DNA of 64,000 bases. Origin: Alphaproteobacteria bacterium (lineage in GTDB: Bacteria > Pseudomonadota > Alphaproteobacteria > GM7ARS4 > G965262615). How positions within the stretch are numbered: the stretch's first letter is position 1; the number at the start of each line of letters is the position of its first letter. Made by a program: the position numbers and the translations under genes. Below are positions 1 to 64,000 of this stretch, one piece after another. Below the pieces are notes generated by a model. That model ran no database searches. It had not been told where the DNA came from and was given only the letters and a program-made list of their open reading frames with translations. The DNA lies in assembly GCA_965262615.1 (NCBI GenBank), contig OZ253545.1, forward strand, positions 1,120,001 through 1,184,000. The letters are read 5' to 3'.

Positions 1-787
1 CCACCACCGCACCGCCTCCTCTTTATCCTTATCCACACCGTTGCCATTAAGATAAGCCAAGCCAAGATTGTATTGAGCTTTGGCATAATTTTGTTTGACA
101 GCTTCTTTGTACCATCGCACTGCTTTCTCTTCATCCTTACCCACACCATTGCCATTTTCATACATCACGCCAAGATTATATTGAGCTTGAACAATTCCTT
201 GTTGGGCAGCTTCTTGCCACCACCGCACGGCTTCTGTTTGATTCTGCGTCACACCCTCGCCATTGAAATACATCACACCGAGATTATATTGTGCTTCGGC
301 ATGACCCTTCTGGGCTGCGCTTTTGAAGTGCTGCAACGCTTTTACCTTATTTGGCTTCATCACTATCACCACTGTAATACCTCATACCAAGCCTGAATGC
401 TTCTTCGGCTTCGTATTTATTTTTCTTGTCTCGCATGAATAAAAGCTCGCCAAGAATTGGAATTCCGATGACTAAAACAATACTAATTGCAAAACCTGAC
501 AAAAGAACGAGCAGAACAACAAACCCCCAAAAAATGAAGGATGCATCCATATGTGCCACCAGCCAGTTTTCTTGCAAACTTGACAGAGCATCCGCCAATG
601 CACTAATAGCTAGGGATGAAAAATAAACAATGGGAAGAAAGAATACCGCAAGCCAAAAAAAGTTATGCCAATACCTTGGCAGGTTCTTCATGAAGGCTGA
701 AACTTCAGATTCTCTAAGGTCACCTATTACTTGATGCTCTGGACGCACAGAGGCTACAAAACCGCTAGTATTTTCATTCTCACCCAT
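1..787 (-). pseudogene. Membrane-anchored Sel1-repeat protein, split by a frameshift near 361 and running off the left edge
   Basis: ORF 347..787 has TM helices and ends EAFRLGMRYYSGDS. Sel1 repeats continue in another frame from ATG 360 (MKPNKVKALQHFKSAAQKGHAEAQYNLGVMYFNGEGV...). Confidence 0.75.
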
Positions 788-821
788 CCTCCTATTATAT
801 CCCCGTCCATATTTTTTGCAA
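788..821 (-). promoter_or_regulatory. Sigma70-like promoter, leaderless type
   Basis: TTGCAA-N16-TATAAT-6 nt-ATG(787) on the minus strand. Confidence 0.6.
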
Positions 822-882
822 CACTTTGCGGGGATTCATCACAAGGGGTGGAGCTGGCGAGGGCGCAATTGATGCCTTGGCA

Positions 883-2166
883 TCACTCACTGTACAGTTG
901 AAGTAAAGCCTCTCGGGCATCGGCATGACCTTGCTCAGCAGCTTTTTGCCACCATTTCACCACTTTTTCATAATTTCGCGCCACCCCCTCACCGTTGGCA
1001 TACATCTCACCAAGATTGAATTGGGCTTCAGCATTCCCTTGTTTGGCAGCTTTTTGATACCACTGCACCGCTTTTTTCTGATCCTGCGTTACCCCCTCAC
1101 CTTCGTCATACATCATACCAAGATATAATTGTGCTAGGGCATAACCTTGTTTGGCAGCTTTTTGCCACCATTCTATCGCTTTTTCCATATTCTGCCTCAA
1201 TCCCCCCTCACCATCGGCATACATGACAGCAAGCATGAATTGGGCTTTGGCGACACCTTGTTGGGCAGCTTGTTGTAACCAGAACACCGCTTTTCCCTTA
1301 TCCTGTGCCACCTCCTCACCGTTCACATACATGACACCAAGAGCTGTTTGAGCTAGGGCATCACCTTGTTGGGCAGCTTTTTGCCACCATTCTATCGCTT
1401 TTTCCTTATCCTGCCTCAATCCCCCCTGCCCTTTGCCGTACATGAGACCAAAATTATATTGGGCTTCAGCATTCCCTTGTTCAGCAGCTTTTTGCCACAA
1501 TTCCACCGCTTTTTCATAATCTTGCGTCACTCCCTTACCGCCATGATACATCAAGCCAAGATTAAATTGAGCATCAGCATAATCTTGTTGGGCAGCTTTT
1601 GTGTACCACTTGACCGCTTCTTTTTTATCCTGCGTCACACCATAGCCATTGGCATAAGCCACACCAAGATTATATTGAGCTGGAGCATCACCTTGCTCAG
1701 CTGCTTTTTGATACCATTGCACCGCTTTTTCATAATTTTGCGTCACCCCCTTACCGGACTCATACATGACACCAAGACCGAATTGGGCTTCGGCAATACC
1801 TTGCTCGGCAGCTTTTAGCCACCATTCCGCCGCTTTTTCATAATTCTGAGTCACCCCATAACCATTGGCATACATGACACCAAGAGAAAATTGGGCTTGA
1901 ACAATATCTTGTTGGGCAGCTTTTTGATACCAGAACATCGCTTTTTCATAATCCTGCGTCACCCCCTCACCGTTGAAATACATAAAGCCAAGATTGTGTT
2001 GGGCTTCGGCATCCCCTTGTTTGGCAGATTGCAATATCTCATATTGCTCATCTGATAACGCTACCGCCACTGAGCTCAAGGCAGGGAATGTAATAAAGAC
2101 AGTGACAAGCAAGAACGCCGCGCGACTCACACGCCGCGCCGATATCTTTGTTTCGTTCCAATTCAT
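883..2166 (-). CDS. Secreted Sel1-repeat protein (about 10 repeats)
   Basis: AQxNLGxMYxxGxGVxQDxEKAxxWxxKAAxQG 36-aa repeats after a signal-like N-terminus. Start placed at MNWNET because TTGCAA-N16-TATAGT lies 6 nt upstream. Confidence 0.9.
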   Translation of the reverse strand: MNWNETKISARRVSRAAFLLVTVFITFPALSSVAVALSDEQYEILQSAKQGDAEAQHNLGFMYFNGEGVTQDYEKAMFWYQKAAQQDIVQAQFSLGVMYANGYGVTQNYEKAAEWWLKAAEQGIAEAQFGLGVMYESGKGVTQNYEKAVQWYQKAAEQGDAPAQYNLGVAYANGYGVTQDKKEAVKWYTKAAQQDYADAQFNLGLMYHGGKGVTQDYEKAVELWQKAAEQGNAEAQYNFGLMYGKGQGGLRQDKEKAIEWWQKAAQQGDALAQTALGVMYVNGEEVAQDKGKAVFWLQQAAQQGVAKAQFMLAVMYADGEGGLRQNMEKAIEWWQKAAKQGYALAQLYLGMMYDEGEGVTQDQKKAVQWYQKAAKQGNAEAQFNLGEMYANGEGVARNYEKVVKWWQKAAEQGHADAREALLQLYSE

Positions 2167-2230
2167 CCAATCACTATACCCCTCGCCCATCTTTTTGCAA
2201 CACTTAGCGACACTGTGTCACCAATGGTGC

Positions 2231-2848
2231 ATGAAACATTTGACCCTTTGTCTTTTATCTTCGTTTTTTCTATCGTCTGTGGCATTGGCGGAGTCCTCGT
2301 CGCCGTTTGATGCCATGGGGGTGCGTGATGTGATGGCATCGGCGCGGGCTGGCGACAAAGAGGCGCAACATGCCCTCGCCATGCGCTATTATCACGGACG
2401 CGGCATCAAGCAGAATCTGGAAAAGGCCTATGAGTGGCACACCAAAGCCGCCATGCAAGATCACAGCGAGTCGCTGAACGAATTGGGATGGATGCACCTC
2501 AACGGTGAGTTCGTGCCGCAAGACGAAGACATCGCCATCGCCTTTTATGAGCGTTCGGCGGCGTTGGGCAATCCTCATGGGTGTGCGCATCTGGCGGAGA
2601 TTTTTGCCATGCGCGGCGACTTCATGAACGCCACCATGCACCTGATGATGGCCAGCGACCCCACCGCAAGCCGCTATGTCATGAGCATGGGACACGCCGA
2701 CCCAGAACTCCTCAAAATGCAAATCATGGATGAACTCACCCCCGAGCAGCTCATCACCGCTCGCCACAACGCCATGACATGGCAGCATCAACGGCGCGAC
2801 ACCATGAACAATCAATCGCCCCTGCCCTTTGCGGTGAGCTTTCAATAA
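2231..2848 (+). CDS. Secreted Sel1-repeat protein, divergent and GC-richer than the others
   Basis: Signal peptide MKHLTLCLLSSFFLSSVALA; 2-3 Sel1 repeats; C-terminal LTPEQLITA motif. Confidence 0.8.
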   Translation: MKHLTLCLLSSFFLSSVALAESSSPFDAMGVRDVMASARAGDKEAQHALAMRYYHGRGIKQNLEKAYEWHTKAAMQDHSESLNELGWMHLNGEFVPQDEDIAIAFYERSAALGNPHGCAHLAEIFAMRGDFMNATMHLMMASDPTASRYVMSMGHADPELLKMQIMDELTPEQLITARHNAMTWQHQRRDTMNNQSPLPFAVSFQ

Positions 2849-2988
2849 ATTATCGCTCATTCGCCCCGCTCCCCTTCACCGGGGGGCGAGGCGCGCGGCT
2901 TGTTTTGATGATCGCTCACATGAATTGCCACACAGAGCGTGGCGCGCGAGGCATTGTTTTAATGATCACTTTTTGCTACAGTCCTTCT

Positions 2989-4134
2989 ATGGATGGTCAG
3001 ACACATGTCTCACTGCGTCAAAAAATTGACCACATCCGCACGATCCTGTCGCAAGAATATCAAAGAAAACACAAAGTCCCCTGGATTATCGCCTATTCGG
3101 GCGGTAAAGACAGCACATTTCTTTTGCATCTTGTCATGGAGTGCCTGCACAATGTGCCTGAAGAAAAGCGGGTGCGTCCTGTTTATGTTGTGTCCAATGA
3201 TACCCTTGTGGAAAGTCCGCTTGTGAGTGAGCATTTACACAAAAGCATGAAGAAAATCAAATCATCGGCAAAAAAGCTTAATCTGCCCATCACCGCCACA
3301 ATCACAGAGCCAGCACATTCCGATTCCTTTTGGGTGCAAGTCATTGGCAAAGGATACCCAACGCCCAATCGTATGTTTCGCTGGTGCACCGACCGTCTTA
3401 AAATCAAGCCCTCAACGGAATTCATCAAAAAGCAAGTGAGCCAAAGCGGCAATGTGATTTTACTCATGGGGACACGCAAATCAGAAAGTGCCTCAAGAGC
3501 CGCATCCATCAATCGCCACAAACGCAAAGGCAACAGCATTTACAGTGACCACAATTCGCTGGAGCATTGCAAGGTCTTGTCCCCCATCGTGGATTTTGAG
3601 GATGATGAACTATGGACATTTCTTTTGCAATCCAAGCCCCCCTGGGGAGGCAGCTATCGCAATTTGATTACATTGTATCGCAATGCGCGCGGCGGCGAAT
3701 GCCCCACCGTCTTGAGCAAAACCGAAGCCCCAGGGTGCGGTTCGGCATCGCCGCGTTTTGGCTGTTGGGTCTGCACCGTGGTGGAAAAGGATAGCAGTCT
3801 TGAAGGATTGGTGGATTCGGGCTTTGAGCAGTTTGAGGCATTGGTGGATTTTCGCTTATGGCTACTGGAAATAAGAAGTGACCCCACATATCGCCTCGCC
3901 ATTGACCGCAGAGGCAAAATCCGCACGAGAAAAGACGGCACAATCATGCCAAGAGCCTTTACAATTAAGGCGCGTGAGAAAATTTTGCAAAAACTATTGG
4001 AACTGCAAGAAGAAATGGCGATGAAATTAATTACGCCCCAAGAGATTGAAACAATTCGCGAAATATGGCAAAAAGACAAAGTGATGTTGAACAAGTCACC
4101 ACACAAAAACACACGCCCCGTGTGTGTCATCTAA
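2989..4134 (+). CDS. dndC: DNA phosphorothioation sulfurtransferase DndC-like (PAPS reductase family)
   Basis: IAYSGGKDS, NDTLVESP, FWVQVIGKGYPTP, FRWCTDRLKIKP, GTRKSES and PRFGCWVCTVV motifs. TTGTTT-N17-TACAGT lies 6 nt before ATG 2989. Confidence 0.85.
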   Translation: MDGQTHVSLRQKIDHIRTILSQEYQRKHKVPWIIAYSGGKDSTFLLHLVMECLHNVPEEKRVRPVYVVSNDTLVESPLVSEHLHKSMKKIKSSAKKLNLPITATITEPAHSDSFWVQVIGKGYPTPNRMFRWCTDRLKIKPSTEFIKKQVSQSGNVILLMGTRKSESASRAASINRHKRKGNSIYSDHNSLEHCKVLSPIVDFEDDELWTFLLQSKPPWGGSYRNLITLYRNARGGECPTVLSKTEAPGCGSASPRFGCWVCTVVEKDSSLEGLVDSGFEQFEALVDFRLWLLEIRSDPTYRLAIDRRGKIRTRKDGTIMPRAFTIKAREKILQKLLELQEEMAMKLITPQEIETIREIWQKDKVMLNKSPHKNTRPVCVI

Positions 4135-4152
4135 TCAGTCGGAGTATTCCAA

Positions 4153-5937
4153 ATGACGACAGAAAATGACGACTTGACAATCAGAGAAATGCCTGTTGGG
4201 GAAATTCTCGGAGGAAAATTTCTCGTTCCAGAATATCAGCGCGGCTATCGTTGGAGTAGAGACGAGGTTATAGAACTTCTTGAAGACATTCAAGATGCCC
4301 TCAATGATGGCGATGACTACTATTTCATTGGCTCTTTCAATTTGATTAACGATAATCCAAACAAACCTTTTGAGGTTGTTGATGGGCAACAAAGATTGAC
4401 AACAATTTCATTAATCGCAAGAGAAGCGCGCTTTTTGTTGCAAAAAGAGACTTCTAATTTGGGAGAAGAAGGGGTGGTTCATCTTATGTCAGCCCTTCTT
4501 AAAATTTCAGACGAGGTTGTTCACTTTGATCGAAAAAGTGAACGAGAAGGATTTGAAAAACTTATGAAAGGCGACGCTACGAGCCACGACCAAATGTCAG
4601 TTGCTTCGAAAGAAGTAAAAGAATTTATAAAAAGAAAAAAAGAAGAGACCTCTCATGTAGGAAATACCGATGAGCTTGTTAGGTATATGAATTACCTTCT
4701 CAACAATGTGAAGGTAGTTTTTATCGTTGTTAAAGATGAAAAGATTGCATACAAAATTTTTGAAGCTCTTAATCTTCGGGGCAAACCTCTTGGCACGATA
4801 GATTCAATAAGAATTTTTGTGTTCCGAAATATCAACAGGGAAAAATTTGAGTACTGCTTCAAATTGTGGGAAGACTTGGAGAATACCATGAGAATGACCC
4901 ACAAAAGAGTTGATGACCTTATGACTCAAATGTTTAATACATTCTTTGAGTGTCATAGAGGCATTAGAATTGAGGAAAATCACTTGTTCTCTAAAGTGGA
5001 GAATTCCTTTAAGCAGGAAGCACAAGATGAAAAAGAAAAAGAAAAAGAAAGCCAGAAAATATATCTGGATTTTTTTGAGAAAATCGTATCTATAGATGGT
5101 GGTAGCAAGAAAAATTTTCCTAACTATTACTTGGCTTCTGTTAAGCATGACCATGACCTGTGGAAAAAATTGGATGTGCCGATTTTTTTCAGAGAAGCTT
5201 TGTGCGGAACTAAAATATGGGATGGAAATAAAATATGCAGAGCTCCCATTGCTGCTATGTTTCATGCGTTAAATATGCCAAAACCTCGCATTACAACAGA
5301 ACAAGCTAACAATATTATGCATGACATGTACAGCTTAATTTCTCGCCTTGAAGCGTTGGGAATTCTTCGCGGGCAAAATGTATCAAAATGCAATTCTCGG
5401 CTAGCTGCTTTTGCTAAAAAACTCATCTATACAGAAGAAAATTTTGAGACAATCGCTCAAGAACTTTTTCAAGGCATCCATGACCAAGTTGATGGGGTCA
5501 TGTCTGATAAAGATTTTAGAGTTGAAATGACGGCTAATAAAAAAGTCAGAAGAGACAAAGCAAAAAGATTATTGCGGGATATTGAATTTGCCCGTAACAA
5601 GCAACTTGCCAATGTGGGTAAAGAAATTCACATTGAACACATTTTGCCTCAAAATCCAAATGAAAAAGATTGGAAAGATTTTTCAGTGGAAGATAGGGAT
5701 TACCACACAAATCGCATTGGTAATTTTGCTTTGTTATTGGATGTTGATAATCAAAGAATCGGCAATAAGCCTTTTGCTGATAAAGTGCTTGTATACGCCG
5801 AAAACACGATAACAACAACGAATGAATTAGCCAAAAACACAGATTGGACAAAAGATGATATTGATGAACGCAGTAAGCGGCTGGCAAAAGAGATTGCTGG
5901 TGTATGGAATTTCCATTACTACAACCCCTCACCCTGA
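4153..5937 (+). CDS. DUF262 + DUF1524 (HNH) protein, GmrSD/SspE-like nuclease
   Basis: VPEYQRGYRW, VVDGQQRLTT, FEALNLRGKPL, IEHILPQN and RIGNFALL...N...GNKPF motifs; low GC; GGAG at 4141. Confidence 0.88.
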   Translation: MTTENDDLTIREMPVGEILGGKFLVPEYQRGYRWSRDEVIELLEDIQDALNDGDDYYFIGSFNLINDNPNKPFEVVDGQQRLTTISLIAREARFLLQKETSNLGEEGVVHLMSALLKISDEVVHFDRKSEREGFEKLMKGDATSHDQMSVASKEVKEFIKRKKEETSHVGNTDELVRYMNYLLNNVKVVFIVVKDEKIAYKIFEALNLRGKPLGTIDSIRIFVFRNINREKFEYCFKLWEDLENTMRMTHKRVDDLMTQMFNTFFECHRGIRIEENHLFSKVENSFKQEAQDEKEKEKESQKIYLDFFEKIVSIDGGSKKNFPNYYLASVKHDHDLWKKLDVPIFFREALCGTKIWDGNKICRAPIAAMFHALNMPKPRITTEQANNIMHDMYSLISRLEALGILRGQNVSKCNSRLAAFAKKLIYTEENFETIAQELFQGIHDQVDGVMSDKDFRVEMTANKKVRRDKAKRLLRDIEFARNKQLANVGKEIHIEHILPQNPNEKDWKDFSVEDRDYHTNRIGNFALLLDVDNQRIGNKPFADKVLVYAENTITTTNELAKNTDWTKDDIDERSKRLAKEIAGVWNFHYYNPSP

Positions 5938-6294
5938 GGGTGATTCTAGCAAATCTAATAACGCTTGAATTTTTATTGGTTTTTTCATGAGATGGAGCGT
6001 CATGCCGCGAGGTGATTCCACCGAATTTCGTGATTCCATCGCCTCGCCGCTGAGCATAATCAGATGGGTGATGCCCAGCGCGCGCCACTCATCTGCTGGT
6101 GGGGTGCGTGCGGCGTGGGAGGCTGTCTGGCGGTCGTAAATGAGAGTCACTCGTTTGTGCGGCGGCGGTGCGGTGAGCTCCTTCTTTTGCTTGACCTCTA
6201 TTTTTGCTATGACTTGCTCTATGATGCGTTTGAGTTCCCGCAAGAACAATGCGTCACTGACATCCAGAATCACAAGGTGATGGCGACTTTTCAT
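5929..6294 (-). CDS. Degenerate receiver-domain-like protein
   Basis: IMLSG...LMKKPIKIQALL resembles the receiver beta4/beta5 KP motif; start uncertain. Confidence 0.45.
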   Translation of the reverse strand: MKSRHHLVILDVSDALFLRELKRIIEQVIAKIEVKQKKELTAPPPHKRVTLIYDRQTASHAARTPPADEWRALGITHLIMLSGEAMESRNSVESPRGMTLHLMKKPIKIQALLDLLESPSG

Positions 6295-6816
6295 ATTTTT
6301 CACACCCCTCACACTCCTTTTCGCGCCCATGCGGGCATTGTCAGATGGCGGCACCATACCATCTCTTGCCTGCTGGGCAAAGCGGGCGTGACGCGCCACA
6401 AGAAAGAAGGCGATGGCGCAACGCCCGTGGGCATCATGCGGGGACACGCATTGTTCTACCGCAGCGACCGCATCCCGCCGCCGCCGTGCCCCATCACCCC
6501 CCGACCCATCCGCCGCTCCATGCGCTACTGTGATGACCCCGCCTCCCCTCTTTACAACCGCCTGTTTTTCACCTCATCCCCGCCGTCATGTTCTCATGAG
6601 CGATTGTGGCGCAATGACGGCATCTACGACATCATCCTCATCCTCACCCACAATCGCCACCCCAAAGTCGCGGGACACGGCAGCGCAATCTTCATTCATC
6701 TAGCAGACAATGAAACCTCCCACACCCAAGGCTGCATAGCTTGTCACTATGACGATTTGTGCAATTTGTTGTCTCATGTCTCTCGCTCAAGTCGCTTTAT
6801 CATCCATCCCTCATGA
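6280..6816 (+). CDS. L,D-transpeptidase (YkuD-like) family protein
   Basis: KKEGDGATPVG, CDDPASPLYN, GSAIFIH...TQGCIA (catalytic His/Cys). Confidence 0.85.
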   Translation: MATFHIFHTPHTPFRAHAGIVRWRHHTISCLLGKAGVTRHKKEGDGATPVGIMRGHALFYRSDRIPPPPCPITPRPIRRSMRYCDDPASPLYNRLFFTSSPPSCSHERLWRNDGIYDIILILTHNRHPKVAGHGSAIFIHLADNETSHTQGCIACHYDDLCNLLSHVSRSSRFIIHPS

Positions 6817-6878
6817 TGCGTCTTTCCCCGCACCCCGTCCAATTGCAACAAAGCGATGGAATATGGTAGGATAAGGGT

Positions 6879-8165
6879 ATGTCTGACAAAGCACCCAAAG
6901 CCATTGACAAAACTAGTGAACCTGTGCCTGAGCCCACAAAAGACACTACCAGCAGTGGGTTGGATTATGTGCATCCTGATGCCGTTAACAAATTTATGAA
7001 CCTGACGTTGGACAAAATACCTGAGCAATTGCTCGAGCTTTTAGGTGGAACTGCTTTTTTATTAGCTCTTTTTTATTTTTCTGCCATCATTATTAAAAAA
7101 TGGTTGGAAGCTTTAACACTTTATTCCAAAGATGTTACTGCACATTCGGCTATGAAGCGTTCCCTCTATGCCTCCCTCTATGCCTTTATCGTTATATTTG
7201 CTACAACAGCTATTTATTCAGCGATTGTAACTATCGAAGATTTATTGCCCGAAGAAGGGCAAGATGAATACGAGCGTGGTATAAGGTATTATTACGGGAT
7301 TGGCGTACCAAAAGATTACAAGAAAGCAGCTGAATGGTATCAAGAAGCTGCCGACCAAGGACTCGCCCAAGCCCAAAATAATCTTGGTGTGAGGTATGAG
7401 CGCGGCGAGGGTGTACCACAGGATTATGAAAAAGCGGTGGAATGGTATCAAGAGGCTGCCGACCAAGGACTCGCCCAAGCCCAAAACAATCTTGGTGTGA
7501 TGTATGCCAACGGTTATGGGGTGACACAGGATTATAAAAAAGCGGTGGAATGGTATCAAAAAGCTGCCAAGCAAGGAAATGCCCAAGCCCAAAACAATCT
7601 TGGTGATATGTATTACAGTGGTGATGGTGTGCCACAGGATTATAAAAAAGCGGTGAAATTCTATCAAGAAGCTGCCGACCAAGGACTCGCCCAAGCCCAA
7701 AGCAATCTTGGTTGGATGTATTACAACGGTTATGGTGTGACGCAGGATAGAAAAGAAGCTGTGGAATGGTGGCAAAAAGCTGCCGAGCAAGGATTCGCCA
7801 AAGCCCAGTTTAATCTTGGTGCGGCGTATATCAAAGGTGATGATGTTAAGCAGGATTATGAAAAAGCGTTTGAATGGTATCAAAAAGCTGCCGAGCAAGG
7901 TTATGTCCAAGCCCAAACCAGTTTTGGTTTCATGTATGCCATGGGGCAGGGGGTGACGCAGGATTATAGAAAAGCGAAGGAGTGGTGGGAAAAAGCTGCC
8001 GACCAAGGGGATGCCCAAGCCCAATTCAATCTTGGTTGGATGTATGAACACGGTGACGGGGTGACGAAAGATATAAAAAAAGCGATTGAATGGTATGAAA
8101 AAGCTGCCAAGCGAGGTCTTGAGGTAGCTATAGATGCTCTCAAAAGATTAAATAAAAACAAGTGA
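6879..8165 (+). CDS. Membrane-anchored Sel1-repeat protein (about 8 repeats)
   Basis: Two N-terminal TM segments followed by Sel1 repeats; TTGCAA-N18-TAGGAT 6 nt before the ATG. Confidence 0.9.
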   Translation: MSDKAPKAIDKTSEPVPEPTKDTTSSGLDYVHPDAVNKFMNLTLDKIPEQLLELLGGTAFLLALFYFSAIIIKKWLEALTLYSKDVTAHSAMKRSLYASLYAFIVIFATTAIYSAIVTIEDLLPEEGQDEYERGIRYYYGIGVPKDYKKAAEWYQEAADQGLAQAQNNLGVRYERGEGVPQDYEKAVEWYQEAADQGLAQAQNNLGVMYANGYGVTQDYKKAVEWYQKAAKQGNAQAQNNLGDMYYSGDGVPQDYKKAVKFYQEAADQGLAQAQSNLGWMYYNGYGVTQDRKEAVEWWQKAAEQGFAKAQFNLGAAYIKGDDVKQDYEKAFEWYQKAAEQGYVQAQTSFGFMYAMGQGVTQDYRKAKEWWEKAADQGDAQAQFNLGWMYEHGDGVTKDIKKAIEWYEKAAKRGLEVAIDALKRLNKNK

Positions 8166-8892
8166 TACCATCGCCATCTCTTCCGTGTTGTGAAGAATGT
8201 GGCGATGGGATATGGTGAGGGGATGGGTTGGAATAAAGCAAATGTATTGGCGAGGCGTGGTGGTGGCACGGCGTTTTTGTTTGCCATTGTCGTCATTGCT
8301 CATACGGGCTGGATGGCGAGCGTGGCTCATGCTGATGCAACGGAAGAAGTGCAACAATGGATAGAATTCGCGAAGGGAGGCAGTGCCTTTTACCAAAACG
8401 AGGTTGGTTCTGCGTATGCCGATGGTCGGGGTGTCACGAAGGATTATGAAGAAGCGGTGTTCTGGTATCGCAGAGCCGCCGAACAAGGAAATGCCCTCGC
8501 CCAAGCCAATCTTGGGGTGATGTATAGGGATGGGATGGGTGTCACGCAGGATGATGAGGAAGCGGTGGAATGGTGGAAAAAAGCCGCCGAGCAAGAGAAT
8601 GCCATAGCTCAATTCAATCTTGGGGTGATGTATGGCAAGGGGATAGGCGTGGCACAGAGTGATGAAAAAGCCGTCTATTGGCTCACAAAAGCCGCCGAAC
8701 AAGGCGATGAAGATGCAACAGAAGTTCTCAAAACATTAGAAGAGTTAGAAAACAACAAGTGATACTATCCCCATCTCTTCCGTGTTGTGAAGAATGTGGC
8801 GATGGGATATGGTGGGGGCATGAATTGGAATAAAGCAAATGTATTGGCGAGGCGTGGTGGTGGCATGGCTTTTTTGTTTGTCATTGTCGTCA
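8157..8892 (+). repeat. About 135-bp direct repeat (8157-8292 and 8754-8892) covering stop, promoter and signal-peptide start
   Basis: AACAAGTGATAC..CCATCTCTTCCGTGTTGTGAAGAATGTGGCGATGGGATATGGTG..TGGAATAAAGCAAATGTATTGGCGAGGCGTGGTGGTGGCA occurs twice. Confidence 0.9.
8223..8762 (+). CDS. Secreted Sel1-repeat protein (3 repeats)
   Basis: TTGTGA-N17-TATGGT-6 nt-ATG 8223; signal ends SVAHA. Confidence 0.88.
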   Translation: MGWNKANVLARRGGGTAFLFAIVVIAHTGWMASVAHADATEEVQQWIEFAKGGSAFYQNEVGSAYADGRGVTKDYEEAVFWYRRAAEQGNALAQANLGVMYRDGMGVTQDDEEAVEWWKKAAEQENAIAQFNLGVMYGKGIGVAQSDEKAVYWLTKAAEQGDEDATEVLKTLEELENNK

Positions 8893-9677
8893 CATCTTTT
8901 TCCTTGAGTGCGGTGGCGGAGGATGACTTATCACAATTGGAAATTCTGGCAGAACAGGGGAATCCCTACGCCCAAAACGATCTTGGTGTCATGTATGAGG
9001 GCGGTGAGAGGGTGACGCAGGATTATGAAAAAGCGGTGTTTTGGTATCAACGCGCCGCTGAGCAGGGGTATGATGTCGCCCAATCCAATCTTGGCAATAT
9101 GTATGACAGAGGCGATGGGGTGGCGCAGGATTATGAAGAGGCGGCTGAGTGGTATCAAAAAGCTGCTGAACAAGGCTATGCCCAAGCCCAATACAATCTT
9201 GGTGTGATGTATGCTGAAGGTGAAGGGGTGATGCGAGATTATGAAAAGGTGGTGGAATGGTGGCAAAAAGCTGCCGACCAAGGTTTTGCCGATGCCCAAT
9301 ACAATCTTGGCTGGCTCTATTACTACGGCGAGGGAGTGACGCAGGATTATCAAAAAGCGGCTGAGTGGTATAGGCAAGCTGCTGGGCAAAATCATCACAT
9401 TGCTCAGGCTCGGCTGGGTGTCATGGTTGCCAAGGGTTATGGGGTGAGGCAGGATGATGAAAAAGCGATGGAATGGTATCAAAAAGCGGAGGGACAAATC
9501 AAAAAGGATGCTGAGCGGGGCGATGACTATGCTCAATACACTCTTGGCTGGCTTTATGCTCAAGGTGGCGGAGCCAATCCCAGCATGCAACAGGCGATAA
9601 AATGGCTACGCAAAGCCGCAGAGCAAGGGAGTTCATTTGCTCACGATGAGCTCAAAAGATTAGAAAAAAACAACTAA
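8820..9677 (+). CDS. Secreted Sel1-repeat protein (about 6 repeats)
   Basis: Same promoter module as the 8223 gene; Sel1 consensus repeats. Confidence 0.88.
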   Translation: MNWNKANVLARRGGGMAFLFVIVVTSFSLSAVAEDDLSQLEILAEQGNPYAQNDLGVMYEGGERVTQDYEKAVFWYQRAAEQGYDVAQSNLGNMYDRGDGVAQDYEEAAEWYQKAAEQGYAQAQYNLGVMYAEGEGVMRDYEKVVEWWQKAADQGFADAQYNLGWLYYYGEGVTQDYQKAAEWYRQAAGQNHHIAQARLGVMVAKGYGVRQDDEKAMEWYQKAEGQIKKDAERGDDYAQYTLGWLYAQGGGANPSMQQAIKWLRKAAEQGSSFAHDELKRLEKNN

Positions 9678-9694
9678 TTCGCGCGCCTCTCTCA

Positions 9695-10369
9695 TCATTC
9701 GCGTTTTCCGAATATTGCCGTGCCGATTCGGATGTGGGTTGCGCCGGCGTTGATGGCGTCTTCAAAGTCGTTGCTCATGCCCATGCTGAGCTGCGAGAGA
9801 TGGCACCGTTTTGCCAGCTGTGCCAGCTCATTAAAATAGCGTTTGCCCTGACCGATGGGCGGCAGACACATCAGCCCCACGATTGGCAGGTGTGCGGAGC
9901 GCATGGCATCAATGAGGCGGGGTGCGTCTTGGGGTGCGATTCCCGCTTTTTGCGTCTCTGCTGCCGCATTGACCTGCACAAACAAGGATGGATTTCTGCC
10001 CGTGCCGTCCCGCTCCCGCACGAATGGCTCAATGAGGCTGTGGCGATCAAACGCGTGAATGACATCACACACCCCCATGATTTTTTTCACCTGCCGCCGT
10101 TGCAACGCGCCGATATGATGCAGCACCACATGAGGATGCTCTTGTTTCAGCTCATGCCATTTCCCATGAATCTCATCCATGCGATTCTCCCCAAAATCCC
10201 CATGCCCCACATTGATGGCTTCACGAATAGAATCGCTGGATTGCTGTTTAGACACCGCAATCAAGGTGATTGATTGTCGCCGCTCCCCCGCCACAGCCGC
10301 AACCCGCCGTGTGATGGATTCAATCCGTTCCCTAATGGTTGTGTCATTGCCCATAATGTGTCTTTTCAC
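9695..10369 (-). CDS. yggS: YggS family PLP homeostasis protein
   Basis: LIAVSK, FGENR, HIGALQ, QKAG, GLMCLPP, LSMGMSNDF, IRIGTAIFG. Confidence 0.95.
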   Translation of the reverse strand: MKRHIMGNDTTIRERIESITRRVAAVAGERRQSITLIAVSKQQSSDSIREAINVGHGDFGENRMDEIHGKWHELKQEHPHVVLHHIGALQRRQVKKIMGVCDVIHAFDRHSLIEPFVRERDGTGRNPSLFVQVNAAAETQKAGIAPQDAPRLIDAMRSAHLPIVGLMCLPPIGQGKRYFNELAQLAKRCHLSQLSMGMSNDFEDAINAGATHIRIGTAIFGKRE

Positions 10370-10418
10370 GCCCGCAAATCAATTGCAACAAAATGATGAA
10401 ATGTGGTAGGGTGGAGGC

Positions 10419-11648
10419 ATGAGCGACCAAGAAACAAAAACAGAGCTTCAACAGAATATCTTTTCCGTCACGCAAACAATTCCTAAAGAGTGGCAAAAGC
10501 CTACGGTGATAGGTATTTTGTTGCTCACTTTTTATTATTTTTCAACCACTATTATTAAGGATTGGCTTCGCCTTGTCATTATTTATGATTACGACTACCT
10601 ACAGGATGCTTTAGATGCACTTTTTCATTTTTTTATTGTAGCATCTGTTTTATTTGCACTATGGCTAGTGGTGCAAATTGCCAAGCTATTACTGGAAGAA
10701 ACTCAAGATGAAGCAAAAAAAGCTGCTGAGAAAGGAATACCTGAAGGTCAATACAGTCTTGGTTTGAAGTACTACTTTGGCAATGATGTGCCACAAGATT
10801 ACGAGAAAGCGGTGGAATGGTGGCAAAAAGCTGCCCAACAAGGGATTGTCGAAGCCCAATACAATCTTGGTGTGATGTATGAGCGCGGTATGGGGGTGAC
10901 GCAAAATTATGAAAAAGCGGTGGAATGGTATGAAAAAGCTGCCCAACAAGGGCTTGCCAAAGCCCAATACAATCTTGGTGTGATGTATGAGTTCAGTAAG
11001 GGAGTGGTGCAGAATTATGAAAAAGCGGTGCAATGGTATCAACAAGCTGCCCAACAAGGCGATGCCGATGCCCAATTCAATCTTGGTGGAATGTATGACA
11101 GAGGTTATGGGGTGGTGCAGGATTATGAAAAAGCGGTGGAATGGTATGAAAAAGCTGCCCAACAAGGGCTTGCCAAAGCCCAATACAATCTTGGTGGAAT
11201 GTATAACAGAGGTGATGGGGTGACGCAGGATTACGAAAAAGCGGTGCAATGGTTTCAAAAAGCTGCCGAACAAGGTCTTGCAGAAGCTCAATACAATCTT
11301 GGTGGAATGTATAACAGAGGTAATGGGGTGATGCAGAATTATGAAAAAGCGGTGGAATGGTGGCAAAAAGCTGCCCAACAAGGGATTGTCGAAGCCCAAT
11401 CCAATCTTGGTACGATGTATGATTTGGGTAGAGGAGTAAAGAAGAGTAAAGAAAAAGCTTTGGAATGGTATCAAAAAGCTGCCCAACAAGGTAATGCCCC
11501 AGCCCAATTCAATCTTGGTTTAATGTATGCCAACGCTGATGGGGTGACGCAGGATTTGGAAAAAGCGAAGGAATGGATTAAAAAAGCTGCCGACCAAGGG
11601 CTTGAGGTAGCTATAGATGCTCTCAAGGAATTAGAAAAAAAGAAGTGA
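10419..11648 (+). CDS. Membrane-anchored Sel1-repeat protein (about 8 repeats)
   Basis: Two TM segments followed by Sel1 repeats; TTGCAA-N18-TAGGGT-6 nt-ATG. Confidence 0.9.
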   Translation: MSDQETKTELQQNIFSVTQTIPKEWQKPTVIGILLLTFYYFSTTIIKDWLRLVIIYDYDYLQDALDALFHFFIVASVLFALWLVVQIAKLLLEETQDEAKKAAEKGIPEGQYSLGLKYYFGNDVPQDYEKAVEWWQKAAQQGIVEAQYNLGVMYERGMGVTQNYEKAVEWYEKAAQQGLAKAQYNLGVMYEFSKGVVQNYEKAVQWYQQAAQQGDADAQFNLGGMYDRGYGVVQDYEKAVEWYEKAAQQGLAKAQYNLGGMYNRGDGVTQDYEKAVQWFQKAAEQGLAEAQYNLGGMYNRGNGVMQNYEKAVEWWQKAAQQGIVEAQSNLGTMYDLGRGVKKSKEKALEWYQKAAQQGNAPAQFNLGLMYANADGVTQDLEKAKEWIKKAADQGLEVAIDALKELEKKK

Positions 11649-11716
11649 CACAGCCCTTGTCTTTTCACGAACGCCGTTCAGTTGCAACGCCTCATGAGCT
11701 GTGGTAGGGTGGCAAT

Positions 11717-12460
11717 GTGACAGATATTATCTCATCCCTCAAAGATATATTCCAAGAGTGGCACACGCTTATAGTGTTCCTTGCTGTTGCTTATTTTTTA
11801 CCCAATATTATTAATAAATGGTCAGCTTTTGGGAAAAAAGATACAGACGCAACTAGAAAAATTGCCGAGAACGGAGAGCCCGACGGTCAAGACAATCTTA
11901 TTTTTGTGCCACAGGATGACGAGCAAACGGTGGAGTGGTGTCAAGAAGCTGCCGACCAAGGGATTGCCGAAGCCCAATACAATCTTGGTGAGATGTATCG
12001 CAGAGGTTATGGAGTAACGCAGAATTATGAAAAAATGGTGGAATGGTGGCAAAAAGCTGCCGACCAAGGATTTGCCGAAGCTCAATACAATCTTGGTGTG
12101 GCTTACGAAAATGGGGTTGGTGTAAAAAAGGACTATAAAAAGGCGGTGCAATGGTATCAAAAAGCCGCGATGCAAGGTCATGCCAATACCCAAAACAATC
12201 TTGGTGGGATGTATTCCAACGGTTATGGGGTAACGCAGAATATGGAAAAAGCGGTGGAATGGTGGCAAAAAGCTGCCAAACAAGAAAATGCCTCAGCCCA
12301 ATACAATCTTGGCTTGATGTATGCCAACGGTGATGGTGTGACGCAGGATTATGAAAAAGCGAAGGAATGGTTGCAAAAAGCTGCACTGCAGGGGCATGAT
12401 GATGCAGGGAAAACTATTTTTAAATTAGAGGTATTGGAAGAATTAGCAAAAAAGAAGTGA
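11717..12460 (+). CDS. Membrane-anchored Sel1-repeat protein (about 4 repeats)
   Basis: One TM segment and a truncated first repeat; TTGCAA-N17-TAGGGT-6 nt-GTG. Confidence 0.88.
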   Translation: MTDIISSLKDIFQEWHTLIVFLAVAYFLPNIINKWSAFGKKDTDATRKIAENGEPDGQDNLIFVPQDDEQTVEWCQEAADQGIAEAQYNLGEMYRRGYGVTQNYEKMVEWWQKAADQGFAEAQYNLGVAYENGVGVKKDYKKAVQWYQKAAMQGHANTQNNLGGMYSNGYGVTQNMEKAVEWWQKAAKQENASAQYNLGLMYANGDGVTQDYEKAKEWLQKAALQGHDDAGKTIFKLEVLEELAKKK

Positions 12461-13044
12461 CACGATTCTTGTCTCTCTGGTTCATGACATCGGCTCACCA
12501 CGCCGAGAGTGACAGCGATGCCACAATTATAAGCCTTCTGCCAAGAGGACGCATCGCTTGTGTGGTGCGTTATTATGATGCCGCCGTTCCGCACCGCGCC
12601 GCCATCATCGCCCGCTTGCACACCATCGCGCGCGCCCGCCGAATTCAATTGTTCGTCTCTGTCATGAAGGGTCACCCTCTGCCGCACACCATCAAAACCA
12701 TTCACATCTCATCATGGTATTGTGCGCGCAATCTTGTCTCTTCATGGCGGCACAAACACTATACCGTCAGCACCTCTATTCATTCAGTGGCAGAATGGAC
12801 ACGCGCGCTACAATACAATCCCACCTATTGCCTGATTTCGCCGATTTATGCAACAGGCGACAAAAAGGCTTTGCCGCGTTCCATCCGTTCCGCCATTCTT
12901 GCATCATCACAACCCCACAACTTTCCTCGCCTGTTGGCATTGGGAGGCATCACGAATCGCACACCCATAGACAAGCGGTTCTATGGCAGAGCGATGCGGC
13001 GCGGTTTTACATCCGCCATCAATCCATCTACAATAAAAACATGA
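12457..13044 (+). CDS. Thiamine-phosphate-synthase-like (ThiE/TenI) protein, divergent
   Basis: STSIHS..E, ISPIYAT and LALGGI motifs; position between yggS and leuS. Confidence 0.65.
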   Translation: MTRFLSLWFMTSAHHAESDSDATIISLLPRGRIACVVRYYDAAVPHRAAIIARLHTIARARRIQLFVSVMKGHPLPHTIKTIHISSWYCARNLVSSWRHKHYTVSTSIHSVAEWTRALQYNPTYCLISPIYATGDKKALPRSIRSAILASSQPHNFPRLLALGGITNRTPIDKRFYGRAMRRGFTSAINPSTIKT

Positions 13045-15563
13045 AAAACGATTCCTATCAGCACCAAACTCAGGAACTCTATTGGCAGCAGCAGTGGAAG
13101 CAAAACGGAGTCTTTCGCACCGACCTCACTCGCGCGGGCAGCGTTTATTATGTCTTAGAGATGTTTCCGTATCCGTCTGGGCGGATTCACATGGGGCATG
13201 TGCGCAACTACACGCTGGGTGACATCGTGGCGCGGCTGAAAAAAATGCAAGGACACACGGTGCTGCATCCGATGGGATGGGATGCGTTCGGTCTGCCCGC
13301 CGAAAACGCCGCCCGATTGAAAAACTCCCATCCAAGAGACTGGACTTATGACAACATCAAAACAATGCGCGCTCAACTGCAACGCATGGGGTTTGGCTAC
13401 GATTGGACGCGTGAAATCGCCAGCTGTCACCCCGACTACTACAAGCACGAGCAAAAAATGTTTCTGGACTTTCTCGCAAAAGATTTGCTTTATCGCAAGG
13501 AATCCATCGTCAATTGGGACCCGGTGGAGCAAAGCGTCCTCGCCAATGAACAGGTCATAGACGGCAGAGGATGGCGGTCGGGAGCGGAGGTGCAGCAGAA
13601 AAAACTCACCCAATGGTTCATGCGCATCTCGCGCTATAGTCAAGAACTGCTGGATGACCTGGCACACCTCACCCAATGGTCGCCCAAAGTCATTCACATG
13701 CAGGAAAACTGGATTGGCAAAGGCACAGGGGCTCGGGTGCATTTTCGCCATGATAGCCAGCCCGCCATTGATGTCTTCACCACCCGCCCTGATACATTGT
13801 TTGGCGCGTCCTTTCTCGCCATCGCCGCCGCCCATCCCCTTGCCGAACGCCTCGCACGCGACGATGCCAAACTCGCCCGATTCATCAAGGAGTGCCTGCA
13901 ATCATCCACCAAAGAACAAGACCAAGCCACCACCGACAAAAAAGGCTACGACACAGGGCTGCGCTATCCTCATCCGCTGGTGGAGGGGCAAGACCTGCCT
14001 TTGTATGTCGCCAATTTCATCATCATGGAGTATGGCACGGGGGCGATTTTTGGGTGTCCCGCTCATGATGAGCGCGATCACGAATTTGCCCGCCGCCACC
14101 ACCTGCCCATTCGCCAAGTCATTGAACCGCCTTCAGGCGAACCCCATCACGACTGCTGGACGGGAGACGGAACGCTCATCAATTCGCAATTTCTCAATGG
14201 ACTCACCGTGGAACAAGCAAAGCAAAAAATGATTGACCATCTCACAAGGCACAAACACGGCGCAAGCGAGGTGACCTATCGTTTGCGGGATTGGTGCGTG
14301 TCGCGCCAGCGTTACTGGGGATGCCCCATTCCTGTCGTCTATTGTGATGCCTGCGGCATGATGCCCCTCTCCCCCGCCGACCTCCCCGTGCTGCTGCCCG
14401 AAGATGTGGATTTCAGCCAGCAAGGCAATCCGCTCAGCCGTCACGAAGGGTGGCTGGCGGCGCAATGCCCTCAATGCGGCGGCACGGCGCGGCGAGAATC
14501 CGACACATTGGATACTTTTTTTGAGTCCTCATGGTATTTTGCTCGCTTCGTCTCACCCCGAGCCAGCACCGCCTATGACGCCGATGCCTTCGCCAAAGCC
14601 ATGCCGGTGGATCTCTATGTGGGAGGCATTGAACACGCCGTGCTGCACCTGCTCTATGCTCGTTTTTTCATGCGGGCATTGCGGGATTGCGGCTACCGTG
14701 CCGTCAATGAACCCTTTGCCGCTTTGCTCACCCAAGGGATGGTGTGTCATCAAAGTTATCAGCGAGCGGACGGCTCATGGGTTGAACCCAAAGATGTGCG
14801 CGCGCAAGATGGTGGATGGGTGGATGCTCACGGCATGACGGTCACCCCGCAACGCATTGAGAAAATGAGCAAGTCCAAATCCAATGTGATAGACCCCGAT
14901 GATATTCTGCACACCTACGGCGCGGATGTGGCGCGCCTGTTTATTGTGTCGGATTCGCCGCCGATGCGCGATTTTGAATGGCGCGAGGATGGAGTCAAGG
15001 GCACGGCGCGCTATCTCAAGCGGCTGTGGAAAGTTGTCACGCAATCATCCACTGAGCCGCCAGCCGCCAGCGACACCACACAAGACGAGCTCTTGCAAAA
15101 AAAACAACACCAAACCATTGATGCCGTCACCCAAGCCTACGACCAGCACCATTTCAATCGCGTGGTGGCACTGCTCCACAGCTTCACCAATGACATTGAA
15201 AACACCCCCCATGTCTCGCCATCAATACGCCACAATGCCGCATTAACACTGGTGCAATTGTTTCATCCCATCATTCCCCACATCACCGAAGAAATGCACA
15301 AAAAGCTGGGCGGCAAATCGCTGTTGGCAACATCGGCTTTTCCTATTGCCGATGGAGCATTTTTGACAGATGACACCGTGACCATCGCCGTGCAAATCAA
15401 TGGCAAACTGCGCGGACAAATAAAAATGGTAACGGGCAGTGATGAGGAATCCGTTATTGCCGCCGCCAAACAACTGGACAACGCGGCAAAATACCTGCAA
15501 AAAGGTAAGATTGGTAAGGTTATTTTCGTTCCCAACCGCCTAATCAATTTGATCGTGTCGTGA
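13041..15563 (+). CDS. leuS: Leucine--tRNA ligase
   Basis: MFPYPSGRIHMGH (HIGH), SRQRYWGCPIP and KMSKS motifs; TTTACA-N17-TACAAT-6 nt-ATG 13041. Confidence 0.98.
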   Translation: MKNDSYQHQTQELYWQQQWKQNGVFRTDLTRAGSVYYVLEMFPYPSGRIHMGHVRNYTLGDIVARLKKMQGHTVLHPMGWDAFGLPAENAARLKNSHPRDWTYDNIKTMRAQLQRMGFGYDWTREIASCHPDYYKHEQKMFLDFLAKDLLYRKESIVNWDPVEQSVLANEQVIDGRGWRSGAEVQQKKLTQWFMRISRYSQELLDDLAHLTQWSPKVIHMQENWIGKGTGARVHFRHDSQPAIDVFTTRPDTLFGASFLAIAAAHPLAERLARDDAKLARFIKECLQSSTKEQDQATTDKKGYDTGLRYPHPLVEGQDLPLYVANFIIMEYGTGAIFGCPAHDERDHEFARRHHLPIRQVIEPPSGEPHHDCWTGDGTLINSQFLNGLTVEQAKQKMIDHLTRHKHGASEVTYRLRDWCVSRQRYWGCPIPVVYCDACGMMPLSPADLPVLLPEDVDFSQQGNPLSRHEGWLAAQCPQCGGTARRESDTLDTFFESSWYFARFVSPRASTAYDADAFAKAMPVDLYVGGIEHAVLHLLYARFFMRALRDCGYRAVNEPFAALLTQGMVCHQSYQRADGSWVEPKDVRAQDGGWVDAHGMTVTPQRIEKMSKSKSNVIDPDDILHTYGADVARLFIVSDSPPMRDFEWREDGVKGTARYLKRLWKVVTQSSTEPPAASDTTQDELLQKKQHQTIDAVTQAYDQHHFNRVVALLHSFTNDIENTPHVSPSIRHNAALTLVQLFHPIIPHITEEMHKKLGGKSLLATSAFPIADGAFLTDDTVTIAVQINGKLRGQIKMVTGSDEESVIAAAKQLDNAAKYLQKGKIGKVIFVPNRLINLIVS

Positions 15564-15575
15564 GTGAGGGCTATG

Positions 15576-17132
15576 TCAATTGTGTTGTGTTAGTTTTTTG
15601 AGAATATCTTGAGCTTTGGCATCGCCTTGTTCGGCAGCTTTTTGCAACCAAAGCACCGCTTTTACAAGATTCTTCTTTACCCCCTCACCTCTGCCATACA
15701 TCACACCAAGATTGTATTGGGCTTCAGTATGACCCTGATCGGCAGCTTGTTGCCACCATTCCACCGCTTTTTGCTTATTCTTCGTCCCCCCCTCACCTTT
15801 GCCATACATCACACCAAGAATGTATTGGGCATCGGCATCCCCTTGGTCGGCAGCTTTTTGCAACCATTTTGACGCTTCTTTCTTATTCTCCTTCAATCCC
15901 CCCTCACCGTTGTAATACATCCCACCAAGATTGTGCTGAGCTAGAGCATGACCTTGGTCGGCAGATTTTTGAAGCCATTTTAAGGCTTCTTTCTTATTCT
16001 CCTTCAATCCCCCTTCACCGTTGTAATACATCACGCCAAGATTGGCTTGGGCGTTGGCAAGTCCTTGGTCGGCAGCTTTTTGATACCATTCCACCGCTTT
16101 TTCATAATCCTGCTTCACCCCCTTACCGTTGTAATACTTGATACCAAGATTGTATTGGGCTTCTGCAAGCCCTTGTTGGGCAGCTTTTTCATAACATTTC
16201 ACCGCCTCCTTTGTATCAGTGTCAACGCCTCGCCCAGATTCATACATCCCACCAAGATTGATTTGAGCTAGAGCATAGCCCTGTTTGGCAGCTTTTTGAT
16301 ACCATTCCACCGCTTTTTCATAATCCTGCTTCAGTCCCCCATCACCGTTGGCATACATCACACCAAGATTAGATTGCGCTTCGGCATGACCTTGGTCGGC
16401 AGCTTTTTGATACCATTCCACCGCTTTTTTCTTATCCTGCGTCACACCCCTACCATGCTCATACATCACACCAAGATTGTATTGGGCTGGGATAAGTCCT
16501 TGTTTAGCAGATTTTTTCATCCATTTCAAAGATTCTTCCTTATTTTCCTTCACTCCCTCGCCGTTGTAATACATCACGCCAAGATTGAGTTGGGCTGGAG
16601 CATCCCCTTGGTCGGCAGCTTTATGATACCAAAACACCGCTTTTTCATCATCCTGTGCAACGCCATCCCCCAATTTATAAGCCACACCAAGATTGTATTG
16701 GGCTAGGGCAATACCTTGCTCCGCAGCTTGTTGCCACCATTCCAACGCTTTTTTCTTATCCTGCGTTACCCCTTTAGGACTGTGATACATCACACCAAGA
16801 TTGAATTGGGCTAGGGCATCCCCTTGTTGGGCAGCTTTTTGATACCATTCCGCCATTTGCTCGTCATCCTGTGGCACACCATTGCCAAAGTAATTATAAT
16901 TATAATTATAATTATTGATAATTTGATTATTGATAAAAGTATTGTTTTGACCTTCGGGCTTGCCTTTCTCGGCAGCTTTATCTTTTTTAAACAAAGATTT
17001 AACAATGAGGATGCACCCCAAAACACCCAAAACAAAAATGAGTGACAGAAAAACTACCACTATATCCTTGTAATCCTCTGGAAAAATCTCTTTGAGGAAT
17101 GGGGTCATATCTGCAAGACCTGATAAAGTCAT
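15576..17132 (-). CDS. Membrane-anchored Sel1-repeat protein (about 12 repeats)
   Basis: One TM segment, an Asn/Tyr tract, then Sel1 repeats; TAGGAT 6 nt before the ATG. Confidence 0.9.
   Translation of the reverse strand: MTLSGLADMTPFLKEIFPEDYKDIVVVFLSLIFVLGVLGCILIVKSLFKKDKAAEKGKPEGQNNTFINNQIINNYNYNYNYFGNGVPQDDEQMAEWYQKAAQQGDALAQFNLGVMYHSPKGVTQDKKKALEWWQQAAEQGIALAQYNLGVAYKLGDGVAQDDEKAVFWYHKAADQGDAPAQLNLGVMYYNGEGVKENKEESLKWMKKSAKQGLIPAQYNLGVMYEHGRGVTQDKKKAVEWYQKAADQGHAEAQSNLGVMYANGDGGLKQDYEKAVEWYQKAAKQGYALAQINLGGMYESGRGVDTDTKEAVKCYEKAAQQGLAEAQYNLGIKYYNGKGVKQDYEKAVEWYQKAADQGLANAQANLGVMYYNGEGGLKENKKEALKWLQKSADQGHALAQHNLGGMYYNGEGGLKENKKEASKWLQKAADQGDADAQYILGVMYGKGEGGTKNKQKAVEWWQQAADQGHTEAQYNLGVMYGRGEGVKKNLVKAVLWLQKAAEQGDAKAQDILKKLTQHN
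16891..16914. repeat. (TAATTA)4 microsatellite encoding NYNYNYNY
   Basis: taattataattataattataatta. Confidence 0.9.
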
Positions 17133-17166
17133 CTCCCCATCCTATCACATTCCATCATTTTTTGTG

Positions 17167-18402
17167 CTATGAAATTGAGCGAATCATTTTTTTTCTTTTG
17201 TTGAGAAGATATTCCATTGGTCTGTCACCCTTGATGCGATTGCAATTGCCACACAATAATTGCAGATTTTCCAACTCATTAGACCCGCCAAGGGATTTGG
17301 GGATGATGTGGTCTATTTCAAGATGCTGTGGTTCAAACGAAGTTCCACAGCCATTGCATTTTCCGCCTTGCTTGCCAAACAAGGTTTCTTTATCGGTATT
17401 GGTGATTTTTCTTTTGTGGTCTATATCCGTGCGTTTGGGGATGTCTTCTCGGTAGATGGGTTCTGTGCCTAACAGGTCTTGAACTTCTTTATGAAGACGC
17501 ATTTTGACCAGTTCAAAAGCTTTTTCCGACACATCAATGCCAATCCATTGTCGCCCTAGTTTTTCAGCCGCCACACAAGTTGTCGCGCAGCCGCAAAATG
17601 GATCAAGCACCACATCCCCTTCATTGCTGGAAGCCTCAATGACGCGGGTGAGAAGCTTCAGTGGCTTTTGCGTGGGATAGCCCACATATTCTGTTTTGCT
17701 TCTGGCGGCGATGCGTATAATCCACCAGTTTTCCAGCAATTTGCCGCGCTTTCTTTGTTCCAACACATCTTCTTGGGAAACAGAGCCATCGGCAGACATC
17801 GCACCGACTAATCCCTGCTCTTTTTTTTTGTAAGGAACACGCATGGCGGTGTTGTTAAAAGTCCATTGGTCGGTTTTGGCATACCAGAAAATCGTATCAC
17901 TTTTTCTGTTGAACTGCTTCATGTTGGGTGAGCCGGGGCCATGATAGCACCACACAATCTCATTGATGAGACGATTATTGCCAAAAATGGTATCCATGAG
18001 TAGTTTCAAATAGTGGCTTGCTGTGGGGTCACAATGCAGATAGACACTGCCCGTATCTTTAAGAATACGCTTTATTTCCATCAGCCTCACCGCCATATAG
18101 ATGAGATAATACTTTGCCGAACGGCTGCCGATGCGTCCGACGGCATCAAGATACTCATACAGGTTGGGGTGGCGATCATTGATTTGATTGTGCCACGCAT
18201 CGTCCATTGTGTCGGGCGACCATATGTCGGTAAAAGATGCTCCCTCTGCCGTTGTGCCAATGGGTGCGTGAAATTGTCTGCCTTTATTGAAGGGCGGGTC
18301 AAGATAAATCAAGTCTATGGAATTGCTGTTGATTCCTCGCAAAATGGGAAGATTGTCGTGACAAAAAATCGTGCTTGGTTTGAGAGTGGCTTGATGCAAC
18401 AT
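17167..18402 (-). CDS. Beta-class N6/N4 DNA methyltransferase fused to a C-terminal HNH endonuclease
   Basis: YLDPPF, YLHCD, YPTQKP, DPFCGCATT; C-terminal CNGC...EIDHIIPKSLGGSNELENLQLLCGNCNRIKG. Confidence 0.9.
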   Translation of the reverse strand: MLHQATLKPSTIFCHDNLPILRGINSNSIDLIYLDPPFNKGRQFHAPIGTTAEGASFTDIWSPDTMDDAWHNQINDRHPNLYEYLDAVGRIGSRSAKYYLIYMAVRLMEIKRILKDTGSVYLHCDPTASHYLKLLMDTIFGNNRLINEIVWCYHGPGSPNMKQFNRKSDTIFWYAKTDQWTFNNTAMRVPYKKKEQGLVGAMSADGSVSQEDVLEQRKRGKLLENWWIIRIAARSKTEYVGYPTQKPLKLLTRVIEASSNEGDVVLDPFCGCATTCVAAEKLGRQWIGIDVSEKAFELVKMRLHKEVQDLLGTEPIYREDIPKRTDIDHKRKITNTDKETLFGKQGGKCNGCGTSFEPQHLEIDHIIPKSLGGSNELENLQLLCGNCNRIKGDRPMEYLLNKRKKMIRSIS

Positions 18403-18449
18403 CCCTTTTACTATCCATATTTTTTGCATCAAATGCAAGAGTGATGATG

Positions 18450-19838
18450 TTAATCAAGCAAATACAATGTGGCGAGGCTTAGGAAGGTGAAAAATCCGAT
18501 GACATCGGTGAGGGCGGTGACGCATGGACCCGATGCCACGGCGGGGTCAATGGTGAGGCGATGAAAAAGCCACGGCATGAGTGCGCCCAGCAATCCCGCC
18601 AATGCCAGATTGGCGATCATGGCGACCAGCAGCAATAATCCCAAAGACAGATCCCCGAGCCACAACCAGATGACACCAATGGCAACGCATCCCAACAAAA
18701 CGCCGCCGATGGTATTGACGAAAACCTCGCGGGTGATGGTGCGGATGAGATTGTCGCCTCCCAACTCCTTCATGGCAAGGGCGCGCACGGTGACTGTCAG
18801 GCTTTGGACGGCGGCAATGCCGCTCATGGATGCCACCATGGGCATGAACATGGCAAGGGCGACAATTTGTTCAATGGCATGGGTGAATTGGGCAACCACC
18901 AATGCGGTGGCAAAAGTGGCACACAAATTGAACATGAGCCATCCCACCCGAGAGCGCAGAATTCCCCATTGGCTGGGTGTGCCGCCATCGGTGGCAACGC
19001 CTCCCAAATGCAGAAAGTCTTCTTTTGCCTGATCATCAATGACGCCCACCACATCATCAATGGTGATGATGCCCAGCAGGCGTCCTTCAGAATCCACCAC
19101 CGGATGGGAGGCGATGTTTTGATCGCGAAAGAAAAAGGCAACCTCTTCTTGCGATGTGGTCACTTCAATGGGACGCAAATGATCTCGCATCAGTGATGTC
19201 ACACTTTGATTGCGCTTGCCTCGCACCAGTGTGTCCAGCGTCACCACCCCCAACGGATGTTGACGCACATCCACCACCTGTACATCAAAAAAATTGGCGG
19301 GCAGGGAGTCGTCTTGTTGCAGATGGGAAAGAGTTTGTCCCACCGTCCAATGAGAGGGAATGGCAACGATTTCGCTTTGCATCAAGCGTCCTGCGGTTTT
19401 CTCGGGATAGGATAAGCCCACCTCAAGAAAACGCCGCTTTTGTTTGGAAAGACGATGACCAATATCAGCGCGCATATCCACAGGCAATGATTCCACAACC
19501 GCCGTGACATCATCGGTGGGCAGATGCTCCAATGCTTTGGCAATGCGCGCCACGCCCAGTGAGGAAACCACCCCATGCCATGACGAATCATCCAGTTCGG
19601 TGAGAATATGAGGCAAAACATCATCGCTCATGCGAGAGAGCAGCGTGCGGGCTCGTTCCTGCTCCATTTGTTTGACAATGCGCGCCACCACCGCCCCGCC
19701 CCACGCCGAGCCATGACGATGCAGGGCGGCATCATCATCGTGATTCAAAGCATCCGACATCAATTGATACTGCTGTTCAAATTCCAGCGCGTCAGATTGC
19801 CGTCCATCTCCCTTGACCGAGTGGCGATCATGAGCCAT
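18450..19838 (-). CDS. mgtE: Magnesium transporter MgtE
   Basis: YPEKTAGRLM, a CBS pair (GIITIDDV), IDPAVASGP..TALTDVIG; GGAG before ATG 19838. Confidence 0.95.
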   Translation of the reverse strand: MAHDRHSVKGDGRQSDALEFEQQYQLMSDALNHDDDAALHRHGSAWGGAVVARIVKQMEQERARTLLSRMSDDVLPHILTELDDSSWHGVVSSLGVARIAKALEHLPTDDVTAVVESLPVDMRADIGHRLSKQKRRFLEVGLSYPEKTAGRLMQSEIVAIPSHWTVGQTLSHLQQDDSLPANFFDVQVVDVRQHPLGVVTLDTLVRGKRNQSVTSLMRDHLRPIEVTTSQEEVAFFFRDQNIASHPVVDSEGRLLGIITIDDVVGVIDDQAKEDFLHLGGVATDGGTPSQWGILRSRVGWLMFNLCATFATALVVAQFTHAIEQIVALAMFMPMVASMSGIAAVQSLTVTVRALAMKELGGDNLIRTITREVFVNTIGGVLLGCVAIGVIWLWLGDLSLGLLLLVAMIANLALAGLLGALMPWLFHRLTIDPAVASGPCVTALTDVIGFFTFLSLATLYLLD

Positions 19839-19891
19839 CTTAATTACTCCTATGACATTTGTGCCCGACAATGCTCTGCCCGACAATGCGA

Positions 19892-19978
19892 TGGTGCGGT
19901 CGAGAAGACTCGAACTTCCACGGGATCGCTCCCACAACGCCCTCAACGTTGCGCGTCTACCAGTTCCGCCACGACCGC
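19892..19978 (-). tRNA. tRNA-Leu(GAG)
   Basis: GCGGTCG..TGGTAGA..CAACG-TTGAGGG-CGTTG, long variable arm, GTTCGAGTC, CGACCGC-ACCA. Confidence 0.97.
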
Positions 19979-20013
19979 ACAACCATCACAATACCCCTAG
20001 CACATCTGATGAT

Positions 20014-20165
20014 GCCATTCAATGGACGGTCAGTGATTGTGTTCCCTATCCTGATGCCGTGCAATTCATGGAAGACACCATTGCCGCCATTCAATGGACG
20101 GTCAGTGATTGCGTTCCCTACCCTGATGCCGTGCAATTCATGGAAAACACCATTGCCGCCATTCA
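20014..20165 (+). repeat. 72-bp tandem duplication at the lipB 5' end
   Basis: AIQWTVSDCVPYPDAVQFME(D/N)TIA occurs twice with 3 substitutions. Confidence 0.95.
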
Positions 20166-20697
20166 TCATGGCAAAGCGGCGGAAACCGTGTGGCTCTTGT
20201 CTCATCCTCACTGTTATGTGAGTGGCAAACGCACCGAATATGCTCACATTCTCAATCAATCGGCAGCTCTGCCTTTGTATTGCTCCGTCAGAGGCGGCTC
20301 GGTCAGCTGGCATGGAACGGGGCAGCGCATCGCTTACATCATGGTGAATCTGAAAAAACGCGGCTGGCACGACATCAGACAATTTGTCGTGGCACTGGAG
20401 AACTGTCTCATTGACACAATGGGCGAATGGAACATCAAAGCACAACGCAATGACAGACATCATGGCGTGTGGGTGAATGGTTCTATGGTGGCATCTGTTG
20501 GTTTGGCGGTGCGTCATGGCATCAGTTGGCATGGCGTGGCGGTCAATCTCACCAATGATTTGACTCCCTACGATGCCATCCTGCCCTGTGGCATGAAGCC
20601 GCAATTGGTGAGCTCTCTCGCCGCACAAGGATATAGCATCACACATGATGCATGGGATGCCGCCTTTGCTCATCACTGTGCCAGATGGCTTCAATGA
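20068..20697 (+). CDS. lipB: Lipoyl(octanoyl) transferase LipB
   Basis: WLLSHPHCYVSG, RGGSVSWHGTGQRIAY, SWHGVAVN, ILPCG; start uncertain. Confidence 0.9.
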   Translation: MEDTIAAIQWTVSDCVPYPDAVQFMENTIAAIHHGKAAETVWLLSHPHCYVSGKRTEYAHILNQSAALPLYCSVRGGSVSWHGTGQRIAYIMVNLKKRGWHDIRQFVVALENCLIDTMGEWNIKAQRNDRHHGVWVNGSMVASVGLAVRHGISWHGVAVNLTNDLTPYDAILPCGMKPQLVSSLAAQGYSITHDAWDAAFAHHCARWLQ

Positions 20698-22019
20698 GGG
20701 CTTCAATGAGCGATTCTCCTCTCATTCTTCCTTTTACCAATCATCAGTTGTTTCATGATGCGCCGCGTCAAGTGGTGGCGGCAAAGGGTGTGTATTACAC
20801 CAAAGACAATGGCGAGCCACTGCTGGACGGCACATCCGGCTTGTGGTGCGTCAATGCGGGACACAGCCGCACCGCCATCACCAAAGCCATTGCCGCTCAA
20901 ACCGAGACGCTGGATTATGCTCCCGCCTTTCAGATGGGACATCCCACCGCTTTTGCCTTGGCGGAGCGTTTGAGCTCCCTCATGCCGCCGCCCATTCATC
21001 ATGTGATGTTTGTCTCATCGGGGTCTGAGGCGGTGGAGAGCGCGCTTAAATTGGCTATACGCTATCACCGTTTGCGTCATCCTTCTTTTGAAGGCACACC
21101 TTTCGTTATTGCGCGACAGCGTAGTTATCATGGTGTCTGTTGGGGAGGCGTGACGGTGGGCGGCATTGTCAATAACCGAGTGCCCTTTGAGCGATGGACT
21201 CACACGGCGGTGGAATTTGTCAGAGCCTTTGATGATATACCCCAAAACCTCATGCAGCCGCACTTTCCGCCTCATGGCGGCATTGAGCGCGCCGATGATG
21301 TTCTTGCCATCATTGAAAAACACGGCGCAGATGCCATTGCCGCCGTCATCATGGAGCCCGTCTCTGGCTCGGCGGGCGTTCTCGTGCCGCCTGATGGTTA
21401 TTTGCAGCGAGTCAATGACATCTGTCAAACCTACGAGATTCCGCTCATTTTGGATGAGGTCATCACCGCCTTTGGGCGACTGGGTGACATCACCGCCGCC
21501 AGTCGTTTTCATCTCAAGCCAGACATGATTTGTTGTGCCAAAGGTCTCACCAATGGCACTGTTCCCATGGGCATGGTGGGGGTTTCTCGTGCCATTATGG
21601 ACACCATTAGAAACGCTGTGTCTCATCCCTATCAGATTGAATTTCCGCACGGCTTTACCTATAGCGGCCATCCCCTTGCCTGTGCGGCGGCTGATGCCGC
21701 GCTCACCATTTATCAAACGGAAGACCTATTTGCGCGGTCAAGAGAGATGGAGTCGTTTTTTGCCGATGGGATTCATTCTTTGGGTGATCTTGCCGCCGTT
21801 TGCGACATCCGCTCCATCGGCATGATGGCAGCCATTGAGCTGAAGCCGCAAGGTCATTCAAGTCAGCGGGCGTTTGATGTTTACAATCGCCTGTTTCACA
21901 AGGGATTTCTCGTGCGCACCACCGGTGACACCATTGCCCTGTCGCCCCCTCTCATCATTGGACACGAACACATTGAGCAATTGATTGAAAATCTGCGAAC
22001 GGAAATTGCCGCCAGCTGA
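20694..22019 (+). CDS. Omega-amino-acid:pyruvate aminotransferase (class III PLP enzyme)
   Basis: DGTSGLWCVNAGH, SGSEAVE, ILDEVITAFGRLG, AKGLTNG, HGFTYSGHP. Confidence 0.92.
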   Translation: MRASMSDSPLILPFTNHQLFHDAPRQVVAAKGVYYTKDNGEPLLDGTSGLWCVNAGHSRTAITKAIAAQTETLDYAPAFQMGHPTAFALAERLSSLMPPPIHHVMFVSSGSEAVESALKLAIRYHRLRHPSFEGTPFVIARQRSYHGVCWGGVTVGGIVNNRVPFERWTHTAVEFVRAFDDIPQNLMQPHFPPHGGIERADDVLAIIEKHGADAIAAVIMEPVSGSAGVLVPPDGYLQRVNDICQTYEIPLILDEVITAFGRLGDITAASRFHLKPDMICCAKGLTNGTVPMGMVGVSRAIMDTIRNAVSHPYQIEFPHGFTYSGHPLACAAADAALTIYQTEDLFARSREMESFFADGIHSLGDLAAVCDIRSIGMMAAIELKPQGHSSQRAFDVYNRLFHKGFLVRTTGDTIALSPPLIIGHEHIEQLIENLRTEIAAS

Positions 22020-22032
22020 ACTATTTTTGCGG

Positions 22033-22302
22033 CTATGTCTGCGCCATGTTTTTGATTGCCTTGTTGAGGCGTGACACCATGCGGGACACTGTCTTTTGGT
22101 GAAAAATCCCCTTGCGGGCGGCTCGTTGCAGTTCGGGTTCTACCTGTTTGAAGCCGAGCCGCGCGGCTTGTTCATCGTTATTGGCGATGGCGAGGCGTGT
22201 TTTTTTCACCATCGTGCGCACTCGCGAGCGTCGCTCACGATTGATCTGCGTATGGCGCGCCGTCACACGCATACGCTTGATGGCTGAACGAATATTTGGC
22301 AT
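22033..22302 (-). CDS. rpsT: 30S ribosomal protein S20
   Basis: MPNIRSAIKRMR...KGIFHQKTVSRMVSRL. Confidence 0.96.
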   Translation of the reverse strand: MPNIRSAIKRMRVTARHTQINRERRSRVRTMVKKTRLAIANNDEQAARLGFKQVEPELQRAARKGIFHQKTVSRMVSRLNKAIKNMAQT

Positions 22303-22347
22303 GAATACCTCTCAATCCATTTGTGCCAATCATTGCGTGTCCTGTCA

Positions 22348-23160
22348 ATGCCCGAGCTGCCAGAAATTGAGACTCTCAAACGCTCCCTTGAGCCACTGGT
22401 GCTGAGACGGCGCATTGAGCGGGTCACCGTCTTTCAGCCTCATTTACGTTTTGCGGTGGCGGCGGATTTTGCTCGCCGTTGCCGTCATCAAACCATTCAT
22501 GAATTGCAACGGCGCGGCAAGTATTTGTTGTGGAGAATGGACACAGACCAATTGCTCATTCATTGCGGCATGGCGGGCAGTCTGCACTACCATGCACGCA
22601 GAAGCGACCGCCGCAAGCATGACCATGTCATCATTGAACTGTCGGACGGCTTTGTTCATTATCATGATTCCCGCCGCTTCGGCTTAATGAGACTGATTTC
22701 CCACGAACACAACGACACGGCTCTTGATACTTTAGGCAAAGAGCCTCTCAGTGATGACTTTACCGCAGACTGGCTATTAGATGTCTGTGGCGCGCAAAAA
22801 AGCGTCACCATAAAAACATTGCTGATGAATCAACATCTAATCGCGGGCTTGGGCAATATTTATGTGTGTGAGGCTTTGTATGAGGCACGAATTCATCCCG
22901 CTCGCACCGCAAAAACTATTTCGGGTGACGAAAGCATCATTCTTGTTGATGCCATCCGCCACACACTGCTCGCCGCCATTCAAAGCGGCGGCTCCACCAT
23001 TCGTGATTACCGCAACAGTATGGGGGATACCGGATATTTTCAACATCATTTTAAGGTGTATGGAAGAGATAATGAACCATGCGCGAATTGTGATAATTAC
23101 ATTGTCAAAGAAAAAATGAACGGAAGAAGTAGTTTTTTTTGTCCTTCTTGTCAAAAATAA
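22348..23160 (+). CDS. mutM: Formamidopyrimidine-DNA glycosylase
   Basis: MPELPEIE, RRGKY, GLGNIY, C-terminal zinc finger. Confidence 0.96.
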   Translation: MPELPEIETLKRSLEPLVLRRRIERVTVFQPHLRFAVAADFARRCRHQTIHELQRRGKYLLWRMDTDQLLIHCGMAGSLHYHARRSDRRKHDHVIIELSDGFVHYHDSRRFGLMRLISHEHNDTALDTLGKEPLSDDFTADWLLDVCGAQKSVTIKTLLMNQHLIAGLGNIYVCEALYEARIHPARTAKTISGDESIILVDAIRHTLLAAIQSGGSTIRDYRNSMGDTGYFQHHFKVYGRDNEPCANCDNYIVKEKMNGRSSFFCPSCQK

Positions 23161-23175
23161 TGTGGTAGGTTAGAC

Positions 23176-23715
23176 ATGTCAGTTATGAAAATCCCACACC
23201 TAACAGAAGAAATACTGAAAGCAAATGCAGATTATGACGCATGGCAAAATACACAGCGTCCATATAAGCAAGACAAAAAGATTGCCGAAGTCATGAGAGA
23301 AGCAAAAGGGCGCGGCTACATGACAAAAGATGACCTTGTGGCAGCTGCAGAAGTGGAAAGCACTCTAGAAATAAAACAGGTGCAAAGAAAATTCTGACAC
23401 AATCATCAAACAGGTTACCGAAATTGCCTTTGCTCCTGATTGTGATGAGAAAAATCCGCGTTACAATTTTACAAAGAATTCACGGTGTCAACTGGGCGAT
23501 GGCAAGTGTTATTTTGCATTTTATTTTCCTGAAAGAATATCCGATTGTGGATATAAGAGCGATGGCAAGCGTAGGTGGTGTAACAAATTACAATTACAGC
23601 TTTGATAAATGGTGGGAATATACTTTGATTTGTCGCGAAGCTGCTAAAAAACACAATATAACCATGCGTGAGCTGGACAGAGTATTGGATGATAGACAGG
23701 CAAAGGAATTGATGA
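23176..23715 (+). pseudogene. Multiply frameshifted AT-rich gene, possibly HhH-GPD glycosylase-like
   Basis: Fragments RGYMTKDDL / KWK / CKENSDTIIKQVTEIAF / LQRIHGVNWAMASVILH..YPIVDIRA..WWEYTLICR..MRELDR fall in different frames. Confidence 0.6.
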
Positions 23716-23910
23716 TTATTTCTTCTTTGGCTTTGCATCCAACTTTTCGGCTTCCGCCTCCAACAAAATCGCGATGCCTTCTTTTATTGGATATGCCAGT
23801 TTCGCCTTGTCACTAATTAGGCGTTGGGTTTTTTCGTCATACCGTAGTTTTCCGCCGCTCACCGGGCAGATTAAAAACTCAAGCAGCGAGGTATCAAAAG
23901 AATTAGACAT
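23716..23910 (-). CDS. Trm112 family protein
   Basis: LLEFLICPVSGGKLRYD...LAYPIKEGIAILL. Confidence 0.9.
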   Translation of the reverse strand: MSNSFDTSLLEFLICPVSGGKLRYDEKTQRLISDKAKLAYPIKEGIAILLEAEAEKLDAKPKKK

Positions 23911-23936
23911 CAAAGGAATTCCCGTCATCAGTCATC

Positions 23937-24485
23937 TTATCTCATCCATTCATCATTTTGCAAGACTATTGGTTCATGGTGATGATGACGGGCAAACCGC
24001 CAGACATCCTCGCCGCGTAACGCCAGTGTCATGTCATTGACGAGAGGATGCACATAGACGCGTCCACCATTTCGCACTTGGTCATCCAGCAATAATCGCA
24101 CCCGATGGTGGGTGTCGTTCATCACAGCCAGTGGCGTGACCGAACCAACGGGAACATGAAGACATTTCAGCACGCGCGCCTCATCGGCAAACGAGAGCCG
24201 CCGTGTGCCTAGATTTTTTGCCACCGTCTGCCATGAGACGCGACAATTCGCACGGCATGTCAAAAGATACAAAGTCTTTGCATCACTTTCCGTTACACAG
24301 AGATTTTTGGTGTGAATGCCGTTGGGCAGTGCGTCATGAACGGCGGACGCATCCTCCACGCGCGGCGTGGGCGGATGCCGCCACAACTGCCATTCAATGG
24401 CAAGGGAATCCAATTGGTGCAACAGATGAGTGACAACGGGCGGTAATGTGCCGTCAGCCTCACCGTTCCACAATGTAATGGTCAT
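23937..24485 (-). CDS. YbaK/ProX aminoacyl-tRNA deacylase family protein
   Basis: HTKNL, RLSFA, GSVTPLAVMND, VHPLVN. Confidence 0.88.
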   Translation of the reverse strand: MTITLWNGEADGTLPPVVTHLLHQLDSLAIEWQLWRHPPTPRVEDASAVHDALPNGIHTKNLCVTESDAKTLYLLTCRANCRVSWQTVAKNLGTRRLSFADEARVLKCLHVPVGSVTPLAVMNDTHHRVRLLLDDQVRNGGRVYVHPLVNDMTLALRGEDVWRFARHHHHEPIVLQNDEWMR

Positions 24486-25027
24486 CTATCGTCGGCAAAG
24501 CGGTCATGATTAAAGACATAGTCGCGTCCTTCCGCCGCCGCATGGCACAAAATACACCCGGTGCGTTCGCCCTTTGCCACTCGTCCAGCCAACGCAATGG
24601 CTCTGTTGTTTTTCATCACCGTGCCATCGGGGGCATACTTGACCCAAAACCAATTGCGGTTTTCCTCATCATATCCCTTCTCACGCTGCACCATCACGGT
24701 GATTGCCTTGAGATAGCGCGCGGGATTGGCTGACACCCGTTCCACCGTCACCCCCGCAGGACCGTAATTGCGTTTGACAAGCACCCACATTTTTTTGCCG
24801 CCAATGCTCATTTGACGCTCCAAAAACTCCAGCACAAAACCGTGTGGCTCAACGCCCTCATAGAATTTCACATGAACGGGATTATCCCCCACCAGACGCA
24901 TTTTCTTCAAGCCAAACCACAAGCCTTGAGCAAAACGAATGTCATCGGACTTGCCAAACTGCTGAGCGGAAGCATCAACCGTCCATAAGAGTGCAACGGA
25001 CAATGTCCATGCCCATAGCCATCTCAT
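24482..25027 (-). CDS. Secreted c-type cytochrome, cytochrome P460-like
   Basis: Signal peptide, TVMVQREKGYD, NWFWVKY, C-terminal CILCH. Confidence 0.75.
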   Translation of the reverse strand: MRWLWAWTLSVALLWTVDASAQQFGKSDDIRFAQGLWFGLKKMRLVGDNPVHVKFYEGVEPHGFVLEFLERQMSIGGKKMWVLVKRNYGPAGVTVERVSANPARYLKAITVMVQREKGYDEENRNWFWVKYAPDGTVMKNNRAIALAGRVAKGERTGCILCHAAAEGRDYVFNHDRFADDR

Positions 25028-27789
25028 TTTATTTTCTCCAGGCGCGCGGCGCAGTATTTGACCTCCGCAATCTTGCCAAAGGGATCCAAGGCATCATTGG
25101 TGAGTTTATTGACGGCGGCATCCTCATAGCAAAACGGCATAAAAACCATGCCTTCGGGAATCTGCCTGTCCTCTCGCACATGGGTTTCAATGCGTCCCCG
25201 CCGCGTCTCCAACGCGACACTGTCACCGATGCCCAGACGCAAGCGTTTCATTTCCTTAGGGGATAAATGCACAAAGGCGCGCGGCTCAATGGCATCCAGC
25301 ACGCCCGCCCGCCGCGTCATAGAGCCGGTGTGCCAGTGCTCCAGCAAGCGTCCCGTGGTGAGAATGAGCGGATACTCCTCATCGGGCTGTTCATCGGGCG
25401 GCACAATGTCGGCACTGACCAAGCGTCCGCGTCCCGATTCGGTGGGAAAGCCATCGCCGAAAATGACAAACTCGCCCTCGGATTCCTCGCTGTCACAGGG
25501 ATACACCACCCATCCCTCTTTTTGCAAACGCTTCCACGAAATGCCCTTCATAGACGGCACACAGCTGCGCAATTCCTCATAAATCTCGCCCTCATCGGTG
25601 TAGCTCCAATTGAGTCCCATGCGATTGGCGAGGTCTTGAATAATCCGCCAATCATGACGCGCCTCACCGGGGGGCGACACCGCTTGGCGTCCCAACTGCA
25701 CATAGCGGTCGGTGTTGGTGAAACTGCCGGTCTTTTCGGGAAACGCAGAGGCGGGCAGAATCACATCGGCAAGATAGGCGGTCTCGGTGAGGAAAATATC
25801 CTGCACCACCAAATGCTCAAGGCGAGCCAATGCCTCGCGCGCATGGTGCGCGTCTGGGTCTGACATGGCGGGGTTCTCGCCCATGATGTACAAGCCCTTG
25901 ATGGAACGCTCATAGATGGCTTTCATAATCTCCACCACCGTCAAGCCCTTGTTGGCATTGAGGCTTGTGCCCCATTTTTTCTCAAAAAAGGCGCGCGTGT
26001 CATCATCATCCACAGGCTGATAGTCGGGAAAGACCATGGGAATGAGCCCCATGTCGGACGCGCCCTGCACATTGTTTTGTCCCCGCAAAGGATGAAGCCC
26101 CGTGCCTTGTCTGCCCACCTGCCCGGTGAGCAGTGCCAGTGAGATCAAACAGCGAGCATTGTCAGTGCCATGCACATGCTGCGAGACGCCCATGCCCCAA
26201 AAAATCATGGCTCGGTCGGCTTTGCCATACAAAAGAGCCATCTCACGAATGACTTCGGCATCCACGCCACAAATGGGCGACATGGCTTCGGGGGAGAAAT
26301 CCGCCACATGATTTTTAATCTCTTCAAAGCCTTGCGTGTGAGTCTCCACATATTGTTTGTCCACCAAGCCCTCACTGATGATGACATTAATCATGGCGTT
26401 CAGCAGAGCCACATCAGTGCCCGCTCTGAACTGCACCGCGTGGGTGGCGTAGCGCGCCAGTTCATTGGCGCGCGGGTCTAGCACAATCAGCTGCGTTCCC
26501 TTCTTGGCGGCATTTTTGATAAAAGTCGCCGCCACAGGATGATTTTGTGCCGGGCGCGCCCCAATCACAATGGCGACATCGGCGTGTGCCACATCAGAGA
26601 CGGGAGCGGTCACCGCACCGGAGCCAATGGTCTCCATCAATGCCGCCACCGATGACGCATGGCACAAGCGCGTGCAGTGATCCACATGATTATTACGAAA
26701 GCCCGTCCGCACCAATTTTTGAAACAAATAAGCTTCCTCATTAGAGCCCTTAGCACAGCCAAATCCCGCCAGAGCATCAATGCCCGCCTCATCGCGCAGA
26801 CGCACCAAGCCAGAGGCGGCGTAATCCAGAGCCTCATCCCAACTGGCTTCGCGAAAATGAGTCAACGGATTGCTGGGATCAAGGCGTTCTTCGGCGTTTT
26901 TGGGCGCGCCCTCACGGCGAATCAGCGGCTTGGTCAGACGATGAGGATGAGTCACATAGTCAAAGCCAAAGCGTCCCTTGACACACAAGCGTTGTTCATT
27001 GGCAGGGCCATCTCGTCCATCCACCGCAATGATGTCATTGCCCTTGGTGTGAAAGGTCAATTGACACCCCACCCCGCAATAAGGACACAAACTCTCCACA
27101 TGGTCATCCGCCTTCAATGCACCCATGCCTTTGTCATCCAGCAGTGAGCTCTCCATCAATGCCCCCGTCGGACACGCCTGCACACACTCTCCGCATGACA
27201 CACAACTGCTCGCGCCCATAGGGTCATCAAAGTCAAAGACAATCTTCGCCCCCGCCCCCCGATACGCCATGCCAATCACATCATTGACCTGCACATCGCG
27301 ACACGCCCGCACACACAAATTACAATGAATACACGCATCCAAATGCACCGCCATGGCGTGATGACTGAGGTCAGGTGACGGCACATGAGATGATTCGCGC
27401 GCCGCAAAACGACTGGAGGTGACTTCAACCGCATCCGCCATTTTCCAAAAATGCGAGTCATCATCATGGGCGCGCGTGCGTGGCGGCTGGTCAGCGACAA
27501 GCAATTCCATCACCATGCGGCGAGAATCACGAGAGCGGTCATCTTTGCTCTGCACCACCATGCCTTCGGTGGGCTGGCGAATACAGGATGCCGATAGCAC
27601 GCGCTCGCCCTCAATGTGCACCATGCAGGCGCGACAATTGCCGTCAGGCTCATAACCCACCTCATCGGCGTGACACAAATGGGGCAGCAGTGTGCCTTCT
27701 CGTTTGGCAACCTGCCAGATGGTCTCCCCTTCCCGAGCCTCCACATCACGCCCGTCCAAGCGAAACCGTATCGTTCTGTCCATTTTCAT
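25024..27789 (-). CDS. fdhF: Formate dehydrogenase alpha subunit (FdsA/FdhF-like, Cys form)
   Basis: N-terminal Fe-S motifs, CPYCGVGC, LCVKGRFG, RLCHASS, PLRGQNNVQG, HWHTGSMTRR. Confidence 0.95.
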   Translation of the reverse strand: MKMDRTIRFRLDGRDVEAREGETIWQVAKREGTLLPHLCHADEVGYEPDGNCRACMVHIEGERVLSASCIRQPTEGMVVQSKDDRSRDSRRMVMELLVADQPPRTRAHDDDSHFWKMADAVEVTSSRFAARESSHVPSPDLSHHAMAVHLDACIHCNLCVRACRDVQVNDVIGMAYRGAGAKIVFDFDDPMGASSCVSCGECVQACPTGALMESSLLDDKGMGALKADDHVESLCPYCGVGCQLTFHTKGNDIIAVDGRDGPANEQRLCVKGRFGFDYVTHPHRLTKPLIRREGAPKNAEERLDPSNPLTHFREASWDEALDYAASGLVRLRDEAGIDALAGFGCAKGSNEEAYLFQKLVRTGFRNNHVDHCTRLCHASSVAALMETIGSGAVTAPVSDVAHADVAIVIGARPAQNHPVAATFIKNAAKKGTQLIVLDPRANELARYATHAVQFRAGTDVALLNAMINVIISEGLVDKQYVETHTQGFEEIKNHVADFSPEAMSPICGVDAEVIREMALLYGKADRAMIFWGMGVSQHVHGTDNARCLISLALLTGQVGRQGTGLHPLRGQNNVQGASDMGLIPMVFPDYQPVDDDDTRAFFEKKWGTSLNANKGLTVVEIMKAIYERSIKGLYIMGENPAMSDPDAHHAREALARLEHLVVQDIFLTETAYLADVILPASAFPEKTGSFTNTDRYVQLGRQAVSPPGEARHDWRIIQDLANRMGLNWSYTDEGEIYEELRSCVPSMKGISWKRLQKEGWVVYPCDSEESEGEFVIFGDGFPTESGRGRLVSADIVPPDEQPDEEYPLILTTGRLLEHWHTGSMTRRAGVLDAIEPRAFVHLSPKEMKRLRLGIGDSVALETRRGRIETHVREDRQIPEGMVFMPFCYEDAAVNKLTNDALDPFGKIAEVKYCAARLEKIK

Positions 27790-29486
27790 GAGATTCCTAC
27801 CTCCTGTGGAAAAAATCTTAACGCACAGTCTATCGGATTTCCAGCCGCTTGTCCAAGCCCACAAATAGAGGCATCTCGCATGGCACTCACCAGCTGTGTG
27901 AGCAGTGGTGCGTTCCACTGATTTTTCTCCAGCAACGCCACCGCCTTTTCCGTTCCCACACGACAGGGGGTGCATTGTCCGCAGCTCTCATCTTCAAAAA
28001 AGCGCAACAGATTGACAACCACATCGCGCACCGAATCTTTGTCAGAAAACACCACCACCGCCGCCGAGCCCAAAAAGCACCCGTGTTCCTCCAATTGACC
28101 AAAATCCAATGGAATGTCCGCCATGCTGGCAGGCAGCACCCCACCTGATGCCCCACCGGGCAGATAGCCTTTGAATTCATGTCCGTCTTCCATGCCATCA
28201 CAATGCTCATGGAGCAATTCGTTCATGGTGATGCCCGCCGCCGCCACCTTAACACCGGGATTTTTCACCCTGCCCGAGACCGAAAAGGAATGAATTCCCT
28301 TGAAATCCCCCTTGCCCAAAGAGGCATACCATGACGCTCCTTTTTCCATGATGTCACGAATCCAATACACCGTCTCCACATTTTGATTGAGTGTGGGTTT
28401 GCCAAAGAGTCCCACCGTTGAAATATACGGCGGCTTGTGACGAGGCATCCCCCGCTTGCCTTCAATGCTTTCAATCATGGCGGATTCTTCGCCGCAGATA
28501 TATGCTCCCGCGCCGCGCCGCACATGAATGGCGGGCAAGGACGGCAATGAGGTATTCACAACGGTCAATTCTTTCATCAGCATGTGATGAATGGCGGGAT
28601 ACTCATCTCGCAGATAGATATAGATGGCTTGTGCCTCCACCGCCCATGCGGCAATGAGCGCGCCCTCCAAGAAACGATGAAGATCCTTTTCCATGTAGTA
28701 TTTGTCTTTGAAGGTGCCTGGCTCGCCTTCATCGGCATTGATGGTCAGCAAGCGCGGTTTGGAGGCGGCTCGCACAAATTTCCATTTTTGCGCCGCAGGA
28801 AAGCCCGCGCCGCCTTTGCCGCGCAGATTCGCCTGCCCCAGCTGTTCAATCACCTGTTCGGGATCATGTTGCCCCGCCACGCACGCCTCATACAAACGAT
28901 ACCCCCCCTCGCGGCGATAGATGCCAAAATCTCTGTAGGATGGCACGACAGGGGCGATGTCTTTTTTGCTGACGGTCTTTTTGATGTCCGCCAAAGTGCT
29001 GTGTGCCAAATGGTGCTGCCCCACGACCGTGACGGGAGCTTCATCGCATCGTCCCATGCAGGGAGCCGCCACCACCCGCACGGAATCATCGTTTTGCCAC
29101 TGTTTTTGAGCCTCCGCCAACAGGGATGATGCTCCCCGCAACGCACAACTGATGCTGTCACACACCCGCACGGTGATGTGCGGCACGGTGGCATCATCGG
29201 CACAAATATCAAAGTGAGCGTAAAAGCTCGCCACTTCAAACACTTCGGCAAGGGGCAGACGCAAAATCTCCGCCAGTGCCACCAAATGACGATGAAACAA
29301 TGCTCTTTGCGAATCCTGCAATCGGTGCAAATACTCCACCAACAAATCTCGGCGCAAGGGCATTGCTCCTAACAGAGCGCGCACTTCCTTGAGTGATGCC
29401 TCATCGGCTTGCCGTCCCTTCGGATAAGGGACATACATGCTTTGCGGCATATTTTTGCGTCCTTCCTTCAGGGTCTTGGTGTTCAT
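27786..29486 (-). CDS. NADH-binding formate dehydrogenase subunit (NuoE-NuoF fusion, FdsGB-like)
   Basis: LRGKGGAGFP, NADEGEPGTFKD, GAGAYICGEE, ESCGQCTPCR, ICGLG; alternative start at 29450. Confidence 0.93.
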   Translation of the reverse strand: MNTKTLKEGRKNMPQSMYVPYPKGRQADEASLKEVRALLGAMPLRRDLLVEYLHRLQDSQRALFHRHLVALAEILRLPLAEVFEVASFYAHFDICADDATVPHITVRVCDSISCALRGASSLLAEAQKQWQNDDSVRVVAAPCMGRCDEAPVTVVGQHHLAHSTLADIKKTVSKKDIAPVVPSYRDFGIYRREGGYRLYEACVAGQHDPEQVIEQLGQANLRGKGGAGFPAAQKWKFVRAASKPRLLTINADEGEPGTFKDKYYMEKDLHRFLEGALIAAWAVEAQAIYIYLRDEYPAIHHMLMKELTVVNTSLPSLPAIHVRRGAGAYICGEESAMIESIEGKRGMPRHKPPYISTVGLFGKPTLNQNVETVYWIRDIMEKGASWYASLGKGDFKGIHSFSVSGRVKNPGVKVAAAGITMNELLHEHCDGMEDGHEFKGYLPGGASGGVLPASMADIPLDFGQLEEHGCFLGSAAVVVFSDKDSVRDVVVNLLRFFEDESCGQCTPCRVGTEKAVALLEKNQWNAPLLTQLVSAMRDASICGLGQAAGNPIDCALRFFPQEVGIS

Positions 29487-29823
29487 GAATTGACAATGAC
29501 CCATAACCACCATGATTGCAAGCTCAGCTATCCGATAAAATCAGCTGAATATCGCGCAATCTTTATTGACGAGGCGAGTCTTTTGCCAGTCATGTTTTGG
29601 GATGCCTCACCTTTTGGGATGCCTCATCGGCCTGCCGTCCCTTCGGATAAGGGACATACATGCTTTGCGGCATATTTTTGCGTCCTTCCTTCAGGGTCTT
29701 GGTGTTCATGAAGCGACAATGACCCATAACCGCCATGATTGCAAGCTCAGCTATCCGATAAAATCAGCTGAATATCGCGCAATCTTTGTTGATGGGGTGA
29801 GTCTTTTGCGAGCCATGTGTTGG
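29395..29823. repeat. Tandem duplication with 223-bp period across the M48 protease / FDH junction
   Basis: 29395-29600 matches 29618-29823 with scattered substitutions; TTTTGGGATGCCTCA is repeated at the joint. Confidence 0.95.
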
Positions 29824-31066
29824 CGCGCTGCGTGTGACGCTGTGCACTTTCGCCATCCCCCATGAGCAGGCTGCGTTCTGCCAGAGCCAGTTCGGCGAGT
29901 CCCATGTTGCCATTGCGTCCTGCCGCCGTGCTGTAAAAATGCCACGCCATGATGTTGTCGGATTCCTCCACCAGCACCAATTCCAATGCCTGCAACACCA
30001 GTGGCAGCAACGATTCATCATTCATCGCCAGTGCGGCTTGCGCCCATCCCATTAAAATGAGCGGATGATTATCGCTCAGCTCCACCGCGCGCGCATACGA
30101 TATGACGGCGGCATGAGGCTGACCGTGTTCAAACAAAATCTGCCCTCGCAGTTCGTGCAGGTATGGGTCGTTTTCTCGCCCTTGCAAAAGTCCATCAATG
30201 ATTGCCAGTGCAGTGTTCACATCCCCCGCTCGGTGGTGCACAATGGCTTTGGCGTAGTGACTGCCGAAGGAGTTGGGGTGAGTGGCGTAGAAATCAAGCA
30301 CTTCATTGGGGGGCAGTAAAAACCCTTTGAGTTTGGCAACCATGCGCTCATGACGCATCTCATCGTGGGGATGATGGCAGCAGTCGTGCGGTTCATGATG
30401 CAGATGCTCCGCCATGAGGCGAATGCGCTCACCACTGAGAGGGTGGGTGAGTTGATAGGGGTCTATGTCCAAGCCTTGTTCTTTTTCTGCCAGCATGGAG
30501 AGGAATGAGTATAGCCCTCCCACCGATTGTCCGCTGTTTTGCAGATAACTGACGGCGGCTTGGTCTGCCAGCGTCTCGTTGTGACGAAATTCCTCCAGCA
30601 ACAGGCGATTGCCCACATTGGGCATGGCGATGACCCCCGCCAGCCCCACATCAAACTGCCCGCCTGCCATGGCGGCGGCACTGAGCAGCATGGTCATGAG
30701 ATTGAAGATGCTGGTGTCAAAGGCGGCATCCTGCAGACGCAACAAATGCCCGCCGGTGATGTGTCCGATTTCGTGCGCCAGCACCCCCTTGACCTCATCG
30801 GCATTGCGGGTGTTCATCAAAAGCCCACTGTGCAAAAACATCCGTTGCCCCTCGGTGACAAAGGCATTGATGGATGAGTCGTTCAGCACCACCATCTGCA
30901 CGGTGCCGAAATCCAGCCCGCCCGCCGCAGCCAAAGGATACGCCCAAGAGTTAAGAGTGTCTTCAATTTCAGCGTCGCGAATGATGCTCGCAGCGGGGGT
31001 TGATGACGCAACCACGCTCACCCACGACATCAGCACAAGAAAAATAAAGCGTTTCATAAAGGTCAT
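29747..31066 (-). CDS. M48 metalloprotease with TPR repeats (BepA/YfgC-like)
   Basis: IIRDAEIE, INAFV, VLAHEIGH, ADQ, THP motifs. Confidence 0.92.
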   Translation of the reverse strand: MTFMKRFIFLVLMSWVSVVASSTPAASIIRDAEIEDTLNSWAYPLAAAGGLDFGTVQMVVLNDSSINAFVTEGQRMFLHSGLLMNTRNADEVKGVLAHEIGHITGGHLLRLQDAAFDTSIFNLMTMLLSAAAMAGGQFDVGLAGVIAMPNVGNRLLLEEFRHNETLADQAAVSYLQNSGQSVGGLYSFLSMLAEKEQGLDIDPYQLTHPLSGERIRLMAEHLHHEPHDCCHHPHDEMRHERMVAKLKGFLLPPNEVLDFYATHPNSFGSHYAKAIVHHRAGDVNTALAIIDGLLQGRENDPYLHELRGQILFEHGQPHAAVISYARAVELSDNHPLILMGWAQAALAMNDESLLPLVLQALELVLVEESDNIMAWHFYSTAAGRNGNMGLAELALAERSLLMGDGESAQRHTQRANTWLAKDSPHQQRLRDIQLILSDS

Positions 31067-31111
31067 AGTATGATATAATCATGACGGTTAGCAAGGCAAA
31101 GGGCAAGAATC

Positions 31112-32764
31112 ATGAACAACAAAAAACTCATCGCATGGATTGCCATCACCGTCATTGCCCACACGGGATGGACAATGGGCGTGGCTCATGCCGATGAAAC
31201 GGTAGATTTGCACCAATTGATGGAAGACGCTCAACAAGGCGATGCCGATGCCCAATTCTATCTTGGGTTGATGTATGGCAATGGCGCGGGTGTCACGCAG
31301 GATTATGAGGCAGGCATCTATTGGGTCACAAAAGCCGCGGAACAATGGCATGCCGATGCCCAATACGCTCTTGGGGTGTTTTATAAAAATGGCGATGGTG
31401 TGGCACAGAATTATGAGAAAGCCGTGTATTGGTATCAAAAAGCCGCGGCGCAAGGAAATGCCGATGCCCAATACGATCTTGGGTTGATGTATGGCAAGGG
31501 CGCAGGTGTCACGCAGGATTATGAGGCAGGCATCTATTGGTTCACAAAAGCCGCAGAGCAAAACCATGCTGATGCAATAGAAATACTCAAGGAATTAGGC
31601 ATGGCTCATGAAACGGACGAATTGCACCATTTGATGGAACGCGCCCAGCAAGGCGACTCCGTATCCCAATTCTATCTTGGGACGATGTATGAACAGGGCA
31701 GAGGTGTCTCTCGAGATGTTGGACAAGCGGTGCAATGGTATCAAAAAGCCGCCAAGCAAGGATTTGCCCAAGCCCAATACAACCTTGGGTGGATGTATGA
31801 AAATGGCACAGGTGTTCCGCAAGATGATGAACAGGCGGTAGAATGGTATCAAAAAGCCGCGGCACAAGGACTTGCCAATGCTCAAAACAATCTGGCGGAG
31901 ATGTATCGCGAGGGCAGAGGTGTTCCGCAGGATGATGAGCAAGCGTTGGAATTGTATCTAAAATCCGCCGAGCAAGGATATGATCGCGCTCAAACCACTA
32001 TGGGCTGGATGTATGACAATGGCATTGGTGTTGTGCAAGATTATGAGCAAGCCGCGCAATGGTTCACAAAAGCCGCGGTGCAAGGATTTGCCCGAGCTCA
32101 AAGTAATCTTGCTATGATGTATCTTCATGGCAGAGGTGTTCCGCAGGATTATGAGCAAGCCGCGCAATGGTGGAGAAAAGCCGCAAGGCAAGGCTATGCC
32201 AAGGCTCAATTCAATCTTGGGCTGATGTATCACAATGGAGATGGGGTTGCACAGGACGATGAGCAAGCTTTGTATTGGTGGGAGAAAGCCGCAAGACAAG
32301 GAAATAAAGATGCAATAGAAGCTCTCAAAATATTAGGCATGGCTGATGAAACGGACGAATTGCACCAATTGAGAGAACGCGCCGAGCAAGGCGATGCCGA
32401 TGCCCAAAACTATCTTGGTGTGATGTATAACACTGGCATGGGTGTGACGCAGGATAAAAAAGAAGCCGTGGAATGGTTCAAAAAATCCGCCGAACAAGGA
32501 AATGCCCTCGCCCAAGCCAATCTTGGAGTGATGTATAGGGATGGGATGGGTGTCACGCAGGATGATGAGGAAGCTGTGGAATGGTGGAAAAAAGCCGCAG
32601 AGCAAGAAAATGCCGTAGCCCAATACAATCTTGCTGTGATGTATGGCAAGGGAATCGGCGTGGCACAGAGTGATGAAAAAGCCGTCTATTGGTTCACAAA
32701 AGCCGCCAAACAAGGCGATGTTGATGCAATAGAAGTTCTCAAGAAATTAGGCATCACCGACTGA
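31112..32764 (+). CDS. Secreted Sel1-repeat protein built from three fused gene-sized modules
   Basis: Signal ...GVAHA; the C-cap DAIExLKxLG occurs three times and the N-cap ETxxLHxLxExAxQGD three times. Confidence 0.92.
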   Translation: MNNKKLIAWIAITVIAHTGWTMGVAHADETVDLHQLMEDAQQGDADAQFYLGLMYGNGAGVTQDYEAGIYWVTKAAEQWHADAQYALGVFYKNGDGVAQNYEKAVYWYQKAAAQGNADAQYDLGLMYGKGAGVTQDYEAGIYWFTKAAEQNHADAIEILKELGMAHETDELHHLMERAQQGDSVSQFYLGTMYEQGRGVSRDVGQAVQWYQKAAKQGFAQAQYNLGWMYENGTGVPQDDEQAVEWYQKAAAQGLANAQNNLAEMYREGRGVPQDDEQALELYLKSAEQGYDRAQTTMGWMYDNGIGVVQDYEQAAQWFTKAAVQGFARAQSNLAMMYLHGRGVPQDYEQAAQWWRKAARQGYAKAQFNLGLMYHNGDGVAQDDEQALYWWEKAARQGNKDAIEALKILGMADETDELHQLRERAEQGDADAQNYLGVMYNTGMGVTQDKKEAVEWFKKSAEQGNALAQANLGVMYRDGMGVTQDDEEAVEWWKKAAEQENAVAQYNLAVMYGKGIGVAQSDEKAVYWFTKAAKQGDVDAIEVLKKLGITD

Positions 32765-32794
32765 TTCCCCCTCGCCTTGAGGCAAGGACAGGCA

Positions 32795-33226
32795 TCAAAA
32801 AAGTGCCGTGGCAACCATTCCCAACAGAGCCACCATCACGCTCACAAGAACAACAATCACCCGCGTCGCAAAGAGATTGAAAGCCTGCAACAACACATTG
32901 ATATCTTCCTTAATTTCAGTTCGCGCCTGAGCGATTTGAGTTTCCAGTTTGGCGATTTGAGTTTCCAGTTTGGCGTTATTTTCATTATTTTCAGCTCGCG
33001 CCTGAGCGATTTGAGCTTCCAGTTTGGCGATTTGAGCTTCCAGTTTGGCGATTTTGGTCTCCAGTTTGGCGATATCTTCCTTCGTGGCAAAATTCTTGCC
33101 TTGCTCTTTGATGGTGGCAACATCCACCTTCAGAGCAACCACATCCGCTTTGAGGGCGACCACATCATCATACAAGCCATTCGCCTTGCGATGTTCGGTT
33201 GGTTTTTGTTCCGTCTGGATAGTCAT
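32795..33226 (-). CDS. C-terminally anchored coiled-coil protein A (DUF1640/CCDC90-like)
   Basis: FATKEDI neck motif, IAKLE(T/A)Q heptads encoded by 21-bp repeats, C-terminal TM helix. Confidence 0.8.
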   Translation of the reverse strand: MTIQTEQKPTEHRKANGLYDDVVALKADVVALKVDVATIKEQGKNFATKEDIAKLETKIAKLEAQIAKLEAQIAQARAENNENNAKLETQIAKLETQIAQARTEIKEDINVLLQAFNLFATRVIVVLVSVMVALLGMVATALF

Positions 33227-33300
33227 GGTGGTTAGAATATGTGCATTTGCAGGGTTTGTCAATGCCAAGATGCCTTACGGTCATTGCAGATGACCATGAG
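33227..33300 (-). promoter_or_regulatory. Portable upstream module, copy A
   Basis: GGTCAT-ctgca-ATGACC inverted repeat, then TTGACA-N17-TATTCT-7 nt-ATG. Confidence 0.8.
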
Positions 33301-33406
33301 CAAGAGAAAACATCACTCAAAACATTGGGCATACCCAACTAATTCGCCCTCGCTCTTGCTTTTTGCCATTGGTTTTTGTATGGGTGGCGTGCCCAATGGC
33401 AATCAA

Positions 33407-34588
33407 ATGAGGATAGCTCCATTGAATGATCGACATCTCCCGTCTCGCCGCAGTGCCATTCCCTCATTTATTGTGATGGACATGATGGCGAAGGCATCGG
33501 CACTGGAACGGCGCGGGGTGAAGGTCATGCGTTTGGAGGCGGGCGCGCCGGACACCGCTCCGCCGCCCGCCATCCTCAAACAACTGGCACACACCCTCAC
33601 CAAGCGCAATTTTGGCTACACCGATTCCACCGGAACGCCCCAGCTCAAAGAACGCATTGCATGGCTCTATGGGCATCGCTATGGGCTTGAGATTGACCCA
33701 TCCCGCATCGTCATCTCCAGTGGCTCATCGGCGTGTCTGACTCTGGCACTGCTGGCGGCGTTTGAGCATGGGGATGTGATTGCTCTGCCGCGTCCGTGTT
33801 ATCCCGCCTATCGCCCCATGGCGGAGGCGTTGGGTCTGCGGGTGGTGGATATGCCGCTCACGGATGAGGACGGCTGGTGTCTGACGGCGCGTCATATTGA
33901 GCAGTGTGAGACCAAACCGAGCGGCATCATTCTCACCAATCCCGCCAACCCCACCGGCGCACTGATGGACGAACACCAACTGGCAACCATTGCTGATTAT
34001 TGCCGACATAATGGTATCCGCATCATCAGCGATGAGATTTATCACGATGTCACCGATGATGACCACACAGCTCACAGCATCCTCTCGTTTGACCCCGATG
34101 CCATCGTGACCAGTGGCTTTTCCAAGTTTTTTGCGCTGCCGGGCTGGCGTGTGGGCTGGATGATCGCGCCTGTCGCTTTTGCCTCCTCCCTGCTGGCATT
34201 ACAGCAAAATCTCTATGTCGCGCCGCCCAGCGCAGGACAAGAACTCGCGATTTCCATGCTACAAGAAGAGGTTATGGACACCATGAAACACCATGTACGG
34301 CGATGGAATGACAACCGCAATGTTTTGTTGCGGTTTATTGAGCAAAGCCCACTCAGTCTGACGGCTCAGCCGCGCGGCGGATTTTACATTTATTGCGATG
34401 CCGCCGCCGTCACCCATGACAGCGTGGCGTGGTGTGATGAGATATTGCATCGTCATCATGTGGCACTGGCGGCGGGCGTGGATTTTGACCCCGTGGACGG
34501 TCATAAATTCGTGCGTTTTTCCTTCTGCCGACCAAACAATGAGATTACTACTGCCTGCAAGATTCTCGACAAAGTGTTTAATTCTTAA
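33407..34588 (+). CDS. Class I/II PLP-dependent aminotransferase
   Basis: GYT..G, TNPANPTG, ISDEIYH, SGFSKFFALPGWRVGW, GGFYIY. Confidence 0.93.
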   Translation: MRIAPLNDRHLPSRRSAIPSFIVMDMMAKASALERRGVKVMRLEAGAPDTAPPPAILKQLAHTLTKRNFGYTDSTGTPQLKERIAWLYGHRYGLEIDPSRIVISSGSSACLTLALLAAFEHGDVIALPRPCYPAYRPMAEALGLRVVDMPLTDEDGWCLTARHIEQCETKPSGIILTNPANPTGALMDEHQLATIADYCRHNGIRIISDEIYHDVTDDDHTAHSILSFDPDAIVTSGFSKFFALPGWRVGWMIAPVAFASSLLALQQNLYVAPPSAGQELAISMLQEEVMDTMKHHVRRWNDNRNVLLRFIEQSPLSLTAQPRGGFYIYCDAAAVTHDSVAWCDEILHRHHVALAAGVDFDPVDGHKFVRFSFCRPNNEITTACKILDKVFNS

Positions 34589-34665
34589 CCGTGAAAAAGC
34601 TGTTTTATCAGCCTCATCAGTGTGATACAATCGCGGCGGTCAATTGATGGCGCGAGGAGTTTGGT

Positions 34666-36189
34666 GTGGAAAAATTCTTTGAATACATTTTCCCAAAAAA
34701 AATCAGTACGAGGTCGCGAGTCTGTCTCTTATTCCTTGTACCCGCATTGTCCATTTTAATCCTTCTTCCATCAATTCTTGAAGCTTGGAATCAACCTCCA
34801 TTGCCAAGCCAATTTTTCTATTCTTTAATTACGGTAACAGGATTTCTGCTTTTTGCTTTGATTTTATCATTAATAAAAGATTTTGAAAAATCATCCGAGC
34901 CAACGCGTGACATAGCTAAAGACTTACATGATATGCTTCCTGAATTGGCGTTGTATATCACCGAACAATTGGTATCGGATAACATAAAAAATATGCAAAA
35001 GAAAGAAGCAACAAGACAATTTAATCTTGGTGTCAAACATTTATTTGGCAAGGGTGTTAAAAAAAATGCACAAAAAGCATTCCTCCACTTTGAAGCAGCC
35101 GCCCAACAAGGGGATGCCTACGCCCAATTCAATCTTGCTTTGATGTATAGGAATGGCAAAGGAGTGGCACAAAATGATAAGAAAGCCCTGTATTGGTATC
35201 AAAAAGCCGCCCAACAAGGGGATGCTAGAGCCCAATTCAATCTTGCTTGGATGTATCATGAGGGCAAAGGAGTGGCACAGAATGATGAGAAAGCCCTGTA
35301 TTGGTATCAAGAATCCGCCCAACAAGGGGATGCTAGAGCCCAATTCAATCTTGCTTTAATGTATCATGAGGGCAAAGGAGTGGCACAAAATGATGAGAAA
35401 GCCCTGTATTGGTATCAAAAAGCCGCCCAACAAGGGAATGCCAAAGCCCAATTCAATCTTGCTTGGATGTATGATGAGGGCAAAGGAGTGGCACAGAATG
35501 ATGAGAAAGCTGTGTATTGGTATCAAGAATCCGCCCAGCAAGGGGATGCCAAAGCCCAATTCAATCTTGCTTGGATGTATGATGAGGGCAAAGGAGTGGC
35601 ACAAAATGATAAGAAAGCACTATATTGGTATCAAGAATCCGCACAACAAGGAAGTGCCAGAGCCCAAATCAGTCTTGGGATGGCTTATGTTGGCGGAAAA
35701 GGTATTTCACAGGATTATCATGAGGCGATGCAATGGTTCAAAAAAGCCGCAGAACAAGGGAGTACCGATGCCCAAAACAATATTGGCTTTATGTATGCCA
35801 CTGGCATGGGTATTAAACCAAATGAGAAAAAAGCAGTGCATTGGCTCACAAAAGCTTCAGAGCAAGGATTTGCCATAGCCCAATTCAATCTCGCTGTGGT
35901 GTATGAAAGTGTGACACAGAATGATCAAAAAGCGAAGCACTGGTATCAAAAAGCCGTCCAGCAAGTTAGTGACGAAACCAAATTCACTCAGCAAGAAGAG
36001 CAGGAGAGGATCAAAGAAGCGGAACAAGAAGGGGATGCCAATTCCTTGTATCTTCTTGGCGTGAGATACGCCATTGGCGAAGAAGTCACGCGAGATTATG
36101 AAAAAGCGGCGCACTGGTTCACCCAAGCATCTCAGCTGAACTTTATTCAAGCCACGCGAGCTCTTGAATTGCTGAAAAAAGTCAAATAA
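34666..36189 (+). CDS. Membrane-anchored Sel1-repeat protein with near-identical 108-bp repeats
   Basis: Two TM segments; five almost identical AQFNLA(W/L)MYxxGKGVAQNDxKAxYWYQ units at about 35100-35650. Confidence 0.9.
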   Translation: MEKFFEYIFPKKISTRSRVCLLFLVPALSILILLPSILEAWNQPPLPSQFFYSLITVTGFLLFALILSLIKDFEKSSEPTRDIAKDLHDMLPELALYITEQLVSDNIKNMQKKEATRQFNLGVKHLFGKGVKKNAQKAFLHFEAAAQQGDAYAQFNLALMYRNGKGVAQNDKKALYWYQKAAQQGDARAQFNLAWMYHEGKGVAQNDEKALYWYQESAQQGDARAQFNLALMYHEGKGVAQNDEKALYWYQKAAQQGNAKAQFNLAWMYDEGKGVAQNDEKAVYWYQESAQQGDAKAQFNLAWMYDEGKGVAQNDKKALYWYQESAQQGSARAQISLGMAYVGGKGISQDYHEAMQWFKKAAEQGSTDAQNNIGFMYATGMGIKPNEKKAVHWLTKASEQGFAIAQFNLAVVYESVTQNDQKAKHWYQKAVQQVSDETKFTQQEEQERIKEAEQEGDANSLYLLGVRYAIGEEVTRDYEKAAHWFTQASQLNFIQATRALELLKKVK

Positions 36190-36198
36190 AGCTCAAAC

Positions 36199-36424
36199 TA
36201 CACGGGGTAAACAATGGACATGGCTCATACTGATTTGCAACAATTGATGGAGCGCGCTCAACAAGGCGATGCCCTCAGCCCAAAACAGTCTGGGGTGCAT
36301 GTATGAACAAGGCAGAGGTGTCACGCAGGATTATGAAGAAGCCGTGCGATGGTTCAAAAAAGCCGCGAGGCAAGGAAATAAAGCTGCCATAAAATCCCTC
36401 AAAATTTTAGGCATGACCGACTAA
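36199..36424 (+). pseudogene. Decayed short secreted Sel1 gene
   Basis: YTG*TMDMAH (compare HTGWTMGVAH), a frameshift near 36273, and the ending AIKSLKILGMTD*. Confidence 0.8.
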
Positions 36425-36438
36425 TTCAAGGGTTTTCG

Positions 36439-36768
36439 TCACTTCAAAATAAGTGTCACCAGAATGCCCACAAGGGACACAATCACTCCCGCCAGAGCCA
36501 CAATCACTCGCGCAGCGGCGCGATTGACGGCATCCAACAACTCATTTTTCGCCTTATCAATCTTGCCATCCACGACCGATATTTTGTCCAGCAGTTCAGC
36601 TCGCAAATCGGCAACATCTTCCTTCGTGGCAAAATGATTGCACTGCTCCTTGATGGTGGCAACATCCACTTTGAGAGTCACCACATCCGCTTTGAGAGCG
36701 ACCACATCATCATGCAAGCCATTCGCACCGCGATGCTTTGGTGGTTCTTGATTCGTTTCTATCGTCAT
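36439..36768 (-). CDS. C-terminally anchored coiled-coil protein B
   Basis: HFATKEDV, short stalk, TM helix ending VTLILK. Confidence 0.8.
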   Translation of the reverse strand: MTIETNQEPPKHRGANGLHDDVVALKADVVTLKVDVATIKEQCNHFATKEDVADLRAELLDKISVVDGKIDKAKNELLDAVNRAAARVIVALAGVIVSLVGILVTLILK

Positions 36769-36845
36769 GGTGATGAGAGTATGGGCATTTCAAGAATTTG
36801 TCAATGGCAAGACGCATTACGATCATTGCAGATGACCATGAGGCA
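36769..36845 (-). promoter_or_regulatory. Portable upstream module, copy B
   Basis: GGTCAT-ctgca-ATGATC, then TTGACA-N17-TACTCT-7 nt-ATG. Confidence 0.8.
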
Positions 36846-36921
36846 AGAGTCACCATCATTCAAAAAAGAGCAGTTGCAATTGCGTCTTAACTTTGCCATC
36901 CAAAAGCGGTATAAAAGCCCC

Positions 36922-37419
36922 ATGATGATTGCACGGTTGCTCGCCATCATAATGTTGCTCATGAGTGTCACCGCAACTTCCAGTCACGGCGAGATGATGC
37001 GCGTCAAAGGCATGGGGGGAATCTTCAATTTTGCCAAGGACAATAATTTTGCCTACGGCGCGGAGGTCACCCTGCCTTCACTCTTTTTGCCTTTGGGCTT
37101 GAATTTTGATGTGGGATTTCTCGCCACCGACCGCCGCGCCGTCTACGGCTACGCCGCCATTGAACGCGCTTTTTATGTTGATGACGACTGGCGCATCATC
37201 CCCTCATTGGCGATGGGATACTACGAACAAAAGGACGATAAAGATCTCGGATTTGAACTCAACTTCAAATCGGGCGGCGAGATTGCCTACCGCTTTGCTC
37301 ACAACGCATGGGCGGGAATTTCGGCTTTTCATATCTCCAACGCCTCGCTCAGCAGTCATAATCCGGGCACGGAGCTCTTTGTCTTCACCCTCACCTACGA
37401 TGTCAGTATAATTCCATGA
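36922..37419 (+). CDS. pagL: Lipid A 3-O-deacylase PagL-like outer membrane protein
   Basis: Signal peptide, KDLG..LNFKSG, HISNASL..NPG.E motifs. Confidence 0.8.
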   Translation: MMIARLLAIIMLLMSVTATSSHGEMMRVKGMGGIFNFAKDNNFAYGAEVTLPSLFLPLGLNFDVGFLATDRRAVYGYAAIERAFYVDDDWRIIPSLAMGYYEQKDDKDLGFELNFKSGGEIAYRFAHNAWAGISAFHISNASLSSHNPGTELFVFTLTYDVSIIP

Positions 37420-38366
37420 GCGAGCGCATTCACGACTCCATCACCGACCTCATTGGCAAAACGCCTCTGTTGCGCCTCAATCGCTTTGCGCGCTTTCACC
37501 AGTGCGAGGCGGAGCTCATCGCCAAACTGGAGCTTCTCAATCCTCTTTCATCGGTGAAGGATCGCATCGGGCTTGCCATGATTGATGATGCCGTGGCAGC
37601 GGGACGCATCACCGCAAACACCACCATCATAGAACCCACATCCGGCAACACGGGCATTGCTCTGGCATTCGTGGCAGCCGCCCGAGGGCTGAAACTCATT
37701 TTAACCATGCCCGCCAGCATGTCTGTGGAACGCCGCAAAATGCTCCAATTGCTGGGCGCACAAACCCATCTCACCGACCCCGCCCGAGGCATGAAGGGCG
37801 CGATTGAAAAAGCACACGAACTGCACAAAGAAATCAAGGATTCCATCATTTTGCAACAGTTTGAAAATCCCGCCAATCCAACCATTCATCGCCACACCAC
37901 GGCGCAAGAAATATGGCACGATGTGGGCAGGCGGCTGGATATTTTCGTCTCGGGCGTGGGAACGGGCGGCACGGTGACCGGCGTGAGTGAGGTCATCAAA
38001 GAGCAGCACCCCGCCCTTCATGTGGTGGCGGTAGAACCCGAAGACTCCCCCGTTCTGTCGGGAGGCACGGCGGGACCCCACAAAATTCAAGGCATTGGCG
38101 CAGGCATGATTCCCAAAAATCTCAACCAACAAATGATTGATGAGGTCATCACCATCAGCAACGAGACGGCGTTTGAGACGGCGCGCACGGTGGCGCGTCT
38201 TGAGGGCTTGGCGGTAGGCATTTCATCGGGGGCGGCTCTGGCGGCGGCTTTAGAGGTGGGACAGCGAGCCCAAAACAAAGGCAAACGAATCCTTGTCATT
38301 CTGCCGTCCGCCGCCGAACGCTACCTCTCCACCGAGCTTTTTTCCGATGGCATGGATACCAAATAA
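37416..38366 (+). CDS. cysK: Cysteine synthase A
   Basis: NPLSSVKDRIG, EPTSGNTG, GVGTGGT, HKIQGIGAG, ERYLST. Confidence 0.97.
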   Translation: MSERIHDSITDLIGKTPLLRLNRFARFHQCEAELIAKLELLNPLSSVKDRIGLAMIDDAVAAGRITANTTIIEPTSGNTGIALAFVAAARGLKLILTMPASMSVERRKMLQLLGAQTHLTDPARGMKGAIEKAHELHKEIKDSIILQQFENPANPTIHRHTTAQEIWHDVGRRLDIFVSGVGTGGTVTGVSEVIKEQHPALHVVAVEPEDSPVLSGGTAGPHKIQGIGAGMIPKNLNQQMIDEVITISNETAFETARTVARLEGLAVGISSGAALAAALEVGQRAQNKGKRILVILPSAAERYLSTELFSDGMDTK

Positions 38367-38420
38367 CCGTGAAGAATTTTGGTATTGACAAATTCTGCAA
38401 ATTCACATATTCTCACCATC
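38352..38420 (+). promoter_or_regulatory. Portable upstream module, copy E (overlaps the cysK stop)
   Basis: CCAAATAACCGTGAAGAATTTTGGTA-TTGACA-N17-TATTCT-7 nt-ATG 38421. Confidence 0.8.
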
Positions 38421-38702
38421 ATGACGACAGAGACGAAGCAAAAAAAAGAATATCTCACGGTGACGGCAAAAACCTATCGCTTGAAGAGCGGTCGCGCTCT
38501 TCTCATGGTGGATTTTACCACTCATGAAAGTGTCGCCGCCCTGCAAAGTGACGATGCTGTCAGTTTGTTGCGGGGAGATATCGCTCAACTGCGTGAAGAA
38601 ATTGAGAGGGCGAAAAATGAAGTGATCTATGCCATCAATCGCGCCGCTGTGGGAGTCATTGTTTCTTGTGTGATCGTTATGGTGGCAATCATTCTTAAGT
38701 GA
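38421..38702 (+). CDS. C-terminally anchored coiled-coil protein E with a divergent head
   Basis: IERAKNEVIYAINRAA..TM..ILK matches the paralogs; the N-terminal half differs. Confidence 0.7.
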   Translation: MTTETKQKKEYLTVTAKTYRLKSGRALLMVDFTTHESVAALQSDDAVSLLRGDIAQLREEIERAKNEVIYAINRAAVGVIVSCVIVMVAIILK

Positions 38703-39460
38703 CCCTCTCTCGCCATGAGATGGAATTCTATGCCAGCCACATCATGCTCCCGCAGATTGGCGGCAGGGGACAAGAAAAAATCGGGCGTGCCAAAGTGCTG
38801 GTGGTGGGTGCGGGAGGCATCGGCACACCCCTCATCATCTATCTGACTACTGCGGGCGTGGGAACAATCGGCATCGCCGATGATGACACCGTTGAAACCA
38901 GCAATTTGCAACGCCAAATTCTCTACCGCCAAAACCACATCGGCGCGCTCAAAACCACCACCGCCATTGATGAAGCACGCGCCATCAATTCCGCCGTCAC
39001 CCTCATTCCTCACCCCCAACGCATGGATGATGACACTCTTGCCCACATCCTGCCGAGCTATGACATCATTGCCGATGGCTCGGACAACATCACCACCGCT
39101 CACTGTCTCAATAAAGCGGCGGTCAAACAGGGCAAAATCCTCATCAAGGCATCGGTGAGCGGCTGGAGCGGACAAATCACCACCATCATGGGCGGCAATA
39201 CAAACGCTCCCTGCTACGCCTGCCTCTTTCCACCATCGGACACCGATGCCAACGCTCCTTCATGCGTTGAGCAAGGGGTTCTCAATATGGCGGTGTGTGT
39301 CATGGCGGGATGGCTCGGTGCGGAGGTCATCAAGTGCATTATCGGGACGGGACAATCCCTCAAAGGACGACTCCTCCTCTATGACGCGCTGCAAGCGTCC
39401 ATGCACACCATCCAATACGATAAAAATCCCAGCTGCCCCGTCTGTGCCGCTAGGGTTTGA
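38699..39460 (+). CDS. moeB: MoeB/ThiF family adenylyltransferase
   Basis: VGAGGIG, DDDTVETSNLQRQ, PCYACL, CPVC. Confidence 0.9.
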   Translation: MTLSRHEMEFYASHIMLPQIGGRGQEKIGRAKVLVVGAGGIGTPLIIYLTTAGVGTIGIADDDTVETSNLQRQILYRQNHIGALKTTTAIDEARAINSAVTLIPHPQRMDDDTLAHILPSYDIIADGSDNITTAHCLNKAAVKQGKILIKASVSGWSGQITTIMGGNTNAPCYACLFPPSDTDANAPSCVEQGVLNMAVCVMAGWLGAEVIKCIIGTGQSLKGRLLLYDALQASMHTIQYDKNPSCPVCAARV

Positions 39461-39983
39461 CCTGAATGCTACAGCCCCTCGTCATGTAATAGCGCGGGCT
39501 ATCATCATCGTCTCTTGCCAACAAGCCAAAGCGTTGCGGGTCATAGGCGTAGGAAATGGTCTGTTCGCGCGGGCGATAGCGATAGGGAAACTGACGAATA
39601 TACATTGATTGAATGTCATGAGCCTCTTGTTCTCGCATTGCATAGCGCACGCGCTCGCTGTAGTCACCAAAGCGTTCCTGATGCTTATTGCGGTGCTGCA
39701 TATGATGCACCAGTTCATGCACCAAAATAGAGACTGCGCACACATTCATCGCCCGTCCCATATCGTCACGCAAATAAACCGTCCGCTCCTCAATGTGATA
39801 AAATGCCACCACCGCACACCGTCGTCCCCCACACGCCATCTCTTGCAACGAATCCGATGACGCAAAAACCACCGAAGGGGTCTCCGAAGGCATGTCATAG
39901 CCAGAGACGCTCGCCACCCACAGCAATAACGAGGCAACCATATCTGTCAAAGAACTGACTCCAGAGTGAATCATGATACTCAC
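39450..39983 (-). CDS. Hypothetical protein with an HExxH motif
   Basis: SILVHELVHHMQ...REQEA; start uncertain. Confidence 0.6.
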   Translation of the reverse strand: MSIMIHSGVSSLTDMVASLLLWVASVSGYDMPSETPSVVFASSDSLQEMACGGRRCAVVAFYHIEERTVYLRDDMGRAMNVCAVSILVHELVHHMQHRNKHQERFGDYSERVRYAMREQEAHDIQSMYIRQFPYRYRPREQTISYAYDPQRFGLLARDDDDSPRYYMTRGCSIQVKP

Positions 39984-39991
39984 CTATAGTC

Positions 39992-40034
39992 TCAATGACA
40001 AGATGAATGAGGCATGAATTGGGAAAGAATTTCA
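39992..40034 (-). repeat. Diverged duplicate of the bioA 3' end
   Basis: GGCATGAATTGGG(A/C)AAGAATTTCA at 40011 and 41421; reads EILSQFMPHSSCH* against bioA EILAQFMPNDREASCD*. Confidence 0.85.
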
Positions 40035-40042
40035 AGCTGTGA

Positions 40043-40070
40043 GATTCTTGGCAAAGTGTTTAATTCTTAA
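40043..40070 (+). repeat. Duplicate of the aminotransferase 3' end (34561-34588)
   Basis: GATTCT(T/C)G(G/A)CAAAGTGTTTAATTCTTAA, 26/28 identical. Confidence 0.85.
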
Positions 40071-40093
40071 TGGGAATATGGTAAGCTGCCACC

Positions 40094-40432
40094 ATGAGAA
40101 CCACCCGCCTTATCACATGGATTGCCATTGTCGTCATTGCTCATACGGGCTGGATGCCGAGCGTGGCTCATGCCGAAGAAGATGCCATAGCCCAATACAA
40201 TCTTGGGGTGGATTATTACAACGACAAGGACTACCTACAAGCAGCGTATTGGTGGAAAAAAGCCGCCGAACAAGGGAATGCCAATGCTCAAACCACTCTG
40301 GCGTTGATGTATTACGATGGCACAGGTGTCACACAGGACGGTCTGCAGGCGGCGTATTGGTTCAAAAAAGCCGCAGAACAAGGACATAAAGGGGCGATAA
40401 AAGCCCTCAAGAAGGAAATAAAGATGCGATAA
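40094..40432 (+). CDS. Short secreted Sel1-repeat protein (2 repeats)
   Basis: Signal ...AHTGWMPSVAHA; a 32-bp duplication moves the usual LKTLGMTN* cap out of frame. Confidence 0.85.
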   Translation: MRTTRLITWIAIVVIAHTGWMPSVAHAEEDAIAQYNLGVDYYNDKDYLQAAYWWKKAAEQGNANAQTTLALMYYDGTGVTQDGLQAAYWFKKAAEQGHKGAIKALKKEIKMR

Positions 40433-40478
40433 AAGCCCTCAAAACATTAGGCATGACCAACTAATTCAAGGGGTTTTA

Positions 40479-40760
40479 TCATTTAAGAATTAGTGTTACC
40501 AGAATGCCGCCCAGAGCCACAATCACTCCCACGAGAGCCACAATCACCCGCACGGCAAAGCGATTGATGGCTTCCAACAACTCATTTTTCGCCTCAATGA
40601 CATCTTTTTTGGTGGCAAAATGATTGCACCGCTCCTTGATGGTGGCAACATCCACCTTGAGATCCACCATATCATCACGCGAGCCATTGGCACCGCGATG
40701 CTTGGGTGTTTTCTGCACCTCGCGATGCTTTGGTGGTTCTTGCTGCGTTTCCATTGTCAT
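40479..40760 (-). CDS. C-terminally anchored coiled-coil protein C (minimal stalk)
   Basis: HFATKKDV followed directly by IEAKNELL..TM. Confidence 0.8.
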   Translation of the reverse strand: MTMETQQEPPKHREVQKTPKHRGANGSRDDMVDLKVDVATIKERCNHFATKKDVIEAKNELLEAINRFAVRVIVALVGVIVALGGILVTLILK

Positions 40761-40838
40761 GGTGATGAGAATATGTGCGTTTGCAGGGTTTGTCAATAAC
40801 AAAATTCTTCACGGTCATTTGGCATGACCATGAGGCAA
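40761..40838 (-). promoter_or_regulatory. Portable upstream module, copy C
   Basis: GGTCAT-gccaa-ATGACC, then TTGACA-N17-TATTCT-7 nt-ATG. Confidence 0.8.
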
Positions 40839-40847
40839 GGGTTTTCG

Positions 40848-41360
40848 TCACTTCAAAATAAGTGTCACCAAGATGCCCACAAGAGACACAATCACTCCCA
40901 CAAGAGTCACAATCACCCGCGTAGCAACGCGATTGAAAGCTTCTAACACCTCATTTTTTGCCTTCTCAATCTTGTGATCCGTGGCTGACATTTTCTCCAG
41001 CAGTTCAGCTCGCAGTTCAGCCATGTCAGCTCGCAGTTCGGCGATGTTTTCCCTATTGTCAGCTCGCAGTTCGGCGATGTTTTCCCTATTGTCAGCTCGC
41101 AGTTCGGCGATGTTTTCCTTATTGTCAGCTCGCGCCTCAGCAATTTGAGTTTCCAGCTTGGCGATTTGAGCTTCCAGTTTGGCGATTTTGGTCTCCAACT
41201 TGGCGATATCTTCCTTCGTGGCAAAATTCTTGCCTTGCTCTTTGATGGTGGCAACATCCACCTTCAGAGCGACCACATCCGCTTTGAGGGCGACCACATC
41301 ATCATACAAGCCATTCGCCTTGCGATGTTCGGTTGGTTTTTGTTCCGTCTGGATAGCCAT
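40848..41360 (-). CDS. C-terminally anchored coiled-coil protein D (long stalk)
   Basis: FATKEDI, 21-bp heptad repeats plus 33-bp IAELRADNREN hendecad repeats (41024-41133), TM helix. Confidence 0.82.
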   Translation of the reverse strand: MAIQTEQKPTEHRKANGLYDDVVALKADVVALKVDVATIKEQGKNFATKEDIAKLETKIAKLEAQIAKLETQIAEARADNKENIAELRADNRENIAELRADNRENIAELRADMAELRAELLEKMSATDHKIEKAKNEVLEAFNRVATRVIVTLVGVIVSLVGILVTLILK

Positions 41361-41426
41361 AGTGGTTAGAATATGTGCATGTCAAGCGTTTGTCAATCAC
41401 AAGATGCCTCACGGTCATTTGGCATG
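41361..41426 (-). promoter_or_regulatory. Portable upstream module, copy D (forms the bioA 3' end)
   Basis: CATGCCAAATGACCGTGAGGCATCTTGTGA-TTGACA-N17-TATTCT-7 nt-ATG; the bioA stop TGA lies inside the -35 box. Confidence 0.8.
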
Positions 41427-42727
41427 AATTGGGCAAGAATTTCATGCAGCTGCTGCCACGCTTCACGCAGTGCCTGTGGTGCGATGCAATACGGTGGCAT
41501 CATATAGACCACATTACCCAACGGACGCAGCAACAGCCCGCGCCGCAACGCCTCTTCGCCAATGGCTGTGCCAATGGTGGCGTGATAGCCTTCATCCTTG
41601 CCATCAATGGTGAAGGCGGCAATCGTTCCCATGATGCGCGGCTTGGTGATGTGAGGCAGAGTCATGATGTCTTGCATGGCGGTGTGATGAATGTGTTCTA
41701 TGGCGCGAATGCGCGTCCATGTGTCGTCCGCATCAAACAGCTGCAATGATGCCAGTGCCGCGGCGCATGCCAATGGATTGGCGGTGTAGGAATGACCATG
41801 AGCAAAAAAGTGTCCCCCATCATGAGCAAAAGCCTCATAGATATGGTTCTGAATGATGGTCGCCGCAAGGGGAAGCGTGCCACCAGTCAATCCTTTGGCA
41901 CAACAGAGAATGTCCGGCTGGTGTGCCAATTGGTCGCTGGCGAACAATGAGCCCAAGCGTCCAAAGGCGGTCATGACTTCGTCAAAAATAATAAGCGCAT
42001 CGCTTTTGGTGCGAATCATGGCAACCGCCTCATTGAAAAAACGCCTTGAGCTCATCCGCATGCCACTCGCTCCCTGCACCAACGGCTCTAAAATGACCGC
42101 ATTGAGAGTGTGCCCGTTGGTGTGCAAGTGTTCAGATAGTGTCTCAAGGGCGCGCTCTTCGGTCACGCCCATTGCGTTGTCATGCAGCCATGTCTCGGGA
42201 TACGAGGTGAAATGAAACGGATAGAGCAAGGATTCAAACCCCTCATAGAGCTGGCATGAGACCCCCGCCGCCATCGCCCCCATGGTGTCACCGTGATAGC
42301 CTCCCTCCAATGCCAGAAAGTGCTTGGGTTCTTTGCCCTTTTTGCGCCAGTAGAGCCATGCCATTTTGAGAGCAATTTCAACGGCGCACGAGCCATTATC
42401 GGAGAAAAACACCCGCTGCAATGATGATGGTGTCACCCGCGCCAGATGCTCTGCCACCCGCACCGCGCCCTCATGAGTCACACCGGCAAACAACACATGA
42501 GACAATCGCTCACTTTGTTTGTGAATGGCTTTCATGATGGCAGGATGACGATGACCGTGGGTCACCACCCACCACGAAGAGATGAGATCCTGATAGCCGC
42601 GATCCGTTTCATCATAGAGAACACTGCCTTCAGCTCGCGTGATGACCAACGGCGCACCGCCCTTATCAAACGGATGCCACAAATGAGTCGCGTCTAAAGA
42701 CGAAAGATTATGTGGAAACGCCATCAA
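41393..42727 (-). CDS. bioA: Adenosylmethionine-8-amino-7-oxononanoate transaminase
   Basis: HLWHPF, SSWWV, DNGSCAVEIALK, YHGDT, FDEVMT, AKGLTGG, HGHSYTANP, LRPLGN. Confidence 0.95.
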   Translation of the reverse strand: MMAFPHNLSSLDATHLWHPFDKGGAPLVITRAEGSVLYDETDRGYQDLISSWWVVTHGHRHPAIMKAIHKQSERLSHVLFAGVTHEGAVRVAEHLARVTPSSLQRVFFSDNGSCAVEIALKMAWLYWRKKGKEPKHFLALEGGYHGDTMGAMAAGVSCQLYEGFESLLYPFHFTSYPETWLHDNAMGVTEERALETLSEHLHTNGHTLNAVILEPLVQGASGMRMSSRRFFNEAVAMIRTKSDALIIFDEVMTAFGRLGSLFASDQLAHQPDILCCAKGLTGGTLPLAATIIQNHIYEAFAHDGGHFFAHGHSYTANPLACAAALASLQLFDADDTWTRIRAIEHIHHTAMQDIMTLPHITKPRIMGTIAAFTIDGKDEGYHATIGTAIGEEALRRGLLLRPLGNVVYMMPPYCIAPQALREAWQQLHEILAQFMPNDREASCD

Positions 42728-43122
42728 ACAAGATGGTGAATTTTTTCATGATGCCCTTGAGGGGATTTTGAGTTTTTGCCATCACGACCATCCAAATAGG
42801 TCTTGTAGAAAAGATTGTGATAGTGAGCAATGAGCTGTGTGACATCATTGTCATCTTCCACTCTAAAAACACGCACATTTCTGACACACTGACCAAACCA
42901 CTCATGATGTGCCACCATCTCTTGCAAGGCACTGACGCACTCCAGCCAAGAAGATGCTCCCAAATAGACACTGCCCTGCACATTGACCAAAGCATACTTC
43001 TTGAAAACATCACCAATGGCTTTGTAGGCATTTTGATAGGAAGTGGGACATTCTCGCTCCAGACACTTTGTGTCCATATCAAACACCACGGCATAAGTTG
43101 AACTGCTGGTTTTCGGTGTCAT
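42724..43122 (-). CDS. vapD: VapD-like (Cas2-fold) endoribonuclease
   Basis: YAVVFDMDTKCL, YQNAY..I, QGSVY, WF..CVRNVRVFRVE; TTGCTA-N17-TAAATT-6 nt-ATG. Confidence 0.85.
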   Translation of the reverse strand: MTPKTSSSTYAVVFDMDTKCLERECPTSYQNAYKAIGDVFKKYALVNVQGSVYLGASSWLECVSALQEMVAHHEWFGQCVRNVRVFRVEDDNDVTQLIAHYHNLFYKTYLDGRDGKNSKSPQGHHEKIHHLV

Positions 43123-43139
43123 GGTTCTAATTTAATCAA

Positions 43140-43796
43140 TTACGATAACGATAGCAAGCTTGTGTCATAAGGCGGATGGCGGGCAAAAAATTCTTCTGAC
43201 AATGGCTGATGAAACGGCAGATGACCGACAATTGACACATCACCATAACGCTCAATTGCGGACGCGTTTTCATCATCGGCGTCTCCCACCAACACGACTC
43301 CCGCCACCTCAATGCCGTGCAGACGCAATGCCTGCAGTGTCAAACAGGTATGATTGATCGTTCCCAGAGCGGTGCGCGCCACCACAATCGCCGATGCTTG
43401 CCACAAGGCAAAGGCATCAATCATGAATTGGGAATCATTGAGAGGCACCATCACGCCGCCTGCGCCTTCAATGATGAGAGGGGCATCATCAGGAGTTGGC
43501 GGTGTCAATTGGTCAAGGGCAATGGTGACTCCTTCGGCGGCGGCGGCTTCATGAGGCGAGCGCGCCAGCTGAAAATCATAGGCGGGAGGTGCGGCAACCA
43601 CGCCGCCCAGTGATGCCACACGAGATGAATCATCCGTGCCGCTCTCGTCTCGTCCGCATTGAATCGCCTTCCAGTAAGCCCCGCCACCATGATGCAGCAA
43701 CCACGCCGCCACCACGGTTTTACCCACATTGGTATCGCTTCCTGTGACAATCATACGAGGTGTCATATTGTCTTTTTGGCTGTCTTTTTGGGTCAT
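43140..43796 (-). CDS. bioD: Dethiobiotin synthase
   Basis: TGSDTNVGKT, SPH.AA, IEGAGG, LGTINHT. Confidence 0.95.
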   Translation of the reverse strand: MTQKDSQKDNMTPRMIVTGSDTNVGKTVVAAWLLHHGGGAYWKAIQCGRDESGTDDSSRVASLGGVVAAPPAYDFQLARSPHEAAAAEGVTIALDQLTPPTPDDAPLIIEGAGGVMVPLNDSQFMIDAFALWQASAIVVARTALGTINHTCLTLQALRLHGIEVAGVVLVGDADDENASAIERYGDVSIVGHLPFHQPLSEEFFARHPPYDTSLLSLS

Positions 43797-44539
43797 GATA
43801 GCCGCCGCGCCACACGATAGGCAATTTTCCAATCCACAATCAAGGGTGTCTGTTGACGCACCACCCACGCTCGCTCGCCGAAGGGCGCGCCTTTGTATGA
43901 GGCGGCGGCGGTGTGACATCCTGTCATTTTCAATTGACGCACAAAGGCGCGCGGGGAGGCGGCAAACTGCTCATGAACAATGGTCTCAGATGCGAGTGTA
44001 TCGCAATGAGCGAGACGCAGCCATTCATCCAGTTCAGACGCGCACGGCAGAGGCAGCAATCCATGACGCAACGCCCGCGAGCCAATCAATCGCCGCCATG
44101 ACGACCAGCTCTGTGCCAACGGCACAGAAAACGCCAGCAAGCCTCCATCCGCCACCAACGATGCCAGTTTTTCCAGTGCTCGCGCGCCATCATTCATCCA
44201 GTGAAGCCCCATGTTGATGGTGACAAGATCAAAGATGCCCGCCCGCACCGCCAGCCGATTCACATCCCCCACCACACGCCCCACAGATGATGACACTTCC
44301 CGCATCATGGCATGACTGCAATCCATCATCACGACACGACCCGTCGCCACCGTTCCATAACGACAACGCGCCTCATACAATGCACCCGTGCCACACGCCA
44401 CATCCAACCAGTGGCGCGGCGCATCATGAACCGACAGCATCCGCGCCAAATGGGCGGCAATGGTCTTTTGCACCGTTGCCCATTCATCATAGTGAGGCGC
44501 GGCGCGTGAGAAATTAGCATGACACTCACGAACCGACAT
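43793..44539 (-). CDS. bioC: Malonyl-ACP O-methyltransferase BioC-like
   Basis: FSRAA..YD..A.VQ, LDVACGTG, LHW; operon context. Confidence 0.8.
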   Translation of the reverse strand: MSVRECHANFSRAAPHYDEWATVQKTIAAHLARMLSVHDAPRHWLDVACGTGALYEARCRYGTVATGRVVMMDCSHAMMREVSSSVGRVVGDVNRLAVRAGIFDLVTINMGLHWMNDGARALEKLASLVADGGLLAFSVPLAQSWSSWRRLIGSRALRHGLLPLPCASELDEWLRLAHCDTLASETIVHEQFAASPRAFVRQLKMTGCHTAAASYKGAPFGERAWVVRQQTPLIVDWKIAYRVARRLS

Positions 44540-45137
44540 GAGACATACAGTCACGAATGGCGGCGGCACAGTCATGAGGATGGGTCACAGGCAGCAGGTG
44601 ATTGCCATCATCACACCAGCGCACAGGCTTTATGGTGCATTGTGGTGACACAATGGCATCGCGCCGTCCCGCCAAAGACACAATGGGAACATGGCTCTTG
44701 TGCAGTTGCTCAAGAGGTTTCCGTCCATCCCATGTGGCAAGCCAGTGCAATCCCTCGTCCAGACGCTGCCAGTTGTAGCGGCAGTGCGGCATGGATGACA
44801 CACCACACGCTCTATGAAAATTCGCCACCGTCTCTTGCGGCGATGTTTGCAGACGCTGCCTCATGGCGCGCAACGCGGCTTTGGTGTCAGAAGTGACAAA
44901 ATGACTAAACCCATTGATGCTCACATATCCATCATACACGACTGGCTGCATGAGCAGCCATAAAAATCCGAGAGAATGTCCCACCGCCACAGTTTTGTGT
45001 GCCGTCTTCTCATGCCATTGCGGCGTGCCACTAAATCCCAAATTGATGTGGTTCACGGGTTCATCATGCCACAGCGAATCAACGAACCGCCACAGACGCT
45101 CATCCCACGCCCAGCCATGAACAAAAAGGATGGTCAT
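44526..45137 (-). CDS. Alpha/beta hydrolase, pimeloyl-ACP methyl ester esterase (BioH-like)
   Basis: VHGW, GHSLG, D and H triad candidates; located between bioF and bioC. Confidence 0.8.
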   Translation of the reverse strand: MTILFVHGWAWDERLWRFVDSLWHDEPVNHINLGFSGTPQWHEKTAHKTVAVGHSLGFLWLLMQPVVYDGYVSINGFSHFVTSDTKAALRAMRQRLQTSPQETVANFHRACGVSSMPHCRYNWQRLDEGLHWLATWDGRKPLEQLHKSHVPIVSLAGRRDAIVSPQCTIKPVRWCDDGNHLLPVTHPHDCAAAIRDCMSHVGS

Positions 45138-46309
45138 GATGATTTCTCCTGCCATGACAACAAAAGGCTCGCCACACGGTCTATATCATCCTTGCGATGC
45201 GCGGCAGACAAGGAAAGACGCAAGCGCGCCGTGTGCGGCGGCACGGTGGGCGGACGCACAGCAGGCACAAAAAAGCCATGCTCATAAAGAAAATCCGATG
45301 CCGCCAGAGCGCGCTCATTAGAACCCATAATAATAGGCACAATAGGCGTGTCATGGGACGGGCAATTCAATTGATCGCCTAGAAATTGTCTGAGGCGTTT
45401 GCCATGTGCCATAACACTCTGTCTCAGGTAATTCCATTGATTCATATTGTCAAACACCGCCTCAATGGCTCCCAGCACGGGCGGCGGCAGAGCGGTGGAA
45501 TAAACCAGTCCCCCCGCTTTTTGCAGCAACAGCTGAGCGATGGTGTCATTGCAAAAACACACCGCGCCATAACAGCCATACGCCTTGCCAAAAGTCGCCG
45601 TGATGATGCCGCTCGGCATGGCGCGCGCCAAGCCGTGTCCATTTTTGCCCAACACACCAAAGGCATGGGCATCATCCAACAGCAGCAACGCATCGTATTC
45701 AGCTGCCAATGATTGCAACATCGCCACATCACAGCAATCACCATCCATGCTAAACAGCGTGTCTGACACAATAAAACGACACAAATTTTTATCTCGGTCA
45801 CGCTCAAGCAATGATGCCAAGTGGTCATAATCCAAATGACGATATCGCCGCATACGCGCACCCGCCGTGCGCACGCCGTGATACAAACTGGCATGATTGA
45901 GACGATCCATATAGACCATAGAATCAAAAGGTAGAAGTGATTTATCCAAAACAGACGCTAACACACTGCCGTTACAGGAAAATCCATTGCCAAAAATAAT
46001 GGCACGGGGCATTTCTTTCGCCGCCGCCATGCGCGCCTCCAATTGCGCCACCGCCGTGAGTGATGCTCCCAGCAGGCGCGAGCCATTCATCCCCGTGCCA
46101 TAGCGTTGCAACCATCGCTGCGCACCCTCACGCACCACCTCATGATGACTCAGTCCCAAATAGTCATTGCTGGCGTAATTGACCAGTGTCCGACCACCAA
46201 TGACCACCTCACCAGCATCATAAGTCTCCACATGGGTTAAATGACGCAACGCTCCCTGCCTTTGCAATGCGCGCAAATAATCATCATAATAGGACAGCAA
46301 TTGAGTCAT
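45134..46309 (-). CDS. bioF: 8-amino-7-oxononanoate synthase
   Basis: SNDYLGL, DRLNHASL, FSMDGD, DDAHA, TFGKAYG, VRPPTVP. Confidence 0.95.
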   Translation of the reverse strand: MTQLLSYYDDYLRALQRQGALRHLTHVETYDAGEVVIGGRTLVNYASNDYLGLSHHEVVREGAQRWLQRYGTGMNGSRLLGASLTAVAQLEARMAAAKEMPRAIIFGNGFSCNGSVLASVLDKSLLPFDSMVYMDRLNHASLYHGVRTAGARMRRYRHLDYDHLASLLERDRDKNLCRFIVSDTLFSMDGDCCDVAMLQSLAAEYDALLLLDDAHAFGVLGKNGHGLARAMPSGIITATFGKAYGCYGAVCFCNDTIAQLLLQKAGGLVYSTALPPPVLGAIEAVFDNMNQWNYLRQSVMAHGKRLRQFLGDQLNCPSHDTPIVPIIMGSNERALAASDFLYEHGFFVPAVRPPTVPPHTARLRLSLSAAHRKDDIDRVASLLLSWQEKSS

Positions 46310-47306
46310 GAGCGACACACTATCACATTTTGGCAGATATCCCACCACGCGTCTGCGGCGTTTGCGTCAGCATGAGTGGCTGCGTCTTTTGGTGCGAGAG
46401 CATGAGCTGCGTCCTCATCACCTGATCATGCCTCTGTTTGTTCATGACCATCCTTCCACTCCCATTGAATCTCTGCCCACCCACCACAGATTGAGCCTTG
46501 ATGACCTTTTGCACAAAGCGGACGAATGTCTGCAGCACGGCATCACCGCCATTGCCCTGTTTGCCGTGATTGACGACACACTCAAAGATGACAAAGGCTC
46601 GCACGCCCTGCAAGAGGATAATCTGCTCTGTCGCGCCATAGCCCATGTGAAGAAGCATCACCCCCAATTGGGAGTCATTGCCGATGTGGCTCTTGACCCT
46701 TTCACCAGTCACGGACACGATGGCATCGTGCGTGACGGCACAATTCTCAATGATGAGACCGTGGCGGTGCTGTGTCGCCAAGCGGTGCTGCAAGCTCACG
46801 CGGGAGCAGACATCATCGCCCCCTCCGACATGATGGATGGACGCATTGCCGCCATTCGGCAGTCACTGGACGAATCACATCACACCCATTGTCTGATTTT
46901 ATCTTATGCCGCAAAGTATGCCTCGGCATTTTATGGTCCTTTTCGTGATGCCGTGGGCAGCCGCTCTTTGCTGGGCACGAGTGATAAAAAAACCTACCAG
47001 ATGGATTGTCACAACAGACGCGAGGCATTGCGAGAAATCGCCCTTGATATTGATGAAGGAGCGGACATGGTCATGGTGAAGCCAGCCCTGCCCTATTTGG
47101 ATGTCATTTGTCATGCGGCGCAATCGTTTGCCGTGCCTTTGTTTGCCTATCAGGTGAGCGGTGAGTATGCCATGCTGCGTCATGGCAGCTCGCACCTCTC
47201 TTATGATGATTGTCTGCTGGAGTCTTTGGTCGCCATTCGCCGTGCGGGCGCACAAGCCATTGTGTCGTATGGCGCATTGGATGCCGCACGACTGCTCACA
47301 TCATGA
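46308..47306 (+). CDS. hemB: Porphobilinogen synthase
   Basis: RLRRLR, DVALDPFTSHGHDG, APSDMMDGR, YGPFRDA, MVKP, YQVSGEY. Confidence 0.97.
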   Translation: MSDTLSHFGRYPTTRLRRLRQHEWLRLLVREHELRPHHLIMPLFVHDHPSTPIESLPTHHRLSLDDLLHKADECLQHGITAIALFAVIDDTLKDDKGSHALQEDNLLCRAIAHVKKHHPQLGVIADVALDPFTSHGHDGIVRDGTILNDETVAVLCRQAVLQAHAGADIIAPSDMMDGRIAAIRQSLDESHHTHCLILSYAAKYASAFYGPFRDAVGSRSLLGTSDKKTYQMDCHNRREALREIALDIDEGADMVMVKPALPYLDVICHAAQSFAVPLFAYQVSGEYAMLRHGSSHLSYDDCLLESLVAIRRAGAQAIVSYGALDAARLLTS

Positions 47307-48421
47307 CCACACCGCCACTGCAAGGCATCACCGTCATTGACTGCAGCCGTGTGCTGGCGGGACCCTTTGCCACCATGATTTTGAGCGATCTTGGCGCGCG
47401 CGTCATCAAAGTAGAATCCGAGACCGGTGATGACGCACGCGCCATTGGGCCCTTTGTCAATGGACAATCCCTCTATTTTGCCTCACTCAATCGCGGCAAG
47501 GAAAGCGTCACCCTCAATCTCAAAAAAGACAGCCACCGCTCGCTCTTTGAAGACATGCTCGCCACCGCCGACATTCTGGTGGAGAACTTTCGCCCCGGCG
47601 TGATGCAACGACTGGGCTACGACTGGCTCACCCTTCATGAACGCTATAAACGGCTGATTCTGGCATCCATCAGTGGCTTTGGGCAGGAAGGGACGCGGCG
47701 CGCAAAGCCCGCCTATGACATCATCATTCAAGCCATGAGCGGCATGATGAGCATCAATGGTGAGGAAAACAGCGAGGGGGTGCGGGTCGGCACATCCATC
47801 GGCGACATGACGGCTGGACTCTATGGCGTGGCGGGCATTCTCGCCGCCCTTCACAAGCGGCACAGCAGCGGCGTGGGGTCTCATGTGGACATCGCCATGC
47901 TGGATTGTCAGGTCGCCCTGCTGGAAAATGCCCTCGTGCGCTATGCCAGTGACGGCATTGTGCCGCGCCCCATTGGTAATCGTCATCCCAGCATCACCCC
48001 CTTTGCCAGTTTTCAAACCAAAGATCGTCCCATTGTCATTGCCTGTGGCAATGACGCACTGTTTGCCTCTTTGTGTCGGGCTCTCAAGCAGCCGCAGTGG
48101 CTTGATGACACACGCTTTGCCACCAATGACCAACGCACCAAACATCACCATCAGCTGCACCAACTGATTGAATCGTGCCTTGCCACCAAGACCGCCGATG
48201 AATGGATTGATATGCTGGAGAAAAACGCCATCCCCGTGGGACTCATTCGCACCGTGGCTGAGGTGTGTGACGACAAGAATCTACGCGCCCGCCGTATGCT
48301 GGTCGCGGTGCATGACACCGCCGCAGGCCCCATCACCGTGAGTGGCAACCCCATCAAAATCAGCAACTGCCCCGATGATGACACACGACCACCACCACCC
48401 CTCAAAAAGCCTCTTGCATAA
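47303..48421 (+). CDS. CaiB/BaiF family (class III) CoA transferase
   Basis: LAGP, DLGARVIKVE, NRGKES, ENFRPG, ISGFG. Confidence 0.93.
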   Translation: MTTPPLQGITVIDCSRVLAGPFATMILSDLGARVIKVESETGDDARAIGPFVNGQSLYFASLNRGKESVTLNLKKDSHRSLFEDMLATADILVENFRPGVMQRLGYDWLTLHERYKRLILASISGFGQEGTRRAKPAYDIIIQAMSGMMSINGEENSEGVRVGTSIGDMTAGLYGVAGILAALHKRHSSGVGSHVDIAMLDCQVALLENALVRYASDGIVPRPIGNRHPSITPFASFQTKDRPIVIACGNDALFASLCRALKQPQWLDDTRFATNDQRTKHHHQLHQLIESCLATKTADEWIDMLEKNAIPVGLIRTVAEVCDDKNLRARRMLVAVHDTAAGPITVSGNPIKISNCPDDDTRPPPPLKKPLA

Positions 48422-48460
48422 TCAATAAAGTCATGGCAAAAGAAAACGAGGAATAATACG

Positions 48461-49972
48461 ATGATAAAATCGGGCAGTCTTGCAAAAGGCATTACGACAA
48501 TCTTTTTCTTTGGCATCATTGCGTATGGTTTGGCTCTCGCCTTTCCCATAGAGGGAGCGTGTAGCCTCACCAGTGCTTCATTGGATGCCCGTATCAATCA
48601 CGCCATTTGCCCCATCAGCAGCAGTTTGGCGTCCTTGGTGTTTTTCACCGTGCCGTTTTTTGGTGGCGAAGCCATGTTTGTGGTCTTGTTGCTCATCGGC
48701 ACGGCTCTTGTGCTCACTTTTTATCTCAATTTTGTCAATATCAGAGGCTTGAGGCAATCGTGGCGCGTGCTCAAAAAAGGACGCACAAAGGAAAAAGAAG
48801 GCGCAGGCGAACTCAGTCACTTTCAAGCCATGACCGCCGCCCTTTCGGGAACGGTGGGACTGGGAAATATTGCTGGAGTCGCCATTGCCATCTCCATCGG
48901 AGGACCGGGCGCAATCTTTTGGATGGTGGTCGCAGGATTTCTCGCCATGGCAACCAAATTCGCCGAATGCACCATCGGACACCAATACCGACACATTCGC
49001 AAAGATGGCAGTGTCTCGGGCGGGGCGATGTATTATCTCACCATTGGACTTGGGGAACGGCGAATGCCCATGCTGGGCAGTGTTCTGAGCTCGGCTTTTG
49101 CGCTGTTTTGTGTGGGCGTTTCCCTCGGAGCCGGCAACATGTTTCAAGCCAACCAAGCCTTTGAACAACTGGACAGTGTGGTCTCTCACAGTCTGCTGGG
49201 TTATGGCTGGCTCTTTGGCACGGTGGTGGCGGTGATGGTGGCTTTTGTCATTATTGGCGGCATCAAAAGCATCGGCAGAGTCACCGAAAAACTCGTGCCC
49301 ACCATGGGCGCGATTTATATCATCGGCTGTCTTTTGATTATTATGACGCATATCGGTCAGCTGCCCGAAACTTTTGCTAAAATCATACACCAAGCCTTCA
49401 CCCCCGATGCCCAATACGGCGGCATCATTGGCGTGATGATGTGGGGCTTTCGCCGCGCTCTGTTCTCCAATGAGGCGGGACTGGGCTCTGCCCCCATTGC
49501 CTATGCCGCCGTCAAGACAAAAAACTCCGCCTCCGTAGGATACATCGCCCTGCTGGGGCCCTTTATTGACACAGTCGTCATTTGCACCATGACGGGACTC
49601 GTGATTGTCATCAGTGGCTCCTATCTCGGCACGGAAGGGCTCACAGGAGTCACCATGACCTCCCAAGCCTTTGCATCGGTTGCTTCTTGGTTTCCCTATG
49701 TGCTCACGGTGGCGATTTTATTGTTCTCGTTCTCCACCCTCATCACATGGTCTTATTATGGACTGAAGGGCTGGAGCTTTTTGTTTGGTGAGAGCAAATT
49801 CACCGAAGGCGTGTTCAAGACACTCTTTTGCGTCTGTATTGTTGTGGGAGCGGCGATGGATGTGACCCAAATCGTCAATTTGTCCGATGCCATGATCTTC
49901 CTCATGCTTGTGCCTAATTTGGTGGGACTCATCATCTTCGCCCCCACCATCCGAAAACATTTGGCTTCATAA
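48461..49972 (+). CDS. Alanine/glycine:cation symporter (AGCS)
   Basis: GTVGLGNIAGVA, GGPGAIFWM, FSNEAGLGSAPIA, FIDTVVICTMT. Confidence 0.95.
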   Translation: MIKSGSLAKGITTIFFFGIIAYGLALAFPIEGACSLTSASLDARINHAICPISSSLASLVFFTVPFFGGEAMFVVLLLIGTALVLTFYLNFVNIRGLRQSWRVLKKGRTKEKEGAGELSHFQAMTAALSGTVGLGNIAGVAIAISIGGPGAIFWMVVAGFLAMATKFAECTIGHQYRHIRKDGSVSGGAMYYLTIGLGERRMPMLGSVLSSAFALFCVGVSLGAGNMFQANQAFEQLDSVVSHSLLGYGWLFGTVVAVMVAFVIIGGIKSIGRVTEKLVPTMGAIYIIGCLLIIMTHIGQLPETFAKIIHQAFTPDAQYGGIIGVMMWGFRRALFSNEAGLGSAPIAYAAVKTKNSASVGYIALLGPFIDTVVICTMTGLVIVISGSYLGTEGLTGVTMTSQAFASVASWFPYVLTVAILLFSFSTLITWSYYGLKGWSFLFGESKFTEGVFKTLFCVCIVVGAAMDVTQIVNLSDAMIFLMLVPNLVGLIIFAPTIRKHLAS

Positions 49973-49984
49973 TCCGAGCTCATG

Positions 49985-50024
49985 AAAATAGAAAAGCCCA
50001 AGCCCCGAAAGGCTTGAGCTTTCC
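49985..50024 (-). terminator. Intrinsic terminator hairpin between the symporter and pqqA
   Basis: Minus strand: AAAGCTCAAGCC-TTTCGG-GGCTTGGGCTTT followed by TCTATTTT. Confidence 0.8.
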
Positions 50025-50044
50025 CTACCGAATGGCTGAAGCTC

Positions 50045-50122
50045 TTAGACTTCGGCGCAAGCGTAGCTGTTGATTTCCAAACCAACGCTCACTTCGGTGA
50101 CCTTAGGTGTGTTCCAAGACAT
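50045..50122 (-). CDS. pqqA: PQQ precursor peptide (missed by the ORF track)
   Basis: MSWNTPKVTEVSVGLEINSYACAEV with the E-x-x-x-Y motif; AAGGAG upstream. Confidence 0.93.
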   Translation of the reverse strand: MSWNTPKVTEVSVGLEINSYACAEV

Positions 50123-50207
50123 GGCACGACTCCTTTAGGGTTGACAAAACGATGAACTCCCGTTCACTTGTCGCCAACATAGACTTCTTGTGTGAATAGA
50201 AAATGAA

Positions 50208-50224
50208 AATGATAATGATTTGCA
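50208..50224. promoter_or_regulatory. Fur-box-like site upstream of pqqA
   Basis: TGATAAT-G-ATTTGCA against the 7-1-7 consensus TGATAAT-N-ATTATCA. Confidence 0.45.
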
Positions 50225-50273
50225 AAAAAATACAACAAAATTAACTAAGGGAATTAATTTGACACACGGCAAA

Positions 50274-50570
50274 TTATGGCAGTTTTCTTGGGTCTTTTAC
50301 CACCCTACGAATTCTACGGTCTTTGATCATCTTGCGTCTTTTCGCAATCCCCTCTTTCAAGGGGAAGTCAGGGCACAACCCATGTGCTTTGGCATTAGCC
50401 ATCATAACCAAAAAACTATGTGTGTATGGCGGCATCTCATCATCATCCTCCACCAAGATGGTGCTTGCGTTTTTACCTTCACGCAAAAGCTGTCTTTTTA
50501 ATGCGATCGTTTCGGGCGGGTCATTAGGCTTGATCGGTGCTTGTTTGGGTGTCCATTCAAATGTGCTCAT
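50274..50570 (-). CDS. Hypothetical protein
   Basis: 98-aa ORF co-oriented downstream of the lipoproteins; no recognisable motif. Confidence 0.5.
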   Translation of the reverse strand: MSTFEWTPKQAPIKPNDPPETIALKRQLLREGKNASTILVEDDDEMPPYTHSFLVMMANAKAHGLCPDFPLKEGIAKRRKMIKDRRIRRVVKDPRKLP

Positions 50571-50584
50571 GACGACACCCTTAA

Positions 50585-50890
50585 CTAATCATCGCTGCCG
50601 CACTTGCCCTCGCCGATACAAATGGCATAGGCTGATGCGCCCACAACAATCATGGTGGGCACAGCCGATATGACCGTGGCGGCGGCATCACAGGTATCAA
50701 ACTGTTTAATCAGCTGCTCCTTTGTGAACGGCGGACGACGCTTATTCTCAAGGGCATCCTTATAGCGCACCAGTTCCACCTCAAGGGCACTCTTACACGC
50801 CGAGCCATAAGGCACAAGCACCGTGGACTTGCCAACACTGCACCCCGTCAGCACAACAGACACCATCAATAAAGAAAAAATCCTCATCAT
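50585..50890 (-). CDS. Small Cys-rich lipoprotein, paralog 2
   Basis: Lipobox LTGC; near-identical to the upstream paralog. Confidence 0.75.
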   Translation of the reverse strand: MMRIFSLLMVSVVLTGCSVGKSTVLVPYGSACKSALEVELVRYKDALENKRRPPFTKEQLIKQFDTCDAAATVISAVPTMIVVGASAYAICIGEGKCGSDD

Positions 50891-51237
50891 CCACCTCCAC
50901 CACCTTGACTATTTGTCGGTGGCGGTGGCCCATCGTCATCATCAGAGCCGCATTTGCCTTCACCGAGACAGAAGGCATACGCCGATGCTCCCACAACAAT
51001 AATCGCCGGCACCGCCGAGACCACCGTCGCCACCGAATCACAGTCATCAAACTGATTGATCAAATCATCCTTTGAGAACGATGGGCGACGCTTGCGCTCC
51101 AACTCATCCTCATGACGCACCAACTCCACTTCAAGAGCATCCTTACACGCCGTCCCAAAAGGAACAAGAACCGTGGACTTGCCAATGCTACACCCCGAAA
51201 TCAAGGCACATAAACCCAGTAAGAACAAAAATCTCAT
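50887..51237 (-). CDS. Small Cys-rich lipoprotein, paralog 1
   Basis: Lipobox ISGC; purine-rich SD before MRFLFLL; DDDG-PPPP-GGGGG tail. Confidence 0.75.
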   Translation of the reverse strand: MRFLFLLGLCALISGCSIGKSTVLVPFGTACKDALEVELVRHEDELERKRRPSFSKDDLINQFDDCDSVATVVSAVPAIIVVGASAYAFCLGEGKCGSDDDDGPPPPTNSQGGGGG

Positions 51238-51285
51238 AACCTTTCTCTCCTCAACTCGTAGGGTCATTGTGCCACAAATTGTCAC

Positions 51286-52758
51286 TCAATTCAAATCTTT
51301 TTTGCCATAATTATGCCCCCACGAAGGCACTCGCAAACTGCCCTCTTGCAATTCCACCGATGACGAGACTTCCACAGACTCCCTGTGTTCAGCAGGAATG
51401 GCATCATCCTCGCTTTGCTGCGGTGCTTGAAATAGTGGCAGCTCATCATTTGGCGGTTTGCGGTGTTCTGTCACCTGTGGTGAGTCATGATGAGAAACCT
51501 CATCGGTAAAATCATTTTCTTTGGCGATGGATTCATGAACCGCCGCTGGCTGATGAGACGGTATCGGCGGTATCGGCGGTGACTGCGTCACCGCCTCTTG
51601 TGTCATCTTTTCCTCGTTTTTCCTCCACCAATTCCACCAGCTTTTTTTCTTGTCTGTCTGCTGCTCCTCGTGATGCACTGGCGGCGATGACGGCTGTGCT
51701 TCGCCCTGTCTCAAATCAAAGGGATGAGCCGCCCCATCGTCATGAGGCTCATAGTGGTGATTGTGTTGCTCAAATCCGGACGCAATGATGGTCACTCGCA
51801 AGGAATCATTCATGGTGGTATCATGAATGACACCACAATTAATTTCCGCCAGTGCCATGCGCTGCCGCACCGCTTGAATAATCTTGGGCATTTCGTCAGC
51901 AGCCACATTGCCTGTCACATTGATGAGCATCCTCTTGGCTTGCCCCATTTGATGATTATCCAGCAATTGATGAGACGATAACGCCTTTTCCAAAGCCTTA
52001 TGAGCGCGATCCTGACCGCGCGCCTGTCCGCTTGCCAGCTGGGCTCGCCCGCCGCGCAGCAGCACTCGTTTGACATCGGCAAAGTCCAAATTAATCAGCC
52101 CCTGCTTCAAAACCAAATCACTCACCGCCCGCACCGATTCGGCAAGAACATCATTCATCATCGCCAAACCCTTTTGAAAACTGCCCTGTTCACCGTCTTG
52201 CTGAAATTCCAGCAGCTTTTCATTAGCTCCCACAATCAATGTATCGGTCAATGGAGCCAGTCGCTTCAGGGCATCTTGAGCAATGACCTGCTTGCCAAAT
52301 TCCCAGTCAAAGGGCGTTGTCACAAAAGACACCGTCAAAATATTCATCTCTCGTGCCAGACGCGCCACAAAAGGAGTCGCCCCCGAACCCGTGCCGCCAC
52401 CCAGTGTTGACACAATAAACAATAAGCTCAAACCCTCAAGGGCGACACGCAACGCCTGCTCCGCCTCTTGAGCCGCACGATAGCCAATATCGGGATCCAT
52501 GCCCGCTCCCGCTCCCCCCGTCAATTGAGGACCCAACTGAATGTGATAGGGAACATCAACACTGGCGAGATCTTGTGCATCCGTGTTGGCAGCCATCATG
52601 CGAATATCCGTGATATCACGCTGCGCCAAACTATTGATCGCATTGCCGCCGCCGCCGCCAATACCAATGACACCAATTTCACATGTGCCAAAAGTAAGTC
52701 CAGCATCAGACCGAGAATGCGAGCCCCCATGAGGAATAGAAAAGTCACTGGTCATCAT
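51286..52758 (-). CDS. ftsZ: Cell division protein FtsZ (divergent)
   Basis: GIGGGGGNA, ANTDAQ, GGGTGSGA, GLINLDFADV. Confidence 0.95.
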   Translation of the reverse strand: MMTSDFSIPHGGSHSRSDAGLTFGTCEIGVIGIGGGGGNAINSLAQRDITDIRMMAANTDAQDLASVDVPYHIQLGPQLTGGAGAGMDPDIGYRAAQEAEQALRVALEGLSLLFIVSTLGGGTGSGATPFVARLAREMNILTVSFVTTPFDWEFGKQVIAQDALKRLAPLTDTLIVGANEKLLEFQQDGEQGSFQKGLAMMNDVLAESVRAVSDLVLKQGLINLDFADVKRVLLRGGRAQLASGQARGQDRAHKALEKALSSHQLLDNHQMGQAKRMLINVTGNVAADEMPKIIQAVRQRMALAEINCGVIHDTTMNDSLRVTIIASGFEQHNHHYEPHDDGAAHPFDLRQGEAQPSSPPVHHEEQQTDKKKSWWNWWRKNEEKMTQEAVTQSPPIPPIPSHQPAAVHESIAKENDFTDEVSHHDSPQVTEHRKPPNDELPLFQAPQQSEDDAIPAEHRESVEVSSSVELQEGSLRVPSWGHNYGKKDLN

Positions 52759-52773
52759 GATCTCCTTTGCATG

Positions 52774-53913
52774 TTACGAAAAACCCATTGCCGCGTTGCG
52801 ATCACTGTTGGCAAAAGGCGACTGAAAAACTCGTTCATCCGTTGGGACTTTCGGATTCTCATTGGCAATGGGAGCAATGGGCAGTGGCTTGCTCTTTGAG
52901 AGTGGTGGCATCACGCCGCCCATCACAGAATACGCCATTGCCAACAATTCCACCATGCGATCGGCAAAGAGAGGTTCTTGGGTCACCGTCCTCATGGCGC
53001 GATTCCATTGGCGTTGCATCAAACCAATCATGCCCTTTGCCCGCACTTTATCTTGTGCCACAATCCAATCAAACGCACCGCCAATGCCAACCTCCAACGG
53101 CTTGAGTTCATCAGCCAGCCAGACCACCATATCTTGCACAATGCCGCGCAAGCGATCCCCCAGCGCATCATTGCCACGCAAACCAAAAGACTTCAAAAAC
53201 TGCCACGATTGATAAACCGATAAAAGCAACGCCTTCCTCACACAGCGCACCAATTGATCAAAGCCCTTTTTGTCAAATCCTATGCGACACAATACATTAT
53301 TCTTGAAAGCAACATACAATACCTCCCCCTCACCCATGTGAATGTACGCCACCCCATCCTTTTTTTGCTGCTCCGATGCAAAGTACTGAGCCGCATCATA
53401 GGTCGCCGAGCGCACCCCCGCCAGACGAACGCCCATGTGCTCGGTCAATTGCTCCAATTTCTGATACAACTCTTCGGTCACCGCCAACGCACACACAGGA
53501 TAACAGCCCACGCCATTCTCCAATCGCCGCGTTCCCACACTGGCATGACATTGGCGATATCCCCGCTGTTTCAGCAGCAATGACATTTCTTCCATCACCG
53601 CTTTCCGACAGACTTGGTCATCAGGCACACCATGACACGCAATCTCGGCTTCAAAAGTCACAAACCAACTCTCACCAGAATCATGACACAGAGGAAGATC
53701 AATATACAACTGATCAATGGTCACATTGGCTTTTTGTTCGGCATCACGCAACAATTGCGTCCACAGCTCTGTGGGGTCATCATCTTTATAGAGAGAGTCC
53801 GTGACATAAGACTGAGGCATTAATTGCCGCCCATTGCCCACGCGCTCAATCATCACACAGCTGGGACGGGTTGTGCCGATGGATAAAATACCGATCAATT
53901 GTCGTCCCATCAT
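52774..53913 (-). CDS. ftsA: Highly divergent FtsA-like protein
   Basis: Located between ftsQ and ftsZ; LSIGTT and YIHMGEG are degenerate phosphate-1/2 motifs. Confidence 0.6.
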   Translation of the reverse strand: MMGRQLIGILSIGTTRPSCVMIERVGNGRQLMPQSYVTDSLYKDDDPTELWTQLLRDAEQKANVTIDQLYIDLPLCHDSGESWFVTFEAEIACHGVPDDQVCRKAVMEEMSLLLKQRGYRQCHASVGTRRLENGVGCYPVCALAVTEELYQKLEQLTEHMGVRLAGVRSATYDAAQYFASEQQKKDGVAYIHMGEGEVLYVAFKNNVLCRIGFDKKGFDQLVRCVRKALLLSVYQSWQFLKSFGLRGNDALGDRLRGIVQDMVVWLADELKPLEVGIGGAFDWIVAQDKVRAKGMIGLMQRQWNRAMRTVTQEPLFADRMVELLAMAYSVMGGVMPPLSKSKPLPIAPIANENPKVPTDERVFQSPFANSDRNAAMGFS

Positions 53914-54665
53914 CCCGCCTCTCCGTGATGAGCAATCATGGAAAAAAGAATATTGGCTGGCTGGCGGGCATCAATAATTTGAGGTTTTTTGTGCAAGTGC
54001 CGCTCCAGTGCATCGGTACGCAAAAACGCACGCCACGAGGCGGCAACATCATTCTCCGCCAGCATGATGCGAGTGTCATGATTCACAAAAATATCCCAGC
54101 GACCATCCACATAGTGATAAAGGGTCACATCATGCCCCAGCAACGGATAATTCAGCGTCAAATGCCACACAGCCATTGATTCCTGAGGTGACGGATTGCC
54201 TTTGAAAATGGGCAAATCATAGGCATTCAAGTCTTCCACATCGCTTAGATGAAACCCCTCTTCATCCAAAAGGGCAAAATTGCCATCGGCAGTGATGTGA
54301 ATCATGGCAGGAATGCGCTCGGTAATCATCAAACGCACCACACCATGACTCAAACGCTGAAGCTGAGCACTCGCCACCAACGGCAATGAGCTCACACGCC
54401 TCTGAGCCTCACCCAATGAAAATCCATACAGAGCATCCCCTGTTGCAATCTGTAGTGCATCCAATAAGGTTTGTTCGGGTATTTTTGCTTCACCATAGAT
54501 GTCAATCCGCTCTATGCGCGGCATGTCTTTGACACTCCACACCATCAAAGACATGAACAAGAGCCCCAGCACAATTGTGCGCCCGTGCCATCTGCCAAGA
54601 GTCACGCCTCGGTGCTCCTTAATCTCATCTTGACATGTGAAGGGATTATCATGCAATTGGCTCAT
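53910..54665 (-). CDS. ftsQ: Cell division protein FtsQ/DivIB
   Basis: Single TM, POTRA-like LPLV..A...R..ITERIP, GRWDI, IDAR. Confidence 0.85.
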   Translation of the reverse strand: MSQLHDNPFTCQDEIKEHRGVTLGRWHGRTIVLGLLFMSLMVWSVKDMPRIERIDIYGEAKIPEQTLLDALQIATGDALYGFSLGEAQRRVSSLPLVASAQLQRLSHGVVRLMITERIPAMIHITADGNFALLDEEGFHLSDVEDLNAYDLPIFKGNPSPQESMAVWHLTLNYPLLGHDVTLYHYVDGRWDIFVNHDTRIMLAENDVAASWRAFLRTDALERHLHKKPQIIDARQPANILFSMIAHHGEAG

Positions 54666-55564
54666 TGTGCCGCCTCCAAAATAGTTGTGACCAATTGATC
54701 AAACGCAATGCCACGATGCGCCGCCATTGCCGGCAGCAAAGAATGAGAGGTCAAACCGGGCTGAGTGTTGATTTCCAAAAAATACAATCCCGCCTCACCG
54801 TGACTTTCGTCAAACAAAAAGTCCGACCGACTGACGCAAGAACATCCCATCGTGCGATGCATGGCAAGAGCCCACCGCTGAGCTTGGGTCGTGATGGCAT
54901 CAGGCACTGTGGCGGGAATATGATACTGCGTTGCGGCATCATCATACTTGGCGTTATAATCATAGAACGATTGCGCCGGGACAATTTCCATAACATCCAG
55001 TGGCTCATCATTGAGAATTCCCACGGTGAGTTCTCGCCCATCAATGTGCTGTTGCACCATCAAGACATCGCCGTGCTGCCATGACGCAATAACATCGGGC
55101 AGTTGTTTCTCATCATGGACAATGGTCACGCCGACGCTAGAGCCCTCGCTGATGGGCTTGATGACAAACGGCAACGCCATGACATCGGCAATGGTATGCC
55201 ATTTCTTTCTGGCAAGAAGCTGATGGTGCGGCACGCGCATAGAGAGCATGGAAGCAATGCTGGCAGAGGCGTGTTTATCCATCGCAATGGCAGAGGCATG
55301 CACCGAAGAGTGGGTATGGGGAATGTGCATGGATTCAAGCAAGCCCTGCACCGTGCCATCCTCACCCCATGTGCCGTGCAGGGCGTTAAAGACAATGGTG
55401 TTGTCATCAAGTGCGTCCATCCACGCACGATTGGGCGCATCGCCCACATCCACTGCCTTTACATGGTGGTGCTTTTTGAGCGCGTCCGCAACGCATCGCC
55501 CGCTCTCCAAAGAGACCTCGCGTTCCGCTGACCATCCACCCATCAAGACAACAATCTTTTTCAT
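54662..55564 (-). CDS. ddl: D-alanine--D-alanine ligase
   Basis: GGWSAEREVSL, LHGTWGEDG, EGSSVG, YDYNAKY, LEINTQPG. Confidence 0.97.
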   Translation of the reverse strand: MKKIVVLMGGWSAEREVSLESGRCVADALKKHHHVKAVDVGDAPNRAWMDALDDNTIVFNALHGTWGEDGTVQGLLESMHIPHTHSSVHASAIAMDKHASASIASMLSMRVPHHQLLARKKWHTIADVMALPFVIKPISEGSSVGVTIVHDEKQLPDVIASWQHGDVLMVQQHIDGRELTVGILNDEPLDVMEIVPAQSFYDYNAKYDDAATQYHIPATVPDAITTQAQRWALAMHRTMGCSCVSRSDFLFDESHGEAGLYFLEINTQPGLTSHSLLPAMAAHRGIAFDQLVTTILEAAQ

Positions 55565-56472
55565 GACACTCTTCCCATGCGTTCAATCTCCCATTCCAGC
55601 GTAATGCCGCTGTGTTCAGCCACGGCATGGCGAATGGCGTTGCCCAGTTGCTCCAAATCTGAGGCGCGCGCGCCTCCTTTGTTGATCATAAAGTTGCAAT
55701 GATGAGGTGCGAGAGCCGCGTCTCCCACTGTCATGTGACGGCATCCCGCTTGGTCAATCAGCTGCCACGCCTTATGCTGTGGCGGATTTTTGAAAATACT
55801 GCCGCCCGTGCGCGCCTTGATGGGCTGAGTGCGCCGTCTTTGGTGACGCATATCAGCCATGCGCGCGGCGATCTCATCACGAGATGCCTTCACGGTGCGT
55901 AAAATCGCCGCCACAATAATCCAATCGCGAGGAATAGCACTGTGACGATAGCTAAAGTCATTTGATGTCATACCATGCTCATGCCACTGTCCGTTGCCAT
56001 CAAAGGCGAAGATGGTTTTGACACAATCACCCATGGCTCTGCCGTATGCTCCGGCATTCATGCGTAATGCGCCGCCGATGGTGGCGGGAATGTTGGCGAG
56101 AAATTCCAATCCCCCGCGCCCAGCCCGCAAACACGCTCGCGCCAACTGCACGGTGCGCACTCCTGCTTCCACAAACACCTCATCGGCAGACATTTCGTAT
56201 TGATTCAAACGATGCAAACGCACCGTCACGCCATCCAAACCGCCATCACGAATGATCACATTGGACATCGCCCCCACCACATGAACAGGCAAAACTGATG
56301 ACTGCCGTGCCACAAGAAATTTCCGCAATTGGTCGGTGTTGAATGGTTCAAAGAGCATGGCGGCATGCCCCCCCGCGCCAAACCATGACCACTGCCCCAC
56401 AGGGGCATTCGCCTGCCAGTGTCCTTCAATATGCTCATAGGGTGTCATGGCGGGTGTCACGGCGGCTCTCAT
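55561..56472 (-). CDS. murB: UDP-N-acetylmuramate dehydrogenase
   Basis: GGALRMNAGAYG, FSYRHS, GSIFKNP, HCNF, LEWEI. Confidence 0.96.
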   Translation of the reverse strand: MRAAVTPAMTPYEHIEGHWQANAPVGQWSWFGAGGHAAMLFEPFNTDQLRKFLVARQSSVLPVHVVGAMSNVIIRDGGLDGVTVRLHRLNQYEMSADEVFVEAGVRTVQLARACLRAGRGGLEFLANIPATIGGALRMNAGAYGRAMGDCVKTIFAFDGNGQWHEHGMTSNDFSYRHSAIPRDWIIVAAILRTVKASRDEIAARMADMRHQRRRTQPIKARTGGSIFKNPPQHKAWQLIDQAGCRHMTVGDAALAPHHCNFMINKGGARASDLEQLGNAIRHAVAEHSGITLEWEIERMGRVS

Positions 56473-57905
56473 GATATTTTCCTCTGACTTTCATGACCCT
56501 CGCTGAGCCGATGAAACAGTTGTTTGCTCCAACCTCCAATAGACCCCGCCCCCATGCAGACAACAATGGCATCATCGCCCGCCATGTCATGAACCATGCT
56601 TGCCAATTGGTGCGGTTGCTTCAGACGCATCACGGTGGGATGCCCTGCGGCGCGCAATTCATCCGCCAGACGGTCGGCATCATATCCCGCAATGGGACGC
56701 TCCCCCGCTTCATAGACATCGGCAATGATGATGCCGTCAGCATCATTGAACGCCGCGAGAAATTGATTAAACACATCCCTAAGGCGAGAGTAGCGATGAG
56801 GCTGATGAACGGCAATCAATGACCGCTTGCCATAATGCTCCCGCGCCGCTTGCAGTGTGGCATGAATTTCTGTGGGATGATGGGCATAATCATTGATGAC
56901 CACCACGCCTCGTGATGTCACCCCCATGATTTGAAAGCGTCTGTGGACACCGCCAAATGAGGCAATGCCCTTTTGAATGGCGGCAATATCAACGCCCATG
57001 CACAGTGCGGTGGCAATGGCTGCCAAAGCATTGGATAAATTATGACGCCCCACCATTGGTAGCGTGATGGCAAAAGAGTCACACGATTGCACGACTCCAT
57101 CCCGCAGCACCACATCACATTGCCATCCCAATCCTTTTTTCTTCGCATTGATGGCGCGCACATCGGCATGGGCTGCAAAGCCGTAGGTGATGACTCTTCT
57201 GCCGTCTCCCATGCGGGCTCGCATTTCTTGAACATTGTGGGAATCCATATTGAGAATGGCGCATCCATAAAATGGGATGGTGGCGATGAATTCATCAAAG
57301 GCGCGCCGCAAGGCGGCAAAATCACCGTAATGATTGATGTGTTCGGCATCAATGTTGGTGACAACGGCAAATTCGGGATGATAATGAACAAACGACCCAT
57401 CGGATTCATCGGTCTCCGCCAACAAAAAATCCCCCGTTCCCAAACGCACATTAGAGCCCCACTCCTCAATCACCCCGCCATTGACCACAGTGGGTGATAA
57501 TTGAGCGTGCTCCAAAACATGCGCCAACAAGGATGTGGTGGTGGTTTTGCCATGGGACCCCGCAACGGCAATGGCGCGCTTGAAATGCATCAATTCCGCC
57601 AGCATGGTGGCACGAGAAATGATGGGAATGCGCCGTTCACGCGCCCCTTGCAGTTCCACATTATCAGAGCCAATGGCGGAGGAATAAACCACCACAGATG
57701 CTTCACCCAGATGAGCGACATCATGCCCGATGGCAATATCAATGCCGCGAGCGCGCAAGCGGTGCACATTGGCATTGTCGCTGATATCACTGCCGCGCAC
57801 GGTGCATCCCATGTCATGAAGCAGTTCGGCAATGCCACTCATGCCGATGCCGCCGATACCGACACAATGAATCACATAATCTTTGAATGGCAGTAAGGCG
57901 GTCAT
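56469..57905 (-). CDS. murC: UDP-N-acetylmuramate--L-alanine ligase
   Basis: GIGGIGMSG, GSHGKTTTT, ETDESDGS, DYAHHPTE, QPHRYSR. Confidence 0.97.
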   Translation of the reverse strand: MTALLPFKDYVIHCVGIGGIGMSGIAELLHDMGCTVRGSDISDNANVHRLRARGIDIAIGHDVAHLGEASVVVYSSAIGSDNVELQGARERRIPIISRATMLAELMHFKRAIAVAGSHGKTTTTSLLAHVLEHAQLSPTVVNGGVIEEWGSNVRLGTGDFLLAETDESDGSFVHYHPEFAVVTNIDAEHINHYGDFAALRRAFDEFIATIPFYGCAILNMDSHNVQEMRARMGDGRRVITYGFAAHADVRAINAKKKGLGWQCDVVLRDGVVQSCDSFAITLPMVGRHNLSNALAAIATALCMGVDIAAIQKGIASFGGVHRRFQIMGVTSRGVVVINDYAHHPTEIHATLQAAREHYGKRSLIAVHQPHRYSRLRDVFNQFLAAFNDADGIIIADVYEAGERPIAGYDADRLADELRAAGHPTVMRLKQPHQLASMVHDMAGDDAIVVCMGAGSIGGWSKQLFHRLSEGHESQRKIS

Positions 57906-58975
57906 AATTGTCTCCTCAGCATGGTGCGCGCCAATAATGCCAGTTTTGTCGCCGCTTTGAAATGAGACATCCGTTCTGAGGCACGGCTCATGGATGTCAT
58001 TGTCTGAGGTGATGTCATCAATTGATTCAAATGCCGATGCAGCTGCCGATCTGCTTGAGGCTGTTCATTCACCACGATGGCTGCACCGTGATGGGCAACG
58101 GCGCGCGCATTGTCATCTTGATGATGGTTCGCCGCATGGGGATACGGAATGAGGATGAGCGGCAGCCGCATGGCGGTTGCCTCGGCAATGGTGGATGCAC
58201 CCGCACGGGCAATCAACACATCACAGCGGCGATAGAAATCACTCATATCGTCAAAAAACGGACGCACATCGTGCGTCACCGCCAGTGATTCATAGTGCTG
58301 CCGCACCCGATTCTCATCCTCGCGCCGCGCTTGATGCAAAACGGTAATTGTCTCTTTGTGTGCCAGCTGTCCAATGGCGGACGGCACGATGTCGGATAGA
58401 GCGTGTGCTCCCTGTGAGCCCCCCAACACGCCAATAGTGAATGATGATGTGTCTTTTTTTGTGAATTCACGCGTCATTGCACGAATTGGGACACCCACAA
58501 GAGTTATTTTCTTTTTCCATCGCTTAATAACTGAATTTGGCTTGGTGTGGGCAAATGACAGAGCGATGGCGGATGCCAGCCGTGCGCCATAGCGATTGAC
58601 TCGTCCCAGCACGGCATTTTGTTCATGAATGATGAGGGGTAATGCCATCAGCCGTGCGGCAATCATGGCGGGAATGGCGGCATAGCTGCCGAAAGTCACC
58701 ACCAGATGCACATTTTTTTGCCGAAACAGCCGCATCACCCGCCAAAGCCACATCGGCATCAGCCACATCATGCGCAGAATTCGTCCTCGCACACCGTGCG
58801 GCATGGCAAGCACAAGGCTTCCATCAGGTGTGCCGTAACGCGCCCCTCTGACATCGGTGACAAAATGACTGGCAACATGCTGCTCACCCAAAGCGTCAGC
58901 AAAGGCAAGAGCGGGAAAGACATGCCCTCCCGTGCCGCCAGTGGCAATCGCAACACACCCGCGCACCATGTTCAT
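57902..58975 (-). CDS. murG: MurG glycosyltransferase
   Basis: GGTGGHVFPA, HEQNAVLGRVN, GGSQGA, RAGAST, HQDDNA. Confidence 0.96.
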   Translation of the reverse strand: MNMVRGCVAIATGGTGGHVFPALAFADALGEQHVASHFVTDVRGARYGTPDGSLVLAMPHGVRGRILRMMWLMPMWLWRVMRLFRQKNVHLVVTFGSYAAIPAMIAARLMALPLIIHEQNAVLGRVNRYGARLASAIALSFAHTKPNSVIKRWKKKITLVGVPIRAMTREFTKKDTSSFTIGVLGGSQGAHALSDIVPSAIGQLAHKETITVLHQARREDENRVRQHYESLAVTHDVRPFFDDMSDFYRRCDVLIARAGASTIAEATAMRLPLILIPYPHAANHHQDDNARAVAHHGAAIVVNEQPQADRQLHRHLNQLMTSPQTMTSMSRASERMSHFKAATKLALLARTMLRRQL

Positions 58976-60060
58976 GACACCTCCTTTTGCCGACTCAAAT
59001 TGAGCGATAGGGCAATGGTGAGCAATGCCCCCCACAACGCCGACCCGCCATAAGAGACAAATGGAAACGCAATGCCCGTGGGAGGCATCAGTTGCACATT
59101 GGTGGCAATATGAAAAAGACTGGATAACACAAGGCTCATCATCAGCCCCCACACCGCCAGACAAATCACCAACCGCTCATGATTGACCACCGCCAGCCAT
59201 TGCCGCAGTGCCATCATGAGAATTCCGCCCGCCATCACCAGAGCCGCCATGAATCCGTATTCTTCCACTGCGGTGGCGAAGACAAAATCATTGTAGAAAT
59301 AGGACAGGTCGTGCTTGAAGACCCCCTGCCCTGCTCCTTCGCCCCACCATCCGCTGCCGCTCATGGCATCGCGCGCGATGTCTGTTTGTTGCCGCCCCGC
59401 TTCACTTTCAGATAAAAATTGATGCACCCGCTTCACCACATGAGGAAGAAATGCATAAATGGCAATAAAAGCCACCACCAAAATAACAGCCAATGCCATC
59501 GCCATAGAAAGAGTGATGCCCATGACGAAGAGTTGTCCGAGCCACATCATGGTGATGACAATGCTCTGCCCCACATCTGGCTGTCCCAGCAACAAAAATA
59601 CAATGATTGCCAAAATGGCGGGCGGCAACAGAAAATCAATGCTATTGCCGCGCTCCCGCAGCCGCACAAACAGCCACGCCGACACAAGAGCAAAGGCGGG
59701 TTTCACCAATTCCACAGGCTGAACCGACAGCGACCCCAATGGCAACCATTTGCCAACAGGCAACCAGCGACTGGCTCCGTTGATGGAGTCTCCCACAAAC
59801 AATACGGCAACCAGCATGAGAATTCCCAAAACCAGCATCGCCACAGACCCCCTCAACAGAGCATCATGAGACAACAGACACACCCCGCAAACGAGGGCAA
59901 AACCCAGCAGCAGGAACATCCCCTGACGCATCAAGAGAGACGCGCCGTGCCCATCCACCGCGAACGCAGAGGTCATCATCATCAAGCCAAACAAACACAA
60001 CACCATGGCGATGCAGGTGGTTGTGTGATCCATTTGTTGCCATTTTTGCGTCATGAGCAC
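58972..60060 (-). CDS. ftsW: FtsW SEDS-family peptidoglycan polymerase
   Basis: INGASRW, QPVELVK, QPDVG, NDFVF...EEYG, PFVSYGGS. Confidence 0.93.
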   Translation of the reverse strand: MLMTQKWQQMDHTTTCIAMVLCLFGLMMMTSAFAVDGHGASLLMRQGMFLLLGFALVCGVCLLSHDALLRGSVAMLVLGILMLVAVLFVGDSINGASRWLPVGKWLPLGSLSVQPVELVKPAFALVSAWLFVRLRERGNSIDFLLPPAILAIIVFLLLGQPDVGQSIVITMMWLGQLFVMGITLSMAMALAVILVVAFIAIYAFLPHVVKRVHQFLSESEAGRQQTDIARDAMSGSGWWGEGAGQGVFKHDLSYFYNDFVFATAVEEYGFMAALVMAGGILMMALRQWLAVVNHERLVICLAVWGLMMSLVLSSLFHIATNVQLMPPTGIAFPFVSYGGSALWGALLTIALSLNLSRQKEVS

Positions 60061-61319
60061 CTCGTCAATTGATGCACATCATGGCGAAATGCGTCACCGC
60101 GCTGAGCAAAGTCCTGCCATTCATCCTGTGATGCCGCCGCAGGAGACAGCAAAATGGTGGCGCGCATGTTCTCGCTGTGAGCCAAAGCGGCGCGCAGAGC
60201 ATCCCTTTGATTGTCATGGGTTTGATACGCCACAGCTTTTTCATCCAGCCATTGGCACAGTGATTCTTGATGGCGTCCCACCACATAGGCGCGCCGCACA
60301 CGATGCACATGAGGTGATAGAGGCTCAAAGGAAACATTTTTATGAAGACCGCCGCAAATCCAAAAAATATTGTGACATGATGCCAACGCCGCCGCCGCCG
60401 CATGAGGATTGGTGGCTTTGCTGTCATTGATAAAAACGCGTTCATCCGATGAGGCATCCAATGAAACAACCGTCTCCATTCGATGAGGCAAGCCTTTGAA
60501 GTTGCCAATGGCATCACTGATGACATCATCAGCGATGCCAAACCAGCGCGCCACCATGCGACACAATTCACGATAAGCATCATGATGACTGGTGGCATTC
60601 TCGCCAAAGCGTCTCACGGCTCGGTGATTGTCTTGAAGACTTTGAGCAATGGCATCACTGTGGAAATCTTCGCATCCCACAACGCAGAGATGATTGTCAT
60701 TCATGTGGTCAAAAATGCGAGATTTGATGGCGGCATAACGCGCCATTGAGCCATGCCGTTGCAGATGATCCTCGCTCACATTGAGGAGCACGGCGACATC
60801 CCAAGCGGTCTCGCCTTTGCTCTCCAACTGATAGGATGACAGTTCCACCAAATAACATCCTTCTGGCGGCAAATGTGGCATGGCAAGACAGCCACAAAAG
60901 CTGTTACCGCCCACCGCATGAGGAATGGCGGCGCGCGTAAAAATATCGGCAAGCAAGGCAACGACCGATGACTTGCCATCAGTTCCCGTGACCGCCACCC
61001 GCCGTGCCGCAGATTGTGCATAATGCAACAACGCCACATCCCGTAGCACCGGACACCGACGCTTCAATGCCTCTTTCACCATAGGATGCTGAGGGTCATG
61101 GTCAATGGCAATGCCCGCACTGACAATAATGCCATTCAAGGTGTCAAAATCAGACTCTTTGAGATGATTGGCATGGTGTGCCATGCGCGCCGCGTCATCA
61201 TCCCACACCCGTACGCCACACCCATGATGACGCAAACACGCCACCACCGCCGAACCGCTCTCACCGAGACCCAGAACGCCGTACGAAGATTGAGAATTGA
61301 GATTCAGTTTCATCATCAT
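60051..61319 (-). CDS. murD: UDP-MurNAc-L-Ala--D-glutamate ligase
   Basis: GLGESG, TGTDGKS, ELSSYQL, DHL.RH, NDSKATN, LSPAAAS. Confidence 0.95.
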   Translation of the reverse strand: MMMKLNLNSQSSYGVLGLGESGSAVVACLRHHGCGVRVWDDDAARMAHHANHLKESDFDTLNGIIVSAGIAIDHDPQHPMVKEALKRRCPVLRDVALLHYAQSAARRVAVTGTDGKSSVVALLADIFTRAAIPHAVGGNSFCGCLAMPHLPPEGCYLVELSSYQLESKGETAWDVAVLLNVSEDHLQRHGSMARYAAIKSRIFDHMNDNHLCVVGCEDFHSDAIAQSLQDNHRAVRRFGENATSHHDAYRELCRMVARWFGIADDVISDAIGNFKGLPHRMETVVSLDASSDERVFINDSKATNPHAAAAALASCHNIFWICGGLHKNVSFEPLSPHVHRVRRAYVVGRHQESLCQWLDEKAVAYQTHDNQRDALRAALAHSENMRATILLSPAAASQDEWQDFAQRGDAFRHDVHQLTRCS

Positions 61320-62407
61320 CGCAGTTTCAGTGTGGCAAGGGCGAACAGGGACAGGACAGAGGCAATAATCCAAAAGCGAATGACGATGGTGGATTCTTGC
61401 CATCCGAGTTTTTCAAAGTGATGATGCAGCGGTGCCATCAAAAAAACCCGCCTGCCCGTGATTTTGAACACCAGAACTTGCACCATGACGGACAATGTCT
61501 CCACAAGAAACAATCCTCCAGCGATGGCAAGCACCAGTTCATGATGAGTCGCCACGGCGACAAATCCCAGCAAGCCGCCGATGGCAAGCGCGCCCATGTC
61601 TCCCATGAAGATTTGCGCGGGCGGGGCATTAAACCATAAAAATCCCAGCCCCGCTCCCAACATGGCGGCACACAAAACGGCGAGTTCACCGGTCTGTGGC
61701 ACATAGGGCAGATGCAAATACGAGGCAAAAACATGATTGCCCACAATCCACGCAATGACAAAAAAGCAAGAAAAGGCAATCATGGCAGGCACAACGGCAA
61801 GGCCATCCAGTCCATCGGTGAGATTCACCGCATTGGCGCACCCCACCACCACACACAGTGCCGTCAGAGGCAATCCCAGCGCGCCCCAGTGAATGGAGAG
61901 GTCTTTGAAAAAAGGAACAGACCACGACATGCCAATAGAGGCATCCGCATGGTGAGAAAGCCAAAACAATGCGCCCCATGCCAAAAGCCATTCCCATGTC
62001 AGACGGGTGCGTCCTCGCAAACCTTTGGAGCTGCGATGACGCAATTTGAGAACATCATCCCAGCCGCCAATCAAGGCAAATCCCACCATGATCACAAAGG
62101 ATGCCTGAATGTAGGGATTGAGAATATCCGCCCACAAAAATAAACTCACCGCCATGGAGAGCAAAATCAGAAATCCACCCATCGTGGGCGTTCCCTGCTT
62201 GGCTTGCAGATGAGTGACGGGGCCATCCATGCGAATGGGTTGCCCCGATTTTTGATGCTTGTGCAACAGGCGAATGATTCTGCCGCCCAACACCAAAGCC
62301 AGCAACAAGGATGTCATCACCGCACCAAAAGAGCGAAAGGTGATGTAGTTAAACAGATTAAACAGCGCAAAATGCTCAACCCACGGAGTCAGAAGATTAT
62401 ACAGCAT
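61316..62407 (-). CDS. mraY: Phospho-MurNAc-pentapeptide transferase
   Basis: GTPTMGG, NAVNLTDGLDGLA, FMGD, MAPLHHHFE. Confidence 0.97.
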   Translation of the reverse strand: MLYNLLTPWVEHFALFNLFNYITFRSFGAVMTSLLLALVLGGRIIRLLHKHQKSGQPIRMDGPVTHLQAKQGTPTMGGFLILLSMAVSLFLWADILNPYIQASFVIMVGFALIGGWDDVLKLRHRSSKGLRGRTRLTWEWLLAWGALFWLSHHADASIGMSWSVPFFKDLSIHWGALGLPLTALCVVVGCANAVNLTDGLDGLAVVPAMIAFSCFFVIAWIVGNHVFASYLHLPYVPQTGELAVLCAAMLGAGLGFLWFNAPPAQIFMGDMGALAIGGLLGFVAVATHHELVLAIAGGLFLVETLSVMVQVLVFKITGRRVFLMAPLHHHFEKLGWQESTIVIRFWIIASVLSLFALATLKLR

Positions 62408-63761
62408 AAGACTCTCCGTTGTGTTCGCGCAATTTTTGCACAAACGATGCCAGCCGCACCCCCGCCGATCCCTTCACCATGAGAACATCCCCATGCTGCA
62501 ATGAGGCAATAATATCAGATTGTGCCTGAGCGATGGAATGAGCGGCAATCCCTTGTTGACGAGATGGCAGCTGGTGATGCAGCTGCATCATGTGGTCGCC
62601 AATGGCATGCACCACATCAATGGATGTCAGATGAGCCACCAATTGATTGTGATACAGCGATGCCTGTGTGCCCAGTTCCAGCATATCACCCAAAAGAGCA
62701 ATGCGCCGTGCGTTGGTGCACGGATACGATGCCAATGATGCCAACGATGCCATCATGGAAGCGGGGTTGGCATTGTAGCTTTCATCCAACAGATGAATCA
62801 CCTTACCGTCAATGATGATGGTGTGTTCGCGTCCTCGTCCTTGCAGTGGCTGTTCTTTATTGAGAATACGCGCGGCGGCATCAAGGCTCATGCCGCACCG
62901 ATGGGCTGCCAGCATCACGGCGGCGGCGTTCAATTCATGATGCCGACCGCGCCACTGAAGATTGAGGGATACGCGCTGTCCTGCAAAACACAGATGATGG
63001 TCATCGGTCAGACGCATATCAGAATCGCCATGACAGCCAAAGGAGAGAACACGCGCCCCCACATCGGTGGCTTTGGCAGCAAGCAGGTCGTAGAATTCGG
63101 AGTCTCTGGGAAGAATGGCAATGGATTCGTTCGTCAATGCGTCAATGAGTTCGCCTTTGGCGTGAGCAATGGCTTGCAAGGAGGAAAAAAACTCCCGATG
63201 AGCAGGGGCAATGGCGGTGATGATGGCGATATGAGGCTGCACCCATTGTGCCAGTGTGGCGATTTCTCCCGCTTTGTTCATGCCCAACTCAAAGACGGCA
63301 AACGCATCATGAGGCGATAGATTGGCAAGAGAAAGCGACACTCCCAAATGATTGTTATGACTGGAGAGGCTGAATGTCGTTTTTCCCATGTCTTGAAGAA
63401 GTCGCGCCAGCATGGCTTTGCATGTGGTCTTGCCGACACTTCCCGTGATGGCAACAATGCGCGCCGAGCTGCGCGCTCGCGCCAATTGTGCCATGGCAAT
63501 GAGGGACTCGCGGCAATCATCAACACGCAAAAGCGGCAAATCATGAGGATGGCGAGATGGCGCGCGCTCCACCATGGCGGCGGCGGCGGACCCATCATGA
63601 GCTTGTCTCAGCAAATCATGACCATCCACATGATTTCCTTGCAGAGCGACAAAAAGCGACTGCGGCTTCATGGTGCGGGTGTCAATGGCGACATGAGATG
63701 CCTGCCACGCCGCGCTGCTTTGTCCTATGCTGGCGCACAATTGGTCATTCCACAGCGTCAT
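62397..63761 (-). CDS. murF: UDP-MurNAc-tripeptide--D-Ala-D-Ala ligase
   Basis: IDTR, TGSVGKTT, ELGMN, DESYNANP, GDMLELG, VKGS. Confidence 0.96.
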   Translation of the reverse strand: MTLWNDQLCASIGQSSAAWQASHVAIDTRTMKPQSLFVALQGNHVDGHDLLRQAHDGSAAAAMVERAPSRHPHDLPLLRVDDCRESLIAMAQLARARSSARIVAITGSVGKTTCKAMLARLLQDMGKTTFSLSSHNNHLGVSLSLANLSPHDAFAVFELGMNKAGEIATLAQWVQPHIAIITAIAPAHREFFSSLQAIAHAKGELIDALTNESIAILPRDSEFYDLLAAKATDVGARVLSFGCHGDSDMRLTDDHHLCFAGQRVSLNLQWRGRHHELNAAAVMLAAHRCGMSLDAAARILNKEQPLQGRGREHTIIIDGKVIHLLDESYNANPASMMASLASLASYPCTNARRIALLGDMLELGTQASLYHNQLVAHLTSIDVVHAIGDHMMQLHHQLPSRQQGIAAHSIAQAQSDIIASLQHGDVLMVKGSAGVRLASFVQKLREHNGESYAV

Positions 63762-64000
63762 GATTCCTCTCGCTTTATAATGTGCCGCACCCATTCGGCA
63801 TCATCAAAGGGATGGTGTTCATCACCAATGATTTGTTCGCGCTCATGCCCTTTGCCGGCAATCAAAAGCACATCATCGGTTGCCATTTGGGCGATGGCAT
63901 GGTCAATGGCTTCGCTCCGTGAGCCAATGACCGTGACTTTGCTTGTGTCTTTAATGCCCGCCATGATGTCACGGCGAATGGCTTCGGGGTTTTCAAAGCG
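63758..64000 (-). CDS. murE: MurE ligase, C-terminal part (runs off the right edge)
   Basis: ENP..I, R.EAI, LIAGKGHE, PFDD. Confidence 0.92.
   Translation of the reverse strand, partial: RFENPEAIRRDIMAGIKDTSKVTVIGSRSEAIDHAIAQMATDDVLLIAGKGHEREQIIGDEHHPFDDAEWVRHIIKREES

Follow-up and report, generated by a model that had tools for sequence, protein, structure and literature searches.

A family of small coiled-coil genes appears to have been spread and reshuffled across this chromosome by ordinary host recombination and not by a dedicated mobile element. The probable explanation is insertion by host recombination with duplication of the target, combined with exchange between paralogs and acting on a DUF1640/CCDC90-like gene. 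The window, i.e. the whole stretch of DNA that was analysed (64 kb), comprises positions 1,120,001-1,184,000 of contig OZ253545.1 (GCA_965262615.1), which is a complete 1.54-Mb chromosome.

The window holds five intact paralogs with starts at 33226 (-), 36768 (-), 38421 (+), 40760 (-) and 41360 (-), encoding proteins of 143, 109, 93, 93 and 170 aa, respectively. The 33226 gene (32795..33226, -; neck FATKED, C-terminal TM segment) lies tail-to-tail with a Sel1 gene (31112-32764), and the 36768 gene (36439..36768, -) is convergent with a frameshifted, one-repeat Sel1 remnant (36215..36424, +). A longer Sel1 gene starting at this remnant appears to be carried by run X5, which comes from a ~97% identical strain. 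The most divergent member (38421..38702, +) sits between cysK and moeB, and its stop overlaps the start of a moeB-type ORF. The 41360 gene (40848..41360, -), which has in-frame repeats of 7 and 11 residues, and the 40760 gene (40479..40760, -) are the first and second members of a tandem pair. The whole-genome count that the preliminary description had proposed goes beyond these neighbours: there are 11 copies at nine sites plus three distant paralogs, all 14 with intact reading frames. Plain local duplication is excluded by copies that lie 145-1,090 kb away. The family was found in none of the 40 relatives examined. A dN/dS of 0.29 was obtained from 34 alignable codons, a value that is biased down because the region was picked for alignability. 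Each unit consists of a promoter, a predicted leaderless start and a tail-anchored coiled-coil gene, and measures ~350-700 nt.

All five window genes are preceded by TTGACA, a 17-nt spacer, TA(T/C)TCT and an ATG 7 nt on, exactly as had been described. Throughout the family (14/14) TTGACA-17-TAnnnT precedes the start codon at a distance of 7-8 nt, and 14 of the 16 genome sites that match TTGACA-17-TAnnnT-(6-8)-RTG belong to family genes. None of the 14 has a sequence resembling a Shine-Dalgarno site in the last 20 nt ahead of its start codon. Leaderless genes are defined (PMC7566282) by transcription that begins at the start codon or no more than 5 nt from it and by the lack of a Shine-Dalgarno sequence. 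The upstream geometry is read as a predicted leaderless, near-consensus sigma-70 promoter. The claim that the block is a portable module was not supported, since all 11 hits of a 5'-block profile are coiled-coil family genes and it never stands before an unrelated gene. A 36-nt core is conserved, probably because promoter and start codon form one functional piece; what it contains matches the needs of a leaderless sigma-70 promoter.

The block of the 33226 gene (33227..33300, -) has its -10 box at 33234-33239, its -35 box at 33257-33262 and the inverted repeat at 33279-33295, and its outer end is what remains of the tail of a tandem copy that once lay upstream. A relic tandem tail is also present in the 36768 block (36769..36856, -; -35 at 36799-36804, inverted repeat at 36821-36837). 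Between the tandem genes (40761..40847, -) the block includes the tail of the 41360 gene, the inverted repeat at 40813-40829 and a -35 box at 40791-40796. The remaining two blocks do supply the last codons and stops of core genes, as had been claimed. The 38421 block (38351..38420, +; -35 at 38385-38390) covers the last cysK codons and stop (38366), and the 41360 block (41361..41444, -) is fused to the end of bioA, with the bioA stop inside the -35 hexamer (41391-41396).

The inverted repeat GGTCAT-N5-ATGACC had been described as whole in three copies and half in two. It is perfect before 33226 and 40760 and partial before 41360 and 38421, but the copy before 36768 has one mismatch. Genome-wide, four of the 11 copies have it complete or almost so and in seven it is partial or absent, the four copies with the shortest blocks lacking it. 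The two perfect repeats are homologous and thus represent one origin, against a chance expectation of 0.47. Cassette edges had also been reported. The words do recur at the places given, but (T)GAGGCAAG is the 3' tail of the coiled-coil gene itself, which precedes a copy only if that copy goes back to the second member of a tandem pair, and TTCAAGG is the junction with the end of a convergent Sel1 gene. The 5' edges of the blocks are ragged, the 3' ends are more uniform, and a conserved tail word follows the stop codon in most copies. The ragged 5' edges and the presence of the repeat in only 4/11 copies argue against an att-bounded cassette, and the suggestion that the repeat is a recombination site was not upheld. 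We regard the repeat as an optional upstream remnant that in some copies is possibly a regulator site.

At five of the nine sites a stop codon on the same strand is no more than 40 nt away, and four sites fall between ancestrally adjacent genes as judged by comparison with three order-level relatives. In these relatives cysK-moeB are neighbours in two, bioA and the DUF6647-like gene in two, purD-xseA in all three and smc-atpB in two. Together with one empty site, these positions bear out the proposal of dispersing promoter-gene units, often at core-gene 3' ends. The target-gene stop is supplied by the 5' flank of the unit at four sites. The tail of the target gene is duplicated at 3/9 sites over 24, 28 and 43 nt, the 28-nt duplication being exact, and the duplicated sequences differ between sites. 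The flanking-repeat scores (44, 54 and 39) exceed the best of 200 shuffles (31, 30 and 29, respectively), with 39 against 29 belonging to the 43-nt repeat around the 33226 unit; no flanking repeat was found within 8 kb at the other six sites. The left copy of this imperfect 43-nt repeat is the 3' end of the Sel1 gene 31112-32764 with a hairpin (32738..32782, +), and the right copy is a decayed, stranded Sel1 3' end (33314..33358, +). This relic resembles the Sel1 end at 40440-40467 more than the copy next to it.

At the bioA site, a stranded bioA 3' end (39990..40040, -) ends at a stop codon in block-like sequence, so more than one insertion event may have occurred here. Its core (40011-40034) is identical at 23/24 nt to 41421-41444, the working copy of the 24-nt repeat, and the duplicated tail reaches ~50 nt if the decayed end is counted. 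The insert is 1,410 nt (40011..41420), compared with ~1.2 kb at the ankyrin site, and consists of two coiled-coil genes and, as a passenger, an oppositely oriented secreted-type Sel1 gene (40094..40463, +; ORF to 40432, usual tail in another frame to 40463) with its own upstream DNA. The proposed search for empty sites gave a positive result here, in addition to the cysK-moeB adjacency: run X5 lacks the whole 1,410-nt block, and the joint 40010-41421 lies inside the direct repeat. This state was seen in one of the four runs compared and on one contig (5,164 nt, depth 94.9). Run X6, which is more distant (~5-9% differences vs ~3% for X5), carries the insert on its Sel1 side; X5 may thus show a later deletion and not a pre-insertion allele. 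In the strains with contigs across units 33226, 36768 and 38421, these units appear to be in place. Four of five family or Sel1 flanks tested from other runs are without a full-length match in this genome, hinting at strain-specific sites.

Stranded gene tails are not confined to this family. Among 1,208 genes without a near paralog, 52 have a stranded tail downstream (controls 4, 4 and 1), and 37 of these lie within 320 nt of the stop. As the footprint is common to dozens of unrelated genes, tail duplication is a property of the host and not of a cassette. Exchange between copies is also evident. The 33226 gene is 97% alike the copy at genome 1498572 in its 5' part and 70% in its 3' part, and the 36768 gene is 81% and 92% alike the same copy, respectively; this half-gene exchange spans 340 kb.

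The host is a small-genome marine bacterium. Mobility genes were sought across its genome in six mobile-element families (RVT_1, Cas1, resolvase, IS110, rve and DDE_Tnp_1) and among tyrosine recombinases. The six families gave no hit, and just two tyrosine recombinases were found, for which XerD and XerC are the best-scoring assignments. None of the families searched yielded an orphan recombinase. No dispersed repeat of at least 400 nt at ≥95% identity was found in three or more places. RecA, ComEC (718-aa frame), DprA and MutS are encoded, and since MutS is present, recombination between diverged copies should be restrained.

We infer that the unit, which has no mobility machinery of its own, spread in this lineage via host recombination. 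Tandem pairs or direct repeats would loop out, or DNA from a sister strain would be taken up (ComEC, DprA, RecA). A crossover in short homology, often the last codons of a gene, would join the piece and duplicate the tail. Only insertions after which the core gene is almost intact would survive, with the 5' flank providing a new stop at four sites, and the same repeats would permit precise loss of the unit. Against host recombination, the 24- and 28-nt repeats are short for RecA and fall under the 30-bp threshold of Furuta et al. A bolder form of this reading, which we think rather unlikely, is that of a minimal gene able to spread by itself: an enzyme-free promoter-gene unit still moving in wild populations, with a leaderless promoter of maximal strength that would let it function at any landing site. 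Circles from tandem pairs would re-enter gene tails, sometimes with Sel1 genes, and since the 5' flank supplies stops, the last codons of essential genes could be overwritten without harm (bioA, cysK, hemD and the ankyrin gene). The promoter would rewire moeB and xseA, and spread would be tied to a membrane stalk of variable length, with dosage or diversity selected.

Several other explanations bear on the same observations. In RecA-independent templated insertion, a stalled fork would switch template to a paralog where a few bases match, copy promoter and gene, and return slightly behind its exit, duplicating the tail with neither a circle nor DNA uptake. The short duplications (24 and 28 nt), the 6-9 nt microhomologies between gene tail and block at the bioA, cysK and ankyrin gene junctions, the closeness of most stranded tails to their stops, and a triplicated -35 segment (genome 1498536) and, next to other copies, short tandem repeats all speak for it. 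However, the diverged pair around 33226, with its relic nearer the Sel1 end at 40440-40467, looks like two alleles, and the half-gene exchange across 340 kb suits homologous recombination; we hold templated insertion to be unlikely. It is less likely still that the spread is a fossil, in which the genes arrived with a phage or transposon whose enzymes have since been lost and the now fixed copies undergo only gene conversion and occasional deletion. The near full-length match to phage family phrog_9415 (E 4.5e-12), the DUF1640 genes in Liberibacter prophage regions (PMC5291501), the three units that appear occupied across strains and the possibility that the empty X5 site is a deletion fit this account. 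The viral contigs searched, in contrast, yielded no relative; the near-identical 5' halves at distant sites and the exact 28-nt duplication suggest recent events, and the unmatched flanks of other runs hint at strain-specific sites.

A non-autonomous site-specific cassette, in which a trans-acting enzyme (XerCD or some recombinase that escaped notice) would recombine at GGTCAT-N5-ATGACC, is very improbable, and this reading is largely refuted. It could draw on the position of the repeat near the left edge in four copies, the conserved tail word and the presence of XerC and XerD. Yet the repeat is partial or absent in most copies and of single origin, the edges are ragged, the indel breaks in the bioA tail repeat and not in the inverted repeat, and the duplicated sequences vary by site. 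The least credible of these accounts is retroposition, in which reading through a tandem pair would yield an RNA whose reinsertion leaves fixed 3' ends, 5' truncation and duplicated targets. It would explain the more uniform 3' ends, and tandem pairs would put the promoter inside the RNA, but reverse transcriptase was not found in the genome, the 1,410-nt indel holds an oppositely oriented gene with its upstream DNA, and every copy keeps a full -35 box.

Host recombination thus remains the preferred reading, and the DUF1640/CCDC90-like nature of its cargo was examined at the protein level. The neck FATKxD occurs in 13/14 family proteins; the previously described ATKxD neck holds for four of the five window genes but not for the 38421 protein, which has FTTHES. 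The FATKxD necks fit the beta-layer motif at the stalk start, [aliphatic]-A-T-K-[polar]-[DE] according to Hartmann et al. 2016 (PMC4786415), except that the first residue is aromatic. All 14 proteins have a C-terminal TM anchor after the stalk (best 19-mer hydropathy 2.1-2.9, 0-6 residues from the end). The assigned architecture stands in motif and anchor, but Pfam PF07798 scores only 17-21 bits (best E 3e-4), below the gathering cut-off of 33.5. The best solved-structure match by sequence is 5APZ, a MATKDD beta-layer construct (E 8e-4). A monomer model has low confidence at residues 1-9, a helix at 11-42, a break at the neck and a helix at 49-169, and a Foldseek search with it gave no match at E ≤ 0.001. 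The products are probably inner-membrane coiled-coil stalks that differ in length, are expressed at a high level and evolve under purifying selection. A membrane scaffold or spacer is the leading, still tentative, guess for their role; no established function for bacterial MCUR1/CCDC90 relatives was found in the literature searched.

Insertion with target duplication has already been described, and the reuse of one cargo at many sites is new. Nine sites with one cargo family on a complete chromosome that appears free of IS elements, together with wild strains differing at one site, form a compact natural series suited to the question of whether duplications arise by single-crossover integration or by template switching. 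Evidently, a gene family can grow and scatter along the chromosome of a reduced genome with no help from mobile elements. The 14 members, with consensus promoters and varied stalk lengths, are a candidate set for functional tests of MCUR1/CCDC90 relatives.

Adlakha et al. reportedly described in 2019 DUF1640/CCDC90-like proteins with a folded N-terminal head domain. PF07798 proteins share with the present family an xATKxD motif, which opens a coiled-coil stalk, and the membrane anchor at the C-terminus. By eye, the helical head of distant relatives (L026, L029, L030, L042 and L043) is missing here, with a short tail and 2-4 heptads instead, and the 14 paralogs in 1.5 Mb have very different stalk lengths. 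The Borrelia Bdr paralogs are likewise small proteins present in many copies, with coiled-coil repeats that vary and a membrane anchor at the C-terminus, but their genes lie on plasmids and prophages. Integron gene cassettes and MITEs are, like the coiled-coil units, small single-gene units without an enzyme of their own. The present units differ in having their own promoter and neither attC-like ends nor terminal inverted repeats; their 5' ends are ragged and the inverted repeat occurs in 4/11 copies at one end only, unlike the fixed ends of cassettes and MITEs, and no integron integrase or tested transposase family was found in this genome. The closest parallel is the insertion with long target duplication of Furuta et al. 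2010, defined by an insert <20 kb, a target duplication >30 bp, a single target copy in a strain without the insert, no linked mobility genes and, as a criterion of their screen, restriction and modification genes in the cargo. The two systems share a small insert without linked mobility genes (in the families searched), a direct repeat that differs by site and often covers a gene 3' end, a single target copy in a related strain (X5, where the event may have run in either direction), a host with competence genes, and amplification and loss via repeats. They differ in that the cargo here is coiled-coil and Sel1 genes and not a restriction-modification system, that two of the three repeats (24, 28 and 43 nt) are under the 30-bp threshold, and that one cargo family occupies nine sites of one chromosome, its flank giving the target stop at four of them.

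The coiled-coil family occurs in 11 copies at nine sites on the single contig C1 (1,542,258 nt, 98% complete) of this genome, which is the sole member of its taxonomic family among the genomes compared; blastn, tblastn, and nhmmer agree on this count. Five copies with intact frames lie in the window (C1:1120001-1184000; 33226, 36768, 38421, 40760, and 41360, each named by its start coordinate), where 40760 and 41360 form a tandem pair, and the remaining copies are located at C1 65238, 833867, 930041, and 1498572 and in a tandem at 1008567 and 1007869. The preliminary description of five paralogs sharing an upstream block is accurate for the window. The ORFs upstream of 33226 and 36768 are divergent neighbours. 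Three distant paralogs are found around rRNA genes, and all 14 reading frames are open. These paralogs occupy a split rRNA region (C1 682800-690840), each with its own TTGACA-17-TAnnnT promoter; one is convergent and stands directly past the 16S end, and the other two form a tandem of 654 nt next to the 23S gene, with 23S and 16S on opposite strands. The window also carries a dense cluster of Sel1-repeat genes (1-17200 and 31112-40463), many of which begin with a signal-like N-terminus and have tails in common, and four of the 11 coiled-coil genes run tail-to-tail against a Sel1 gene or a remnant of one. An array of ankyrin-repeat genes (C1 1002800-1009320) is broken up by the tandem pair there.

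The proteins begin with a short N-terminal tail and a helix, followed by a neck (FATKxD in 13 of 14) and a stalk, and all 14 end in a hydrophobic helix; no signal peptide is evident. A monomer model (pLDDT 86) places helices at residues 11-42 and 49-169 with the break at the neck. The neck motif fits the beta-layer consensus given for DUF1640 by Hartmann et al. (PMC4786415), and the best match by sequence to a solved structure is 5APZ (E 8e-4), yet the PF07798 score is below the cut-off and the helical head of canonical DUF1640 relatives is missing, so the proteins are built like DUF1640/CCDC90 proteins and are candidate members of that family. A Foldseek search with the monomer model gave no match at E <= 0.001, and recognition in the ESM Atlas was below threshold, with one 'putative DUF1640' cluster at 0.90 as a lead only. 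The family was detected in none of 40 relatives. A profile search of class-level genomes gave weak matches in four of 300 (E 2e-5 or worse), and a search of representative proteins gave seven at E <= 1e-10 followed by a gap. Elsewhere, 11 metagenome and 10 genome loci were recovered, all of them distant relatives, and none of the 12 distant-relative loci examined has the perfect promoter geometry on the strand of the gene.

In all five window genes TTGACA is followed after 17 nt by TAnnnT, with the ATG 7 nt on, and 14 of the 16 genome sites of the form TTGACA-17-TAnnnT-(6-8)-RTG belong to family genes. None of the 14 genes has a Shine-Dalgarno-like word in the 20 nt ahead of its start codon, and we read this geometry as a putative leaderless promoter; leaderless transcripts are described as not uncommon in alphaproteobacteria (PMC7566282). 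The genome-wide profile of -10 boxes peaks 6 nt, not 7 nt, before start-like ATGs, and the family spacing of 7-8 nt thus exceeds the mode by one or two bases. The block had been proposed to be a portable module, but its 5' profile matches the 11 family genes and no other gene, which argues against its transfer to other genes. How far conservation reaches upstream of the -35 box varies from copy to copy. Among the window genes, 33226 and 40760 have a perfect GGTCAT-N5-ATGACC inverted repeat in front of them, 36768 has one with a single mismatch, and 38421 and 41360 have only part of it; the repeat is whole or nearly whole in four of the 11 copies, and the two perfect repeats are homologous to each other (chance expectation 0.47). 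The recurring word that was taken for a cassette edge turned out to be the 3' tail of the gene itself, found upstream only in second tandem members and in two solo copies, which look derived from such second members. As a REP-like element the word was rejected, with five exact copies, four in the family and one inside an unrelated ORF, and no orphan relics. Hairpins at the family 3' ends are inconsistent. At window position 33299 an extra G in the contigs of all four sequencing runs compared restores the family tail word; either 1 nt has been deleted there in this genome or the assembly is in error.

Insertion is supported at four sites, where the flanking core genes are neighbours in related genomes. 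Among three order-level relatives, purD and xseA are adjacent without a cassette in all three, and cysK and moeB, bioA and the DUF6647-like gene, and smc and atpB are so in two each. The bioA and cysK genes, named by NCBIfam above cut-off, end inside the block. Overall, the -35 box lies at most 40 nt from a same-strand stop codon at five of nine sites, and at four (bioA, cysK, hemD, and an ankyrin gene) the stop codon is in block-derived sequence. Tail duplications of the neighbour are found at three of the nine sites and at none of the other six: 24 nt of bioA around 40011-41444 (score 44 against 31 for the best of 200 shuffles), 28 nt of the ankyrin gene, without mismatch, flanking the 1008567 tandem (54 against 30), and 43 nt from a Sel1 gene end flanking 33226 (39 against 29). 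Shuffles served as the null since earlier nulls were inflated by repeat-protein arrays.

Four sequencing runs were compared over window 29000-44500; among the runs in which the stretch occurs are one marine and one sponge metagenome. A contig of the X5 run (5,164 nt, depth 94.9, ~97% identical) joins 40010 to 41421 within letters 1-13 of the 24-nt bioA repeat, skipping 1,410 nt that comprise the Sel1 gene and both coiled-coil genes; bioA would then end in MPHSSCH rather than MPNDREASCD. No comparable joint appears in the other three runs, and the more distant X6 run (5-9% differences) has a contig over 39694-40180, the Sel1 side of the insert, so the empty state in X5 may have arisen later by precise loss. 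The stranded bioA tail ends in block-like sequence, pointing to more than one event here. The X5 and X6 runs span the 36768 and 38421 units; the X4 run likewise spans 38421, and X5 covers the promoter side of 33226. Of five loose-end flanks, one was placed at the hemD site and four have no full-length match in this genome, a hint that those strains have further sites or flanks that have diverged. X5 also lacks a 223-nt segment at a local duplication of a gene start (29409-29633) and differs by a 64-nt skip and small indels at a VapD/Cas2-like gene (42724-43122, minus strand; NCBIfam VapD E 1.2e-8, below cut-off) between the bioD-like and bioA genes of the biotin operon.

Duplicated gene ends are not confined to the family. 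A stranded copy of the last 70 nt was found within 5 kb downstream of 52 of 1,208 genes, a set from which 108 of 1,316 had been dropped because they have a paralog no more than 12 kb away; the upstream and mid-gene controls gave 4 each and the reverse-complement control 1. The count of 52 supersedes an earlier scan that included paralog arrays (101 of 1,328). At most 320 nt separate 37 of the 52 from their genes, including rho-like, guaA-like, and dapD-like genes (named by eye). The tail-duplication footprint is a property of the host. In the window, the 3' end of an M48 peptidase gene is duplicated (30900-31066), with the copy 164 nt past the stop and within a neighbouring Sel1 gene region, and at C1 1509118-1510577 a 268-nt segment that covers one gene's end and the next gene's start is repeated four times in tandem. 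Another duplicated gene tail, at C1 1514270-1518080, is followed by a remnant whose ORFs look by eye like Mu-like Mor, terminase, and portal-type genes. Three tRNA-Ser(cga) copies ~6-7 kb apart (C1 1426947-1440388) suggest tandem islands. Within the family, 33226, 41360, and 1498572 are 96-97% identical from promoter to neck and 70-82% at their 3' ends, and the pattern is reversed in the pairs 36768/1498572 and 833867/930041 (5' 79-81%, 3' 92-94%). Trees of the 5' and 3' halves, with the 38421 gene left out, are mostly unresolved (1 and 0 starred branches), so mosaicism rests on these pairwise identities. Stalk length varies through in-frame repeats of 7 and 11 residues, and dN/dS is 0.29 over 34 alignable codons, although the choice of region pulls this value down.

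We propose that copies would loop out of tandem pairs or come in with sister-strain DNA, and that a crossover in short homology near a gene end would join the copy and duplicate the tail. The copy would survive if the core gene loses only a few codons, the flanking repeats could later allow loss or amplification, and paralogs swap halves. RecA, ComEC, DprA, and MutS are present. Template switching is the main rival; it would leave the same scars as crossover insertion, and we consider it fairly improbable.

Three other explanations fit less well than crossover insertion. Spread driven by a now fossil phage is unlikely; a phage origin of the family itself is plausible because phrog_9415 is matched over nearly the full length and DUF1640 genes have been linked to prophage in Liberibacter (PMC5291501), and a search from the family alignment found no related loci in viral contigs. 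Movement as a site-specific cassette is very doubtful. No orphan recombinase emerged among the families searched, and the only two tyrosine recombinases score best as XerD and XerC. Retroposition is the least credible of all. RVT_1, Cas1, resolvase, IS110, rve, and DDE_Tnp_1 have no match in the genome, with controls matched; the VapD/Cas2-like neighbour was rejected as an integrase partner since no Cas1 was found. Of the 12 repeats of at least 400 nt with 95% identity or more, 11 are tandem and the other has its two copies 17.6 kb from each other, a pattern that shows no IS-like dispersal. An Rfam scan of the window gave no match at gathering score.

The coiled-coil unit is neither an integron cassette nor a MITE, and no description of dispersed DUF1640 promoter-gene units was found in the literature searched, whose coverage stops short of subscription journals. 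One of the closest known systems is insertion with long target duplication, described by Furuta et al. 2010 (PMC2853133); the present case has a different cargo and shorter repeats, and it uses one cargo again and again at many sites.
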